The notes beneath the pieces are model-generated. The model worked only from the letters and a program-made list of their open reading frames with translations, searched no databases and was not told the origin of the DNA. Made by a program: the position numbers and the translations under genes. From the NCBI GenBank assembly GCA_965116495.1, contig OZ220696.1, positions 3,840,001-3,904,000 on the forward strand: a DNA stretch of 64,000 nucleotides, in the 5' to 3' direction. Positions 1 through 64,000 of this stretch are shown here, in pieces. The stretch's first letter is position 1. Each line of letters begins with the position of its first letter. This DNA comes from Gammaproteobacteria bacterium (GTDB lineage Bacteria > Pseudomonadota > Gammaproteobacteria > Eutrophobiales > Eutrophobiaceae).

Positions 1-1
1 C

Positions 2-196
2 ATCCTGCTGGATGTTTACCTGGCAATGACCGGAGGGCAATCGAGTTTATTGCTGGGCGAGGAAGAGGAACAGGGCTTACGTTCCGGTCGGCAGCGCCCG
101 CGCCCGGTCAAGCCGAGAACCGGCTTGAAAATAGTGGAACCCACCCCGGAAGAACTGGAAGCACACAACAGGATGATGGAGCGGATTAACAGGTGA
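2..196 (+). CDS. dnaQ: DNA polymerase III epsilon subunit, 3' end (partial)
   Basis: Frame 2 reads ILLDVYLAMTGGQ...PEELEAH, matching the conserved DnaQ C-terminal motif (ILAxVYLAMTGGQ); TGA at 194-196. Confidence 0.85.
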   Translation: MLLDVYLAMTGGQSSLLLGEEEEQGLRSGRQRPRPVKPRTGLKIVEPTPEELEAHNRMMERINR

Positions 197-228
197 TAAC
201 CTGTTCCAATCCAGCCCCGCCCTGCTCT

Positions 229-287
229 GGGGACGGACCTAAGTCCGTCCCCGTACCAATTCAGGAGACAGATTTAACTTGTCCCCC
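229..287. repeat. Two REP-like palindromes, GGGGAC family
   Basis: GGGGACGGACCTAAGTCCGTCCCC (229-252) and GGAGACAGATTTAACTTGTCCCCC (264-287); related copies at 33210, 40898 and 54379. Confidence 0.75.
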
Positions 288-288
288 G

Positions 289-624
289 TTAGTGGGGGTC
301 TTCCGAAGCAGTGGCAGCCTGGTCAAGGACGTTTTTCAACTCTCCGTTCTGGTACATCTCCAGGACGATATCACAGCCGCCGATCAATTCGCCGTTGACG
401 AATACCTGGGGGAATGTGGGCCAGTTGGAAACCTGCGGCAGGTTGCTGCGAACTTCAGGTGATGCCAGGACATCGACGTAGACGAAGTCGACGTCACAGG
501 CCTTCAGTGCCTGTGCGGTACGCATGGAGAAACCGCACTGGGGAAAATCGGGACTCCCTTTCATGAACAGGATGATCGGGTTTTCTGAAATGGTATGTTT
601 TAACTGCTCAACTATATCGCTCAT
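289..624 (-). CDS. grxD: Monothiol glutaredoxin, Grx4 family
   Basis: FMKGSP..PQCGFS, WPTFPQ and GGCDI motifs; start taken at MSDIVEQ. Confidence 0.95.
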   Translation of the reverse strand: MSDIVEQLKHTISENPIILFMKGSPDFPQCGFSMRTAQALKACDVDFVYVDVLASPEVRSNLPQVSNWPTFPQVFVNGELIGGCDIVLEMYQNGELKNVLDQAATASEDPH

Positions 625-766
625 TGTGATGTCTCGTTGTAAATCAGAATTCTGACGGTTTGTGTTGCGGCTATTATACATCATAGCTAACCGGCTGGGG
701 ACACATTTGAACACATTTGAACTCTATCCCCGGTTCTACTGTGAAATTCATCATAAAATTGGCATA

Positions 767-821
767 AATTTGGGACACCCATAAATTTACAAAACTTCTT
801 AATTTATGGGTGTCCCAAATT
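767..821. repeat. REP-like inverted repeat (TGGGACACCCATAAATT family)
   Basis: AATTTGGGACACCCATAAATT...AATTTATGGGTGTCCCAAATT perfect arms; degenerate arms at 59114-59166. Confidence 0.75.
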
Positions 822-920
822 ACGTTGTGAAATTCTATTGTATACTTGTCCGGTCTGATAGCAGTAGTATAATCAGGGAAACAACATAATCCTTTGTTGA
901 AACCATATGCTGGAGGGGCA

Positions 921-1529
921 ATGATGAATCCGCTAAAAACTGTAAAGGGCACGTTGATCTTGGGTTTTGTTACCGCGCTGGTGCTGGCCGGAGTAATTAA
1001 CCTGTGTGTGAGTGATAGTGCGGCAGGCAATTTAAACAACTGGTCTCTGATGGTCTGGCTGCATGTCTTCTTCGGGCTGATCTGGATAGGACTGTTGTAT
1101 TATTTCAATTTTGTCCAAACACCGGCGGTGGCAGCGGCGACTGCGGACAGCGATGGTCCCGGGCCGGCCGCGATCAGTAAATATGTCGCTCCCCTGGCAT
1201 TGCTGTGGTTCCGCTGGGCCGCGTTGCTGACCTGGTTGACCGGGGCTGCCGCGCTGGAAATAATGGGGATCGGAATTGGCGATGCTTTCACGCTGAGCAG
1301 CGGCGCAGTCATTATCGGAACAGGTGCGTGGCTGGGCACCATCATGCTGTTCAACGTCTGGGTATTAATCTGGCCGAACCAGAAGAAGATCCTGGGGATA
1401 GTTGCGGCTTCGGATGAGGAAAAGGCAAAAGCCAAGGTGGTTGCAGCCATGGCATCACGTACGAATACCTTCCTGTCCATACCTATGCTGATGTGCATGG
1501 TCGGGCAGGGCCATGGGTTACCTTTTTAA
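921..1529 (+). CDS. Membrane protein, PuuD (urate hydroxylase) N-terminal-domain family
   Basis: WLHV..G.IWIGLLYYFNFVQ, WFRWAA, GTIM.FNVW..IWPNQKK and SRTNT.LSIPML motifs; GGAGG RBS before ATG 921; no heme-c domain. Confidence 0.75.
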   Translation: MMNPLKTVKGTLILGFVTALVLAGVINLCVSDSAAGNLNNWSLMVWLHVFFGLIWIGLLYYFNFVQTPAVAAATADSDGPGPAAISKYVAPLALLWFRWAALLTWLTGAAALEIMGIGIGDAFTLSSGAVIIGTGAWLGTIMLFNVWVLIWPNQKKILGIVAASDEEKAKAKVVAAMASRTNTFLSIPMLMCMVGQGHGLPF

Positions 1530-1588
1530 CTACGGAATACAACAAACGGAAAACATGGATTGCCGGCGTGAACGAACAGTTCTCCGGC

Positions 1589-1631
1589 AAAGGGGACGTG
1601 GCGATTAACCATATCACCCCGTCCCCTTTTT
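1589..1631. repeat. GGGGAC-type hairpin, possible terminator
   Basis: AAAGGGGACGTGGCGAT...ATCACCCCGTCCCCTTTTTT. Confidence 0.5.
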
Positions 1632-1715
1632 TACTGGAAATTTCAAGGACAGCAAGTAAACCGGGCCAATACCCGGGTTGATATTATTCCAATAAATGAA
1701 GAATTCTGGGCTGCA

Positions 1716-2888
1716 ATGCCGGAAGCAATAATGGCAACCTATAAGCGTCTGGACGTGGCATTTGAGTCCGGTCAGGGCGCCTGGCTGATTGACCTGCAGG
1801 GAAACCGCTACCTGGATGCGCTGAGCGGCATTGCCGTTTGCGGCCTGGGTCATGCCCATCCGGGGATCGCCGAAGTGATTGCCCGGCAGGCGCGGCGACT
1901 GGTTCATACTTCTAATCTCTACCGTATACCCCTGCAGGAAGAACTGGCCGGACGCCTGGTCGGGATTGCAGGGATGGAGCGGGTATTTTTCTGCAACTCA
2001 GGGGCCGAAGCCAATGAAGCCGCGATAAAGATTTGCCGTAAATTCGCCTCCCACAAACAGGTTGAAGAACCGCTTATTATCGCAATGGAAGGCAGTTTTC
2101 ACGGCCGCACCATGGCGACGTTGAGTGCAACCGGAAAGCCTGAAGTGCGCGCAGGATTTGCTCCCTTGCTGCCCGGTTTCCGGTATATCCCCTATAACGA
2201 TGCCGGTGCCTTGCAGCAACCGGATGAGATACGCGGGCGGGTTGTCGCCGTCCTGCTGGAGGCCGTCCAGGGGGAAGGGGGAGTGGTCATCCCTGATCCC
2301 GGTTATCTGAAGGCCCTGCGCGAGACCTGCGATCGGAATGGCTGGCTGTTGATCCTCGACGAAGTCCAGACAGGATTATGCCGCACCGGCGCCTGGTTTG
2401 CCTACCAGCATGAAAATATCCTGCCCGATATCGTTACCCTGGCGAAATCCCTGGGCAACGGCCTGCCGATCGGCGCCTGCCTGGCTACCGGGATTGCGGC
2501 GGATATGTTGCACCCGGGGAGTCACGGTTCGACTTTCGGTGGTAATCCGCTGGCATCGGCTGCAGCGCTTGCCGTCATTGAGAATATGAACGATCAGAAC
2601 CTGGCCGAGCGGGCAACCGAATACGGTAGAATCATGCTGGAAAGGTTTCGCGTCGAGTTGGGAGACCTCGATGAAGTGGTTGCAATCCGCGGCAAGGGGT
2701 TGATGATCGGGATAGAACTTTCCCGGGATTGCGCCGGCCTGGTCGACCGGGCGCTGGAACGGCGCTTATTGATTAACGTTACCGCGGGGAAGGTCGTGCG
2801 CCTGCTGCCGCCGCTGATCATCACGGAACAGGAAATGCATCAGATTTGTGACACGGTTTGCAGCCTGGTCAGGGAGTTTGCGGGATAA
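1716..2888 (+). CDS. argD: Acetylornithine aminotransferase
   Basis: Class III PLP aminotransferase motifs [41 protein letters not shown]; adjacent to argF. Confidence 0.92.
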
Positions 2889-2892
2889 AGCA

Positions 2893-3789
2893 ATGCGCCA
2901 CTTTTTAACCCTGACAGATCTCAATCGTGCTGAAATTGAAGCCCTGGTATACCGGGCTGTCGAATTGAAGGGAGAATTCAGACGCAGGGAGTTGCGGCAA
3001 ACCTGCGCAGGCCGGGTACTGGCCATGATATTTGAAAAATCTTCCACGCGTACCCGGGTTTCATTTGAAACCGCAATGACGCACCTCGGGGGACATGCCG
3101 TCTTCCTGTCGCCCCGGGACAGCCAACTGGGCCGCGGCGAGCCTATTGAGGATACTGCCAGAGTATTGTCGAAGATGGTTGATGCCGTTATGATACGGAC
3201 TTTTGAGCATACCCGGATCACCCGCTTTGCCGAACATTCTTCAGTCCCTGTGATCAATGGCCTCTCGGACAGTTATCATCCCTGCCAGCTACTGGCGGAT
3301 TTACAGACTTATTATGAGTTGAGGGGTGCAATCAAGGGCAAGAAAGTGGCCTGGTTCGGTGACGGGAACAATGTGTGCAATTCCTGGATTAATGCCGCGG
3401 GAATAATGGATTTCCATTTGCATATCGCCTGTCCCGCCGAATATGAACCGGCCCCGGAAATCGTCAGCAGGGGCGGAGATAATATTATCCTTACCCGGAA
3501 CCCGCAGCAGGCTGCCGCGCAGGCCGACCTGGTTGTTACCGATACCTGGATGAGCATGGGACAGGAATCGGAGAGGGAAAAACAGCAGGCTTTATTTCAA
3601 CCGTATCAAGTGAATGAAGAGGTTATGTCCGGCGCCGCACCGGACGCGATATTCATGCATTGCCTGCCGGCATATCGAGGCGCCGAGGTAAGCGCCGGAG
3701 TAATCGACGGCGCCCGCAGTGTAGTCTGGGAAGAAGCGGGTAATCGCCTGCATGCCCAGAAAGCGCTGCTGGAATTTCTACTGAATTGA
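2893..3789 (+). CDS. argF: Ornithine carbamoyltransferase
   Basis: [21 protein letters not shown] and FMHCLP motifs. Confidence 0.96.
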
Positions 3790-4550
3790 TGCATTTCCTG
3801 CTGAGTAATGATGACGGCTACCAGGCCACCGGCCTGGAAATTCTGGTGCAGACAATGAGAGCTTTTGGTGAGATTACCGTGGTGGCGCCCGATCGAAATC
3901 GAAGCGGCGCGAGTAATTCATTGACCCTTGATGCCCCGCTCTATACGAAACAGCTTTCGGACAGGTTCTTCCATGTTAACGGCACCCCCACGGACTGTGT
4001 CCACCTGGCTATTACCGGTTTGCTGGATGACATACCGGACATGGTCATCAGTGGTGTAAATCACGGAGCCAACCTGGGCGACGACGTAATATATTCGGGA
4101 ACCGTAGCGGCGGCCATGGAGGGGCGGTTCCTGGGACGGCCCGCCATTGCCTTGTCCCTGGCCGGTGAAAATCCGACCCATTACGGCACTGCAGGAATGG
4201 TTGTCAGGAACCTGATCAGCAAGTTGTTGGCCGACCCTATCGATAACGACATATTGCTGAATATCAACATTCCGGATGTCCCGTTTGAGGAACTTCGTGG
4301 TTTTGAAGTGACGCGGCTGGGCCAGCGGCACAAGTCCGAACCTGCCATCAGAACAAAGGACCCGAAAAACCGTACCGTATACTGGGTAGGGCCCGTCGGC
4401 GCCGGGGAAGACGCCGGACCCGGCACCGATTTCCATGCAGTTGCCGCCAACAAGATATCCGTTACGCCGTTACAGGCGGATTTGACGCGCTATGCCGTCC
4501 TGACCCGTGTCGGTGACTGGATGGCTGATCTTGAGTTGAATGAAATGTAG
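3789..4550 (+). CDS. surE: 5'/3'-nucleotidase SurE
   Basis: LSNDDG, GTPTDC, SGVNHGANLG and SGTVAAA motifs; ATG overlaps the argF TGA. Confidence 0.96.
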   Translation: MHFLLSNDDGYQATGLEILVQTMRAFGEITVVAPDRNRSGASNSLTLDAPLYTKQLSDRFFHVNGTPTDCVHLAITGLLDDIPDMVISGVNHGANLGDDVIYSGTVAAAMEGRFLGRPAIALSLAGENPTHYGTAGMVVRNLISKLLADPIDNDILLNINIPDVPFEELRGFEVTRLGQRHKSEPAIRTKDPKNRTVYWVGPVGAGEDAGPGTDFHAVAANKISVTPLQADLTRYAVLTRVGDWMADLELNEM

Positions 4551-4552
4551 AC

Positions 4553-4704
4553 TAATGAAGCTCTGACAAGTCCGTCCAGGACTTGTCAGAGCACGGAAAA
4601 CAAAAATGTGATTTTTTTACATACAAAATCAATGACATATAGTCATTGATTTTGACGGTACGTCCCTGTACCGTAGGAACCTCTGACTTAATCAGAGGTT
4701 CCTT
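4553..4704. repeat. Four-hairpin MITE/REP-like element
   Basis: Perfect hairpins GCTCTGACAAGTCC/GGACTTGTCAGAGC, CAAAATCAATGAC/GTCATTGATTTTG, ACGGTAC/GTACCGT and GGAACCTCTGA/TCAGAGGTTCC; degenerate 3' half recurs at 40427-40488. Confidence 0.7.
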
Positions 4705-4748
4705 GGCCGTTATAACTGTGGGCTTAATGACAAGTGATCTTGTGAGAA

Positions 4749-5411
4749 ATGCGGGCTAAACATTTTCAGGGTATCGGAATGACATCCCAGCGTTCCCGGG
4801 ACAGGCTGGTGAGTCAACTCCGGGATATGGGGATACAGTCCGAACGTGTTCTGGCGTCTATCCGGAGCACCCCCAGGCATATTTTTATTGACGAGGCCCT
4901 GGCAAGCCGCGCCTACGATAATACTGCCTTGCCTATCGGGCATAACCAGACCATTTCGCAACCCTATATAGTTGCGCGTATGACTGAGGCGTTGCTGGAA
5001 ATCGAGGATCCGGACAAGGTACTGGAAGTGGGTACCGGATGCGGCTACCAGACTGCAATCCTTGCGCAGTTCGCCCGCCAGGTTTACAGCGTTGAACGCA
5101 TCAAGGTATTACAGGAAAGCGCCAGGGAGCGGCTTTATGCGTTGAACTACCGTAATATCAAGGCCAGGTACGCTGATGGCGGCGACGGATGGCCGGAGAA
5201 CGCGCCATACCAGGGGATCCTGGTGTCCGCCGCGCCGGCTAAAATTCCGCAGACGCTCCTGCAACAATTGGCTCCCGGAGGCCGTATGATCATTCCCATC
5301 GGGCATAGCGGGGAACAGAATTTACTGTCCATAACCCGTACCGAGGATGGTTTTGCCGAAAAATTCCTGGATTGTGTCAGTTTTGTACCTATGCTCAACG
5401 GAATGGGTTGA
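4749..5411 (+). CDS. pcm: Protein-L-isoaspartate O-methyltransferase
   Basis: [13 protein letters not shown] and [13 protein letters not shown]; surE-pcm-nlpD-rpoS synteny. Confidence 0.95.
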
Positions 5412-5414
5412 ATT

Positions 5415-6203
5415 GTGAGCAAGGTTCCCGGCATATGCTTGTTGTTATGCCTGCTGGCCGGCATCTACGCCTGTGGTACGACAACCAATGCCCCAGTCAC
5501 AGCGCGCCAGGAAAGTAAACGGACCACACCTCCGGTGTCATCCACCACCGCACGCTCCAGCAAACAACACAAATCTCATACGGTCGCTAAAGGCGAGACC
5601 CTGTATTCAATTGCCTGGCGCTATGGACAGGATTACAGAAGTCTTGCTTCCTGGAACCTGATAAAATCTCCATTTGTTATTTACCCGGGGCAGGTCATCC
5701 AATTGAGACCGGTAAAACGGCGCCGTGCGATACAACCGCCTCCCGTCGTTGAAAAGCGAACCCCGGCGCGTAAAAAACCGGTTGCGAAAACACAAACTGC
5801 AAACCGGCCCAAGGCCGCCGCAACCGGATCTGCCACGGCTATCTCCTGGCAATGGCCTGCACGCGGCAAGTTGTTGAAGTCAACGTCTTTAACCACAGAA
5901 AAAGGTATCAATATCGGCGGCAGGACCGGCCAGAAAATCGTCGCCGCGGCACCCGGCAAGGTGGTATACAGCGGCAGTGGATTACGCGGCTATGGTAAGC
6001 TTATTATCATCAAGCACAGTGATGTGTACCTGAGCGCATATGCATATAACCGAGAATTGAGAGTGAAGGAAGGTGAAACGGTAAAGGCCGGCCAGCAGAT
6101 ATCGACTATGGGACTGGACAGCAAAGGCGCCCCTGTGCTGCATTTTGAAATCCGCAAAAATGGCGAACCGATCGATCCGCTCGGGCAACTTCCGCGCGGC
6201 TGA
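5415..6203 (+). CDS. nlpD: Lipoprotein NlpD (LysM plus M23 domain)
   Basis: Lipobox IYAC, LysM (GETLYSIAWRYG), WQWP...GYGKLIIIKH...LHFEIR. Confidence 0.92.
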   Translation: MSKVPGICLLLCLLAGIYACGTTTNAPVTARQESKRTTPPVSSTTARSSKQHKSHTVAKGETLYSIAWRYGQDYRSLASWNLIKSPFVIYPGQVIQLRPVKRRRAIQPPPVVEKRTPARKKPVAKTQTANRPKAAATGSATAISWQWPARGKLLKSTSLTTEKGINIGGRTGQKIVAAAPGKVVYSGSGLRGYGKLIIIKHSDVYLSAYAYNRELRVKEGETVKAGQQISTMGLDSKGAPVLHFEIRKNGEPIDPLGQLPRG

Positions 6204-6252
6204 GTGTCTGACAATATAACCACCGAGCAGGGTTTAACGGTAAATAATATTC

Positions 6253-7200
6253 ATGGCTGAAGATGATGAAATTCGGACTCCGAACCTCGATCACTCCGGT
6301 TCGGCCAAGGCCGGGTCTCGTGGCGCCAGGAAGCCGGTAAAAGCACACCGCCATGACGCCCTCATTGACACGGACCTTGACGCAACCCGATTATATTTAA
6401 GCGAGATAGGTTTTACTCCGCTATTGACCGCGCAGCAGGAGGTAACCTTTGCCCGCCGGGCGCGTTGCGGTGATGCTGATGCCCGTAAACGTATGATTGA
6501 AAGCAATTTACGCCTGGTGGTAAAAATCGCGCGGCGTTATATGAACCAGGGTCTGGCGTTGCTGGACCTGATTGAGGAGGGTAACCTCGGCTTGATCCGG
6601 GCCGTGGAAAAGTTTGACCCGGATAAAGGGTTCCGTTTTTCGACGTATGCCACCTGGTGGATAAGGCAAACCATAGAACGGGCATTGATGAACCAGGCCA
6701 GGACTGTCAGGTTGCCAATCCACATTATCAAGGAGATCAATGTTTACATGCGCGCAGCCAGAAAACTGGCGCAGACCCTGGACCGCGAACCCAGCTCCGA
6801 GGACGTGGCGGAGATGCTGGACCGGCCGATAGAAAGTGTCAAACGCATGTTCGGATTAAACGAACGGGTTACCTCGGTCGATGCCCCGGCAAGCAGGGAA
6901 GCAGAGCGCCCATTGCTGGATACCATAGCGGATGAACAGAACATCGATCCTTCGGTATTACTGCAGAATGATGATGTCAGGGAACATATCGACCTGTGGC
7001 TGAAGCAACTGACGGAAAAGCAGCGCGCAGTGGTGGAACTGCGCTTTGGCCTGCATGACAGGGAAGCCGCTACCCTGGAAGACGTCGGCGCGGAACTAGG
7101 CGTGACGAGGGAGCGGGTCAGGCAGATTCAGATTGAGGCGCTGAAGCGTCTGCGGCGTATCCTGAAGAGGGAAGGATTTTCCCTGGATGCGTTGCAGTGA
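6253..7200 (+). CDS. rpoS: RNA polymerase sigma factor RpoS
   Basis: [47 protein letters not shown]; follows nlpD. Confidence 0.96.
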
Positions 7201-7206
7201 ATTGAA

Positions 7207-7309
7207 AATTACGAATTACGAATTACGAATTGGAGTTATTGCATTACGCAGCCGCCGCTGGCGGCACATTAATTCCTAATTCCTAATTCCTAATTCGTAA
7301 TTTCTAATT
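7207..7309. repeat. Inverted heptamer tandem arrays (AATTACG)n ... (AATTCCT/AATTCGT)n
   Basis: Arrays at 7207-7231 and 7271-7309 are mutual reverse complements around a short core; same architecture at 16579-16776. Confidence 0.8.
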
Positions 7310-7685
7310 GATCTTTAATCTGGAACAGCGCGGCTACGATTTGGCGGCTTTCTCCGGATAAAAAATTGAAGGCGCGGCAGGCAGCGCCAGTATCCATGAT
7401 TTCGAACCCGATTTGCCGGAGGTAGAGAATTTCGCAGATTTCATCCGGCGGGAAAGTGAGCGTTTTGCCGCTGCCGAATAACACGACTTCCGGCTTGTGC
7501 TCAAGTATTGTCATGAGGTGGGACTCTTCCAGGGTGTGTATGTTATCCGGCAGTTGCCTTTCAATGACCGCAGCGGGTGTGATTATGACATTTGTCGTGT
7601 ATGGTATGCCGGCAACGGTTATCGACCCGGCCGCATAGGCATCAATCCTGTGCCGGTCTTGATTGATGTCCGCTTCAATTTTCAT
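7290..7685 (-). CDS. Mth938-like (DUF498) protein
   Basis: PEVVLFGSG...FP and GFEIMDTGAACRAFNFL.GE.R motifs. Confidence 0.85.
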   Translation of the reverse strand: MKIEADINQDRHRIDAYAAGSITVAGIPYTTNVIITPAAVIERQLPDNIHTLEESHLMTILEHKPEVVLFGSGKTLTFPPDEICEILYLRQIGFEIMDTGAACRAFNFLSGESRQIVAALFQIKDQLEITN

Positions 7686-7717
7686 AACCGTAACCGGAAA
7701 CTGCTTTATCAATTTTT

Positions 7718-8462
<745 letters not shown>

Positions 8463-8469
8463 TGCCAGC

Positions 8470-8709
8470 TAACCCGCATTTCTCACCAGGTGATGCATTC
8501 ATTGCGTCCATCCCTGGACGCAACCCTACGGGCATCTGTCGCCGTGCAAATCGGCTATCCTACCGATTTGTCTCGCGTGTCTTTGTCCCGCCGGCGGGCA
8601 CGTGTTCATTGCGCCCATCCCTGGACGCAACCCTACGGGCGGCTATCGCCGTGCAAATCGGCTATCCTGCCGATTTGTCTTCGCATTACCTGGTGAGAAA
8701 TGCGGGTTA
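8470..8709. mobile_element. MITE copy 1 (TA-flanked, ~19-bp TIR) containing two GGA-hairpin cassettes
   Basis: TA-ACCCGCATTTCTCACCAGG ... CCTGGTGAGAAATGCGGGT-TA; internal 75-bp direct repeats at 8498-8572 and 8605-8679. Confidence 0.88.
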
Positions 8710-10961
8710 CGCGTAAAACAAGAAAATCTGCAGGTAAACCAAAACGCCGTTCCGGTCTTAAATTCTGGCACGTACACTTTGCGATCATCCTGATTTGCAC
8801 ATTCAGTGCTTATGTCGTCTGGCTGGATTTTCGCATACAGTCGGAATTTGCCGGCACACGATGGTCTCTGCCCGCCCGGGTATATGCCGGTCCTGCAGAG
8901 ATATATATGGGCCAGGCCCTGACTGCCGATAAAACAGAAGAACTCTTGACCAGGGCAGGCTATAAAAAAGTAACCGGCGTCAGACAGTCGGGCACTTACA
9001 AGCGTGCCGCGTCATACGTGGAATTCATGCAGCGTGAGTTTCATTACTGGGACGGCATGCAGGACAGCCGGCTTATCCGGGTAAGTTTCCGCAACCGGGA
9101 AGTAAAGGAAATTCTGGACTTGACCGGGGGGAATGCCCTCCCGCTGCTACGTCTCGAACCGGAAGAGATCGGCAGGATCTATCCGGATAATTACGAAGAC
9201 CGGATACTGGTTGCCTATGACGATGCACCTGCCGCCCTGATCAATGCCCTGCTGGTGGCGGAAGACCGCAATTTTTTCAGCCATCCCGGAATTGACCTGA
9301 GGGGGATGATGCGGGCGCTTTATTACAATATCCTCAGGAGCCAGGTTGAACAGGGTGGCAGTACTATCACCCAGCAGTTGGTAAAGAACTTTTTTTTCAA
9401 CCGCGAGCGCACCCTTACCAGGAAGGTCAATGAGATTATTATGGCGTTGCTGCTGGAGCGGCGCTTTGGCAAGGAAGAGATTCTTACCGCCTATATCAAT
9501 GAAGTCTACCTGGGACAACAGGGGCGGCGCAGCGTACATGGTTTCGGCACCGCGGCGGAGTTTTATTTTGCCAGGCCCCTGAATGAACTGCGTCCTGATC
9601 AGGTAGCCCTGCTGGTCGGCATGGTTAAAGGCGCATCCTGGTACAACCCGAGACGGCATCCCGACCGGGCCGGACACCGCCGCAACCTGGTGCTGGACCT
9701 GATGTACCAGCAGGGTTACCTGGATGAACGGACCCACCGCCAGGCCCGGTCACTGCCTCTGGGCCTGAGCGCCAGACCGCGCTGGGTTTCCGGCAAATAC
9801 CCTGCATTTCTGCAACTTGTCAAGAGTCAACTGTTGCGTGATTACGATATCGAAGACTTGCGCAACAAGGGGTTGCGGATATTTACTACGCTGGATACCG
9901 GGCGCCAGGACAGCACTGAACTTGTTATCGAACAACATCTGCAGCAACTGGAGCGGGCAAACTCCATGAAAGCCGGGACACTGCAGGCAGCCGGTATTTT
10001 CGTGCAAAGCAGTACCGGCGCGGTATTGTCCCTGGCAGGGGACAGGAATGCGGACTACGTTGGTTTTAACCGGGCCATGCACGCAAGACGGCCGATCGGG
10101 TCATTGGTGAAACCGTTTGTGTATTATACTGCCCTGACGGACCCGCAACGGTATTCACTCATCTCCAGGGTGAGTGACAGCGATATAACCGTGAAGCAGG
10201 CTGACGGCTCATCCTGGCAGCCGGGTAACTACGATGGCAGGAACCACGGCCGGGTGAGCCTGCTGGAAGCCCTGGCCAAATCCTATAACAGGGCAACCGT
10301 AAGGCTGGGACTCGAGATTGGCCTGGAACGGGTCATTGCTGCAATCAAAAAAGCTGGAATCGGTAACGATATCAAACCGTTTCCGGCGCTGCTGCTCGGT
10401 TCGCTGGAGTTGACTCCGCTACAGGTCAGCCAAATGTATCAAACCCTGGCCAATGGGGGATTTTTTGTTCCCGTGAACAGTATCAGGGAGGTTTTGGACA
10501 ACGACGGCAGGGCAGTGAAGCGCTATGCCCTCGATGTGCGCCAGGCACTGGAGCCCGAGGCTGCTTTCCTGACCGGGTTCATGCTGGTGCAGGCAGTCAA
10601 TCACGGTACCGGCCGCGGCCTGCGGCGTATTCTCCCGGAACACTTGCCCCTTGCCGGCAAAACCGGTAGTACCAATGACCTGCGGGACAGTTGGTTTGCC
10701 GGATTTGGCAACGATCTGACAGGTGTCGTGTGGCTGGGGCGCGATGATAATCAACCGGCCCGTTTCACCGGCGCATCCGGCGCCATGCGCATCTGGGGTA
10801 ACATAGTCAAGCGGCAGGGCATCCGGCATATTGAATTGTTACCACCTCCCGGTATTGGCTCACTGGACGGGGTTAATATATCATTCGCCGGTAACTGCAT
10901 CGGATTCTCACATATCCCGTACGTATCAGGGGCCGAACCCGGACAGGTGGATACATGTTAA
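8700..10961 (+). CDS. mrcB: Penicillin-binding protein 1B
   Basis: N-terminal TM, UB2H-like region, transglycosylase EDRNFFSH and GGSTITQQLVKN, transpeptidase SLVK, SYN and KTG. Confidence 0.92.
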   Translation: MRVTRKTRKSAGKPKRRSGLKFWHVHFAIILICTFSAYVVWLDFRIQSEFAGTRWSLPARVYAGPAEIYMGQALTADKTEELLTRAGYKKVTGVRQSGTYKRAASYVEFMQREFHYWDGMQDSRLIRVSFRNREVKEILDLTGGNALPLLRLEPEEIGRIYPDNYEDRILVAYDDAPAALINALLVAEDRNFFSHPGIDLRGMMRALYYNILRSQVEQGGSTITQQLVKNFFFNRERTLTRKVNEIIMALLLERRFGKEEILTAYINEVYLGQQGRRSVHGFGTAAEFYFARPLNELRPDQVALLVGMVKGASWYNPRRHPDRAGHRRNLVLDLMYQQGYLDERTHRQARSLPLGLSARPRWVSGKYPAFLQLVKSQLLRDYDIEDLRNKGLRIFTTLDTGRQDSTELVIEQHLQQLERANSMKAGTLQAAGIFVQSSTGAVLSLAGDRNADYVGFNRAMHARRPIGSLVKPFVYYTALTDPQRYSLISRVSDSDITVKQADGSSWQPGNYDGRNHGRVSLLEALAKSYNRATVRLGLEIGLERVIAAIKKAGIGNDIKPFPALLLGSLELTPLQVSQMYQTLANGGFFVPVNSIREVLDNDGRAVKRYALDVRQALEPEAAFLTGFMLVQAVNHGTGRGLRRILPEHLPLAGKTGSTNDLRDSWFAGFGNDLTGVVWLGRDDNQPARFTGASGAMRIWGNIVKRQGIRHIELLPPPGIGSLDGVNISFAGNCIGFSHIPYVSGAEPGQVDTC

Positions 10962-10966
10962 CAGCT

Positions 10967-11599
10967 ATGAAAAAACAGCATTCGATAACCCTGTTGATCG
11001 CTGGCCTGGTGTTTTGCGGCGCCTGCTCAACCGTGCAGCATGCGCCTGTTGAAGACAGGCAGGAGACAGACATCGAAACGGATGGCGCGGTCTGGGACGA
11101 CGAGCCCGCAACACCCGCTGCGGACAAATCCGCCGGGAGCGGATTTGGACGTCCGGAGGACGCCCGCCGGGAGCGCGCCATGGATGGCGCACATCACAAA
11201 TCCGCCGGGAGCGGATTTGGACATCCGGATGATGCCACCGGTGCATGGATAGACTTGCCCCAGCCGGGAGAGCCGCAGACACCGGCAGAAGTCGAAACGG
11301 AAGCGTTGGCGGAACCGGGACGGCTCAGCGAAAATCCCGCCGTGATTGCCCTGCTGGATGATACGGACCTCAGGCTCAGCCAGGGCGATGCAGAGCGGGC
11401 CGCCAGTTCCATTGAACGGGCGTTGCGACTGGAGCCCGGGAACCCCTGGCTGTGGCATCGCCTAGCGGTGCTGCGGTTTCGGCAAGGGGAGTGGCGCCAG
11501 GCGATTGCCCTGGCGGAAAAATCGAATTCCCTGTCGGTCAGGCACCCGGAAATACGCAAGGCCAATGCTGAATTGATAAGACGTGCGGAAAAAAGATGA
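10967..11599 (+). CDS. TPR-containing lipoprotein (LpoP-like PBP1b partner) with in-frame repeat insertion
   Basis: Lipobox CGAC, C-terminal TPR (AASSIERALRLEPGNPWLWHRLA), directly downstream of mrcB. Confidence 0.75.
   Translation: MKKQHSITLLIAGLVFCGACSTVQHAPVEDRQETDIETDGAVWDDEPATPAADKSAGSGFGRPEDARRERAMDGAHHKSAGSGFGHPDDATGAWIDLPQPGEPQTPAEVETEALAEPGRLSENPAVIALLDDTDLRLSQGDAERAASSIERALRLEPGNPWLWHRLAVLRFRQGEWRQAIALAEKSNSLSVRHPEIRKANAELIRRAEKR
11123..11236 (+). repeat. GGA-hairpin cassette (1.5 copies) inside a CDS
   Basis: GACAAATCCGCCGGGAGCGGATTTGGACGTCC...GGCGCACATC matches 53078-53150; translated as KSAGSGFG twice. Confidence 0.85.
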
Positions 11600-11619
11600 C
11601 GGAGCACAGGTATAGTGAC

Positions 11620-11648
11620 TTGAAAAAAATATCCTGATGTTCTAATAT
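11620..11648 (+). promoter_or_regulatory. Sigma70 promoter of the tRNA-rimP-nusA-infB operon
   Basis: TTGAAA-17 nt-TAATAT, 12 nt upstream of the tRNA. Confidence 0.6.
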
Positions 11649-11660
11649 CGGAAATTCGAT

Positions 11661-11737
11661 TGCGGGGTGGAGCAGTCTGGCAGCTCGTCGGGCTCATAAC
11701 CCGAAGGTCGCAGGTTCAAATCCTGCCCCCGCTACCA
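11661..11737 (+). tRNA. metY: tRNA-fMet (CAT), initiator
   Basis: 77-nt cloverleaf, GGGCTCATAACCC anticodon arm with three G-C pairs, unpaired 1-72, encoded CCA; upstream of rimP-nusA. Confidence 0.97.
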
Positions 11738-11828
11738 GTTATCGAGGAGAGCATAATCAGGGATTAAAAAAGGGGGCCGAAACCGGTATCGTGACAGCGG
11801 GTAATGATAGCGGTCGGATGGTTTTTTT

Positions 11829-11858
11829 GAAGTGGGCTTTATGCCCACTTTTTGTTTT
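11829..11858 (+). promoter_or_regulatory. rimP leader hairpin / attenuator-like terminator
   Basis: AAGTGGGC-TTTAT-GCCCACTT followed by a T-rich run, at the position of the gammaproteobacterial rimP leader. Confidence 0.65.
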
Positions 11859-11900
11859 AGACCTCGGCAATCCCGGGCTGGAACCGGCCTTGGTGAGAAT

Positions 11901-12359
11901 GTGTACAAACAAAGCGTGAACCTGGATTCATTATTAGCACCCGTGGTTGTGGACATGGGGTATGTGTGCTGGGGAATTGAACATTTGAGACAAGGCCGCA
12001 CTTCGCTGCTGCGCATCTATATCGATAGTGAATCAGGCATTACCCTGGAAGATTGTGCAAGAGTGAGCAGCCGGGTATCCGGCATACTGGATGTTGAAGA
12101 CCCAATCGCCGGTGAGTACCAGCTGGAAGTATCATCGCCTGGTTTGGACCGGTTGCTGTTTACCCCGGCCCAGTATGAACAATTTATTGGAGAGACCGTA
12201 AAAATAAGTTTATCCAGGACCTATGAGATGCGTAAACGCATTACGGGCCGGATTCAGGGAGTAGCCGGAAACACGGTGATCCTGGATGAGGAGGGCAAGG
12301 AATTCCAGATACCTCTGGATGTAATAGACAGGGCAAGGATAGTCCCTCGGGAGTATTAG
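11901..12359 (+). CDS. rimP: Ribosome maturation factor RimP
   Basis: LRIYID..GITLEDC..VS and Y.LEVSSPGLDR; GTG start inferred. Confidence 0.93.
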   Translation: MYKQSVNLDSLLAPVVVDMGYVCWGIEHLRQGRTSLLRIYIDSESGITLEDCARVSSRVSGILDVEDPIAGEYQLEVSSPGLDRLLFTPAQYEQFIGETVKISLSRTYEMRKRITGRIQGVAGNTVILDEEGKEFQIPLDVIDRARIVPREY

Positions 12360-12363
12360 AATT

Positions 12364-13875
12364 ATGTCAATGAATAAAGAAATTTTGATGGTGGTCGACG
12401 TGGTGTCCAATGAAAAAGGCGTCGCCAAGGGCATCATATTTGAAGCCATTGAAGCAGCATTGGCCAGCGCAACGAAAAAGCGTTCGCGTGAAGATATCGA
12501 AGTGCGCGTCGCCATCGACCATGAGACGGGCGACTATGAAACGTTCCGGCAATGGGAAGTGGTTGAAGATGACACTGAACCGCTTGAGTTTCCCACGCGC
12601 CAGATCTTCCTGTCTGACGCCGCGGCGAAAGAAACGGATATAGAGGCGGGAGATTTTATCGAGGAGCCCATGAAGTCGGTCGAGTTCGGCCGGATCGCTG
12701 CGCAAAGCGCAAAACAGGTGATCATGCAGAAGGTCCGGGAAGCTGAGCGTAAACAGGTTTACGACGCGTATATCGACCGGGTTGGCGAGATGGTCATCGG
12801 TTTCGTGAAGAAGGTGGAAAGAGGCAATATCATCATGGACCTGGGGGGTAATGCGGAAGGATTTGTACCGAGGGACGAGATGATACCCAGGGAAGCGGTC
12901 AGGCCGAGGGATCAGATCCGGGCGTACCTGCGCGAAGTGAAGCCTGAAAACAGGGGGCCGCAACTGTTTCTGAGTCGGACGGCCCCGGAACTGCTGATTG
13001 AACTGTTTAAAATCGAGGTGCCGGAGATTAACGAAGGTCTTATAGAGATAATCAACGGCGCGCGCGACCCGGGTTCCCGGGCTAAAATTGCGGTCAAAGC
13101 CAACGATCCCAGGATCGACCCGATTGGCGCATGCGTCGGGATGAGAGGTTCAAGGGTGCAGGCGGTCTCCAATGCACTGGGCGGAGAACGCGTCGATATC
13201 ATACCCTGGGACGAAAACCCCGCGCAATTTGTCATCAATGCCATGGCGCCGGCTGAAGTGGTATCGATACTGGTCGATGAGGACAGCCACAGCATGGACG
13301 TTGCGGTGTCTGAAGAGAACCTGTCGCAGGCGATCGGCCGCGGCGGCCAGAATGTCAAGCTCGCCAGCGAACTGACGCGTTGGGAACTGAATGTCATGTC
13401 GGTTGAGCAGGCGGAACAGAAGACTGAGGCCGAGTCCCAGACGCTGCAGCAGATGTTTATGGAAGAACTGGACGTGGATGAGGAAATCGCAGTCATCCTC
13501 GTGCAGGAAGGATTTTCCAGTGTTGAGGAAATAGCGTATGTGCCTGAAAATGAGATGGTGGATATAGATGAGTTTGACGAAGGGCTGATAACGGAATTGC
13601 GCGGCCGCGCCCGGGATATCATGCTGACCCGCGCCATCGTCAACGAGGAAAAACTGGTGGATGTCAAACCGGCAGACGACCTGCTGGAAATGGAGGGCAT
13701 GGATGAGGCACTGGCTTATGAACTGGCCGTGCGAGGCGTCGTCACCATGGAAGACCTGGCAGAACAATCGGTGGACGAACTGCTTGAAATTGAAGGCTTG
13801 GATAAAGTCCGGGCAGGTGATTTGATAATGACTGCGCGTATTCCCTGGTTTATAGAGGAAGAAATCAACGGTTAG
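12364..13875 (+). CDS. nusA: Transcription termination/antitermination factor NusA
   Basis: MNKEILMVV, FGRIAAQ.AKQVI, S1/KH domains (ARDPGSRAK, AIGRGGQN) and acidic C-terminal repeats. Confidence 0.97.
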   Translation: MSMNKEILMVVDVVSNEKGVAKGIIFEAIEAALASATKKRSREDIEVRVAIDHETGDYETFRQWEVVEDDTEPLEFPTRQIFLSDAAAKETDIEAGDFIEEPMKSVEFGRIAAQSAKQVIMQKVREAERKQVYDAYIDRVGEMVIGFVKKVERGNIIMDLGGNAEGFVPRDEMIPREAVRPRDQIRAYLREVKPENRGPQLFLSRTAPELLIELFKIEVPEINEGLIEIINGARDPGSRAKIAVKANDPRIDPIGACVGMRGSRVQAVSNALGGERVDIIPWDENPAQFVINAMAPAEVVSILVDEDSHSMDVAVSEENLSQAIGRGGQNVKLASELTRWELNVMSVEQAEQKTEAESQTLQQMFMEELDVDEEIAVILVQEGFSSVEEIAYVPENEMVDIDEFDEGLITELRGRARDIMLTRAIVNEEKLVDVKPADDLLEMEGMDEALAYELAVRGVVTMEDLAEQSVDELLEIEGLDKVRAGDLIMTARIPWFIEEEING

Positions 13876-13879
13876 AGTA

Positions 13880-14010
13880 TAGCTCGTATTTCTTGCCAGG
13901 GCGCATCAAGCGCAGCTAGTAAGAGCGTGATAGTAAAGAATGTATATTAACTTATTGACAAAGAATGAATATCAGGCGGCATCCAGCGGCCTGGTAAGAA
14001 ATGCGAGCTA
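13880..14010. mobile_element. MITE copy 2 (internally deleted)
   Basis: TA-GCTCGTATTTCTTGCCAGG ... CCTGGTAAGAAATGCGAGC-TA; internal GGGCGCATCAAGCGCAG is the reverse complement of the segment in copies 3-4. Confidence 0.8.
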
Positions 14011-14015
14011 AATAT

Positions 14016-16571
14016 ATGCCTGAAGTAACGGTAAAACAGTATGCAGAGGTTATCCAGATACCGGTAGAAAGGTTGCTTGAGCAACTTGAGGAAGCCGGTC
14101 TGGCGGGCAAGTCTGCGGATGACTCGATTTCCGATAATGAAAAGACGGAACTGCTTGGTTACCTGCGGCGCAAACATGGAAAAGAGAACCGGGCAGGACC
14201 GGAGCGGATAACCCTGAGAAGGAAAACCCTCAGTGAGATCAAAATGCCTGCCACCGGCGCGGGCAGCCGCAGCAAGATACGCTCGAAAACCGTAAGTGTG
14301 GAGGTCAGAAAACGCCGGACCTACATCAAGCGCAGCGTAATAGAGGAAGAAGCCCTGAAAAGGGCGCAGGAGATCGAAGAGCAGCAGGCAAAGGCGGAAG
14401 CGGAAGAGCAAGCCCGGCGCGAGGCGGAGCAGGAAGCAACCGCAAAACTGGAAGAGCAGGCGGCGCCGGAAGAAAGTCCGCAGCCGGATGTCCCGGCGGA
14501 AACCGAATCCGGGCAGGCCGGGGAAGCTGCCGGCGTTTCCGGGCCGGAACCTGAGGAAGAAACTCTCACGTACGATTTGCAGGAGGAAGAGACGCCGCAA
14601 TCCCGTGAGGATGTTGCCGAACAGCAGGCTGACGCCGCTCCTGAATTACCTGCAGAACCCTCGCCGCCAGCGGCGGAGAAGGAAAAACCCGCCCGCATTC
14701 ATCGCGAGGAATTACATGTCGCTTCCGGTAAATCCGGCCGTAGAAAGAAAAAGCAAAGAACCAGGCAGGTAGTCAAAAGACCTCCGCAGCACGGGTTTGA
14801 AAAGCCGACTGCGCCTATCGTGCGCGAAGTGGAGATACCGGAAAGTATCACGGTTTCCGAGTTGGCCCAACGGATGTCAGTAAAGAGCACCGAGGTCATC
14901 AAGGCGATGATGAACCTGGGTAGTATGGTTACCATCAACCAGATGATCGACCAGGAAACGGCTGCCATCGTTGCGGAGGAAATGGGTCATAAAGCCAAAA
15001 TGCTCAAGGAAAACGCACTGGAAGAGGAAATCATGCAATCGGGCCGTATCGGGGGGCATGAAACTTCCCGCGCACCGGTGGTGACAATCATGGGCCATGT
15101 CGACCATGGCAAGACATCCTTGCTCGATTTTATCAGGCGCAGCAAGGTTGCCGCGGGGGAAGCAGGGGGCGTGACCCAGCACATCGGCGCCTACAGCGTA
15201 AAGACGGAAAACGCCAATATTACTTTTCTGGATACGCCTGGGCATGAGGCGTTCACTGCAATGCGCGCGCGGGGAGCCAAGGTGACGGATATCGTTATCC
15301 TGGTGGTCGCCGCGGATGACGGTGTAATGCCGCAGACCGAAGAAGCCATACAACACGCCAGGGCGGGATCTGTTCCACTGATTGTCGCGATCAATAAAAT
15401 TGACAAGGCCGACGCCGATCCCGACCGGGTAAAACAGGAGTTATCCAAATTCGAGGTGATTCCCGAAGAGTGGGGCGGCGATACCATGTTTGTCGACCTT
15501 TCCGCCAAAACAGGAGAGGGGGTTGACAGCCTGCTCGACAGCATCTCGTTGCAGGCCGAAGTGTTGGAACTCAAGGCTGTGGCGGGCGGACCTGCTGCGG
15601 GCACGGTCATCGAGGCAAGGCTGGACAAGGGGAGGGGACCCGTCGCCACCGTACTGGTACAGAATGGAGCGTTGCAGAGGGGAGATATGATCCTTACCGG
15701 CCATGAATTCGGCCGGGTGCGCGCCATGCATGACGAAAACGCTGCCGAAGTGTCGGCAGCCGGTCCGTCAACCCCGGTAGAAGTCCTGGGCCTGTCAGGC
15801 ACGCCCAAGGCCGGTGACGATATGATAGTCGTGCCCGACGAACGCAAGGCCAGGGAAATTGCGCTGTTTCGCCAGGGCAAATACAGGGAAGTCAAACTGG
15901 CAAAACAACAGGCATCCAAGGCAAAGGATGCAATCACCCGGATGAATGACGCCGACGGCGTTTCGGTAAACGTTCTTATCAAGACAGACGTCCAGGGTTC
16001 GGCAGAAGCCTTGTCGGAGGCGCTGCAGAAACTGTCCGGGGATGAAGTTGCGGTCAACATCATCAGCACCGGCGTCGGCGGCATAACGGAATCGGATATA
16101 AACCTGGCGTTGGCTTCAAACGGCAAGGTAATCGGGTTTAACGTACGGGTGGACGGCGCGGCCAGAAAACTGGTTGATGAAGAAGGCGTGGATTTGCGTT
16201 ATTACAGTGTCATCTATGATGTTATCGATGACGTGAAGGCGGCGATTAACGGTTTGTTGTCACCGGAAGTGAGGGAGCAGATCGTCGGTATCGCAGAAGT
16301 AAAAGAGGTCTTCCGTTCGCCCGCTTTCGGGGAGATCGCCGGGTGTATCGTGTCCAGCGGCCTGGTGCGCAAGGCCAATCCGATACGGGTACTGCGGGAC
16401 AATGTAGTCGTCTACGAGGGACAACTCGAGTCGTTGCGGCGTTTCAAGGATGATGTGAACGAGGTCAAATCCGGTACTGAGTGCGGCATCGGTGTGAAAA
16501 ATTACAACGATGTAAAAGCGGGCGACCAGATCGAAGTATTTGAACGGATCGAAGTCGAACGCAATATTTGA
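14016..16571 (+). CDS. infB: Translation initiation factor IF-2
   Basis: [16 protein letters not shown] and NKID GTPase motifs; operon context. Confidence 0.97.
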
Positions 16572-16578
16572 GGAGGAC

Positions 16579-16776
16579 AATTACGAATTACGAATTAAGA
16601 ATTAGGAATTACGAATTGGGGGTGTTACGCCACTGAGAGCCTTGATCCAGCTTGGACAAGGCCAGCGACGCATTGATAAACAGCCGCCACATGCGGTACA
16701 TTCATTCCTGATTGCTAACTCCTAATTCTTAATTCCTAATTCGTAATTCCTAACTCGTAATTGATAATTCGTAATT
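16579..16776. repeat. Inverted heptamer tandem arrays, copy 2
   Basis: (AATTACG/AATTAAG/AATTAGG)n at 16579-16617 and (AATTCCT/AATTCGT)n at 16704-16776; core shares CAGCCGCC...GCGG.ACATT with copy 1. Confidence 0.8.
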
Positions 16777-16780
16777 GATA

Positions 16781-17137
16781 ATGGCGCGTGAGTACGGTCG
16801 GAACCAGCGCGTTGCAGACTTGCTGCAACGCGAGGTCGCGTTACTGTTGCAAAAGGAGATGTCGATCGGGGAAGCAGGTCTGATTACAATATCGTATGTC
16901 GACGTCAGCCCCGACCTCAGAAATGCCGGCATTTATTTTACCTGTCTGCAGCCCACCTGCACCGAGGAGGCCATCGTGGATTTACTGAATGAAAGAGCCG
17001 GGCACTTCCGCCACCTGCTGGCGCAGGTCCTGCCGTTGCGGGCAGTACCGCAACTGGCTTTCCACTTCGACCACGCCCTCGATCGTGCAAACCGCTTGAC
17101 GGAACTGATTGATTCCGTCAACCAGACAAAAATATGA
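16781..17137 (+). CDS. rbfA: Ribosome-binding factor A
   Basis: R..RVAD.LQRE, VDVSPDL..A and LR.VP.L.F..D motifs. Confidence 0.93.
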   Translation: MAREYGRNQRVADLLQREVALLLQKEMSIGEAGLITISYVDVSPDLRNAGIYFTCLQPTCTEEAIVDLLNERAGHFRHLLAQVLPLRAVPQLAFHFDHALDRANRLTELIDSVNQTKI

Positions 17138-17153
17138 AGGGAACAAAATTTAA

Positions 17154-17242
17154 GGGGTCAGAGTAAAATTATTTGATATGTGGCGTTTAACTATGGATCA
17201 CGACAATTTTACTCTGACCCCTTAAATTTTTACTCTGACCCC
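17154..17242. repeat. REP-like inverted repeat (GGGGTCAGAGTAAAAT family) with duplicated right arm
   Basis: GGGGTCAGAGTAAAATT...AATTTTACTCTGACCCC followed by a second TTTTACTCTGACCCC. Confidence 0.8.
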
Positions 17243-17254
17243 GGATATCATGAG

Positions 17255-18178
17255 ATGAGAAACAGGGGGAGGGCTAAAGGCCGCAACGTCACAGGTATCC
17301 TGCTGCTGGATAAGCCGGTGGGATTGACTTCCAATGCCGCGTTGCAACAAGTGAAGTCCCTGTACCGGGCGAAAAAGGCAGGACATACCGGCAGCCTGGA
17401 TAAGGCCGCGACCGGCCTGTTGCCGTTGTGCTTTGGCGAGGCGACGAAATTTTCCGGTTTTTTGCTGAATTCAGATAAACATTACCGCACCATCTTTCAG
17501 CTTGGCATCCAGACCAGCACCGGCGATGCAGAGGGTGAGGTCGTTTTTCGGGGTGAACTGAAGAATCTGTCGCGTAAGCGCGTTGAAACGGTGTTGACAC
17601 GGTTTCAGGGTGCAATCATGCAAACCCCCCCCATGTATTCGGCGCTGAAACATAAGGGACAGCGGTTGTATAAACTGGCTCACCAGGGGCTGGAGGTGGA
17701 TAGAGAACCCCGGGAAATCACCGTGCACAGCATAATCCTGCTTGATTACCGGGATGACGAACTGGAACTGGAGATATTGTGTTCCAAAGGCACGTATATC
17801 CGCACACTGGCTGAAGATATCGGCAAGGAACTGGGCTGTGGGGCGCACGTGAAATCCCTGAGGCGCATCGGCGTAGGGCCTTATTCCGATAAAAACATGC
17901 TGACCATGTCCGAACTGGAAAGCATTGCCGAAACCGGACTGCCCGCCCTGGATGCCGAACTGCTGGAAATCGATTCCGTCCTGCAGGATATGCCGTCCAT
18001 CCACCTGGTCGACGCCGTTGTCTATTACCTGTGCCAGGGTCAGCCGGTCATGGTGCCCAGGGCGCCGACCCGTGGCATGTTACGAGTCTACACTGAGGCA
18101 GGGCGTTTTCTGGGGGTGGGTGAGGTGCTCGAGGATGGACGCGTGGCGCCGAAACGGCTGGTGGTGTCCGGGAAATAA
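17255..18178 (+). CDS. truB: tRNA pseudouridine(55) synthase
   Basis: LLDKP.G.TS, KAGHTGSLD, PPMYSALK and CSKGTYIRTL. Confidence 0.96.
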   Translation: MRNRGRAKGRNVTGILLLDKPVGLTSNAALQQVKSLYRAKKAGHTGSLDKAATGLLPLCFGEATKFSGFLLNSDKHYRTIFQLGIQTSTGDAEGEVVFRGELKNLSRKRVETVLTRFQGAIMQTPPMYSALKHKGQRLYKLAHQGLEVDREPREITVHSIILLDYRDDELELEILCSKGTYIRTLAEDIGKELGCGAHVKSLRRIGVGPYSDKNMLTMSELESIAETGLPALDAELLEIDSVLQDMPSIHLVDAVVYYLCQGQPVMVPRAPTRGMLRVYTEAGRFLGVGEVLEDGRVAPKRLVVSGK

Positions 18179-18209
18179 TCATTATTAAATGTTTTTCCCA
18201 ACATTTCTC

Positions 18210-18238
18210 TTGTCAGTCGCTGTCAGCGTGGGTACAAT
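18210..18238 (+). promoter_or_regulatory. Sigma70 promoter for rpsO-pnp
   Basis: TTGTCA-17 nt-TACAAT. Confidence 0.6.
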
Positions 18239-18278
18239 ACGCACGCTTTTTAGAAGATTGGACAGGAGAATACTCACA

Positions 18279-18548
18279 ATGCCATTAAATCAGCAGCACA
18301 AAGCTGATATCTTAGACAAGTATCAACGGTCATCCGCTGATACGGGGTCGCCCGAGGTCCAGGTGGCATTATTGACTGCGCGCATTACTGATTTATCGCA
18401 GCACTTTAAATTGCATTCCAAAGATCACCATTCACGCCAGGGTTTGTTGCGCATGGTTAATCAGCGCCGGAAACTGCTGAATTATTTAAAGAATAAAGAC
18501 GTAAACCGGTATCGGGAACTGATTGGTCGATTAGCCCTTAGAAAGTAA
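18279..18548 (+). CDS. rpsO: 30S ribosomal protein S15
   Basis: [13 protein letters not shown] and KDHHSR.GLLRMV.QRRKLL. Confidence 0.97.
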
Positions 18549-18664
18549 TTGTCCAGGTAATCTTCGTTACCCGGCAACCCGGGAGTCCAGGGTTGTCGGC
18601 ATACTCCAATCCTTGTAGAGGCAGGTCATCTCAATTGTCAGTTAGATAAAAATCGGGAAAGATA

Positions 18665-20749
18665 ATGAACGTAGTTAAAAGAGAATTTCAGTATGGGAAT
18701 GTTGCGGTAACCCTGGAAACAGGCCGGATTGCCAGGCAGGCGAGCGGTGCAGTGATGGTAAGTATGGGGGATACGGTTGTATTGGTAGCTTGTGTGGCAA
18801 GTAAGGAAGCCAGGCCCGACCAGGGGTTTTTCCCGCTCACGGTGGATTACCAGGAAAAAACCTATGCGGCCGGGAAGATCCCCGGCGGTTTCTTCCGGCG
18901 CGAAGGGCGGCCGACGGAAAAAGAGGTGCTGACTTGCCGGCTGATTGACAGGCCGATACGCCCCCTGTTTCCAAAACAATTTAAAAATGAAGTCCAGATT
19001 ATCGCTACGGTCATGTCGCTGGACCCGGAGGTTGACCCCGATATCCCTGCCCTGATCGGCGCGTCGGCCGCGTTGGGGCTTTCCGGAGCACCGTTTAACG
19101 GACCCATCGGCGCCGCCCGGGTCGGTTACCGTGACGGCGAATACCTGCTTAACCCCAGCTATGGCGCCCTGTCCCAATCGGAACTGAACCTGGTGGTGGC
19201 CGGTACGGAATCCTCTGTCCTGATGGTTGAATCCGAAGCCGGGTTATTGTCGGAAGAAGTCATGCTGGGCGCGGTGATGTTCGGCCACGAGCAGTTGCAG
19301 ACCGTCATTGATAATATCCGGCAACTGGTTGCCGACGCCGGAACCAAACCCTGGGACTGGCAACCATCGGATGACGACAGCGAGTTGGAAGACGAAGTCA
19401 GCGACCTGTGTGCGGACCTGCTGCGCGAAGCCTATGCAATCCAGGACAAAATCAGCCGGCGGGAACGGTTGACTGAAATACGGGCCGAGGCGATCAGCAC
19501 GATCACGGCAAAGCACGAAGACAGATGGAGTGATCGGGACATCGGCGGGGCCGTTGAAGAATTGGAGAGCAGTATCGTCAGGGGGGCGATAGTTGCCGGA
19601 GAACCGCGCATCGACGGCAGGGATACTGCTACGGTAAGAGATATCAGCGTGGAAGCGGGCGTGTTGCCCAGGGCCCATGGTTCTGCCCTGTTTACCCGGG
19701 GTGAGACACAGGCCATCGTGACGGCTACCCTGGGCACGGACCGGGACGCACAGATCATCGATGCGATAGAAGGAGAGCACAAGGACCCGTTTATGCTCCA
19801 TTATAACTTCCCGCCTTATTGTGTCGGTGAAACCGGACGGGCAGGTTCACCCAAACGGCGCGAAATCGGCCACGGCAAGCTGGCCAAGCGCGCCTTGATG
19901 GCTGTCATGCCGGACCCGGATGACTTTCCTTATGCCTTACGGATTGTCTCCGAAATAACCGAATCGAACGGTTCCAGTTCCATGGCGTCAGTATGCGGCG
20001 CGAGCCTGTCATTGATGGACGCCGGTATCGAAATAAAGGCGCCGGTGGCCGGTATTGCCATGGGCCTGATAAAAGAAGGGGAAAAATTTGTAGTGTTGTC
20101 GGACATCATGGGCGATGAAGATCATCTTGGCGATATGGATTTCAAGGTGGCCGGCACCGAAGCCGGCATCAGCGCGCTGCAGATGGACATCAAGGTTGCA
20201 GGTATAACCAGGGAAATTATGGAAGTTGCCTTGTCCCAGGCCAGGGATGGGAGGCTGCATATCCTTGACAGGATGAATGCCGTACTCGGTGCGGCCCGCA
20301 CGGAGATGTCCGAACATGCCCCGCGTATTACCACCATCAAGATTCATCCGGACAAAATCAGGGACGTTATCGGCAAGGGCGGCTCCACAATACGCGCGAT
20401 CACGGATGAAACGGGCGCGGCTATCGATATCGATGATAGCGGCACCATCAAGATATATTCCAGTGACAAGACAGCCAGCGATGCCGCGCGTAAACGGATT
20501 GAAGACATAACGGAAGAGGTGGAAGTAGGAAAAATATACAAAGGAAGAGTGGCCAAGCTGATGGATTTCGGCGCGTTTGTCAATATCCTGCCGGGCAAGG
20601 ATGGTCTGGTACATATCTCGCAGATTTCAGAGGAGCGCGTGCAGAACGTCAGTGACAAGTTATCAGAAGGTGATTTTGTCAAGGTCAAGGTGCTTGAGAT
20701 CGACCGGCAGGGCAGGGTCCGTCTCAGCATGAAAGCAGTCAATGAATAA
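18665..20749 (+). CDS. pnp: Polyribonucleotide nucleotidyltransferase
   Basis: [43 protein letters not shown] and S1 domains. Confidence 0.97.
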
Positions 20750-20779
20750 GGAGACGGGCATATTCCCCACGGCTGAATA

Positions 20780-22963
20780 ATGAAGCGACGCGCATTCCTG
20801 GTTGCCGGCGGATTCCTGGGCGGCGGCTTGGCGCTGGGCTATTTCTTTACCCCCAACCGGCTGGCGCAAACAGCCGTTTCAACGCCTGAACAAACCTGGC
20901 TGACCTCCTGGGTCGGCATCAATGCCGATAATACGATCACGGTCCTGGTCCCGCAGGCGGAAATGGGGCAGGGTATCCTGACCGCACTGCCGATGATGCT
21001 GGCGGAAGAGATGGAAGCGGACTGGTCTCTCGTCAGCGTCAAACAAGCTCCCGCAGAGGAGATTTACGTAACGGACAAGATTGCCCGGGGTTTCAAGCTC
21101 GGCGCGGTGGATGTGCCGAAGCCTCTACAGAGACTGCTGGATTATTCGCTGTACAAGGTTTCGGGCAGGCTGAACCTGCAACTGACCGGGGGGAGCACCA
21201 GCGTCAGGTTTACCGGACAGTGGGGGATGCGGGTCGCCGGGGCTGCAGCCAGGGACATGCTGCTCCGGGCCGCGGCTGAACAGTGGGGAGTGGCGCAGTC
21301 TGAATGCCATGCACAATCAAGCCATATTCATCATGCTGCCAGTGGTCGTTCCAGCCGTTATGTGGACCTGGCCGCGCGCGCGGCGGAACTTACGCCCTCA
21401 CTGACCCCGACGCTGAAAGCCAGGAAGGATTATGTCATCTGCGGCAAACCTGTCGCACCTGTTGACCTGGCGCACAAGCTAACCGGCGCCCTGGATTACG
21501 CCATCGACCTCAAGCTGGATAATATGAAGGTTGCAGCCGTTCGCCACGCACCCGTTTTTGGCGGAGATATCGTGTCCCTTGAACCTGACTCCGTTAAATC
21601 CCTGCCCGGGGTAACAGATGTGGTGCAAATACCCGGTGCAGTTGTTGTGACGGCGGATAACTACTGGCGCGCAAACCAGGCGCTTTCCCGGCTGGCAGTC
21701 GAGTCCGGGGATGGCGGCAACGGTGCTTTCAACTCCGGGCAGATGCACAGGGACTTCAGCGCCGCCCTGGACGCCGGGGAATATGAAATTGATTTTGAAC
21801 AGGGAGACGCTACAGAAACCATTTTGGGGACAGGTGCCGCCGTGGAAGCTGAATATCGAATACCTTTCCTGGCCCACGCCCCCATGGAGCCGGTGAATTG
21901 CGCCGTCTGGCGCCACGACGGACAACTGGAGGTGTGGGCGGGCACCCAGGACCCGCTGGGTACCCGCGCACTGGCCGCGCAGGCTGCCGCCATGGATATG
22001 AAAAATGTAACCGTACACCCGTTCCCGATGGGCGGCAGTTTCGGGCGCAAGTCATCGTTCTGCGGCAACTTCATCGAGGACGCAGTGCATACCGCCATGC
22101 GTGTGCCGTATCCGGTCAAGGTTGTCTGGTCCCGTGAAGAAGACATCCGCCATGACTGCTACCGCCCGGCGGAATTCAGCCGCTTCAAAGCGTGGCTGAA
22201 TGCTGACCGTAAACCCGCGACCTGGTTGAATTACTATACCGATACCGGCCTCAACAGCGACGGTGACGCTGCGTTTATACCCTACGCGGTAGCCCATCAG
22301 CAGGTTGGCAGGGCGCTCTGTAATACCCCGGTCCCGTTCGGTTACTGGCGTAGTGTGCAACATTCCTGCCAGGGTTTTTTTATCGAATCATTTATTGATG
22401 AACTGGCGCAGCACGCGGCGCTCGACCCACTTGAATACCGTCTTGATCTACTGCGCGAACAGCCGCGCCATCAAGCCGTATTGCAGTTGGTGGCGGAGAA
22501 AATCGGCTGGGGTCGCCCCCTGCCGGCAAATTCGGGTATGGGAATTGCCGTCGTTGCCAGCTTCGGTTCAATCGTGGCGCAGGCAGTACAGGTGGCCGTT
22601 TCCAGCGGCAGGCTGCGTGTGGAAAAAGTGGTGGCTGCGGTTGACCCGGGTGAAGTCATCAATCCCGCCGTTGCCCGGGACCAGGTTGAAGGTGGCATCA
22701 TCTACGGCCTGAGCGCGGCTTTGTACGGTAATATCAGTATCGATGCAGGCCGGGTAACGCAAAGTAATTTTCACGATTACAGGATGGTGCGTATGGCCGG
22801 TGCGCCGCCCATGGAAGTGCATTTTATTGAGAGCGGTGAGGCGATAGGCGGTATGGGGGAAGTAGGCACGCCGCCCATCGCACCGGCTTTGTGTAATGCC
22901 ATATTTGCTGCAAGCGGACAACGTATCCGGCGTCTCCCGTTACAGGATCAGCTATCGGTGTAG
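20780..22963 (+). CDS. Xanthine dehydrogenase family molybdopterin-binding subunit (IorB-like), Tat-exported
   Basis: KRRAFL twin-arginine signal, AEMGQG, TGGSTS, GGSFGRK, WSREED, WRSV, QVEGG and G.GEVG.PP motifs. Confidence 0.88.
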   Translation: MKRRAFLVAGGFLGGGLALGYFFTPNRLAQTAVSTPEQTWLTSWVGINADNTITVLVPQAEMGQGILTALPMMLAEEMEADWSLVSVKQAPAEEIYVTDKIARGFKLGAVDVPKPLQRLLDYSLYKVSGRLNLQLTGGSTSVRFTGQWGMRVAGAAARDMLLRAAAEQWGVAQSECHAQSSHIHHAASGRSSRYVDLAARAAELTPSLTPTLKARKDYVICGKPVAPVDLAHKLTGALDYAIDLKLDNMKVAAVRHAPVFGGDIVSLEPDSVKSLPGVTDVVQIPGAVVVTADNYWRANQALSRLAVESGDGGNGAFNSGQMHRDFSAALDAGEYEIDFEQGDATETILGTGAAVEAEYRIPFLAHAPMEPVNCAVWRHDGQLEVWAGTQDPLGTRALAAQAAAMDMKNVTVHPFPMGGSFGRKSSFCGNFIEDAVHTAMRVPYPVKVVWSREEDIRHDCYRPAEFSRFKAWLNADRKPATWLNYYTDTGLNSDGDAAFIPYAVAHQQVGRALCNTPVPFGYWRSVQHSCQGFFIESFIDELAQHAALDPLEYRLDLLREQPRHQAVLQLVAEKIGWGRPLPANSGMGIAVVASFGSIVAQAVQVAVSSGRLRVEKVVAAVDPGEVINPAVARDQVEGGIIYGLSAALYGNISIDAGRVTQSNFHDYRMVRMAGAPPMEVHFIESGEAIGGMGEVGTPPIAPALCNAIFAASGQRIRRLPLQDQLSV

Positions 22964-23119
22964 CAGCGCAAGCCCCACTTCCGATGCTGAAACTGAAGCA
23001 GACAGAAACTTTATTATTGACATCATGCATCATGACGAACTGCATGTGCGTATTGAATTAACGCCGGCCGATCCCGTCAGCACATACTGGCGGAAAGGTC
23101 GCTATTGCATTGAACCATT

Positions 23120-23965
23120 ATGAGACTGACCGGTGACGAATTCAGGCGCTGGGGGCATAAATCCGTAACGCTGCTGGGCATGTCCGGGGTCGGCAAGACC
23201 ACCCTGGCAAGGAAGCTGCGCCGGCACAACTGGTTCCATTATTCCGGTGATTACCGGATCGGCACCCGTTACCTGGATGAGCCTATCCTGGATAATATCA
23301 AGCAGCATGTCATGCAGATCCCGTTTACCCGGGAATTGCTGCGCTCCGATTCGATTTACATTACCAATAACCTTGATATCGACAACCTGAAACCGCTTTC
23401 AAGTTTCCTGGGCAAACTGGGTAACCCGGAACTGGATGGGCTGGACCTGAAGGAGTTCAAGCGGCGCCAGGAATTGCACCGGGTCGCGGAGATCAACTCC
23501 ATGAACGACGTGCCGGAGTTCATGCAAAGAGCCCGTGAAGTATACGGCTATGCGCATTTTGTTAATGACGCCGGCGGCAGCCTGTGCGAAATGGACGATG
23601 ACGTGATCAGGCTGCTGGCGGACCACACCCTGGTATTGTACATGGAGGCTACTGCAGGAGATGAGAAGGAATTGAAAGCGCGGGCCGAGCTGGACCCCAA
23701 ACCATTGTATTACCAGGAGAGCTTCCTGGATGAACAGCTGGCGGAATACATGCGTGAACGGAACCTGGACTATATTGCCCTGATTGATCCCGATGATTTT
23801 GTCAGGTGGGTATTTCCCAAGTTGTTTCGCGCCCGCATTCCACGCTATGAGAACATCGCCGCCAGTTATGGTTACAGTGTCGCTACCGATGAGGTGCTTG
23901 CCGTTGAATCCGAACAGGACTTCATCGATGTCATCGCCGGTGTCCTGGACCGGCAGGCGCGCTAG
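23120..23965 (+). CDS. P-loop NTPase of unknown function, coupled to metA
   Basis: Walker A GMSGVGKT, YS.DYRIGTRY and D.GGS.CE motifs; 3 nt from the metA start. Confidence 0.7.
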   Translation: MRLTGDEFRRWGHKSVTLLGMSGVGKTTLARKLRRHNWFHYSGDYRIGTRYLDEPILDNIKQHVMQIPFTRELLRSDSIYITNNLDIDNLKPLSSFLGKLGNPELDGLDLKEFKRRQELHRVAEINSMNDVPEFMQRAREVYGYAHFVNDAGGSLCEMDDDVIRLLADHTLVLYMEATAGDEKELKARAELDPKPLYYQESFLDEQLAEYMRERNLDYIALIDPDDFVRWVFPKLFRARIPRYENIAASYGYSVATDEVLAVESEQDFIDVIAGVLDRQAR

Positions 23966-23968
23966 ATA

Positions 23969-24982
23969 ATGCCGTTAATCGCTAATACTGACCTGCCCAG
24001 CTTTGCGCGACTGCAAAGTGAAGGCAGTCTCGTCATACCCCGGGATACCGCCATGACCCGGGAAGTGCACGAACTGCACATCGGCTTGCTCAACATGATG
24101 CCGGACAAGGCCCTGGAGGCGACGGAAAGACAGTTTTTCCGGCTTGTCGGCGAAAGCAACCAGATAGCCAGGTTTTACCTGCACCCGTTTACCCTGAAGG
24201 AATTGCAGCGCAGCAGGGAAGGCCGGGAGCACGTGGAGAGGTATTACAAGAGTTTTGAGCAAATCCAGTCCGACGGCCTGGATGCATTGATTATTACCGG
24301 CGCCAACGTGGTCGACCCCGCCCTGGACCGGCAGGAATTCTGGGCGCCGTTGATCGACGTGGTCGACTGGGCCTGCGCCGGCGTAACGTCCATACTGTGT
24401 TCCTGCCTGGCCACCCATGCGGTATTGCAGTTCCGCTACAAGCAGAAGCGCATCCCCTTGTCCGGGAAGTGCTGGGGTGTTTATTCGCACCGGGTCAGGG
24501 ACCGTTCGCACCCGCTGGTGTCCGGCGTCAATACGCGTTTTGATGTCCCGCACTCCCGGTTTAACGCGGTAACGCCGCAACAGTTTGCCGAAGCCGGCCT
24601 GAACGTCCTGGTCGAAAGCGAACGGGCCGGGGTTCATCTGGCTGCCAGCGAAGACGGTTTACGCCTGGTTTTTTTCCAGGGCCATCCCGAATACGACGCG
24701 AACAGCCTGTTCAAGGAATACAAACGCGAGGTGTTGCGTTATATAGGGGGAGAAACGGACATTTATCCGCCGTTCCCGCAGAATTATTTCAGCCTGCAGA
24801 CCCGGGCGATACTGGTCGAGTACCGGGAACGCGTCGTGGCCGCGAGGAAGCGCGGACGGGAACTGCCGGAATTCCCCGAGCAACTGATCAGCCCTGCTCT
24901 TGACAATACCTGGCACGACAGCGGTGAAGCCGTGATCAACAACTGGATAGGACAGGTCTACCGGTTAACCCACCCGGGTTAG
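23969..24982 (+). CDS. metA: Homoserine O-succinyl/acetyltransferase
   Basis: IGLLNMMPD...ATERQF, IITGA, catalytic SCLA, PHSR and QGHPEY. Confidence 0.9.
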   Translation: MPLIANTDLPSFARLQSEGSLVIPRDTAMTREVHELHIGLLNMMPDKALEATERQFFRLVGESNQIARFYLHPFTLKELQRSREGREHVERYYKSFEQIQSDGLDALIITGANVVDPALDRQEFWAPLIDVVDWACAGVTSILCSCLATHAVLQFRYKQKRIPLSGKCWGVYSHRVRDRSHPLVSGVNTRFDVPHSRFNAVTPQQFAEAGLNVLVESERAGVHLAASEDGLRLVFFQGHPEYDANSLFKEYKREVLRYIGGETDIYPPFPQNYFSLQTRAILVEYRERVVAARKRGRELPEFPEQLISPALDNTWHDSGEAVINNWIGQVYRLTHPG

Positions 24983-25332
24983 CCGTCTTCTTTTTTCCTG
25001 GCGGGGGAACGGGTTGATCTACGTCTGGTCCTTGGCTTTGCCGCCGGCACGGTCTTCTCACCTGCGGGCCAGGGATTGAAGGGAAAAGGACGTTCGTCTG
25101 ACTGGAAAGTGATATAACCCAGGATCTGGGAGATGTAACGGGTCAGGCCGACACTGAAATCCGCCAGTTGCCGGTTCAGGCTGCCCGTCACGACCTTGCT
25201 GATGAATTGAAACGCAACCAGCAGCCAGACCAGGATAATTACGAAATAAAGAATGGCGCCGAAGATAATGATAAACAGGCCGCGCAGCCACACGTCACGA
25301 TTTTTTACATTTTCTTTTATGTCCACTGACAT
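24979..25332 (-). CDS. DUF4389-like membrane protein
   Basis: WLRGL.....FQF.....G..N..L..F...L..Y..QI..Y.TF...E.PFPF..WP pattern. Confidence 0.75.
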   Translation of the reverse strand: MSVDIKENVKNRDVWLRGLFIIIFGAILYFVIILVWLLVAFQFISKVVTGSLNRQLADFSVGLTRYISQILGYITFQSDERPFPFNPWPAGEKTVPAAKPRTRRRSTRSPARKKEDG

Positions 25333-25403
25333 TCTCCAGGTTACGGATAAACCAGATCAGATTATCCAGAAATATTAGGTTTTCGGCAACGGGATTCCGG
25401 CGC

Positions 25404-27236
25404 TCATTCGTCCAGTGTGAACGTCAGTATCTCATCACCGACCTTGTAGCCGAACAGGGAATTCCCTCCCGCGGCCACGGTAATATATTGTTTTCCGTTG
25501 AGCATATAGCTGACGGGCGGCGCATTCACGCCGTATTCACTCTCATGCTGCCACAAGGGTGCGCCAGTGTGTGCGTCGTAGGCGACAAACCTGCCGTTTC
25601 CCTCACCGGCAAATACCAGGTCGCCGGCCGTGACCAGCGCTCCGCCGACCATGGGCCGCGCCACTTTTTGCTGCCAGCTCAGTTTTCCGGATACGACGTC
25701 GATGGCACTGAGTACGCCCCAATCCGGTTCATCGGCTTTGCGGAAAAAAGTGTAGCTCTGCCAGGGCGCGCCCGGCTTCGGTTCCAGTTTGCGGGAATAG
25801 AACAGGGAAGGCTGGTATATGCCTGCGATATAGACCTGTTGCAGGCCGGGATGGTAGGCGGCCGGAGACCATGACACCGCGCCCAGGGTGCCGGGCACGA
25901 TGCGTACGCCTGCGCTTGAAGGCCGCGCGAACAGGTTTTCCTGCTCGATGAAAGCCTCGCTGCGCCGGATCAGTTTACCGGTCTGCCGGTCATGGATGAA
26001 GAACCAGCCGAGCTTGCTGGCCTGCCCGACCGCCCTGATGGTTTTACCGTTTTCGACCAGGTCAAACAACAGCGGCGGGCTGGCGACGTCATATCCCCAG
26101 CGGTCATGGGGAACCTGCTGGTAATGCCAGCGCAGCTTGCCGGTGTCCGCTTCCAGGGCGACCAGGCTGACGGTGTACAGGTTGTCGCCGGGACGGGTTG
26201 AGGCGTCCATCTGCGGCGACGGGTTGCCGGTGCCGATGTAAACCAGGCCGAGTTCAGGGTCAATGGCCGGTGTCGTAAAGATCGAACCGCCGCCGTAACG
26301 CCAGGTGTCGGCATAGGTCTTGTTGGCGCGCCGCTCGGCCTTCAGGTCCCGGTTCAGTGCAACGCCATACCTGGTTTCCTCACGCCATTTGCCCTGCCAG
26401 CCGGATTCAGCGGTACTGTACCAGCGCCAGATTTCCGTACCGGTCTCCGTGTCGTAAGCAACGATGAAACCCCTTAATCCGTGTCCGCCACCGGACAGGC
26501 CGCCCACAGACAATACGTATTCGCCGTCCTGCTCCAGGTCCATGTGCAGTCCGTAACCCGCGCCGGAAATACCCACCAGGACCTTATCGGCAAAGACCTG
26601 TGGGGCCAGGTTGGCAGTGTAACCGGTCTGCCCCGATTGTCTGGCGCCTTGCAGTTCGTCGACACCGAGGAGCGGGTCGAGTTGCTCCGCCTTGCCGGCA
26701 TCGGCGTCCGTGATTTCCACGTCCCAGAGCAGCTTGCCCGTATTCCGTTCCAGGGCGATCAGTCTGGCGTCGATGGTCACGCTGTAGACCTTGTCAGCCG
26801 TCAGTGCAGGTCCGCGGTTGGCGGGCCCGCAGCAGAAACTCCCGTCTGCCAGGTCGTGCCGGTAACGCCACAACACCTTGCCCGTGTCCGCGCGCAGGGC
26901 GATGACGTCATTGTAAGGGGTCGTAATGTACATGACTCCATCCCGTATGACAGGCGAGGTCTGGAACGAGCCGAACTTGCCGGTGTTGAAACGCCAGGCC
27001 AGCCGCAACCGGTCCACGTTGCTGCTGTTGACCTGGGACAAGGGGCTGAATCGCTGGTTATCATAGGTGCGCCCGTACAGGGGCCAATCGCTGCTGTCGG
27101 TCAGCTTGACCGCCGCGCAGGCGGGTTGTGAAAACAGGTAAAACAACAGCGGGATCAGGCTGTTACTGCTGCGCCGGGTGACCGTTCGGAGACGCTTCCG
27201 GTAACGCACAGGAATAAGATCAATGAATGGTTTCAT
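25404..27236 (-). CDS. PQQ-dependent dehydrogenase-like beta-propeller protein, atypical metal site
   Basis: DW..YGR....RFSPL.Q, CCGPANRG, GTGNPSP and Trp-docking repeats; signal peptide ending ACA; exact start uncertain. Confidence 0.85.
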   Translation of the reverse strand: MKPFIDLIPVRYRKRLRTVTRRSSNSLIPLLFYLFSQPACAAVKLTDSSDWPLYGRTYDNQRFSPLSQVNSSNVDRLRLAWRFNTGKFGSFQTSPVIRDGVMYITTPYNDVIALRADTGKVLWRYRHDLADGSFCCGPANRGPALTADKVYSVTIDARLIALERNTGKLLWDVEITDADAGKAEQLDPLLGVDELQGARQSGQTGYTANLAPQVFADKVLVGISGAGYGLHMDLEQDGEYVLSVGGLSGGGHGLRGFIVAYDTETGTEIWRWYSTAESGWQGKWREETRYGVALNRDLKAERRANKTYADTWRYGGGSIFTTPAIDPELGLVYIGTGNPSPQMDASTRPGDNLYTVSLVALEADTGKLRWHYQQVPHDRWGYDVASPPLLFDLVENGKTIRAVGQASKLGWFFIHDRQTGKLIRRSEAFIEQENLFARPSSAGVRIVPGTLGAVSWSPAAYHPGLQQVYIAGIYQPSLFYSRKLEPKPGAPWQSYTFFRKADEPDWGVLSAIDVVSGKLSWQQKVARPMVGGALVTAGDLVFAGEGNGRFVAYDAHTGAPLWQHESEYGVNAPPVSYMLNGKQYITVAAGGNSLFGYKVGDEILTFTLDE

Positions 27237-27298
27237 TACCGGTTAGAATAACATCTTTACAGCAGTTCCCGGCATTCTTTTATGAGCGATCAGGACAG

Positions 27299-28210
27299 GT
27301 GAGCACTACAACGCTTTTTCCATTGGGCGCTATCGCCATCAGCGTCATTTCCTACCTGCATCCGGGATTGCTGCTCTCTTTCAAGGGATACATCGTTCCC
27401 CTGCTTGGCCTGGTCATGCTGGGCATGGGTATGACCCTGCGTCCGGATAACTTCAGGAATGTACTCAGAACACCCAAACCGGTCACGCTGGGCGTTGCTC
27501 TGCAGTTTATCCTGATGCCGTTCATGGCATGGATGGTAGCCGGGTCCATGGGGCTGCCGCTTGAGCTGGTGCTGGGCATGGTGCTGGTGGGTTCGTGCCC
27601 GGGTGGTACCGCATCCAATATCATCTGCTACTTGGCGAAAGGCGAGGTTGCTGTATCCATTACCCTGACGGCCGTGTCTACGCTGCTGGCGGTATTCCTG
27701 ACGCCGTTGCTGACCTGGTTGTACATCGGGCAAAAAGTCCCTGTGCCGGTATTGGCCATGATGCTCAATATCTTTGCCATCATCCTGGCGCCGGTTACCC
27801 TGGGGGTGTTCATCAATTACCGTTTCGGTGACAGGGTGCGCCTGCTCAAACGCCTGTTCCCGGGAATATCCGTCGCCGCTGTCATCCTGATCATCGGTAT
27901 CATCATTGCCAATACCCGGGACCAGCTGACCATGCTGGCGGCGCCCGTCCTGGCCGCGGTGTGCCTGCATAACCTGTCCGGGCTGGCCGGCGGCTATTGC
28001 CTGGCCTGGCTGTTCGGTTGTGACGAACGCATCCGCCGCACCCTTGCCATAGAAGTGGGAATGCAGAACTCGGGTCTCGCCATCGCCCTGGTGGAAATAG
28101 CAAAATTTCCGCTGGTCGCTGCGTTGCCCGGCGCCATTTTCAGTATCTGGCACAATATCAGCGGTTCGCTGCTCGCAGCCTTGTGGGGACGCAAATATCC
28201 CGTAAGTTAA
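27299..28210 (+). CDS. Bile acid:sodium symporter family transporter (PanS-like)
   Basis: LG.VM.GMGMTL, QF..MP, PGGTASN and IEVGMQNSGLA motifs; GTG start inferred. Confidence 0.88.
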   Translation: MSTTTLFPLGAIAISVISYLHPGLLLSFKGYIVPLLGLVMLGMGMTLRPDNFRNVLRTPKPVTLGVALQFILMPFMAWMVAGSMGLPLELVLGMVLVGSCPGGTASNIICYLAKGEVAVSITLTAVSTLLAVFLTPLLTWLYIGQKVPVPVLAMMLNIFAIILAPVTLGVFINYRFGDRVRLLKRLFPGISVAAVILIIGIIIANTRDQLTMLAAPVLAAVCLHNLSGLAGGYCLAWLFGCDERIRRTLAIEVGMQNSGLAIALVEIAKFPLVAALPGAIFSIWHNISGSLLAALWGRKYPVS

Positions 28211-28212
28211 AA

Positions 28213-28767
28213 CTAACAGGTGATAATCCGTCTCTCCGTGATGATCTTCTCCACTCGCACGTCTGTGTCGGTGGCAGGCATATCATCCACGATCTGGCAT
28301 TCATAGCACAACGCCGTTCTCGCGCAGTGCGGGTGATCGGCAAACCACTTATCATAATAGCCTTTGCCGAAGCCTATCCGGCTGCCGTCCAGGGTAAAGC
28401 CCAGGCCCGGCGTAAGACACAGGTCCACCCCGGATTGCCATTCCTCATCCGTAGCCGGCGTGAGTATGCCCAGTTGTCCAACCCGCAGGTCCGCCCAGCC
28501 GGTGAAACGGACTGCGATCATCCTGTCGCGGTTGACGATCCTGGGCACCACCACTGTTTTGCCCGATTGCCGCAGGTGATTAATAAAGGGGTGGGTATTC
28601 ACTTCATCACCTGCAGATATGTAACAGAATACCGTGCCTACCTGGCCCACGTGAGCCGGCAGGCGCGCATGAATGGCGCGGTCGAATTCAAACCGTTGGA
28701 CAGGCGCAAGCGCACGCCGGGTTTGTTTCAGGCGCTCGCGTAGGCGCGCTTTTTGTCGGCTGATCAT
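28213..28767 (-). CDS. 5-formyltetrahydrofolate cyclo-ligase
   Basis: PGLGF...G.RIGFGKGYYD motif and C-terminal D..V..IITE. Confidence 0.9.
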   Translation of the reverse strand: MISRQKARLRERLKQTRRALAPVQRFEFDRAIHARLPAHVGQVGTVFCYISAGDEVNTHPFINHLRQSGKTVVVPRIVNRDRMIAVRFTGWADLRVGQLGILTPATDEEWQSGVDLCLTPGLGFTLDGSRIGFGKGYYDKWFADHPHCARTALCYECQIVDDMPATDTDVRVEKIITERRIITC

Positions 28768-28795
28768 CAGGGTGACTGTTGTCTGCCGCAGAGCA

Positions 28796-28928
28796 AATGA
28801 ATGGGGTCAGGTCGCACATTGCACATTAGCATTTCATATTCTATCTTTACCCGGTTAATGATGTTAGTGATAAGCGCCATCGATCTATCACGTCAAAATG
28901 TGCAATGTGCGACCTGACCCCATTCATT
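28796..28928. repeat. REP-like inverted repeat (GGGGTCAGGTCGCACA family)
   Basis: AATGAATGGGGTCAGGTCGCACATTGCACATT...AATGTGCAATGTGCGACCTGACCCCATTCATT; copies at 40371 and 61534. Confidence 0.82.
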
Positions 28929-29041
28929 AAAACGCGGTTGCAAAGCATTTGTCATTTTCTTTTTAGTAAAAAAACCGTACAATACCCCATTTTTTCCGCT
29001 GTACAACTGAACCTGCCGATTGGCCGGGACAAGGTGTGTTT

Positions 29042-29302
29042 ATGGTAACAATTCGATTAGCACGAGCAGGTGCAAAGAAAAGGCCTTTTTATCATATAGT
29101 TGCAACCGATTCACGCAATCCGCGTGACGGCAGGTATATAGAGAGGCTGGGTTATTTCAATCCGATTGCAACCGGCCAGGAACAAAAATTGAGTCTGGAG
29201 CAGGAACGGATTGATTATTGGCTTTCCCAGGGGGCACAGCCCTCTGAGCGCGTAGCCGGCTTGATCAGGAATAACGCCAGAACTAAAGCCAAACCGGACT
29301 GA
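29042..29302 (+). CDS. rpsP: 30S ribosomal protein S16
   Basis: [16 protein letters not shown] and DSR..RDGR.IE. Confidence 0.97.
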
Positions 29303-29307
29303 TTTTC

Positions 29308-29844
29308 ATGCCCGGACCTGCTGGCAACGAGCCGGGAAAACGGGTCGTCATCGGTAAGCTGTCCGGCGTACATGGTGTACACGGCTGGCTGAAGGTATTC
29401 TCCTACACGGAACCCAGGGAAAATATCTTTTCGTACCACCCCTGGCTGCTGGGAGAAAGCGGGAAAAATGCCGGCGGCACATGGACTGAAGTCGAGTTTG
29501 TCGAGTGGGGATCAAGCGGGAAAACCCTGCTGGTTAAATTTCCCGGGGTCAAAGACAGGGAATCAGCGGATAAATTGATTGGTTGTCAGGTTGCTGTGCG
29601 GCGCGAACGCTTGCCGGAACCGGTGCCAGGTGAATATTACTGGGCAGACCTGTTGCACACGGAGGTTGTCGCGCTGTCGGGCAAGCGCCTGGGCAGGGTT
29701 GTTGATATCCGTGCAACCGGCGCCAATGACGTGCTGGTGGTTGAGGGTGGAAAGCGCCGCTCCATCCCGTTCGTCATGGAAGAAGTAATCAGGCAGGTAG
29801 ACCTGGATGGCGCAATCATCACGGTGGACTGGGAATGGGATTAG
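29308..29844 (+). CDS. rimM: Ribosome maturation factor RimM
   Basis: [28 protein letters not shown] and VDW. Confidence 0.95.
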
Positions 29845-30584
29845 CTGTTTGCGTAGTCACGGTGTTTCCGGAGATGTTTGCTGCGGTCAGCGACTACGGA
29901 ATTACCGGAAAAGCCGGCCGGTCGGGGTTGCTGGAAATCAGCACTGTAAATCTGCGGGATTACGCGACCGACCGCCACCGCAGCGTTGATGACAGGCCCT
30001 ATGGCGGCGGTCCGGGCATGGTTATGACGGCACAACCGTTGCTGGCTGCCATAGGCTCTGCCAGGAAGGCATTGCCTGGGGCCGCGGTAATCTGCCTGTC
30101 GCCCCAGGGCAAGAGGCTTCGGCAGCAGGACGTCATGGCTTTTGCCGGCAGTGACTCGTTAATCCTCGTGGCAGGCCGTTACGAGGGCATTGATGAGCGG
30201 GTCATTGAACTGGAGGTCGATGCGGAGTGGTCCATCGGTGATTATGTACTCAGCGGCGGTGAGCTTCCTGCCATGGTATTGATTGATGCCGTAGCAAGGT
30301 GTTTGCCCGGCGCACTGGGAAATGAGGAATCCGTAGCGGAAGATTCTTTTTTCCGGGGGATACTGGACTGTCCCCACTACACCCGGCCGGAGCGGATTGC
30401 CGGCAGGTCGGTGCCGCCGGTATTACTGAGCGGCGATCATGACGCCATACGTAAGTGGCGTCTGAAACAGGCGCTGGGACGTACCTGGAAACGGCGCCCG
30501 GACCTGCTGGAAGCGCTGTCGCTGGAGCCTGAACAAAGGGCGCTGCTGGATGAATACATAGGAGAACAGCGGAATAATGAATGA
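29835..30584 (+). CDS. trmD: tRNA (guanine37-N1)-methyltransferase
   Basis: [26 protein letters not shown] and [11 protein letters not shown]. Confidence 0.97.
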
Positions 30585-30587
30585 CTT

Positions 30588-30904
30588 TAGCCCGGATTTC
30601 TCACCAGGTCGTTTATTGCCTTTGGCTGGGTTTTTGCTATCAACCAATTATGATAATATGTTCATCATCACGTCATAACAGACTGCGCTTGATGCGCCCT
30701 CGCTTGTCTTTTTGCCGCTAGCGGGTACGTGCTCCCTCAACCAGAGCTACGGCTATGCTTTCGGTCGCAGGCACCCGCTGGCGGCACAAATTTGCTTGGA
30801 GCAGATTTGGACAACAGAAGGTTGCCCAGAGGGTGTGAGCCAGGGAAGGCGAACATCAAAAATCCGGCGCGATCATCGCATCACCTGGTGAAAAATCCGG
30901 GCAT
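30588..30904. mobile_element. MITE copy 3 (full length, one nested GGA cassette at 30785-30857)
   Basis: TA-GCCCGGATTTCTCACCAGG ... CCTGGTGAAAAATCCGGGC; colinear with 52881-53197. Confidence 0.88.
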
Positions 30905-30919
30905 ATGAGGTCTATAACC

Positions 30920-31276
30920 ATGGTAAATATTATTGAGCAACTCGAAGCTGAACAATGCAACCGGGAAATACCGGAGTTTAATCCCGGTGATACCGTTGTT
31001 GTACAGGTTAAAGTGGTGGAAGGCCAGCGCGAGCGGTTACAGGCATTTGAGGGCACGGTGATCGCGAAGAAGAACCGGGGCCTTAATTCCTCATTCACGG
31101 TGCGCAAAATCTCTTATGGTGAAGGCGTGGAACGAGTGTTCCAGACTCACAGCCCGAGTATTGCCAATATCTCCGTGAAGCGGCGCGGAGACGTGAGACG
31201 GGCGAAACTGTATTACATGCGCAGCCGGCGCGGCAAGGCGGCCAGGATCAAGGAAAAAATCAAACCCTCATCCTGA
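30920..31276 (+). CDS. rplS: 50S ribosomal protein L19
   Basis: [34 protein letters not shown] and VRRAKLYY.R. Confidence 0.97.
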
Positions 31277-31326
31277 AGTCTTTATTTATCCGCAGATGAC
31301 GCATCCCTTGTGGGTTTTGGTGGTTC

Positions 31327-32214
31327 GTGTCTGACAATCAGGCTGTTATCGATCAGTTTCTTGATACCCTGTGGCTTGAGCGGGGCTTGAGTGAAAACAC
31401 CTTAAGCGCTTACCGTAGCGATCTTTATTCATATTCGAACTGGCTGAAGAATGCCTCCGCTGATCTGCTGGAGTCAAGGCCCGAGGATATCCTGGGTTAC
31501 CTGGCCTCGTTGAACAGCATGTCTGCTCGTACCAGCGCGCGCCGCCTGTCTTCGCTGCGCCGTTTCTTCCAGTATCTCGCCAGGGAAGGGCACATCAACC
31601 ATGACCCCTGTGCCCGGATAGCGGCGCCGCGCATCGGCCGGCCGTTACCGAAATCGCTGACTGAGGAGGAAGTAAAGGGGCTGCTTGCAGCACCGGATAC
31701 CTCGACAGCAATCGGCCTGCGCGACCGCACCATGCTGGAAGTTTTGTATGCGACCGGGCTGAGAGTATCGGAACTGGTCAGCCTGCAACTGGGGCAGGTG
31801 AATTTAAGGCAGGGGGTAGTCCGGGTCATCGGCAAAGGCAACAAGGAACGGCTCGTACCGTTGGGGGAAGAAGCGGTCGATTGGCTGGAAAAATTCATCC
31901 GCCAGGGCCGCGCCGAACTGTTGCAGGGGCCGCCTGCAGCAACGCTGTTTCCCAGTCGCCGCGGCCGCATGATGACGCGCCAGACTTTCTGGTACGCGCT
32001 GAGACGCTATGCCGTCCTGGCGGGTATTACCAAGACACTCTCACCGCATGTAATCAGACATGCCTTTGCCACCCACTTGTTGAACAATGGCGCGGACCTG
32101 CGCGTGGTACAGATGTTGCTGGGACACAGCGATATCTCGACAACACAGATATATACCCACGTCGCCAGGGAACGGCTGAAAAACCTGCATGCCGAACACC
32201 ATCCGCGTGGGTGA
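31327..32214 (+). CDS. xerD: Tyrosine recombinase XerD
   Basis: LWLERGLSENT..AY, LYATGLRVSEL, HVIRHAFATH and LGH...TTQIYT; upstream of dsbC. Confidence 0.95.
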   Translation: MSDNQAVIDQFLDTLWLERGLSENTLSAYRSDLYSYSNWLKNASADLLESRPEDILGYLASLNSMSARTSARRLSSLRRFFQYLAREGHINHDPCARIAAPRIGRPLPKSLTEEEVKGLLAAPDTSTAIGLRDRTMLEVLYATGLRVSELVSLQLGQVNLRQGVVRVIGKGNKERLVPLGEEAVDWLEKFIRQGRAELLQGPPAATLFPSRRGRMMTRQTFWYALRRYAVLAGITKTLSPHVIRHAFATHLLNNGADLRVVQMLLGHSDISTTQIYTHVARERLKNLHAEHHPRG

Positions 32215-32248
32215 GCCGGAAAGAGAAACAGACACTTAATGTGCGTTT

Positions 32249-32321
32249 GATGTGCGCCTTCCCTGGCGCACACCTTGCGGGCGCTCTCTGAGCGTCCAAA
32301 CCTGCTCCTGGTAGATTTGTC
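32249..32321 (-). repeat. Free-standing GGA-hairpin cassette
   Basis: Reverse complement GACAAATCTACCAGGAGCAGGTTTGGACGCTC...TGTGCGCCAGGGAAGGCGCACATC matches 53078-53150. Confidence 0.82.
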
Positions 32322-32477
32322 CCGGCGAACAGTGAACTAGGGATGGCGAGGCTGGGGCTTATCGAAGTCATTAATGTTGCGCCAGATTGGAATACTAACG
32401 CGGGATTTGGGTAACCAAGTTGGACTTTACTATTGTCCGTAGATAGAATTAATACAAATTAGACAAGGAGGCGATAT

Positions 32478-33197
32478 ATGCGATTTGATTGGGTATTATT
32501 TTTTTCGGTTTTCCTGTTTTCCTCTGGTATAAACGCCGACCCGGACCGGGACAGCCTGTTACGCAAATCTATCAGTGATGTTTTTCCGGACGTTGAAATC
32601 ACCCGGATCAAGCCGGCGCCCGTTCCCGGACTGTACGAAGTCATGCTCGGCACGGACATGATCTACCTGAGCGAAGACGGCCGCTATATCCTGCAAGGGG
32701 ACCTGATCGACCTGGGTGAAAGGATTAACCTGAGTGAACGGGAACGTGCAACCGCCAGGAAAGAAGTACTGGAAAGTATCCCCGCGAGCGAGACCATAGA
32801 CTTCTCTCCCCCCGCTAAACAGCATACTGTCTATGTATTCACGGATATTACCTGCGGCTATTGCCGGCGGTTCCACAGCCACATGGCGGAGTTGAACGAG
32901 AAGGGTGTGGCGGTCAGATACCTGGCTTTCCCCCGCGCGGGTATTGGTACGGATTCTTTCAGGGATATGGAATCGGTCTGGTGTGCCGCGGACCCGAATG
33001 CAGCCATGACCATGGCCAAGCAGGGCAACCAGGTAGCGCCGGCACAGTGCGATAACCCGGTGAAGCGGCAATATGAACTGGGGCAATCCCTGGGAGTGCG
33101 GGGGACGCCCGCCATTTACCTGGAAAACGGACAGGAAATGCCCGGGTACGTCCCGCCGGACGACCTGCTTGAGGCGCTTAACCATTACGCAGGCTGA
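32478..33197 (+). CDS. dsbC: Protein disulfide isomerase DsbC
   Basis: FTDITCGYC, YLAFPR.G and GTP cis-Pro loop; signal peptide. Confidence 0.95.
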   Translation: MRFDWVLFFSVFLFSSGINADPDRDSLLRKSISDVFPDVEITRIKPAPVPGLYEVMLGTDMIYLSEDGRYILQGDLIDLGERINLSERERATARKEVLESIPASETIDFSPPAKQHTVYVFTDITCGYCRRFHSHMAELNEKGVAVRYLAFPRAGIGTDSFRDMESVWCAADPNAAMTMAKQGNQVAPAQCDNPVKRQYELGQSLGVRGTPAIYLENGQEMPGYVPPDDLLEALNHYAG

Positions 33198-33206
33198 ACT
33201 GCAGTA

Positions 33207-33953
33207 TCAGGGGATGGACTTCAAGTCCGTCCCCGGTGAGCGCTGCTGCAGTTCCCCACGCAATGATTTGATCACCGCAACCGTCCTGCTGCCGTCTTTT
33301 TCGGTGTGCTCGACCTTTATCGGCAGAAACTCCAGGTCGGGCGCGCACCAGAAAACGGACCTACGGCTGCTGCCGGGTTTGTGCCTGAGCATTTTCACGG
33401 TATTGAAACTGCCCAGGGGCGTGTCGACGATTTCCTCGCCCAGTTTCTCGAAACGGTAAGTCTTAATCCCCCCTCCGTCGGCTATCAGGTAGGTATCGGG
33501 CGTCTGCCCGTTTTGCAGATCGTACATGATTGCGAGCTGGTAAAGCAGTTTGTCCATCACGGCCGGTTCTATCGGCATGTGCCAGAAATCGCCGTTAATC
33601 GTATTTTTTATTTTGCTGGTCTGCCAGTTGAACTCGATGGAGACGTCACGTTTTTTCCTGTCACCGGTTCGCTTGTAAGTGTAGTAGACCGGCCTGAGCA
33701 GCCGTTCCCGGACAGTCAGACGGCTGGTTTCGATAATATGCACCTTTCTGAATAATGAAATCAGGCCGACCGTTTTCGTCTCGGAACGGTACTCGTAACT
33801 GTTATCATCCTGTCTTGTCAGGCGCCGGGTTACCCGTGCAGCTTTTGTGTTTTTGGCGTATAGCGTATATTCCGCTTCGAAAGCAGGCAGGACAGCAACG
33901 CTTTCGGCCCATATGAAGCCCGGCATCACGAGCAGGCAGAAAAAAATCAGCAT
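33207..33953 (-). CDS. DUF3108-like exported protein
   Basis: Signal peptide, F.A.Y, D.L..QL, G.E...TP.G.F and W.AP.L.FLP pattern. Confidence 0.7.
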   Translation of the reverse strand: MLIFFCLLVMPGFIWAESVAVLPAFEAEYTLYAKNTKAARVTRRLTRQDDNSYEYRSETKTVGLISLFRKVHIIETSRLTVRERLLRPVYYTYKRTGDRKKRDVSIEFNWQTSKIKNTINGDFWHMPIEPAVMDKLLYQLAIMYDLQNGQTPDTYLIADGGGIKTYRFEKLGEEIVDTPLGSFNTVKMLRHKPGSSRRSVFWCAPDLEFLPIKVEHTEKDGSRTVAVIKSLRGELQQRSPGTDLKSIP

Positions 33954-34013
33954 TGTGAATAACCGGGGAACGGCGGTATAGTAAACCTGCCGTAAATTTG
34001 GTTCTGTCGGGAC

Positions 34014-35468
34014 ATGCAGACAACTCGAAAAAATTTTTATCCCAGTAATCATTCAAATATCCTGGTAGCCGGTGACGTGATGCTGGATCGTTACGTTTAT
34101 GGTGATGCCGACAGGATTTCACCGGAAGCGCCGGTCCCGGTGGTAAAGGTGGGCAGAATTGAGGAACGACCGGGCGCCGCCGCTAATGTCGCAGCCAATA
34201 TCAGCTGCCTGGGGTTGAAAGTCACGCTGGCTGGCATTACCGGAGAGGATGAGGAGGCCGGGGTTCTGGAGCGGGCATTATCGGAATTGGGAGTCAGTTC
34301 TCGTTTTTATCGTCAACCTGGGACTTCCACTATAACCAAACTCCGGGTTTTAAGTCAAAACCAGCAATTACTGCGCCTGGATTACGAGGATGATTTCGCG
34401 GCGGACGCGACCGGCCCGCTGCAGGAGATTTATGCCGGGCTGCTGCGCGACGCGACTGTTGTGGTGTTATCCGATTATGCCAAAGGTAGCCTGGCCCGTG
34501 TGGAGGCCTTCATCAGGCTCGCCGCCGGACGTACCCTGCCTGTCATAATCGACCCGAAAGGCACTGATTTCTCCCGCTATAAAAACGCCGCGGTACTGAC
34601 GCCGAACTACCGGGAGTTCGAGGCCGTTGCGGGTGCTTGCATGACCGAGGAACAGGTATGTACAAAAGGCATGAACCTGTGTGAAACATTATCACTTGAC
34701 GCCTTGCTCATTACCCGGGGCAGGCGCGGGATAACCCTCCTGGACAGGGCAAATCATGAAATTATCGATCTCCCGGCTGAAACCCGCGAGGTCTATGATG
34801 TCACCGGCGCCGGCGATACCGTCATCGCGACGTTTGCGGCAGCTGTTGCCTCCGGTTACGACTACCGGGATGCCGTCGGCTTCGCCAACGCGGCCGCCGG
34901 TATTGCCGTACAGAAGCTGGGTACGGCGGCCGTACGCCTCGCTGAATTAAATGCCCCCGTTGCCCATTCCGCCGCACGGGGGAGCGCCAGGCACATGCAG
35001 CTTGACGGCCTGCTCGATGCGCTCAGCGCGAGCAGGAGGAATGGAGAAAAAATCGTCATGACCAACGGTTGTTTTGATCTCCTGCACGCAGGCCACGTCG
35101 ACTACCTGGAACAGGCCAGGGCGCTGGGTGACAGGCTGCTCGTCGCGGTAAATGATGATGCGTCCGTGCGCAGGCTCAAGGGCGCCGGCAGACCGTTGCA
35201 TGACCTGGAAAAACGCCTGAAGGTACTGGCGGGACTGGCCGCGGTCGACTGGCTGGTTACGTTTTCCGAGGATACGCCGGAGCGATTGGTGGAACAGATC
35301 AGTCCCGACCTGCTGGTAAAGGGCGGTGATTATGCCGTCGATGAGATTGCCGGGGCCGGGCATGTAAAAAAACAGGGAGGCGAAGTAAAAGTACTGCCGC
35401 TGGTGGATGGCTGTTCGACCAGCAGTATTGTGGCCCAAATCAGGAATACCGGCCGGGGCTCGGCATGA
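34014..35468 (+). CDS. hldE: Bifunctional heptose 7-phosphate kinase / heptose 1-phosphate adenylyltransferase
   Basis: GDVMLDRY, RISPEAPVP, DVTGAGD, TNGCFDLLHAGH and VKGGDY. Confidence 0.96.
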   Translation: MQTTRKNFYPSNHSNILVAGDVMLDRYVYGDADRISPEAPVPVVKVGRIEERPGAAANVAANISCLGLKVTLAGITGEDEEAGVLERALSELGVSSRFYRQPGTSTITKLRVLSQNQQLLRLDYEDDFAADATGPLQEIYAGLLRDATVVVLSDYAKGSLARVEAFIRLAAGRTLPVIIDPKGTDFSRYKNAAVLTPNYREFEAVAGACMTEEQVCTKGMNLCETLSLDALLITRGRRGITLLDRANHEIIDLPAETREVYDVTGAGDTVIATFAAAVASGYDYRDAVGFANAAAGIAVQKLGTAAVRLAELNAPVAHSAARGSARHMQLDGLLDALSASRRNGEKIVMTNGCFDLLHAGHVDYLEQARALGDRLLVAVNDDASVRRLKGAGRPLHDLEKRLKVLAGLAAVDWLVTFSEDTPERLVEQISPDLLVKGGDYAVDEIAGAGHVKKQGGEVKVLPLVDGCSTSSIVAQIRNTGRGSA

Positions 35469-36397
35469 TCGTCATTACCGGGGCAGCCGGGTTTATCGGC
35501 AGTAACCTGGTGCGCGGCCTGAATGCGGCCGGGCGTACGGATATTATTGCCGTCGATGATTTATCCGATGGGACCAAGTTCCGCAACCTGGTTGATTGCG
35601 ATTTTCTGGATTATCTCGACAAGGATGAGTTCATCTCTTCCCTGCACCACAGGCTGGACGGCGTGGAACTCGTGTTTCACCAGGGCGCCTGCTCGGATAC
35701 CCGGGAATGGGACGGCAAATTCATGCTGGAAAACAATTACGCCTGGTCCCGCAACCTGCTGGATGCCTGTATCGTCAACAACGTTGCCTTCATTTATGCT
35801 TCCAGCGCCGCGGTGTATGGCGGCAGTCGAAGTTTTATCGAGAAGCCGCACTGCGAGAAGCCCGTGAATGTATATGGTTACTCCAAGCTGTTGTTCGATC
35901 GCTATGCCCGCCGGATGGCGCAAAATCCAGCCTCCCGGATAACGGGATTGAGGTACTTCAACGTCTACGGCCCCGGCGAGCAACACAAGGGCGCAATGGC
36001 CAGCGTGGTATTCCAGTTGAATAAACAATTACTGGAAACCGGCGCGGTAAACCTGTTCAGGGGCAGCGGCGGCTACGCGGACGGGGAACAGCGCCGGGAT
36101 TTTATTTATATCGATGACGTTATTGACGTTAATCTGTGGTTCATGAATAACAGCGGGAACAGCGGTATATTCAACGTCGGTACCAGCAGGAGCAGGAGCT
36201 TTAACGATGTCGCCCGGCTGGTGACGGACTGGCATGGCAAGGGCAGTATCCGCTACGTGGATTTCCCCGAGGGTCTCTTGCCCGCTTACCAGAGCTTTAC
36301 CCAGGCGGATGTTTCGGCATTGCGGGAGGCCGGCTACCGGACTCCGTTCAAGGGATTGGAAAAGGGCATCGGAACATACCTGGACCGGTTGAATTGA
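35465..36397 (+). CDS. hldD: ADP-L-glycero-D-manno-heptose 6-epimerase
   Basis: TGAAGFIGSN, HQGACSDT, YASSAA.YG, YGYSK and HKG.MASV. Confidence 0.96.
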   Translation: MIVITGAAGFIGSNLVRGLNAAGRTDIIAVDDLSDGTKFRNLVDCDFLDYLDKDEFISSLHHRLDGVELVFHQGACSDTREWDGKFMLENNYAWSRNLLDACIVNNVAFIYASSAAVYGGSRSFIEKPHCEKPVNVYGYSKLLFDRYARRMAQNPASRITGLRYFNVYGPGEQHKGAMASVVFQLNKQLLETGAVNLFRGSGGYADGEQRRDFIYIDDVIDVNLWFMNNSGNSGIFNVGTSRSRSFNDVARLVTDWHGKGSIRYVDFPEGLLPAYQSFTQADVSALREAGYRTPFKGLEKGIGTYLDRLN

Positions 36398-36408
36398 AAT
36401 CCGGACCC

Positions 36409-37683
36409 ATGCGGTTTATATACAGCCTCGTACTGTACCTGTCCGTACCCCTGGTGTTGCTGAAACTGCTGTTGCGTGGGCTGAAAAACGCAGCTTACCT
36501 GGAACGTATCCCCGAGCGGTTCGGATGCGTACCGGAACCGAAGTCCGGATTACCCCTGATCTGGGTTCACGCGGTATCCGTCGGCGAGGTGCAGGCGTCC
36601 GGCGCGCTGGTGAAGCGCCTGCTCAGAACGTATCCCGGCTATCAGGTACTGATGACGACCATCACACCGACGGGCGCGGCACAGGTAAGGTCTGTATTTG
36701 CGGGCGCGGCGGAGCATCGTTACCTGCCCTATGACCTGCCCCATGCTGTCCGCATGTTTCTGCGCAGGATCAATCCGGAGTTGCTGATAATCCTGGAGAC
36801 GGAAATATGGCCGAACCTGCTGCATTATTGTGAGCGTCGCGGCGTCCCCGCGATCCTGGTCAATGCCAGGCTGTCTTCCGCTTCATACCGCGGTTACCTG
36901 GGGTTGCGCCGCTTCTCGGCGTCTGCCGTGCAGTCGTTGAGTCATATCGCCGCCCGGGGCGCTGAGGACGCCGACCGTTTCCTGGCGCTGGGAGCGGACC
37001 CCGCCAAGGTCTCGGTAACAGGCGACCTGAAGTTCGACATCGAGGCGGATAATGGCGTCGCCGACAAGGCGCTGTCATTGCGGCGAGAGCTTGCTGCAGG
37101 CCGTCCTGTATGGATCGCGGCCAGCACCCACGAAGGTGAAGAAGAACAGATCCTGGATGCATTCCGCCAGGTCAGTGAAACGCTTGCGGAGTGCCTGCTG
37201 GTTATCGCGCCGCGTCATCCCGAACGCTTCAATAAGGTATATAAGCTGTGCCGGCGCCGCGGCCTGTACGTCGTCAGGCATACCGACGCCGCAGGCGCTG
37301 CGCCCCGGGATACAAACATATATTTGCTGGATACGCTGGGAGAGCTCCCCCTGTTCTACGCCTGTGCCGATGTAGCGTTCATCGGCGGCAGCCTGGTCCC
37401 TGCAGGAGGACACAATGTGCTGGAAGCAGCCAGGTTGGGCGTGCCGCTGATAAGCGGGAAGCATACCGGCAATTTCGCGGAGATTACCGGTTTGTTCAAG
37501 GCCGCCGATGCAATCATGATCGCGGCCGGTGCCTCACAACTGGCCGCGGTAGTTATCCGCTTGTTGCAGGACGGCGAACTGAGGCAAACCTGTGGTGAAC
37601 GCGGGCAACGGCTGGTGCAGCAGAATCAAGGCGCGATCGACTCGGTCATGGCATTGCTGGAAGGATATGTGGGGTCGGAGTAA
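36409..37683 (+). CDS. waaA: Kdo transferase
   Basis: WVHAVSVGE, ETEIWPN, NARLS, ASTHEGE, PRHPER and GGHN.LE. Confidence 0.95.
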   Translation: MRFIYSLVLYLSVPLVLLKLLLRGLKNAAYLERIPERFGCVPEPKSGLPLIWVHAVSVGEVQASGALVKRLLRTYPGYQVLMTTITPTGAAQVRSVFAGAAEHRYLPYDLPHAVRMFLRRINPELLIILETEIWPNLLHYCERRGVPAILVNARLSSASYRGYLGLRRFSASAVQSLSHIAARGAEDADRFLALGADPAKVSVTGDLKFDIEADNGVADKALSLRRELAAGRPVWIAASTHEGEEEQILDAFRQVSETLAECLLVIAPRHPERFNKVYKLCRRRGLYVVRHTDAAGAAPRDTNIYLLDTLGELPLFYACADVAFIGGSLVPAGGHNVLEAARLGVPLISGKHTGNFAEITGLFKAADAIMIAAGASQLAAVVIRLLQDGELRQTCGERGQRLVQQNQGAIDSVMALLEGYVGSE

Positions 37684-37741
37684 AAATATGGTTGATCAGG
37701 CCGGGCGCTCTGAATTGTGTAAGTTTTTTTACTCCGACCCC
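37671..37741. repeat. REP-like inverted repeat (GGGGTCRGAGTAAAA family)
   Basis: GGGGTCGGAGTAAAAA...TTTTTACTCCGACCCC; overlaps the waaA stop codon. Confidence 0.78.
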
Positions 37742-37985
37742 AAGTACCTCTTGATTGTTATATACGCAACCACTAACCTGTACATGGTGGTTCGGTTTAA
37801 AGAGACAGTGAAACGATAAGATAGAGACTTCTTAAATCGATTTCTTCTCTATTAGTTGCGATCACAACCATGTCAAATGTATGATTGTATTAAAGGTATC
37901 TTATAATAGTTAAGCTACCCAGTTCGCCGTGACTTTTATATTGTTGTAGTTACAAATCATAACTATAGATAAAAGGGGGCTTTGA

Positions 37986-40277
37986 ATGAATCAAGGTAAT
38001 TCCAAAAAACGCTTCTCACCCTTATCTCACTGCGGACTGATGGCAATCGCTGCGGCAATCGTCTGGGTACCGACAATATCCGTTGCCCAAGATGTCCTGG
38101 AAGAGATCATCGTCACGGCAACCAAGCGTGAAGAGTCACTTCAGGATGCACCGTTATCGGTCAGTGCGTTTACGGGTAGTGATCTTCAACGCCAGGGCGT
38201 TGCCGATATGCAAGGACTATCCAATATCGTTCCTAATGTGACCATTGGTACGGAAGGGGCGCGGGATGCAACCTATATCGCCATTCGCGGTATCTCACAG
38301 AGCGAACGTCGTAATACGGATGATGCCACCACGCCATTCTTTATAGATGGTGCGACTGTGCCCAGGATGTCGGGTGTTGCAGCTTATTTCTATGATGTTG
38401 AGCGTCTTGAAGTACTGCGCGGCCCCCAGGGTACATTATACGGCCGTAACAGTACGACCGGCGTGGTTAACCTCATAACCAGGAAACCTAATTTTGATGG
38501 CATAAATGGCGATTTCGAGTTGGGCTATGGCGATTACAATGATTTCACGGCAAATGGCGCGATTAATTTACCCTTATCTGGTGATGTCGCGGGGCGAGTG
38601 GCCTTTACCTACAGAGAACGTGATGGCTATCGTGATAATGGACCCGACATTGAGGATTCAGATGATGCGGATGACTTCGGTATACGCGGCCACCTGTTAT
38701 GGAATGTCACCGATGACACATCACTGTTATTTACCGCAGATTATTACCAGAGGAAGGGCGTCGGTCTGAATATCTACGGGGTGCCATGCGAGTCTGACGT
38801 AACATGTCAGCTGGGTTCGGGCATCACCAGTAACAAAGGAAATGTACCGCTGAATACCCAACCTTTTCGTGATAACTCCGACACCGATTTTAAGTTTGAA
38901 TTGAATCATAGTTTTGAAAACTTCGATTTCACCGGACTGGTCTCCTACCGGGAGCATGAGCGAGATTATCAGAATGATGAAGGGTGGGGAGACAGTTTGA
39001 GGGGCATCCCGGTTAAGGCAGATGTTGTAGAAACCACCGAGTCTGAATCCATTAGCGCTGAAGTGCGATTCACTTCCACCACGGATGGCCCACTACAATG
39101 GATACTGGGCGGCTATATGCTGGATGAGGAAATCAACGGCACCTTCTTTTTCCGTCCGGTATTCGTTGGCAGTCCTTTTGTGGGTAATCACCTGAACCTC
39201 CAGTTTACGGATGATGATTTGAGTATTGAATCCTGGGCGGTATTTGGCAACCTGGCCTATGATGTCACTGATCAATTGACCCTTAGAGGCGGCGTCCGCT
39301 ATACCGACGATGAGAAGGACAAGGGCGGTAGCGCTACGGACCCGTCCGCGGGTAGTTTTATGAGAGTCGGCATATTGGAATCGGGAATAATCTTTGGCCC
39401 ACCTTTCCGTGCGCAGGTGGCTAATCCCAAGTGGGACAAGGTGACCTACAATGTTGGTTTTGACTATGCTATCAATGATGATGCCATGATCTATGCCAAG
39501 TTCAGCACCGGCTACAAGGCGGGTGGTTTTAACCGTGGCAGCGCCGGTCCCGGCACTGCGCCACCGGTTTTTATGCTGGATGTATACGACCCTGAAGAGG
39601 TGGATGCTTTTGAGATCGGTTATAAGGGAACCTTACTGAATGGCCGGGCGCGGTTTAACATTGCCGGATTTTATAACGACTATGCAAGTAAGGTAGAATC
39701 AGTAGTCAGAACCATTAATGGCGTACCTACCAATACCGCAGTCAATGCAACGGATGTTGAGGTCTGGGGTGTTGAAGTAGAGACTTCAATGGTATACGGT
39801 AATTCCGGTGGACGGGTTGATTTCAACCTGGGTTACCTGGATGCGACCTATGGTACGTTCGATAATCTGCCGGACCCTATTATCGGTAGTGGGGCAACCC
39901 TTGATGTTTCCGGAGCAACAGTGCTTAATGCGCCTGACTGGAACCTGACTTTGACCTGGGTCCCCGTCGAGTGGGGTGTGATGAATGGTCGCTTATCCCC
40001 AATGGTGCAGGTGGCATATAAGTCAAAATATAAAACACGCGCACATGGATTGTTGAATGATATCCAGGATGATTTCACTCGGACCAATCTCAGCCTGCAT
40101 TGGGAGTCTGATAATAACGGCTTCTATGGAGAGGCATATGTGCGTAATCTTGAGGATGAAACTATCCAGACAAACTCAGACTGTGCTAATCAGCTTCAGG
40201 GCGGCCTGGGTATCGGTTGCAGAAAGATGTTTGCTCCCCCGCGTACCTTCGGAGTAAGGGCGGGCTATCGCTTCTGA
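37986..40277 (+). CDS. TonB-dependent receptor
   Basis: TonB box EEIIVTA, plug motif VERLEVLRGPQGTLYGRN and C-terminal GYRF. Confidence 0.93.
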   Translation: MNQGNSKKRFSPLSHCGLMAIAAAIVWVPTISVAQDVLEEIIVTATKREESLQDAPLSVSAFTGSDLQRQGVADMQGLSNIVPNVTIGTEGARDATYIAIRGISQSERRNTDDATTPFFIDGATVPRMSGVAAYFYDVERLEVLRGPQGTLYGRNSTTGVVNLITRKPNFDGINGDFELGYGDYNDFTANGAINLPLSGDVAGRVAFTYRERDGYRDNGPDIEDSDDADDFGIRGHLLWNVTDDTSLLFTADYYQRKGVGLNIYGVPCESDVTCQLGSGITSNKGNVPLNTQPFRDNSDTDFKFELNHSFENFDFTGLVSYREHERDYQNDEGWGDSLRGIPVKADVVETTESESISAEVRFTSTTDGPLQWILGGYMLDEEINGTFFFRPVFVGSPFVGNHLNLQFTDDDLSIESWAVFGNLAYDVTDQLTLRGGVRYTDDEKDKGGSATDPSAGSFMRVGILESGIIFGPPFRAQVANPKWDKVTYNVGFDYAINDDAMIYAKFSTGYKAGGFNRGSAGPGTAPPVFMLDVYDPEEVDAFEIGYKGTLLNGRARFNIAGFYNDYASKVESVVRTINGVPTNTAVNATDVEVWGVEVETSMVYGNSGGRVDFNLGYLDATYGTFDNLPDPIIGSGATLDVSGATVLNAPDWNLTLTWVPVEWGVMNGRLSPMVQVAYKSKYKTRAHGLLNDIQDDFTRTNLSLHWESDNNGFYGEAYVRNLEDETIQTNSDCANQLQGGLGIGCRKMFAPPRTFGVRAGYRF

Positions 40278-40365
40278 TTCAATCATAAGACAAGGGAAAG
40301 GAGCACTACGAAGAGTTGTTCCAGTAACCAGTAAAAATTGTATTTAACCGTACCACCGAACCAGC

Positions 40366-40488
40366 GTAATGGGGGTCAGGTCGCACATTGCATATGTGTG
40401 CGACCTGACCCCCATTACAGGATTGGCATTGATTTTGACGCCGGGCCCCTGTATCGTAGGAACTCCTGATTTTATCCCATAGGTTCCC
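40366..40488. repeat. GGGGTCAGGTCGCACA REP plus degenerate half of the 4553-4704 element
   Basis: GTAATGGGGGTCAGGTCGCACA...TGTGCGACCTGACCCCCATTAC, then CATTGATTTTGAC...GTAGGAAC...AGGTTCC. Confidence 0.7.
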
Positions 40489-40493
40489 AGATC

Positions 40494-40865
40494 ATGCTGA
40501 AAGCCGTAACAATACTTGCCTTATTGGTCCCTTCATTCGTCGCGGCTGCCGGCTTCCCGACAGTTGAAACAGTCAGGATGGTCGTCAGTTGTATGGCCGC
40601 GCTGGGCGATCAGACCGAAGAAAATTTACTCACCTGTGCGTGCCGGCAGGATGTTCTTGAGGCTGAAATGACCTTCGAGGATTTCGAGGAGGCCAGCCTG
40701 CAGGAACGCTATTCCGGGATGCCGGGCAAACGCGGCGGCCTGTTTCGTGATGATGATGCCAGCAGGGAATACCTTAAAGCGCTGAAAGCCGCCAGAAAGA
40801 AAGCGGGAACTGCGTGTCCCGAGGTCAGGAAGGTTAAGCGGGCGGGGGAGAGAAACTCCGAGTAG
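40494..40865 (+). CDS. Small exported Cys-containing protein of quinoprotein dehydrogenase clusters
   Basis: Signal peptide; FPT......V..CM...G........C.C..D pattern and a C-terminal Cys; xoxF neighbourhood. Confidence 0.6.
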   Translation: MLKAVTILALLVPSFVAAAGFPTVETVRMVVSCMAALGDQTEENLLTCACRQDVLEAEMTFEDFEEASLQERYSGMPGKRGGLFRDDDASREYLKALKAARKKAGTACPEVRKVKRAGERNSE

Positions 40866-40953
40866 TAAACCCGGTCGCCGGGCGATTATACTTCTTTGGG
40901 GACGGACTTAACTCCGTCGCCGGACAGATGGAAGTCCGGCGACGGCAGGATGG

Positions 40954-41790
40954 TCAATTAACAATAAATTCCGAAGACCACGACGCGTTTTTGGTATCCG
41001 TCGCTTCGATCGTCAATTTCCCCTCGTCTTCCGGCACGAAGAAGAAACGCAGGCTTGGGTCCATACTGATTGCAAAGGTCAATATTGCTTTCATTATCGG
41101 AGCCCCGTCGTAATTGACGTTCAACGTATTGACGAAATGCGCGGGGGGATGGACATGGGAGCCTATCCTCATCGGTTGCAACCCGGTAATGTTGGGATGT
41201 TTTATCTTGAGCTGCATCAGGTTCGGTTTCCTGTATTCAACATCGCCAATCAGTTTCATTTTCATCGCACCCATGTTGGCTATGGAATCACCGATGCTCT
41301 TGGGTGGCGGCGCAGAACATGCACCCGTTGCCCGGACAAAACTCTTGGCCATGTAAAGCTCGCCTGTATTCAACTCGGCAATGGCGCGCACATAGGTGTG
41401 GTCATTTACCCTGACGCGCATGGCCAGGTCGGCCTTGCCGCTGGCAGGAGTAAAATCAAACATGCCCACCAGCGGGACCGGGTTCTTGTCGATAAATACA
41501 TGCATCCGTTGTATGTACAGTTCATCGCTCTGGGGTATTTTGGTATGTATGGAAACCGGCGCCAGGGTGGCGTCTTCCGCCCTGTACGGAGCCTTGACTT
41601 CCAGAACGTTCTGCTCGGCATCTTCAACTATTTCCCTGTCCTGGAACGTTGCATAACGCAGGTTCTCCTCCCATGCCTGGTCTGACAATTTATGCCGCCA
41701 GTCATGGGGCATGACATCAGCAAACACTGCTGATACCGAAATGAACAATCCGGTAACATATATAAGCGTCTTTATGGTTTTGTGTAACAT
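40954..41790 (-). CDS. Quinoprotein dehydrogenase-associated SoxYZ-like carrier (fused SoxY-SoxZ)
   Basis: AP.RAEDA..P, IDKNP.P, RVN..T.VRA.AE, GACSAPP and SoxZ-like HPN.TGLQ; signal peptide. Confidence 0.85.
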   Translation of the reverse strand: MLHKTIKTLIYVTGLFISVSAVFADVMPHDWRHKLSDQAWEENLRYATFQDREIVEDAEQNVLEVKAPYRAEDATLAPVSIHTKIPQSDELYIQRMHVFIDKNPVPLVGMFDFTPASGKADLAMRVRVNDHTYVRAIAELNTGELYMAKSFVRATGACSAPPPKSIGDSIANMGAMKMKLIGDVEYRKPNLMQLKIKHPNITGLQPMRIGSHVHPPAHFVNTLNVNYDGAPIMKAILTFAISMDPSLRFFFVPEDEGKLTIEATDTKNASWSSEFIVN

Positions 41791-42005
41791 ATGTTCCTCT
41801 GTAATTCCTGTTTTAAAACTTGTTTATCAAGACTGTTCCGGTAATCCGGTCTGGTCTGCCGAGTATACAATACCGATAATAGTATTTCCATTATTTGCAT
41901 GGATCCGGGACAGATCACGAATATATGCTTGACTTCTTCGTCTATAAGGGTGAAGAATGGGCCGATATGTAAAAAACTTGCTTATTGTATGAAAATTTCC
42001 TATAT

Positions 42006-42033
42006 TTGACATGTTCTAATATTGTGATAGTAT
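42006..42033 (+). promoter_or_regulatory. Candidate sigma70 promoter for xoxF
   Basis: TTGACA-16 nt-TAGTAT in the AT-rich divergent intergenic region. Confidence 0.4.
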
Positions 42034-42190
42034 TCATTAAAATAATAACAGCATTAGGATAATAAAGTTTGACGCAGGGTTATCGCTCTGATAATTTAAC
42101 TCTCAGCTATCTTTCATGATCTCGAGATAGCGGGGAGGTCAATAAAATCGAGATCAAAATAACTTGTTATATATAAAAGAGGAGGAGGTC

Positions 42191-44203
42191 ATGAGTAAAT
42201 TTTCCTTCAGTAAATGGATAATTGTCTCTCTGGCCCTGTTCATGTCCCTGTCAACTTACGCTAACGACGGCGTAAGGGAATTGATGAAGGATGCGAACTA
42301 CTGGGTCTATCCGGGAGGTAATTATAATAACTGGCGTTATTCTGAACTGGATCAGATAAATAACAACAATGCCGGTGACCTGGTGGCTGCGTGGACGTTT
42401 TCAACTGGACGTCTGCAAGGTCATGAGGGAGGTCCCCTGGTCCTGCCGTCAAGCGAGACCGGTCTGGACGCAGACCATCTGTATATTCACGCATCATTCC
42501 CGAATGATGTTTTTGCCATTAATCTTGAGACCCTGGAAATTACCTGGGATTTTGTACCAGCTCAGGATGAGGCGGCAACTGTCCCGAAGATGTGTTGTGA
42601 CATCGTGAATCGCGGGTTGGGATACAGCATGGGCCAGATTTACCTGCAAGCGGCTGACACCACTTTGTATGCATTGAATCCGGCGGACGGCAGCATTGTC
42701 TGGCAGACAAAGAACGGCGCTGATATCTCTGACGACATGGTTGGCCCCAGTGCTATGGGTGATGGCTCCGGTAAAGGTTATGGTCCGCATAACGGTATGA
42801 CCAACACCAACGCGCCGCACCCGATCAAGGACAAGGTCTTAACCGGATGTTCCGGCGCCGAGTTTGGCGTACGTTGCTGGATTGCAGCTTTCAATGCTGC
42901 TGACGGCAGCCTGGCCTGGCGTGCGTTCAGCATGGGTCCCGACGAGGATATCCTGTTTGACGAGAATACCACGTCCATGGGCGAACCGGTTGGTGCGGAT
43001 TCTTCCCTGAAGACCTGGTGTGCGTTTGACGCCGAAGTAGGTACCGGGAAGAGTTCCTGGGGCGAAATGGCACTGCGTGCCAACTCAGCCGCTGAGCGTG
43101 AATGTAAAGAGACTACCGACCAGTGGAAGATTGGCGGCGGCTCCGTATGGGGCTGGTGGCCTGCCGACTTCGATGAGAACCTGATGTACTACGGTAACGG
43201 CAACCCCGGCACCTGGAACCCGGTTGTTCGCCCTGGCGACAACAAGTGGTCCATGTCCATTTTTGCCCGTGACATCGACACCGGCGTAGCCCGCTGGGTT
43301 TACCAGATGACGCCCCACGATGAGTGGGACTATGACGGTATTAACGAGATGATCCTGGCCGAACTGGATATCGGCGGCACCATGACACCGGCATTGGTCC
43401 ATTTCGACCGTAACGGTTTCGGTTATACCATGAACCGCAAGACGGGCGAACTGCTGGTAGCTGAGAAGTATGACCCGGCCGTTAACTGGGCAACCCACGT
43501 CGATATGAAGACGGGTTATCCCCAGGTTGTCAATGAGTTCAGTACTCACTACAACGGTCAGGACGTTACTTCCAAGGATGTCTGCCCTGCCGCACTGGGT
43601 ACCAAGGACCAGCAACCTGCTGCCTACTCCCCGAAAACCAACTTGTTTTACGTACCGACAAACCACGTTTGCATGACCTATGAACCGGTCAGCGACGACG
43701 CTGGTGGCGTTACCTATGAACAAGCAGCCGGCAGCTGGTATGTAAATGCCAACCTGACGATGTATCCGGCCGGCCAGGTAATGGGTAACGGTACGACCAA
43801 CATGGGCAACTTTATTGCCTGGGATGCCAGCGAAGGCAAGATCGTATGGTCTATTCCTGAGCGGTGGTCGGTATGGAGCGGCGCACTGGCAACCAACGGT
43901 GACGTAGTCTTCTACGGTACACTTGAAGGCTATGCCAAGGCGATTGATGCCAGTTCCGGCAAGCTGCTGTGGCAATTCAAGACCCCATCAGGCATTATCG
44001 GCAACTTCAACACCTGGACCCATAAGGGCAAGCAATACGTTGGTGTCCTTTCCGGCATCGGCGGATGGGCCGGCGCTGTTGTGGCTATCCCGGTTCTGCG
44101 TGACATGTCCGGTGATGCAGCGTTGGGTGCTGTCGGCGGCTATCGCGCACTGTGGAATTCAACACGTAACAGTGGTGTGTTGATGGTGTTCAGCCTGCCG
44201 TAG
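42191..44203 (+). CDS. xoxF: Lanthanide-dependent PQQ methanol dehydrogenase XoxF
   Basis: MCCD vicinal disulfide, SGAEFGVR (Glu ligand), GNPGTWN, HDEWDYDG (extra Ln-binding Asp) and HFDRNG; GGAGGAGG RBS; signal peptide. Confidence 0.92.
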   Translation: MSKFSFSKWIIVSLALFMSLSTYANDGVRELMKDANYWVYPGGNYNNWRYSELDQINNNNAGDLVAAWTFSTGRLQGHEGGPLVLPSSETGLDADHLYIHASFPNDVFAINLETLEITWDFVPAQDEAATVPKMCCDIVNRGLGYSMGQIYLQAADTTLYALNPADGSIVWQTKNGADISDDMVGPSAMGDGSGKGYGPHNGMTNTNAPHPIKDKVLTGCSGAEFGVRCWIAAFNAADGSLAWRAFSMGPDEDILFDENTTSMGEPVGADSSLKTWCAFDAEVGTGKSSWGEMALRANSAAERECKETTDQWKIGGGSVWGWWPADFDENLMYYGNGNPGTWNPVVRPGDNKWSMSIFARDIDTGVARWVYQMTPHDEWDYDGINEMILAELDIGGTMTPALVHFDRNGFGYTMNRKTGELLVAEKYDPAVNWATHVDMKTGYPQVVNEFSTHYNGQDVTSKDVCPAALGTKDQQPAAYSPKTNLFYVPTNHVCMTYEPVSDDAGGVTYEQAAGSWYVNANLTMYPAGQVMGNGTTNMGNFIAWDASEGKIVWSIPERWSVWSGALATNGDVVFYGTLEGYAKAIDASSGKLLWQFKTPSGIIGNFNTWTHKGKQYVGVLSGIGGWAGAVVAIPVLRDMSGDAALGAVGGYRALWNSTRNSGVLMVFSLP

Positions 44204-44237
44204 ACCGAACAAACTTATTTACAAGTTTGTAATCATG

Positions 44238-44270
44238 ATCCCCGATATCAGTGATATCGGGGATTTTTTT
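44238..44270 (+). terminator. Rho-independent terminator after xoxF
   Basis: ATCCCCGATATCA-G-TGATATCGGGGAT followed by a T-run. Confidence 0.8.
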
Positions 44271-44410
44271 GTGGAACTTATCCGGGAATTATCAATCATA
44301 TCCATATGGCCGGAGCGGCCGATTATGCTATGATGACGACAAAAAAATGAACAATCCGGTTTTTTCGCCAGGTGATGAGAAAACCGGGATGGATTAAGGG
44401 GATAGAGAAT

Positions 44411-44881
44411 ATGTATTTGAAAAGAAGTCTTTTTATAATGTTACTGTTACTGGGCTCCATGCAGGTGTCCGCCCAGCAGATTCACATCATTAACGCGGAA
44501 GCGCGTATATTCAATCCGGACGTGATTTACGTAGAGCCGGGCGATAACGTGAGGTTCGTCAATATGACGTCCCATGACGCCGTATCGATTAATCAAGTGC
44601 CGCTTCCCGACGGCCAGGTGTTCGAGGGAATGCTTCCCGAAGGCGCCGAAGGCTGGAAAAGTAAAATGGGCAACGATTTTACCCTGCAACTAGACATAGA
44701 AGGTGTGTATCCCTTTGTGTGCATTCCCCATATCGGGTTCGGAATGGTGGGTGTCATCGTAGTAGGTGAGCCGGTCAACATCGATACTGCCATGGAGAAT
44801 GCGAGAGCCAACCTTACGGGTGGCTGGCGGCGGCTTATCGGCAAGATCCTCAAAGTGCAGCGGGCTGCGAAGAAAGGTTGA
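44411..44881 (+). CDS. Pseudoazurin-like blue copper protein (cupredoxin)
   Basis: F.P....V.PGD.V.F, His ligand in SHDA and C-x2-H-x4-M (CIPHIGFGM) type-1 copper loop; signal peptide. Confidence 0.88.
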   Translation: MYLKRSLFIMLLLLGSMQVSAQQIHIINAEARIFNPDVIYVEPGDNVRFVNMTSHDAVSINQVPLPDGQVFEGMLPEGAEGWKSKMGNDFTLQLDIEGVYPFVCIPHIGFGMVGVIVVGEPVNIDTAMENARANLTGGWRRLIGKILKVQRAAKKG

Positions 44882-45753
44882 TGAAAATGAAAAAATACTT
44901 GCTGGCGTGCCTGTTGCTGGTATCCGGTGTGGCGTCCGTACCGGCAGACGTCGGGGAAATGACCGCGTTGAAAGTGTGCGCCGACCCGTTTATGCTGCCC
45001 TTTTCCAATCGCAAGGAGCAGGGCTTCGAGAACAGGATTGCGGAATTGTTCGCGGAGAAACTGGGCGTGGAACTACAGTATGAATTTTTCCCCCAGAGAA
45101 TAGGGTTTATCCGCAATACTCTCAAGGCAGAATCCGAGTCAGGCACCGGCTACAAGTGCGACCTGGTGATGAGCGCGCCGGTGAATTTCGAGCGGGCTGC
45201 GGCTACAAACCCTTATTACACCAGTTCCTATGCCCTGGTCATGGCCAGGGGCCGGGGAATGGATGATGTCACCTCTCCGGAAATGCTGGTTGAAATGGTC
45301 AACAATGGATTGGAAATAAAATTTGGCGTGACTGATCGTGGCCAGGACCAGTTCTGGGTGTTCAGGCACGGTCTGATGGGGAGTATAGTGCCGTACCAGG
45401 GACAACCTGGCGACCCCGAGGTGTATCCGGGTAAAACATTGACCGAGGATTTGCTTGCCGGGAGAATTGATGCGGCGATTATCTGGGGGCCTACCATAGG
45501 ATATTTTGCCAAAACCATGGAAGGTGGTGAGAATCTTATCATCCTGCCGTTAAGTGATGATCCTACGTCCGCCTACCTGAAGTTTACGTTCACTGTAGCA
45601 ATGGCGGTAAGGCACGGAGAAAAAGAGTGGAAGGACAAGGTAAATCAACTGATTGCCGAGAACCAGGCGGAAATCAACGCCATCCTGGAAGACTATGGCG
45701 TACCGTTGCTGCCGCTGGAAAAAATAGAAATACGGGAAGATGATGACGACTAA
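44881..45753 (+). CDS. xoxJ: XoxJ/MxaJ-family periplasmic binding protein
   Basis: LKVCADP..LPFSN...QGFEN.IA, CDLVM, IIWGP..GY, MAVR.GE..WK and IL..YGVPL. Confidence 0.9.
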   Translation: MKMKKYLLACLLLVSGVASVPADVGEMTALKVCADPFMLPFSNRKEQGFENRIAELFAEKLGVELQYEFFPQRIGFIRNTLKAESESGTGYKCDLVMSAPVNFERAAATNPYYTSSYALVMARGRGMDDVTSPEMLVEMVNNGLEIKFGVTDRGQDQFWVFRHGLMGSIVPYQGQPGDPEVYPGKTLTEDLLAGRIDAAIIWGPTIGYFAKTMEGGENLIILPLSDDPTSAYLKFTFTVAMAVRHGEKEWKDKVNQLIAENQAEINAILEDYGVPLLPLEKIEIREDDDD

Positions 45754-46522
45754 AATATCGGCCACAGAGATTCATCTGCGGATAATTCTATGCGCCCTGT
45801 GGCTATTTTCATCGGTGGTCGCTGTTGCCGAGGACGCGGATGACGGCGTAGAAGTGAAGGGGGCTACCATTGGCAGAATGGGCGACCCCGTTGCCGTTGA
45901 CCCGGATACCTATGAGTTTGCCGACGCGGAAGCCAAACTCTGGCTGGATAATCACCTGCAGAACATCAACAGCCCGGGGCGGCTTTATTACGATTTCGTC
46001 AAGCGCGGGAGTTACGAGGAAGGTTTCAGCGACTCCGTCTACCTGGATATCGTCGAGGTGAACGAGGACGGCAGCAAGAATGCCGACCTGGAATTTTTCA
46101 CCGCAGATAGACAGCAGGATGCGCGCGGCGACAACCTTGTCGGCGTAACGGGTAACCCGGTCCTGCTTGTCTATATGCAGGGAGACGTCTACGAGATGAA
46201 TCGCCTGACCAACGGCAGTTGGCGCTATTTCCAGAGGCGGATCAAGTCTGCTTTTGCAGAGGAAGCGAAAATAGAAACGGTTTCGTTTGAATATGACGGA
46301 ACGCAACTGACCGGCGAGAAAATTTCCATCACCCCGTATCTCAACGACCCCAGGCGGAGGCAGTTCGCCGAGTTTGCTCCCAAGGTGTATGAATTCATCC
46401 TGTCCGATCAGGTACCGGGGAAACTGTACCAGATCAAGACCGTCATCCCGGACACAGCACCGGACAAGGAACCGTTGATAGAAGAGATCCTGACCCTGCA
46501 GAACGCAGAATTCACGGACTGA
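45740..46522 (+). CDS. Exported hypothetical protein
   Basis: 260-aa ORF overlapping the xoxJ stop, signal-peptide-like N-terminus, acidic; no family recognised. Confidence 0.65.
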   Translation: MMTTKISATEIHLRIILCALWLFSSVVAVAEDADDGVEVKGATIGRMGDPVAVDPDTYEFADAEAKLWLDNHLQNINSPGRLYYDFVKRGSYEEGFSDSVYLDIVEVNEDGSKNADLEFFTADRQQDARGDNLVGVTGNPVLLVYMQGDVYEMNRLTNGSWRYFQRRIKSAFAEEAKIETVSFEYDGTQLTGEKISITPYLNDPRRRQFAEFAPKVYEFILSDQVPGKLYQIKTVIPDTAPDKEPLIEEILTLQNAEFTD

Positions 46523-46559
46523 TTTTTTCGTCGTTTGACAGTCCCATCAAGCAGCGCGT

Positions 46560-47381
46560 TCACCTGGCTGCATTGAGCAGCACCATGACTTCTCCCTTGC
46601 CTTTGTTCGCCATATCGCCGCTGTACAAACGGACTTCCGGGCCGAAATTTCGGAAAAACCGATAACGGCTGCCCATCCGGGAGAGCTGTTTGAAAAACAG
46701 GCGCAGATATTCCATCTTCAACGTACCGCAGTTCGCCAGGGTGGTGCCGATTTTCTCAGGACGCCTGCCCAGTATGATGGTCCCGCGTTTCATCCCGTAA
46801 CCCGGGAGTTTGCCGGATTTGCCCAGTATCAAAATGGTGCCGGCAACCATCCCCGCGCCGCTGAAGTCACCGGCGTCACCACCAATCATGATCATCCCGC
46901 GCCGCATCTTGTCACCGAGACGATTTCCGGCATTGCCCCATACCGTTATCAGGCCGTCCCGCATTCCCTGCATGCTGGTTCGGGCCCCGGCCCCGATGTA
47001 ATCGCCGGCATCGCCTTCGACATCGATCCTGCCCCAGTACATATCGCAGCCGAGCCAGTCGCCGCAACTGCCGTTGACCCTGATTGTGCCGCCTGTCATC
47101 CCGTGTCCGAGGTAACTGCCGCCGTGCGCCTTGACACTGATATGCCCGCGCGTCATCCGGTCGCCTATCCGGGTAACCAGTTCCGTCGTGCGGCGTAATT
47201 CGATATGCTCAGGGTCTTCCCCGCTAATGGAAAACAGCTCCCCGGCCCTGACCGGCCTGGAACCGTAGGCCAGTTCGATCCCGGCGATATTATCCGCGAC
47301 CGACAGCCTGTCCGGTGTCAGCGCTGATAAATCCAGTGTCCGCTGCGGTTTTTTCTTCAAGGTGAAAATCATGGGATTCAT
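46560..47381 (-). CDS. fhcC: Formyltransferase/hydrolase complex subunit C
   Basis: GXGXG beta-helix repeats (IGDRMTRG, LG.GM.GG, GDKMRRG, GM.AGT) and GD.A..GKGE. Confidence 0.92.
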   Translation of the reverse strand: MNPMIFTLKKKPQRTLDLSALTPDRLSVADNIAGIELAYGSRPVRAGELFSISGEDPEHIELRRTTELVTRIGDRMTRGHISVKAHGGSYLGHGMTGGTIRVNGSCGDWLGCDMYWGRIDVEGDAGDYIGAGARTSMQGMRDGLITVWGNAGNRLGDKMRRGMIMIGGDAGDFSGAGMVAGTILILGKSGKLPGYGMKRGTIILGRRPEKIGTTLANCGTLKMEYLRLFFKQLSRMGSRYRFFRNFGPEVRLYSGDMANKGKGEVMVLLNAAR

Positions 47382-48274
47382 TTCAGAATTTCCCTGAGAT
47401 GGAAATGGTGAGGTCCCAGTTTTCCGCCGTAGTTGCCGGCACTGATCCGGTAGATGCCCTTGTCGGGCCCGTTTTTACAGACCGCCTCGATACCGGCGCG
47501 CATGGCGGCGCGGATCGCCGCTTCATTCAGGCCGTCTATGACGATCTCCAAGACGGAGCCGATTTCTTCCGTCAGCACGCTGTTTACCCGGCTTTTCAGG
47601 GTGGGACAGAAGACCTCGTTTGTCGAGGCCGGTAGAAATGAGTATTTCGAGCCTACCTTGGAACCGGAACCGACTATTCCGCCGGGAAACGTGGTAACAG
47701 CACCATCTACGGCGCGAATCGCCTTGACGGCTTTTTCGCAGGCGCTCAGACCGTGACGGGAGGTTTTTGCCATGACAAGGAAATTGCCGCCGCCGATGGC
47801 AGGAACGACGCCGGTGGTTTCTTCGCACAGAAATTCGCCGTGCATGACCGGGATGCGCCAGTAACGGATACCGTCCAGTATTTTTGATATCTGGTGCCCG
47901 TCGCCAAAATATCGCAGGCTTTTACCCAGGGGTAACATGGTATCGCTGTGGGTCCCGGCAAAACAGGCGCTGGTCGCGGTAGTCATTACGGATTGTCCGA
48001 CGCGCCGGGTGAGCTGGTCGGCCAACTGCGATTTCGACATGGCAAACATGATGATCGCTACACCGGGCCTGCCATCCGGGGTTTCTTCCGGTTTCAGTTC
48101 CCGCTCAATATCCGCCTCACAACCGCAGGCAATCACGGACGAAGCAAATCCGGTCAGGGAATTGGCCGCGATGTATGCATACTTCATGGTCATGGCGGTG
48201 ATGATCAGCCGGGTCGCCTTCATGGGGAAGGCTTCCGCAAACGTATCGTCAATGGTTACGCCGTTGATGTTCAT
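47378..48274 (-). CDS. fhcD: Formylmethanofuran:H4MPT formyltransferase
   Basis: IDDTFAEAF, SVIACGCEA, TPDGRPG, LRYFGDG, GSKVGSKY and ISAGNYGG.LG. Confidence 0.94.
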   Translation of the reverse strand: MNINGVTIDDTFAEAFPMKATRLIITAMTMKYAYIAANSLTGFASSVIACGCEADIERELKPEETPDGRPGVAIIMFAMSKSQLADQLTRRVGQSVMTTATSACFAGTHSDTMLPLGKSLRYFGDGHQISKILDGIRYWRIPVMHGEFLCEETTGVVPAIGGGNFLVMAKTSRHGLSACEKAVKAIRAVDGAVTTFPGGIVGSGSKVGSKYSFLPASTNEVFCPTLKSRVNSVLTEEIGSVLEIVIDGLNEAAIRAAMRAGIEAVCKNGPDKGIYRISAGNYGGKLGPHHFHLREILK

Positions 48275-48292
48275 AATTAAAAGATATAATAA

Positions 48293-48431
48293 ATCCGCAG
48301 ATGACGCAGATTAACGCAGATGTTTTCAGGTATTATTTATGCCAGTCTGCTGTATGCCTGCATTCACGATAACAGCCTGAAAGATATAAAACTCTTAATA
48401 TAATCTGCGTTAATCTGCGTCATCTGCGGAT
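48293..48431. repeat. Inverted nonamer-like repeat element (ACGCAGAT family)
   Basis: ATCCGCAGATGACGCAGATTAACGCAGAT...ATCTGCGTTAATCTGCGTCATCTGCGGAT perfect 29-bp arms; fragment near 31288. Confidence 0.82.
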
Positions 48432-50086
48432 AAATCCTGTTTGCAGTCATGCACCAGCAGCGAATGTTGATTATACCCCTCCAATTCGTCACGGCTGAGT
48501 TTGTAGTTTTCCAGGTTCATGGTCATGTACCTGTCAAAATAGCGTTTCAGGGGTTTTTCTATGCCCCGGTCGTAGTCCGGTTCGACCACGTGGGTGGACG
48601 TGGCCGGTATGGCGCAGACCTTGCCGTTCCGGACGCAGAGTTCGCCGCGTTTGAATACGTACTCCGGGCTGCTGAACATGGTCTCTGCGTTGCCGTCGGG
48701 TTTATAGACGGTGATATCCGCGGTTGCTCCAGTACCCAGGTGGCCGAGGTTGTCCAGTCCCAGGCTCCTGGCCGGCGCGGCGCGGGTGAGAATTGCGATC
48801 TCGTATAATGAATATTCCCGGTCGATTGTGGACAGGATACTTGCGCTGGCGGCATCCTTGTTGATAGTGGCCAGCATGTCGTTGCGGAAGCCCTTGTCCA
48901 TGAGCAGCCTGATCAAATGCGGATATGAAGTGAATGGTGCGCCGTTGGGGTGGTCGGTGGTCAAAAAGACGCGCCAGGGATCGTCAACGAGTAAAAATAT
49001 CTCAAGGCCGATACACCACTGGAGGGCATTGACGAAATTCCTGTCCCGGTAGCGGAACGGCACCACGCCGCAGCCGGCATCGCATTCTATGTCCATGCAG
49101 ACCCATTTATTCGGATGGGCGTGAACATGTCCCCTGTGCTGCGTCATACTGTCGGCAGACGTGGTGATGGTCTGGCCGAACATGATCTGGCCGACGTCAA
49201 TGGATACGTTTCCGTTCCGGTTGACAGCCTCTGCTATCCGGGCCGCTTCGGATGAGAATTTCCTGTCACCCTCCTGCCCGTAACTGTGGAACTGTACATG
49301 AGTCAGGTGCAAGGGCTTGCCCTCGGCTGCAGCTATGGTGTCAAGCGTTGTCCGGTAATTTCCGGGCACCCCCAGGTTGCAGCCATGCACGTGCAGTGGA
49401 TGAGGAATGCCGAGGGCGTCCAGTGCGTCAAGCAGCGCGCACAGGATGTTACGTGGGGTGATCCCGTAGCCGTTGTTTTTTTCATCCAGGTCCAGCTTTC
49501 TCTGGTTGAACTTGAACGCATTGATACCCCCCGGGTTCACTACCTTGATGCCCATTGCCCGTGCTGCGTGGATTGTCCAGGCCACATAATCGTTGATCAC
49601 GGATTGGTCTTTTTTGCCCTGCAGCAGGCGCAGCAGGAAATCGTCGTTACCGAGCAGAACGTAAGCGCCCGTGTCCAGCATGGGGGTGTCCGCCATTTCC
49701 AGGTGCGAGGCGCGTGCATTTACAGGCATCATCGCCGGTTCGAAACAGGTGGTATAACCCATTTCGGCATAACGGTAGCCGGTGACGAAACTGGTAGGGG
49801 CAATGGTGCCGGAGCCCGAATGCGTGAGGTCTCCCGGGGACACCGGGTGACTGTCGTGGTCATCTGCAAGTAGTAACCTGGCGATATTGACCTTGCCCCC
49901 GCCGATGTGGGTATGGATGTCAATACCGCCTGCCATCACGATGCGGCCGCCCAGGTTTATTACCTGGTGAATTTTCTGATCCGGCGCCGGTTCGACCAGC
50001 ATGCCGTCCTGGACGTACAGGTCCAGTATTCTGCCGTCTATGCCGTTAGCCGGGTCGTAGACCTTACCGCCTTCGAGCTTTATCAT
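48410..50086 (-). CDS. fhcA: Formyltransferase/hydrolase complex subunit A (amidohydrolase)
   Basis: D.HTHIGGG, KVVNPGG, HVHG.NLG.PGN, HVQFHSY and TTDHPNG. Confidence 0.94.
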   Translation of the reverse strand: MIKLEGGKVYDPANGIDGRILDLYVQDGMLVEPAPDQKIHQVINLGGRIVMAGGIDIHTHIGGGKVNIARLLLADDHDSHPVSPGDLTHSGSGTIAPTSFVTGYRYAEMGYTTCFEPAMMPVNARASHLEMADTPMLDTGAYVLLGNDDFLLRLLQGKKDQSVINDYVAWTIHAARAMGIKVVNPGGINAFKFNQRKLDLDEKNNGYGITPRNILCALLDALDALGIPHPLHVHGCNLGVPGNYRTTLDTIAAAEGKPLHLTHVQFHSYGQEGDRKFSSEAARIAEAVNRNGNVSIDVGQIMFGQTITTSADSMTQHRGHVHAHPNKWVCMDIECDAGCGVVPFRYRDRNFVNALQWCIGLEIFLLVDDPWRVFLTTDHPNGAPFTSYPHLIRLLMDKGFRNDMLATINKDAASASILSTIDREYSLYEIAILTRAAPARSLGLDNLGHLGTGATADITVYKPDGNAETMFSSPEYVFKRGELCVRNGKVCAIPATSTHVVEPDYDRGIEKPLKRYFDRYMTMNLENYKLSRDELEGYNQHSLLVHDCKQDLSADDAD

Positions 50087-51321
50087 GCCGGATTGCCTTC
50101 CAATTGTGAGATAACCTCCCTGATGATCCGGGCGGCGCTGGGGGATCCGGAGTCTCTCACTTGTTTCAGGGGCATATTGATGATGTTGTCCGTCCTGAAC
50201 AGACTGCCGGCGTGGTCGATGCCGGGAATTCCCACGGGGATATAAACGTCGGCGTCTGCTGCCCCGGTACGGTATGGGGATAAAATTATCGTGGGGACGT
50301 TTAACGCCGGGGGACGGTCGTCTGCTAAAGTCGAGATCCATAGCAGGCTGTCCACGGCAGATATGTCGGCAGCGGCGCCGGACGGACATCCGGAACGAAA
50401 ATTGACGCCGGTCGGGAATCCGGTCTGCCAGGTAGCCACGCCCTGGAAGGATGCAGCGCCGTTACTGCCGCTGAGTGACAATCCGGCGAAGCGCTGCCGG
50501 GTGTTCAGGTCGCGCGCCAGGTCCAGTATCGAATTGATGATCAGGTCCGCATGGTCCTGCGGTAATGCTGCCGGGCACCATACCAGCACGCCATAACGCG
50601 CGTTCCGTACCATCCCTGCAACCTGGTTCAGTTTGCGGTTTTTTGCCGCCGGTATGGCCTGGTAGTCAGACAGTTGTTCATCTGCCAGTCTGGCGCGCAG
50701 CAGCGCCAGGTTGTCGGCTATTTCATCAGCGTGGCCGGACACGACAACGGGAGCGTGGTCATTGAATTCATTCAACTCCGCAGTACCGGGCCGGCCCAGG
50801 TAGGCCAGTTTCCTGTTGTTTGATGCGGCGAACAGGGAGTAGGGGGATTTGATGAAGCGTTCGATGAACCGGGGATAATCCCCGGTAACGTTTTCACCGA
50901 TAAAGATGACGGTATCCGCCCTGTTTTTCACCTCTGCCAGGGTGGTCATAATCCCGCCCCGGGTCTGTAGCGCTTTCAGGTTATGGCCGGCATGGTGTTC
51001 GTGTGCCTGCAGGAGCGCGGCATCGACCTTTTCGGCGAGGCGCAGGGCTGCGCGTATGCCGTCCACGTCGGTGCCGAGGCCCGCTATCAGCGGTTTGCCG
51101 GACTGTCGAAGTAGCGCGGCTGCGGCTGTTACCGCCTGGTCGATGGTCGCCGGAATGCCTTTAACGCTTGCCTGCGCAGCAGGGGGGGGAGCGGCAAAGC
51201 CCTGCACGGCAAGCCGGCAGTCGTTGGCGGATACGTCAAGTTGTTGCTGATTGTTACGGACCGTCAGGTCATCGCACAAAAGACTGCAAAACGGGCAGGT
51301 TACATTCGCTGTTGACGCCAT
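50083..51321 (-). CDS. fhcB: Formyltransferase/hydrolase complex subunit B (no Mo/W Cys ligand)
   Basis: CPFCSLLCDD, TTLAEVKNRAD and WQTGFP; the FwdB VCHG ligand motif is absent. Confidence 0.88.
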   Translation of the reverse strand: MASTANVTCPFCSLLCDDLTVRNNQQQLDVSANDCRLAVQGFAAPPPAAQASVKGIPATIDQAVTAAAALLRQSGKPLIAGLGTDVDGIRAALRLAEKVDAALLQAHEHHAGHNLKALQTRGGIMTTLAEVKNRADTVIFIGENVTGDYPRFIERFIKSPYSLFAASNNRKLAYLGRPGTAELNEFNDHAPVVVSGHADEIADNLALLRARLADEQLSDYQAIPAAKNRKLNQVAGMVRNARYGVLVWCPAALPQDHADLIINSILDLARDLNTRQRFAGLSLSGSNGAASFQGVATWQTGFPTGVNFRSGCPSGAAADISAVDSLLWISTLADDRPPALNVPTIILSPYRTGAADADVYIPVGIPGIDHAGSLFRTDNIINMPLKQVRDSGSPSAARIIREVISQLEGNPA

Positions 51322-51336
51322 TCGAAGTTAATGACT

Positions 51337-52701
51337 TCAGTCCAGCAGGGCCAGCATTTCATTGACATAGGTGTATTTCTCCCGGGGTTTGCCTGCAGGT
51401 TCACCCCGTGTAATCTCGGCAGCATCGATTATTTTCCAGTCTGCGAAGCTGATATGGCGGATATTACTCCGGTCGAGGATTTCGTAACACCCCGCCGCGC
51501 CGCTCTTGTTTGCACCGGTATCCAGGCTGTCAAGGTCATCCATTAACATGCTTATTGTTTCCACGCTGTCTGCCTTGTTGGTACCGATGATGCCGGTAGG
51601 GCCGCGTTTTATCCACCCGGCCGCATACAAGCCGGGTTCCACCGCGCCGTCCTTTGTGACCCTGCCTTTGTCATTCGAAAACACCCCTCGTGATTCGTCA
51701 AACGGTACTCCCGGCATCGGAATGCCGTGGTAACCTATACTGCGAAATACGATTCCCGCGTCAATACTGAACGTCTCACCACTGCCTCTTGCCGACTGCC
51801 GGAATGCCTCCCCTGACAGGGTGTTTTTTTCAATTAGCAGTCGTTCGACCCTGCCGGCGCCGGATATTTCCCTGGGACTCTTGAGGAAAGTAAAGATACA
51901 GCGTCGCTCACCGGCCGCTTCCCGGCCGGCAAAACCGCAGAACAGGTCGTAGATTTTTTTATTGCCGGTATTTGCCAGTTCGGCTTCGCTTTCCGGGTTC
52001 AGCGCCAGTTCACCGGCGTCGATCACCGGGTCGCAGGCAGCCAGTACGCCGAACTCCTTCAATTCCTTGGAGGTGAACTTGGCCTGTGCCGGTCCGCGCC
52101 GGCCGATGACATAGATATTTGTTACTTTGCTCTCGGCCAGGGCATCCAGGGCGTGTCCGGCGATATCCGTGTGCTTCAGTTCATCAACTGTTTTGGCCAG
52201 TATCCGGCTCACGTCGGCGGCGACGTTGCCCTGGCCGATGATGACGGCGGTCTCGTGGGACAGGTCAAACTCCCTGTCGCGGTAATCGGGATGGCCGTTG
52301 TACCAGCCGACAAATTCCGTTGCCGTATAGCTGCCGGGAAGGTCTTCCCCGGGAATGCCGAGACGGCGGTCGGTCTCAGCCCCGCAGGTCAGGATCACCG
52401 CGTGGTGTGTTGCCCGCAGTTCATCTACGCTGATATCGGTGCCTACAACGACGTTCCCGATGTAATTGAACTGTTCCGCTTCGGCGATCCTGGCATAGAC
52501 CTTGATAGCCTGTTTCAGTTTCGGGTGATCCGGCGCAACGCCGCTTCTCACCAGGCCATACGGTACCGGCAAGCGTTCGAACATGTTGATCCTGACTTCG
52601 AGGTTCGCTTTGAAGAGCGCGTCAACAGCGTAGAATCCGCTGGGACCGCTACCGACTACGGCAACGATCAAGGGGTTATCCTGGGTTCCTAATCGACTCA
52701 T
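51337..52701 (-). CDS. Ferredoxin--NADP+ reductase (FprA / adrenodoxin reductase type)
   Basis: GSGPSG, PYGLVRSGVAPDH, FVGWYNGHP, IGQGNVA.D, GRRGP and GWIKRGPTG.IG.N. Confidence 0.9.
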   Translation of the reverse strand: MSRLGTQDNPLIVAVVGSGPSGFYAVDALFKANLEVRINMFERLPVPYGLVRSGVAPDHPKLKQAIKVYARIAEAEQFNYIGNVVVGTDISVDELRATHHAVILTCGAETDRRLGIPGEDLPGSYTATEFVGWYNGHPDYRDREFDLSHETAVIIGQGNVAADVSRILAKTVDELKHTDIAGHALDALAESKVTNIYVIGRRGPAQAKFTSKELKEFGVLAACDPVIDAGELALNPESEAELANTGNKKIYDLFCGFAGREAAGERRCIFTFLKSPREISGAGRVERLLIEKNTLSGEAFRQSARGSGETFSIDAGIVFRSIGYHGIPMPGVPFDESRGVFSNDKGRVTKDGAVEPGLYAAGWIKRGPTGIIGTNKADSVETISMLMDDLDSLDTGANKSGAAGCYEILDRSNIRHISFADWKIIDAAEITRGEPAGKPREKYTYVNEMLALLD

Positions 52702-52880
52702 GATTTACACAATAATATTCAGCCTGGATGTTCACATCCACTGACGTAATATCCGGGTTGGAAGAGAAACGTATCCCGAACACCCGACGCCGCGCCGAAC
52801 GGGTTTGTCCGGGGATGAACTGGGGAACCTGTTAAGCCAGGGGTTCCCTGAATTTGCAGAATACCTGCCAGCCGGAGTAC

Positions 52881-53197
52881 TAGCCCGGATTTCTCACCAG
52901 GTCGCTTGTTGCTATCTGAAACATATTTGCTATCAATAATTTATGGTAATAGTTTTACTATTCTGTCATTACAGACTGCGCTTGATGCGCCCTCGCTTGT
53001 CTTTTGTCCGCCAGCGGGCACGTGCTTCCTCAACCATAGCTACGGCTATGCTTTCGGTCGCAGGCGCCCGCTGGCGGGACAAATCTGCCAGGAGCAGATT
53101 TGGACGTCCGCAGGACGCCCGCAGGGTGTGCGCCACGGAAGGCGCACATCTAAAATCCGGCGCGATCATCGCATCACCTGGTGAGAAATCCGGGCTA
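52881..53197. mobile_element. MITE copy 4 (full length, nested GGA cassette at 53078-53150)
   Basis: TA-GCCCGGATTTCTCACCAGG ... CCTGGTGAGAAATCCGGGC-TA, perfect TIRs. Confidence 0.9.
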
Positions 53198-53500
53198 GAA
53201 ACCCAGGGCGGCTTTCCTTTCGTCCGCGCCGGGTAACGGATCCATGGTATCGGTGATGACCGGCAGCTCCTTGGATTTTTCCGCGTTGATTTCAATCCAC
53301 TCGTACTTGTCCTCGGGCAGGTCATCTTCCTCGTAGATTGCCTCGACCGGACATTCCGGCAGGCACGCACTGCAATCGATACAGACCTCCGGGTCGATAT
53401 ATAACATCTGATCGTCGTAGTGGAAGCATTCTACCGGGCATACCGCGACGCAATCGGTATAGCGACAGTCTTTACAGTTATCAGTTACGATAGTTGTCAT
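53195..53500 (-). CDS. Dicluster ferredoxin (FdxA-like 7Fe type)
   Basis: C..C.YTDCV.VCPV.CF and IDP..CIDC..C.PECP motifs. Confidence 0.92.
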   Translation of the reverse strand: MTTIVTDNCKDCRYTDCVAVCPVECFHYDDQMLYIDPEVCIDCSACLPECPVEAIYEEDDLPEDKYEWIEINAEKSKELPVITDTMDPLPGADERKAALGF

Positions 53501-53554
53501 GATATTCTCCTAAATAAGCCCATCTGCGATCAGTCTACCCCGGCAGCCGTGGTT

Positions 53555-54364
53555 TTATCCAGCATATAATAATATTTCACCCCGGTTCAATTCAACACTG
53601 TCGCCGCAGTAACGTTTGAATAAACCCTGAAGGTATTCTTCACCTATCGCAAAGACATCCATCAGGTAGATGAGGTAAAGCATCAGGTAACCCGGCCGGT
53701 AAGTGCAAGAATAGCTGAAGGTGGGCAGCAAGTGTGCGCTCTTCAGACTGGCGATGCTGCCCCGTTTCATGCCCGCCCCGGTGCGGATACCCAGTTCTCC
53801 CAGTACAATTATGCTGCCGGAGAGCATATTGACCCCGGTGAAGTCCCCGCTGTTGCCGGCAACGGCGATTAACCCGTTGCGCATTGCATTGCCGGTCTCG
53901 TTACGCACATTGCCGTGAATGATGATTTCCCCGCCTGTCATGCCCATGGTTGCACCCCGGTAGGCGCTCCCTACCATGTGGCCTGCATTGCCGCGAATTT
54001 CAATTCTGCCGCCGGACATCTCCGGCCCAACCCAGTCGGCGGCATTGCCGTTAACCCGTATTTCACCCCCGCTCATGGCGGCCCCAAGGTGTTCGCCGAC
54101 GTCACCTTCCACCTGGATGGTCCCCCGTGACATCCCGGCGCCGATGAGTTTTACCCGCCCCAGGTGGTCTCCCTGCACGTTGATGACCCCGTCGGATTGG
54201 CCTGTCACGCTGAAGAAGTCACCGATATAACGGGGTTCACTGCCATGCATGACGGTCAGTTTTTCCACGCTCGCCGGGGTCTGGCCGGTGAGGCGGGCAG
54301 GGGTAATGTTGTCCGCCTCAAGGGGAACGTCCGGTGTCGCGATTTGTTTCAGCGAAAAAGGCAT
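53555..54364 (-). CDS. fwdC: Formylmethanofuran dehydrogenase subunit C
   Basis: VPLEA..I.P, beta-helix repeats, YRG...GM.GG and G.RTGAGMKRG. Confidence 0.88.
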   Translation of the reverse strand: MPFSLKQIATPDVPLEADNITPARLTGQTPASVEKLTVMHGSEPRYIGDFFSVTGQSDGVINVQGDHLGRVKLIGAGMSRGTIQVEGDVGEHLGAAMSGGEIRVNGNAADWVGPEMSGGRIEIRGNAGHMVGSAYRGATMGMTGGEIIIHGNVRNETGNAMRNGLIAVAGNSGDFTGVNMLSGSIIVLGELGIRTGAGMKRGSIASLKSAHLLPTFSYSCTYRPGYLMLYLIYLMDVFAIGEEYLQGLFKRYCGDSVELNRGEILLYAG

Positions 54365-54378
54365 CTCAGGAACCTACC

Positions 54379-54403
54379 GGGGACAGATTTCAAACCTGTC
54401 CCC
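54379..54403. repeat. REP-like palindrome, GGGGAC family
   Basis: GGGGACAGATTTCAAACCTGTCCCC. Confidence 0.7.
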
Positions 54404-54440
54404 TGTCTGCAAAAATAGTTCATCCGGCGATACACAGCGG

Positions 54441-55331
54441 TCAGGCCACCAGTTCATGCAGGTTAATCTTGTACTGGCCGAGGTTGCCGCCGTAGTTTCC
54501 GGCAGTGATCTGCCTGATCCCCGGTTTTGCCGCAGCCCGGATGCCCGCAGCCATGGCCTCCCTCACCGCGCGCTCTGTCAGGCCGTCAATCACGATTTCC
54601 AGGGCGCAGTTGACATCTGCCGGGAGGCTGCTGTCGGTTACCGCTTTCAGCGTTGGACAGTAGGCATCATTGGTGGACGCGGGCAGGGTTTTGTAACGTG
54701 AACCCACTTTGCTGCCGCTGCGCACGACACCATCGGGAAAGGGCAGGATAATATCCTTTACCGCAGCCATGGCCCGGGTGGCCGCGCCGGCTGCAGCCAG
54801 GGCTTTTTTCTCATCGGTCCCCAGTATGATGATATTCCCTCCGCCTACGGATTTCTGTACGGCAAACGATTCTTCCACGGTAAATTCACCATCCATGACC
54901 GGGATACGCCAGAACCGCCGCTGCGCCAGTTTCTTGCTGCCCTGGAAGCCATCGCCGAAATAACGCAGTTGCGAACCGACCTGGACAACCTCTTCACCAT
55001 CCAGGCCGTTGAAACAAGCCGTAGTCGGGCAGGTCATCACACACTGGCCGATGCGTTCAAGCAGGCGCTTGCCTACCGACGCCTTGTCCATGGCGAATAA
55101 CAGGATGCTGACGCCCGGCCGGCGGTCCGGGGTCTGATCGGGTGGCAGGATGCTCTCTATACCGGCCTCACATTTACAGCCGATCACCGAGGTGGCAAAC
55201 CCGGTCATCGATTGTGCCGCGGCCAGGCTCCAGCGTTTGGTCGCCGCGGTAACAATCACCCGCGCTCCCCACATGCTGAAGGCTTCGGCAAAGGTTCCGA
55301 CAATTTCCGTTGACCTGAGCTTCATCATCAC
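54441..55331 (-). CDS. ftr: Formylmethanofuran:H4MPT formyltransferase (second paralog)
   Basis: TFAEAF, FATSVIGCKCEAGIE, RIGQCVMTCPTTA and ITAGNYGG.LG. Confidence 0.92.
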   Translation of the reverse strand: MMMKLRSTEIVGTFAEAFSMWGARVIVTAATKRWSLAAAQSMTGFATSVIGCKCEAGIESILPPDQTPDRRPGVSILLFAMDKASVGKRLLERIGQCVMTCPTTACFNGLDGEEVVQVGSQLRYFGDGFQGSKKLAQRRFWRIPVMDGEFTVEESFAVQKSVGGGNIIILGTDEKKALAAAGAATRAMAAVKDIILPFPDGVVRSGSKVGSRYKTLPASTNDAYCPTLKAVTDSSLPADVNCALEIVIDGLTERAVREAMAAGIRAAAKPGIRQITAGNYGGNLGQYKINLHELVA

Positions 55332-56965
55332 ACCGTTGCGATCACTTCATGGTCATGCAGGTAACTGTCATTGACCGCATAATTCGCAAATTCGATGGAA
55401 TAATAGCTCTCAAAAAACGGCCTGACCTCGGCGACGATGGATTCGTCGTATGCGGGTTCCGTATGCAGGAATTTCCCGTAGAAATCCCGGCAGAACTCGT
55501 GGTTGTCGATAATGACGTTACCTGATTTAATCACGTAACGGGGCGCGTTGAACATGGCCTCCTTGTCGTCCATCTCATCGTAGATGGTGATATCCGCGTC
55601 CGCGCCCGCGCCCAGGTGCCCCTTGTTTTTCAGGTTCAGTGCCCGGGCCGGGCCGGCGCGGGTGATGATTGCTATCTCATTGAGTGTATATTCGCGGTCC
55701 AGTTCATTCAGTATCGTACCGTTGATGGCCTTCTGGTTGACGCGCTTGATTTCCTCCTTGCGGAATTCCTTGTCCATCAGCAGGCGGATCAGCTTGGGGT
55801 AGCTCATAAAGGAGCCGCCATTCGGATGGTCGGTGGACAGGACGATACGCCAGGGGTCCCTGGACAGCAGGAACAGTTCCAGGCCGATAGCCCATTGCAG
55901 GGCATGGACATAGACATGCTCCTGGTAGCTGAACGGAACGATACCGCAACCGCTCTCGCATTCCGTATCGGCGTTGACCCATTTCGCTTTTTTAAAACCC
56001 CTGAGCATGTAGGCCAGCGGTGCGTCCGCGGTCATGATCGTGGATTTGCCGAACATGACCTGGCCGACGTCGCAGGTGATATTGGGGTGGTCGTTAACGT
56101 ACTCGGCGATCTGCCGGGACGCGGATTTGGGGTTCTTGCCGAGCTCTCCCGCGTAGCTGTGGAATTGGATGTGGGCCAGGTGCGCGCGTCTGTCGCCCGC
56201 CGTTTTCATGGTCTCCAGGGTGGTCTCGAAGTTGCCGCTATGGCCCAGGTTGTTGCAGTGAATATGGGGCGGATGCGGTAGACCCAGTTCATTGACCGTT
56301 TCAATAAAAGAATCGATTACCTGCCGGGGTGAGACCTCTATAAACTCACTTTTTTCATCAATATCCTTGACGTTTGAATTCTTTTTGCCCTTCCAGGGTT
56401 CATCTCCGCCCGGGTTCACCAGCTTGGTCGTGTAGGCCTTGGTCGCGTTAATCCACCAGGCTACCGCATGGCGAAACTCTTCCTTGCGGCCGGCCTTGAT
56501 CAACTGCTGTAAGAAAATATTATTACCCAGGAGTACGTAAAATCCTTTATCAATAACCGGCGTATCGTGAAACTCTTCAATGGTATGCCGGGCGCCGATA
56601 GGTGTGACGGCCGCTTCCATGGCGGTGGTGTAGCCCAGGGTGGCATAACGGTACCCTGTTGCAAAGGTGGAAGGAACGGTACCGCCGGCGCCGGACCGGG
56701 TGTGTTCCGTGGCAGGGTGGGGATCGCGGCGATGGTCTTCAGGCTGCAGTTTCCTGGCCAGGTTTACCTTGGGGCCGGCTATATGGCAGTGGATATCCAC
56801 GCCGCCGGGCATCACTACCATGCCGCTGACGTCTATCCTTCGGGGCGTGGAGGAAGGCGTCTCGACCATGCGCCCCTGTTCCAGGTAAAGGTCTTTTATT
56901 GCCCCGTCGATGCCGTTGGCCGGGTCATGAACCTTGCCCCCTGCAAGTTGAATGCATTCCGTCAT
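55328..56965 (-). CDS. fwdA: Formylmethanofuran dehydrogenase subunit A
   Basis: GVDIHCHIAG.KVN, KLVNPGG, HIHCNNLG and STDHPNG. Confidence 0.9.
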   Translation of the reverse strand: MTECIQLAGGKVHDPANGIDGAIKDLYLEQGRMVETPSSTPRRIDVSGMVVMPGGVDIHCHIAGPKVNLARKLQPEDHRRDPHPATEHTRSGAGGTVPSTFATGYRYATLGYTTAMEAAVTPIGARHTIEEFHDTPVIDKGFYVLLGNNIFLQQLIKAGRKEEFRHAVAWWINATKAYTTKLVNPGGDEPWKGKKNSNVKDIDEKSEFIEVSPRQVIDSFIETVNELGLPHPPHIHCNNLGHSGNFETTLETMKTAGDRRAHLAHIQFHSYAGELGKNPKSASRQIAEYVNDHPNITCDVGQVMFGKSTIMTADAPLAYMLRGFKKAKWVNADTECESGCGIVPFSYQEHVYVHALQWAIGLELFLLSRDPWRIVLSTDHPNGGSFMSYPKLIRLLMDKEFRKEEIKRVNQKAINGTILNELDREYTLNEIAIITRAGPARALNLKNKGHLGAGADADITIYDEMDDKEAMFNAPRYVIKSGNVIIDNHEFCRDFYGKFLHTEPAYDESIVAEVRPFFESYYSIEFANYAVNDSYLHDHEVIATV

Positions 56966-56971
56966 ATTGGC

Positions 56972-58336
56972 TTACTGCATGGGTGCTGCGGCTTTGCTCT
57001 CTCCGCTTGCTCCTCTGGCCTGGCCTTTCGCCAGAACCAGTTCGCGCACACGCTTTTTGACTGCGGTAAGAATTTCCTCATCGTTCGGAAAAGGTGAATC
57101 AAAGGCCTTGCGCAAGGTGATAGGCACGTCGTCCATGCGGTATACGGTACCGGCCGTATTGATGCCGTAGGTAGAGGTCCGAAAAGCAACGTGCGCCAGC
57201 TTGCTGGTGAGAGTCGCCTTGGTATCCAGGCATATCACCGGAATTCTGGACAGGTGGTCAATAGCCGCCTGGGGAAAATTGGACGCAGGGTCGGTGGCAA
57301 CAATCAAAGCGGCGTCGACATCTTGCTTGGCCAGTAAATCGACGGTGGTGAACTCGCCCGGGTTGAAACGGGGGAACCCCCGGCTGAAATTAACACCGAA
57401 GGGATAGCCGGTCTGCCAGGACATGACGTTATCTGCGCCGGTTACGTTGCCATGGCCGCGCACAGGCTTGGCAACGAAATGGGTATATTCATTCAGGTCC
57501 GTAGCCAGGGCCAGCAGCGCGCCTGAATTAAAGTGCCGGCCGCGGGTCATGGTCAGGCCCATGCCGAAAAACAACACGCCGTAGCGGCAGTTTTTCATCC
57601 TGTCGACCAGTTCCTGCAGGGTTTCCAGGCTGATTCCGGTAATCTCCTCGATTTCCGGGTCGATTTTGCGGTTTTTCACCAATGCCCTCAGGGCCCATAA
57701 CAACTCGAAGTCTTTTCCGGGTTTTACCTGGATGAACTGGTGAGCTGCCGGCGCGCTGGGTGTCCTGCGTACGTCGACCATGACCACGTGACGGTCCTTT
57801 TTGCCGCGCGGCGTAAACATCCCTTTGGCGGTGACGGCATAACGGCCGAAATGGCGCGGGTGGGACTCCGCAGGATTGCCGCCCCAGTAAATGACCAGGT
57901 CGGCGCGGTTTTTTACCTCGCCCAGGGTCATGGTGCTTTCACCGACGCCCTGCAAGGCAATGCCGGAAGGCCCGTGGCAGACTGAAGTTGTGGTGTCGAT
58001 GTTGCCCTTGATGGTATCGGTAATGGCCACGGCTTGTTTCTGCGCCTCACAGGTCGTATCGCTGAGACCGTAAGTGATGGGGAACCTGGCGTTAACCAGG
58101 GTCCTGGCGGCTTCTTCCACTGCCTCGTCAATGGAGACGGGCCGATTATCTATCATGGCGGCAGGAGCGTCTTCCTCGATATAGTGCTCCGCAAACCAGG
58201 CTTTGCCGAGTATGCAGGCGTTCTTTGACTTGGTAATCCGTTTTTCGTCCAGGTCCACCGTCAGGATCATGTCATCACAGACACAACCACAGAAGGTACA
58301 GGTGGCATTTTCTACAACTTTGACGTTTTCACTCAT
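56972..58336 (-). CDS. fwdB: Formylmethanofuran dehydrogenase subunit B (Mo/W-bisPGD type)
   Basis: CTFCGCVCDD...C 4Fe-4S motif, SVCHGPS metal-ligand Cys, WGGNP.E.HPRH and RGH.NV.G. Confidence 0.9.
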   Translation of the reverse strand: MSENVKVVENATCTFCGCVCDDMILTVDLDEKRITKSKNACILGKAWFAEHYIEEDAPAAMIDNRPVSIDEAVEEAARTLVNARFPITYGLSDTTCEAQKQAVAITDTIKGNIDTTTSVCHGPSGIALQGVGESTMTLGEVKNRADLVIYWGGNPAESHPRHFGRYAVTAKGMFTPRGKKDRHVVMVDVRRTPSAPAAHQFIQVKPGKDFELLWALRALVKNRKIDPEIEEITGISLETLQELVDRMKNCRYGVLFFGMGLTMTRGRHFNSGALLALATDLNEYTHFVAKPVRGHGNVTGADNVMSWQTGYPFGVNFSRGFPRFNPGEFTTVDLLAKQDVDAALIVATDPASNFPQAAIDHLSRIPVICLDTKATLTSKLAHVAFRTSTYGINTAGTVYRMDDVPITLRKAFDSPFPNDEEILTAVKKRVRELVLAKGQARGASGESKAAAPMQ

Positions 58337-58368
58337 GATTTCTCCCCACGGAATCGCGGCAAGCCATT

Positions 58369-58713
58369 TTAACTGATTTTTTCCACCTGGACAGAAATAT
58401 GTTTTGACAGGGGCATTCCGCTGCCGGCTGTGTCGCTTTCCATCAGGCGGCTCGACACAGGCCCGTAAGCTATGAACATCATGCCTTCCGGCAGGTCGGT
58501 GGCTTTTTTGGAAACGCAGGTAACAACGACCTCCCCGATATGATTTTTCAAGCACAGCTTATCACCGTTGTCGAAACCGAGCCGGGCCATATCATCCGCA
58601 TTTATTTCGACGGTGGATGTGACGTCCCGGTACTCATCGCCGAGCTTCCCCTTGTTAAGGGAAGTCCCCTGTTTACTGGATCGTCCCGGGATTAACAACA
58701 TGGTTACAGGCAT
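58369..58713 (-). CDS. fwdD: Formylmethanofuran dehydrogenase subunit D (molybdopterin dinucleotide-binding)
   Basis: GRS.KQG....GK, D...LG...GD, G..FI.YGP and T.G.GMP..K. Confidence 0.88.
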   Translation of the reverse strand: MPVTMLLIPGRSSKQGTSLNKGKLGDEYRDVTSTVEINADDMARLGFDNGDKLCLKNHIGEVVVTCVSKKATDLPEGMMFIAYGPVSSRLMESDTAGSGMPLSKHISVQVEKIS

Positions 58714-58849
58714 ATATCAGCTCCGTTAAAGTACTGTCTGGATAGGTGAAATGTATCGGGAAATATGCCGGCGCCATAATCCACAGCTTCCAGATAATTA
58801 ATACCATTTTCATAGGGAATCGTCAAATCATCCTGGGGAAGCTGCCACT

Positions 58850-59096
58850 TAACCCGCATATCTCACCAATGGATGCGATGATCGCTGAGGATTTTTGCTG
58901 CCAGCGGGCGCCTGTGACCGAAAGCATAGCGGTAGCTATGGTTGAGTGAACACGTGCTCGCTGGCAGCAAAAAGACCAGCGAGGGCGCATCCAGCGCAGG
59001 GTGTGATGGCGACAAGGCCAGAATTGGATATGTAACCATTTGACGATACATAAGTTTCAGTCTTCCTCCAAGCGAATTGGTGAGATATGTGGGTCA
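58850..59096. mobile_element. MITE copy 5 (inverted, without the nested cassette)
   Basis: TA-ACCCGCATATCTCACCAAT ... ATTGGTGAGATATGTGGGT; its reverse complement aligns with copies 3-4 (CTGCGC.GATGCGCCCTCGC, CATAGCTAC.GCTATG). Confidence 0.85.
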
Positions 59097-59189
59097 AGTC
59101 AGAGTTTTCTTAGAATTCATGGATGTCCCAAATTAGAATACTTGGAATTTATGGATATCCCGAATTAGAATATCCCCGTGGTTTTGAAG

Positions 59190-60206
59190 ATGAAGACACG
59201 AGAAGACATCGCTGCTGCTGAAACTGTGAGGGTTGCCGCGGCAGCCCGCCTGCACCTGGGCTTCCTGGATTTGAACGGTGGCTTGCACAGGCGCTACGGC
59301 AGTATCGGGGTCGGGATAACGGGTTTTTCCACGGTGGTGAGTGTCTGCCATAGCGACCGGGTTGATATCGAGGGAGCGGATGATGAATATATCGCCCGGA
59401 TAACGGAAACCGTCCTGGATTATTTCCGCCTGAATTCCGGGGTCAGGGTTAAAGTTGAAGAATATATTCCCCGGCACCAGGGTCTGGGTTCCGGCACACA
59501 GATGGCCCTGGCATTGGGCGCTGCCATCACCGGCCTGTACGGTATCGACACCACGGTTGACGAACTTGCGCTTGCAACAGGAAGAGGAGCGCGTTCCGGG
59601 GTAGGGCTGGGGGTGTTCAAGGAGGGTGGTTTCATTCTTGACAGCGGCAAGACCGGAGGACACGGGTTGCCGACGCTGATATTCCGCCACGACCTTCCTG
59701 AAGAATGGCAGTTCGTCCTGGTGATGGATGAACGGGCCAAAGGGATAAACGGGATGGAAGAAATCGAAGCGTTCAATTCATTGCCGGATATGTCCCCCGA
59801 GGCCAGCGCGGAGATTTGCCAACAGGTATTGATGCGGATGCTGCCGAGTATTATAGAAAAAGATTGCGGGCAATTCGGTGCATCCGTCAGCAGGATACAG
59901 GCGCGCATCGGCGACTATTTCAGCGCTGCCCAGGGAGGTATGTTTGCCAGTGACAATGTAAGACGGACGCTTGAATTCCTGTTGGAAAACAAGGCAACAG
60001 GTATCGGCCAGACATCCTGGGGGCCGACCGGGTTTGCTGTATTCCCGGATAAAAAATCGGCAATGCAGGCCGTAGACAATTTAATCGGGAGGGATATGCA
60101 GGTAAGCCTGCGGTTTGCCGGGGCGGAAAACAACAAGGCCCAAGTCAACAGACTGGTGACGGCGGAGGCAGGACTGAAATCAGACCCCGCAACCCTGTTA
60201 CGGTAA
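59190..60206 (+). CDS. mptG: Beta-ribofuranosylaminobenzene 5'-phosphate synthase
   Basis: ARLHLGFLDL.G, P.HQGLGSGTQ GHMP motif, RG.RSG.G and GQ.SWGPTGF. Confidence 0.92.
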   Translation: MKTREDIAAAETVRVAAAARLHLGFLDLNGGLHRRYGSIGVGITGFSTVVSVCHSDRVDIEGADDEYIARITETVLDYFRLNSGVRVKVEEYIPRHQGLGSGTQMALALGAAITGLYGIDTTVDELALATGRGARSGVGLGVFKEGGFILDSGKTGGHGLPTLIFRHDLPEEWQFVLVMDERAKGINGMEEIEAFNSLPDMSPEASAEICQQVLMRMLPSIIEKDCGQFGASVSRIQARIGDYFSAAQGGMFASDNVRRTLEFLLENKATGIGQTSWGPTGFAVFPDKKSAMQAVDNLIGRDMQVSLRFAGAENNKAQVNRLVTAEAGLKSDPATLLR

Positions 60207-60270
60207 ACTGCTATAAACATCAGTAATTCCCTCATCCGGCATAATCAGCGGGGGCCCCTGTATAAACATT

Positions 60271-60299
60271 TGGACATTTGCCGGGCAGTGTTTTACAAT
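60271..60299 (+). promoter_or_regulatory. Candidate sigma70 promoter upstream of mch
   Basis: TGGACA-17 nt-TACAAT. Confidence 0.45.
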
Positions 60300-60502
60300 T
60301 CGCTCCCTTGCCGTAGGTATAACGTGATTAGCGTGGTGCAGATGGGGCCTTACGTTTTGGTGTGCCGACAGGTGTACAGCCCGTATATCAACATGCGCAT
60401 TTCACGCCGCGCTGCCGACGGGTTTTTATCCTGCTCGGAAAATTTCGTGAATTATTGGTCCGGGAAGACCCGGATGTGAATACACACATTACTATTAATG
60501 AC

Positions 60503-61498
60503 ATGAGAAATTTTGGCGCAGAAGAAACAAACCTGAGCATCAACACCTTGATCGCTCCGAAGGTAAATCAATTGATCAACACTTCGGGTGGGCTCGGATT
60601 GAATACCAGCCGCGCGGAAAACGGAAGTTTATTGATAGACGCGGGCATCGCCGGCTGTGGCAGTATTGAGGCCGGCAGACAAATTGCTGAAATCTGTCTT
60701 GGAGGACTGGCTACTGCGAGATTGCGGGCTTCGCGAGACTATGAAAACTGGCCGTGGCACGTGGACGTTCATACCAGCCATCCGGTGATTGCCTGTCTGG
60801 CCAGCCAATACGCCGGTTGGAGTCTTTCCAACGGCAAAGGCAAGGGGACATTCAACGCGTTGGGGTCCGGTCCGGCCAGGGCCCTGGGCAGCAAAGAACC
60901 GTTGTTTGATGAAATCGGTTATCGTGATAAAGCGGACCAAACCTGTATCATACTGGAAGTTGATACTATCCCGCCGGTTGAAATTGCCGATAAAATTGCC
61001 CGGCGGTGTCAGGTTTCGCCGGAAAACCTCACGCTTATCATGACGCCTACCTCAAGTTTGGCCGGCTCAGTGCAGGTTGTCGCCCGGGTATTTGAGGCCG
61101 CATTGCATAAGGCCCACACTATGCGTTTTCCCCTGAAAAGAATTGTAGACGGCATGGGCACCGTCCCCTTGTGTCCCCCCGCGCCGGATTTTCTGACGGC
61201 CATGAGCCGTACCAATGATGCGATTTTGTTCGGTGGCCAGGTCCATTTGTTTGTCAATGCGGGTAATGAAGATGCAGAGGCGCTGGCACGCGCGTTGCCA
61301 AGCAATACGTCAGAAGACTACGGCAGGCCGTTTGCCGAGGTATTCAGAAGCGCCGGTTTTGATTTCTACAAGCTTGATCCCATGTTGTTCAGCCCGGCTA
61401 TGGTGATCGTGAGTTCTCTCAGTACCGGGCGTTCGTTTAAGGCAGGAGAGATCAACCTTAGCGCCTTGAACAAATCATTCACCAGCATATTCAGTTAA
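60503..61498 (+). CDS. mch: Methenyl-H4MPT cyclohydrolase
   Basis: ID.G....GS.EAG, EICLGGL, ACLASQYAGW, GSGPARAL, RTNDAILFGG and DPMLFSPA; start uncertain. Confidence 0.94.
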   Translation: MRNFGAEETNLSINTLIAPKVNQLINTSGGLGLNTSRAENGSLLIDAGIAGCGSIEAGRQIAEICLGGLATARLRASRDYENWPWHVDVHTSHPVIACLASQYAGWSLSNGKGKGTFNALGSGPARALGSKEPLFDEIGYRDKADQTCIILEVDTIPPVEIADKIARRCQVSPENLTLIMTPTSSLAGSVQVVARVFEAALHKAHTMRFPLKRIVDGMGTVPLCPPAPDFLTAMSRTNDAILFGGQVHLFVNAGNEDAEALARALPSNTSEDYGRPFAEVFRSAGFDFYKLDPMLFSPAMVIVSSLSTGRSFKAGEINLSALNKSFTSIFS

Positions 61499-61526
61499 AC
61501 GGTAACTGTGTAACACCCGCAACATG

Positions 61527-61627
61527 GGAACATGGGGTCAGGTCGCACAATGCACGTTCTATCTTTTCTACAACTTACTTATCCAGTTCTTTGCCTGTGT
61601 GCATTGTGCGACCTGATCCCATGTTCT
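61527..61627. repeat. REP-like inverted repeat (GGGGTCAGGTCGCACA family)
   Basis: GAACATGGGGTCAGGTCGCACAATGCAC...GTGCATTGTGCGACCTGATCCCATGTTC. Confidence 0.8.
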
Positions 61628-61628
61628 C

Positions 61629-62462
61629 GTGGTTAACTTGGCCGCGCAGGTGTATGACTGTTTCATCTGCGATATCAATGCGTTAAAACCTGGTAACGTA
61701 GGCCGGCACGGCGCCGGCCACGGTATGGAATGTGCGGACTTTATCAGGAGTGCACAAGTCGTCACGCCCATCCTGTGTAATCATCGGCTTGGGCTTGGCG
61801 AAAGAATTCTGGCAGGTGTCGAGGCCACTCTTGCCGCGGTTCACTGCAATACCAACCTGGGCATGCTATTACTCATCGCACCTGTCATCAGGGTGTTTGA
61901 ACAGCTTGTTTCTCCGGAAGATTTCAAGGATACGATCAAACCCACCCTGATGTCGTTGGGGCGGCGGGAGGCACAGGACATCTTTGCGGCCATTCGCCTG
62001 GCCAATCCGGGGGGGCTTGGCAAGGTGGATAAATATGACGTAAACTCACCACTGGAAATTGATATATTTTCAGCTATGGATGCCGCGAAGGACCGTGACC
62101 TTATTGCCTTGCAATACGCAAACGGTTACCGGGAAGTCGTTAATTTGGGCATAAAATGCTTGCAAAACTATCACAATCGCTGGAATAGTGTAGAATGGGC
62201 GGTCGTTGCCTGTTATCTTATGTATATGGCGAGTTTCCCGGATTCCCATGTCCGCAGAAAACACGGAATGGAAATAGCGGAGCAGGTGAGGAAGAATACA
62301 GTACTTGTGCGGGAGCGGTTTACGGACTGCGATAATCCGGGGGATGCGAAAGATGTGTTGATGATCTTTGACAGGGAACTCAAAGAATCGGAAATTAATC
62401 CGGGCACCTGTGCAGATCTGACGATAGCCAGCCTGTTGTTGTACCGGCTCGGTGTTGGTTGA
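61629..62462 (+). CDS. CitG-like triphosphoribosyl-dephospho-CoA synthase family protein (Orf7 of H4MPT clusters)
   Basis: KPGNV, NTNLG..LL, AIRLANPGGLG, DSH..RK.G and NPGT.AD. Confidence 0.88.
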   Translation: MVNLAAQVYDCFICDINALKPGNVGRHGAGHGMECADFIRSAQVVTPILCNHRLGLGERILAGVEATLAAVHCNTNLGMLLLIAPVIRVFEQLVSPEDFKDTIKPTLMSLGRREAQDIFAAIRLANPGGLGKVDKYDVNSPLEIDIFSAMDAAKDRDLIALQYANGYREVVNLGIKCLQNYHNRWNSVEWAVVACYLMYMASFPDSHVRRKHGMEIAEQVRKNTVLVRERFTDCDNPGDAKDVLMIFDRELKESEINPGTCADLTIASLLLYRLGVG

Positions 62463-62581
62463 TTCTGGCTGTTGTAGCTGCTGGTGCGGGTGATAGTTGA
62501 TAGACCTTACGGAGGTTTATTATGTTTAAAATTCTTGACAAACTTACTAGTATATTTAAATCAGAAGAAGGAGGTAATGAT

Positions 62582-63094
62582 ATGGCCGTTATTGATAGAG
62601 TACTCGTTGGTGAAGCATTGGTGGGAGATGGTAATGAGGTCGCACATATCGACCTGATCATGGGGCCCCGTGGTAGCGCGGCAGAGACCGCGGCCTGCAA
62701 TGCCCTTACCAACAATAAAGACGGTTTTACATCCCTGTTGGCAGTCGTATCACCAAACCTGGCATGTAAACCTACTACGGTTATGTTCAACAAGGTGACT
62801 ATCAAGGGCGCAAAGCAAGCCGTGCAGATGTTCGGTCCGGCTCAACGTGCAGTGTCGATGGCGGTCATGGATTGCGTTGAAGATGGCACCATTCCTGCCG
62901 ATGAAGCCGATGATATTTTTATCTGTGTCGGTGTGTTTATACACTGGTTGGCAGAGGACGATGGCAAAATTCAGGATTACAATTACGAATCCGTGAAGAT
63001 GTCAATCAAACGTGCTGTTGCTCGTGAACCCAAGGCTTCCGAAGTATTGAGCAAGCGGGGAGACGCGGATCATCCGTTCCAGGCTCACTCATAA
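62582..63094 (+). CDS. fae: Formaldehyde-activating enzyme
   Basis: [39 protein letters not shown] and GVFIHW; alternative in-frame start at 62522. Confidence 0.96.
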
Positions 63095-63123
63095 CAACTA
63101 TTTGTAACCACTTGTCGTACCAT

Positions 63124-63150
63124 AACCCCGGCGCAAGCCGGGGTTTTTGT
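63124..63150 (+). terminator. Rho-independent terminator after fae
   Basis: AACCCCGGC-GCAA-GCCGGGGTT followed by TTTGT. Confidence 0.82.
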
Positions 63151-63187
63151 TATACACAACGACATAAATAATGCCGCATCATGGTTT

Positions 63188-63297
63188 GTCATTTGCAAAT
63201 GTTTATCCGGGCGAAGGCAGGGACCGGAATCCAGTAGACGATAAAACTCCTTATAGGGAATGTTTTTTCGCTGGATTCCTGCATTCGCAGGAATGAC
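63188..63297. repeat. Degenerate REP element (GTCATTCC...GGAATCCAG / CTGGATTCC...GGAATGAC type)
   Basis: GGAATCCAG...CTGGATTCCTGCATTCGCAGGAATGAC. Confidence 0.6.
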
Positions 63298-63356
63298 GAA
63301 CAGCAGGAATGACAAACGTGGCGCGATTTATGACGTTACGTATAGAACTGTATTTT

Positions 63357-63998
63357 CTATACTTTCTGTATCTGGATCAGGTGCTCGGATGTGATCTTTT
63401 TGTTGTGTAAAGATGAGGCGAGCAGCGCCCCGTGCACGCCGCAGGCGCTGAGCAGGCGCAAGTCATCCGCGTTACGCACGCCTCCGGCTGCATAGACCTG
63501 TTTGTCAGGCAGTTTATCGATCAGGCTACGGATGCGTTCCAGGTCAGGCCCCCTGTTGCTGCCTACCCGTTCCAGGGCCATGATGATCAGCCGTCGCGGC
63601 AACAGATCAGGCCGCTCCAGCAGGTCTGTATTGCCCAGAAGACGTCTGCCGGTGTAATCCAGTGATAAGATACTATCCGGATTGCGCGTATAATCGGCGA
63701 GTTGATCGACGGCGATTCCGGTTTCCGAGCCCAGTACGTTGCAGACGCGATCCTGGAAGGAACCGGGGTTTCCGCTGCTGAACAGCTCCAGGCCTGAATC
63801 TATCCATAAGCTGATTTCGTCGTTGGTCTCCAGTAACCGGGTGATGAGAGTGTGGTTGTTGCCGTTATTTTCAATGGCATTGAGATCCGCGATGTAAAAT
63901 GTCTTGAATGGGAATACCGACAGGTAGGCGCGGACGACGGCCAGGATATCCGGTACCGGACAAAGTGGCGTGGCCAGGGGCCGGTATGTTTGTCTTTT
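63357..63998 (-). CDS. HisA/HisF-related TIM-barrel protein (Orf17 of H4MPT clusters), 5'-truncated by the window edge
   Basis: Frame open to the window end: YRPL..PL, FYIADLNAI, WIDSG, LGSET, RVGS..GPD, AAGGVR and ASSLH. Confidence 0.85.
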   Translation of the reverse strand, partial: KRQTYRPLATPLCPVPDILAVVRAYLSVFPFKTFYIADLNAIENNGNNHTLITRLLETNDEISLWIDSGLELFSSGNPGSFQDRVCNVLGSETGIAVDQLADYTRNPDSILSLDYTGRRLLGNTDLLERPDLLPRRLIIMALERVGSNRGPDLERIRSLIDKLPDKQVYAAGGVRNADDLRLLSACGVHGALLASSLHNKKITSEHLIQIQKV

Positions 63999-64000
63999 TC

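Follow-up and report, generated by a model that had tools for sequence, protein, structure and literature searches.

Within the window, the 64,000-nucleotide stretch of DNA that was analysed, an 11-gene run in the order fwdD-fwdB-fwdA-ftr-fwdC-fdx-fnr-fhcB-fhcA-fhcD-fhcC occupies positions 46560-58713 of the minus strand (Table 1), and all of its open reading frames are intact, in agreement with the co-oriented order described in an earlier note on this DNA. Two starts were corrected, with fwdB now beginning at 58336 and fhcA at 50086. Intergenic gaps in the run are mostly −4 to 76 nt. The fhcA-fhcD gap is 135 nt and contains a hairpin, and the fdx-fnr gap (median 73 nt across 48 loci) is 493 nt here and contains a 319-nt repeat element, of which the genome holds five copies of at least 250 nt and the window a further partial copy at 58890-59008. 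Promoter and terminator scans gave counts at or near chance (9 vs. 9.1; 17 vs. 12.7). The PQQ alcohol dehydrogenase encoded on the other side of the run is presumably XoxF-like.

Table 1. Genes and features of the Fwd-Fhc locus and its surroundings (positions in the window).
Feature	Position	Strand	Basis
fwdD, 114 aa, predicted Mo/W-bis-PGD capping subunit	58369..58713	-	PF01568 above cut-off; closest to archaeal FwdD among solved chains
fwdB, 454 aa, predicted Mo/W and 4Fe-4S dehydrogenase subunit (Cys ligand)	56972..58336	-	TIGR03129, 513 bits
fwdA, 545 aa, binuclear amidohydrolase	55328..56965	-	TIGR03121
ftr, 296 aa, Fwd-cassette formyltransferase	54441..55331	-	TIGR03119
fwdC, 269 aa, FhcC-type C-terminal helices (predicted Ftr dock)	53555..54364	-	sequence and model
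fdx, 101 aa, Azotobacter FdI-type 7Fe ferredoxin	53195..53500	-	full-length match and Cys pattern
319-nt repeat element between fdx and fnr	52880..53198		bounded by perfect 23-nt inverted repeats
fnr, 454 aa, FprA/adrenodoxin-reductase-type NADPH:ferredoxin reductase	51337..52701	-	full-length homology
fhcB, 412 aa, without Mo/W ligand, with N-terminal 4-Cys motif	50083..51321	-	
fhcA, 558 aa, formyl-MYFR hydrolase	48410..50086	-	nearest 6s6y_A
fhcD, 298 aa, formyltransferase	47378..48274	-	
fhcC, 273 aa	46560..47381	-	
Divergent H4MPT genes mptG, mch, orf7 (CitG-like), fae	59178..63094	+	context
PQQ alcohol dehydrogenase, pseudoazurin-like protein, MoxJ-like binding protein, one unknown ORF	42164..46522	+	context

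The first gene set had been read as an archaeal-type Fwd, and this reading holds for its B, D and A subunits, which are nearest to archaeal Fwd, but not for FwdC and Ftr, which are Fhc-like; these nearest-relative calls rest on scores against solved chains. FwdB retains the 4Fe-4S motif and the SVCHGPS cysteine that the earlier note had pointed out (C13/16/20/41 and C120), together with H121, R293 and H295, corresponding to the Cys/Sec, His119, Arg288 and 4Fe-4S motif of Fwd/Fmd B subunits, and its FwdD partner, with the capping domain, directly heads the cassette, also as had been noted. The FwdB model superimposes on 8rja_B/5t5i with a TM of 0.90 and an rmsd of 1.7-1.8 Å, 8RJA being the best structural match, compared to 0.68 and 3.5 Å for FhcB 6s6y_B; in both residues and fold, the first set differs from Fhc, where the B subunit lacks the dehydrogenase site and there is no D subunit. 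All eight key FwdB residues are present in 37 of 40 locus rows and in no more than four of the 32 distant B representatives, indicating that the wider B family is often degenerate. Aligned to 5t5i_A, FwdA has the binuclear metal ligands and the carboxylated Lys position, and it scores 412-474 bits against archaeal FwdA versus 357 against FhcA 6s6y_A.

FwdC aligns through to its end with 6s6y_C only, and its model, with a helix at 225-235, gave a TM of 0.91 and 2.0 Å to 6s6y_C versus 0.89 and 2.9 Å to 5t5i_C, although FhcC made up 13 of the 44 rows of the model alignment and may have biased the model. Sequence and model both give FwdC the C-terminal helix-loop-helix by which the Fhc C subunit binds Ftr, and docking is predicted here as well. 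Ftr scores 317 bits to FhcD 6s6y_D versus 270-299 bits to archaeal Ftr. The absence of FwdF/G from the window, recorded in the earlier note, extends to the whole closed genome, in which a motif scan found no FwdF/G-type polyferredoxin and only four other two-motif proteins. Judged by its sequences, the first set is a hybrid, with Fwd-like B, D and A subunits, an FhcC-type FwdC tail and a Ftr nearest to FhcD; it is Fwd-like in predicted function, yet it is not a canonical ABCDFG enzyme. Sequence and fold support its being redox-competent.

The second set is an Fhc. Its B subunit shows HHAGH and SGSNG at the places of the catalytic residues, which bears out the earlier observation that the cysteine is missing and extends it to the His and Arg; FhcA is nearest to 6s6y_A (439 bits, versus 368-408 to archaeal FwdA), and both D and C are present. 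FhcB retains an N-terminal 4-Cys motif, as do 39 of 48 FhcB rows, unlike M. extorquens FhcB, which lacks the N-terminal 4Fe-4S domain. Weak FwdB matches located 3' of fhcC in relatives were considered as a third B subunit and rejected, being formate dehydrogenase alpha subunits.

The ferredoxin has the CxxCxxxxCxxxC plus CxxCxxCxxxC pattern and matches 7Fe ferredoxin (AvFdI/FdxA) over its full length; its score of 120.8 bits is under the FdxA cut-off of 135, and it is a paralogue distinct from the other FdxA of the genome (51%). The reductase is FprA-type (378 bits to FprA 1lqt and 340 to adrenodoxin reductase), with GQGNVA and GRRG motifs that we take to be linked to NADP preference. A synteny survey found the ferredoxin and reductase conserved within the cassette in 29 of 67 related loci, which argues against a chance arrangement. 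FprA was found in 74 of the 78 host-family genomes with a full FwdB, adjoins the cassette in 10 of 12 loci taken from eight other gammaproteobacterial families, and also lies inside it in Rhodospirillales and Gemmatimonadota loci. The pair had been proposed to bridge Fwd to Fhc; instead, it belongs to the Fwd cassette, since in some loci it lies upstream of fwdD, and it accompanies Fwd without an adjacent fhc. Invariable association with fdx/fnr was also rejected: no partner was seen at two loci (L034 and L038), fnr stands without an adjacent fdx at three (L037, L040 and L044), and elsewhere other reductases replace the pair.

In Fwd genomes that lack an FprA-type reductase, another predicted NADP-linked module is usually present. 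Among 201 Methylococcales genomes, FprA occurs once only, inside a fwd operon. Of the 25 Methylococcales genomes that carry Fwd, 21 have a long fused frame that opens with FwdD; by Pfam, all six frames tested contained FwdD, flavodoxin, FAD and NAD(P)-binding domains, and 83 of 84 database matches were FwdD-CysJ-type diflavin reductase fusions. In the other four Methylococcales, as in three family genomes (G060, G094 and G001), an Nfn-like protein is encoded next to fwdD. Of the family genomes that also have a general Nfn-like paralogue, all 18 with Fwd retain FprA and none of the five without Fwd does; these five co-loss genomes are confined to three genera and thus not independent. One closed genome (G029) has Fwd and no FprA orthologue, Nfn-like protein or fused reductase. 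The fusion is presently annotated as sulfite reductase. A role as the cell's sulfite reductase was rejected, as three of the four fusion genomes examined have a separate cysJ, followed by cysI in the two checked by Pfam; the fourth, G101, showed only the fusion. No cultured carrier is named among the 120 FwdB matches listed or the ten fusion clusters, and two plasmid FwdB matches are distant (25-28%).

Genes for synthesis of the Mo/W cofactor are present in the genome, which encodes MoaA, MobAB, MoeA, FdhD and a TupA-like protein, as well as FtfL, Fch, formate dehydrogenase and a serine-cycle cluster; RuBisCO was not found in it. Mch is present in all 24 Fwd-bearing genomes tested. Since one formate dehydrogenase is of the NAD type, Fwd is not needed to reach CO2. 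The earlier note had placed a branch point here, and its oxidative arm, with CO2 and NADPH as products, is the part best upheld by the comparative evidence, with the qualification that the ferredoxin/reductase pair is neither obligatory nor exclusive. We consider it probable that the hybrid Fwd-Ftr oxidises formyl-H4MPT to CO2 with electrons passing through Fdx/FprA to NADP+, while Fhc releases formate; NADP+ is the likely acceptor because relatives exchange the ferredoxin and reductase for other predicted NADP-linked reductases, one of them fused to a subunit. By analogy with Fhc, Ftr, docked on the FhcC-like tail of FwdC, would transfer the formyl group to methylofuran. As in archaeal Fwd, FwdA would then hydrolyse formyl-methylofuran, and the formate would move inside the complex to the FwdBD Mo/W site, where it would be oxidised. 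Electrons would leave through the FwdB 4Fe-4S cluster to the ferredoxin, as a substitute for FwdG/F, and FNR would reduce NADP+, as suggested by gene context, partner replacement and the fusion. Formate from Fhc may feed the NADPH-consuming FtfL-Fch-MtdA route and the serine cycle, for which the genes are present.

It is also conceivable, if unlikely, that Fwd is actively oxidative but its reduced ferredoxin enters a general pool from which Rnf or other clients draw most of the electrons, with FNR a housekeeping enzyme that is merely co-located. All 15 Fwd-less family genomes without an Nfn-like protein retain fdx-fnr, some beside nrdAB or formate dehydrogenase genes (after nrdAB in genus g13), so the pair has clients besides Fwd and is likely also a general ferredoxin:NADP+ hub. 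The host genome furthermore has rnfBCDG-like genes, and in G060 rnfB lies upstream of the cassette. However, a general pool leaves unexplained the FwdD-diflavin reductase fusion, the sole Methylococcales FprA in a fwd operon and the FprA retention tied to Fwd, and FprA sequences from genomes without Fwd fall within the Fwd-linked clade in a quick tree of bacterial rows only (29 rows; the A-subunit tree, made in the same way, covers 49 loci).

A second alternative is that NADPH-fed partners only reactivate or protect an oxygen-sensitive Mo/W or Fe-S centre, with the catalytic electrons going elsewhere. Each of the three types of partner is able to run outward from NADPH, as FprA and CysJ normally do, flavodoxin/Fpr or methionine synthase reductase reactivate other enzymes, and in g13 the pair adjoins ribonucleotide reductase. 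We regard this as decidedly improbable: neither the cassette nor the rest of the genome yielded another subunit that would accept electrons, and the oxidation of formyl-MFR with NADP+ as acceptor is strongly exergonic. From an E0' of −0.53 V for formyl-MFR/CO2 (PMC11656701) and −0.32 V for NADP+, it is computed to yield about −40 kJ/mol.

The same energetics disfavour the reverse direction, which the earlier note had allowed, and reductive running is very unlikely; in that mode, Rnf or Nfn bifurcation would supply low-potential ferredoxin, and CO2 would be fixed as formyl-H4MPT or as formate that feeds the serine cycle. The Rnf genes, the serine cycle with FtfL, and the Nfn-like proteins beside fwdD in seven genomes would suit it, but CO2 reduction needs a donor below about −0.51 V (PMC11656701), for which NADPH via FprA or CysJ is insufficient, the host genome has no Nfn-like protein, and the cluster sits with fae, mch and the PQQ alcohol dehydrogenase, feeding carbon downhill. 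Frameshifted or interrupted cassettes (G085 and G622) and the presence of Fhc alone in nine family genomes might suggest that the first set has no redox activity, being either a relic or another Fhc isoenzyme that releases formate. This is highly improbable given that its ligands are invariant, FwdB and FwdD co-occur strictly (25/25), FwdB is far better conserved than FhcB (median 91.5% vs. 65.7%, 21 loci), and six family genomes have Fwd with no FhcA found.

Bacterial fwdDBA-ftr-fwdC operons have already been published. The Hakuba actinobacterial SAG S47 has the same gene order, likewise without fwdFG; the available text of that report describes a genome without methanopterin synthesis genes and mentions no tandem Fhc, electron partner or NADP coupling (PMC7325909). 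A MopB survey counts 149 bacterial FwdB and, in its available text, proposes none of these three features either (PMC10100899). Fhc has been described as the sole known methylofuran-using bacterial enzyme (PMC6926001), and fwdD as absent from Proteobacteria (PMC5020050). Among the papers listed by the literature searches, none describes either a bacterial Fwd linked to NADP or the FwdD-CysJ fusion. The first set shares with the Fwd of M. wolfeii (FwdABCD(FG), 5T5I) the B, D and A subunits, the Cys/His/Arg site, the 4Fe-4S motif and the Zn ligands, and differs from it in lacking FwdF/G, in having ftr in the operon, an FhcC-type FwdC tail and a 7Fe ferredoxin with FprA as partner, and in a host with serine-cycle genes. 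FwdABCDGI of Ca. Ethanoperedens thermophilum (8RJA) is, according to the available text, likewise an oxidative Fwd, in which a flavin reductase module replaces the polyferredoxin and F420 is the acceptor through FwdG/FwdI (PMC11493965), whereas here NADP+ is predicted, through separate or fused bacterial modules. Methylorubrum extorquens FhcABCD (6S6Y; PMC6926001) is an Fhc, as is the second set. The first set has in common with it the B-A-Ftr-C gene order, C-terminal helices on the C subunit and an FhcD-like Ftr, and it differs in retaining the dehydrogenase site and FwdD.

Overall, we lean slightly towards a widespread bacterial class of formyl-methylofuran:NADP+ oxidoreductases, all-in-one Ftr-Fwd complexes that would convert formyl-H4MPT to CO2 and NADPH without free formate, in which at least two exchanges of the output module have taken place and Ftr docking preceded loss of the Mo/W site. 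The putative output modules are 7Fe ferredoxin/FprA, an Nfn-like protein, and a CysJ-type diflavin reductase fused to FwdD. If this is true, a redox-active methylofuran enzyme would exist in some Methylococcales and in about 10 gammaproteobacterial families, and the hybrid set would supply an intermediate in the path from Fwd to Fhc. The mis-annotation of the FwdD-CysJ fusion in databases would be corrected, and the fusion could be studied as a small Fwd that has its own NADP(H) port. Methylotrophs would gain a formate-free last oxidation step yielding NADPH, with carbon split between two paralogous complexes, Fwd and Fhc, and the metabolic reconstructions of many uncultured C1 oxidisers would change.

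All eleven genes are encoded by the minus strand, in the order and shared orientation that the earlier note had claimed, and family scans assign them in turn to FwdD, B, A, Ftr, C, a FdxA-like ferredoxin, a flavin reductase and a second B, A, Ftr and C; the true starts of fwdB and fhcA are at 58336 and 50086. Intergenic gaps are -4 to 76 nt, save those between fhcA and fhcD (135 nt) and between fdx and fnr (493 nt). The latter, whose median is 73 nt among 48 loci, contains an element that is bounded by terminal inverted repeats of 23 nt and has five near-full copies in the genome. As described by Hemmann et al. (PMC6926001), Fhc has lost Cys118, His119, Arg288, the N-terminal 4Fe-4S domain and FwdD. 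All of these features are present in the first set, bearing out the claim that its B subunit keeps the 4Fe-4S motif and the Cys and has a FwdD partner. Of 40 locus rows, 37 retain all eight FwdB positions checked, the three exceptions being distant loci; among 32 distant representative proteins just 4 do. FwdD-FwdB fusions occur among these distant representatives (P0001, P0002, P0006, P0008 and P0070, the last with an inserted 2x4Fe-4S domain). The FwdB model (pLDDT 93.9) has a TM-score of 0.90 to archaeal 8rja_B and 5t5i and of 0.68 to FhcB. The FwdA metal ligands are kept, and FwdA scores 412-474 bits to archaeal chains versus 357 to FhcA, the second-set A subunit showing the reverse preference (439 bits to FhcA versus 368-408). 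Over 21 loci, median identity to the window is 91.5% for FwdB and 65.7% for FhcB. Judged by its sequence, the first set is predicted to be redox-competent. The metal of the FwdB site could be tungsten or molybdenum, since MoaA, MobA, MobB, MoeA and FdhD are encoded in the genome, as is a TupA-like protein under its cut-off. A motif scan found no FwdF or FwdG in the genome.

The first set is a hybrid of Fwd-like and Fhc-like subunits. The FwdC alignment reaches the C-terminal end only against M. extorquens FhcC; against archaeal chains, four of five alignments end within residues 206-229, and the fifth has tapered off by residue 257. The FwdC model has a helix at 225-235 and its best TM-score and rmsd are to 6s6y_C of M. 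extorquens Fhc (0.91, 2.0 Å) versus 5t5i_C of M. wolfeii Fwd (0.89, 2.9 Å), with the caveats that the Foldseek E-value puts 5t5i first and that 13 of the 44 alignment rows are FhcC. The FhcC-type C-terminal tail has been linked to Ftr binding (Hemmann et al., PMC6926001), and it may dock Ftr in the first set too. The cassette Ftr is slightly closer to FhcD (317 bits) than to archaeal Ftr (299 bits), and in a quick tree the cassette A subunits form a single clade (support 99, 43 rows) distant from FhcA. The window's FhcB retains an N-terminal 4-Cys motif, as do 39 of 48 FhcB rows, with loss mostly in Methylococcales; the motif is possibly a structural Fe-S relic. Two Gemmatimonadales loci (L037, L040) have fnr-fwdDBA-ftr-C and then a further B-A-ftr-C set, which branches away from Fwd and proteobacterial Fhc on a long branch of unsure placement. 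Within the window's family, no FhcA was found in six Fwd-bearing genomes, and another nine carry only Fhc; each of the two complexes can thus occur as the sole one.

The pairing of fdx and fnr with fwd, which the earlier note had proposed as an electron route, recurs in 29 of 67 related loci; the others have fnr alone (3), a CysJ-like frame (15), fdx at a contig end (1) or no partner (19). Many of the 19 partner-less loci are incomplete, three are distant, no partner was seen in L034 and L038, and five are Methylococcales with a long FwdD frame elsewhere in the same genome. A full FwdB is encoded in 78 of 101 family genomes, and 74 of these 78 carry an FprA orthologue. Across the class, an evenly drawn sample of 401 genomes has Fwd in 19, which belong to 10 families (15 genomes in 9 families when four unpublished ones are left out). 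Twelve loci were examined from the 18 other genomes of this sample, and fdx-fnr is in the cassette at ten, the two exceptions being interrupted by a contig end and by an integrase-like ORF.

FwdB was found in 25 of 201 genomes of Methylococcales, all within the 27 that bear FwdD, and in 21 of the 25 FwdD begins a frame of 727-770 aa (two frames end at contig ends, and one genome, G136, is unpublished). The domain order is FwdD, flavodoxin, FAD-binding and NAD(P)-binding in all six long frames tested, and the fusion tail scores above the CysJ cut-off and retains the SR..K.YVQ motif, which we take to bind the 2'-phosphate. With the 190 N-terminal residues as query, 84 clusters were returned, 83 of them fusions, the named ones carrying the name 'sulfite reductase flavoprotein'. 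Three of four fusion genomes checked also have a separate cysJ, and cysI comes after it in the pair that Pfam confirmed, which makes the fusion an additional copy. In a quick tree the fusion genomes group in a single clade within Methylococcales (support 100). In the remaining four FwdB-bearing genomes of the order, a stand-alone FwdD is preceded by FdxA and a Nfn-like protein of 1216-1219 aa that matches the NfnI large- and small-subunit families; FprA was found in 1 of the 201, within that genome's fwd operon. Two genomes of the window's family (G060, G094) have no fnr and carry a Nfn-like gene immediately upstream of fwdD (44% identity to the Methylococcales one), and G001, judged by coordinates, has the same gene beside fwdD. 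The activity of this protein is predicted from weak matches (E about 1e-16). PntAB adjoins its gene in L140, and 24 genomes of the family hold a 52% paralogue, which is complementary to FprA among the Fwd-less ones. FprA, the CysJ-type fusion and the Nfn-like protein, three modules that are either unrelated or only distantly so and are each predicted to be NADP-linked, thus occupy one place beside fwd.

Positions of features (window coordinates unless a locus or contig is named)
Feature	Position	Remark
Eleven-gene cluster	58713 to 46560	
MITE-like element	52880-53198, partial copy at 58890-59008	319 nt; internal hairpins; 62 blastn hits genome-wide
FhcB	50083-51321	
PQQ dehydrogenase with neighbouring pseudoazurin-like copper protein	42164-46522	
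Second PQQ dehydrogenase-like gene	25404-27236	several further paralogues elsewhere in genome
Stretch holding mptG and mch	59178-61498	
MtdA-like gene beside fchA	G000 C1:1158033-1158935	window's own genome
FwdD-CysJ-type diflavin reductase fusion (examples)	L056:7516-9720 (P0151), L045:533-2764, L063:7712-9904, others	whole CysJ-type reductase
NfnL-NfnS-like single-chain protein beside fwdD	L140:10658-14314, L151:13371-16886, L150:11471-15040	1170-1220 aa
Unannotated ORF of G029	L088:5494-10470	1658 aa; in expected place of fdx-fnr

Among 20 family genomes without FwdB, 15 retain fdx-fnr, adjoining nrdAB, FDH or fhc. A Nfn-like protein (E 1e-100) was found in none of these 15 and in all five Fwd-less genomes that lost fnr, which hold only a 53-57% FdxA paralogue. 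Where the general Nfn-like paralogue is present, all 18 genomes with Fwd keep fnr, versus 0 of 5 without Fwd. This comparison leaves out G001 (partial FwdB) and, with the five genomes coming from three genera, amounts to a pattern, not to a statistical result. We read fdx-fnr as also being a housekeeping ferredoxin:NADP+ link, lost only once Fwd has disappeared and a replacement is available. In an FprA tree, FprAs from Fwd-less genomes nest among the Fwd-linked ones. None of the three partner types was found in G029, a closed genome with Fwd, and G031 is too fragmented for judging partner presence. In genus g13, which has neither Fwd nor Fhc, fdx-fnr follows class Ia ribonucleotide reductase genes (L080-L082, L086, L090, L091; neighbourhood confirmed by family scan in L080).

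The window's genome is closed and 99.5% complete. The genes fae, mch and mptG adjoin the cluster and a PQQ alcohol dehydrogenase lies downstream; the genome also carries FtfL, Fch with a MtdA-like gene, NAD-type FDH, rnf genes and a sgaA-mcl-mtkAB-hpr-ppc-like cluster (sgaA, mcl and hpr under their cut-offs), and RuBisCO was not found in it. All 24 Fwd-bearing genomes tested encode Mch, versus 0 of 5 genomes without Fwd/Fhc. No MtdB-like gene lies between mptG and mch, and none was found elsewhere in the genome. Because a relative's putative MtdB, labelled by position, matches only the MtdA-like gene beside fchA (31%), MtdA may serve both carriers here. With potentials of -0.32 V for NADP+ and -0.53 V for formyl-MFR/CO2, oxidation of formyl-MFR by NADP+ would yield about -40 kJ/mol. 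The formyl-MFR/CO2 value is a published one, as is the need for a donor below -0.51 V in a reductive run (PMC11656701). Rnf could in principle provide such a donor for CO2 reduction, but NADPH via FprA or CysJ cannot drive the reverse reaction and the window's genome has no Nfn-like protein, and we regard this direction as very improbable.

The listing of fwdD in Chistoserdova 2016 (PMC5020050) names Archaea, Synergistetes, Firmicutes and NC10 and not Proteobacteria, an absence that the present data contradict. As far as the respective accounts go, an actinobacterial SAG carries fwdDBA-ftr-fwdC without fwdFG (Merino et al., PMC7325909), bacterial FwdB number 149 (Wells et al., PMC10100899), and an oxidative archaeal Fwd has an F420 module replacing FwdF (Lemaire et al., PMC11493965). 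A literature search, with supplements outside its scope, returned nothing on NADP coupling of bacterial Fwd or on the FwdD-CysJ fusion. Overall, the first set is a real, conserved, uncharacterised Fwd variant, for which the genes and their synteny, the key residues, the fold, the FwdD fusion and the pattern of partner replacement are established. We favour the oxidative reading, in which Fwd-Ftr probably oxidises formyl-H4MPT to CO2, ferredoxin would contact the complex and pass the electrons via FNR to NADP+, giving NADPH, and Fhc would release formate.
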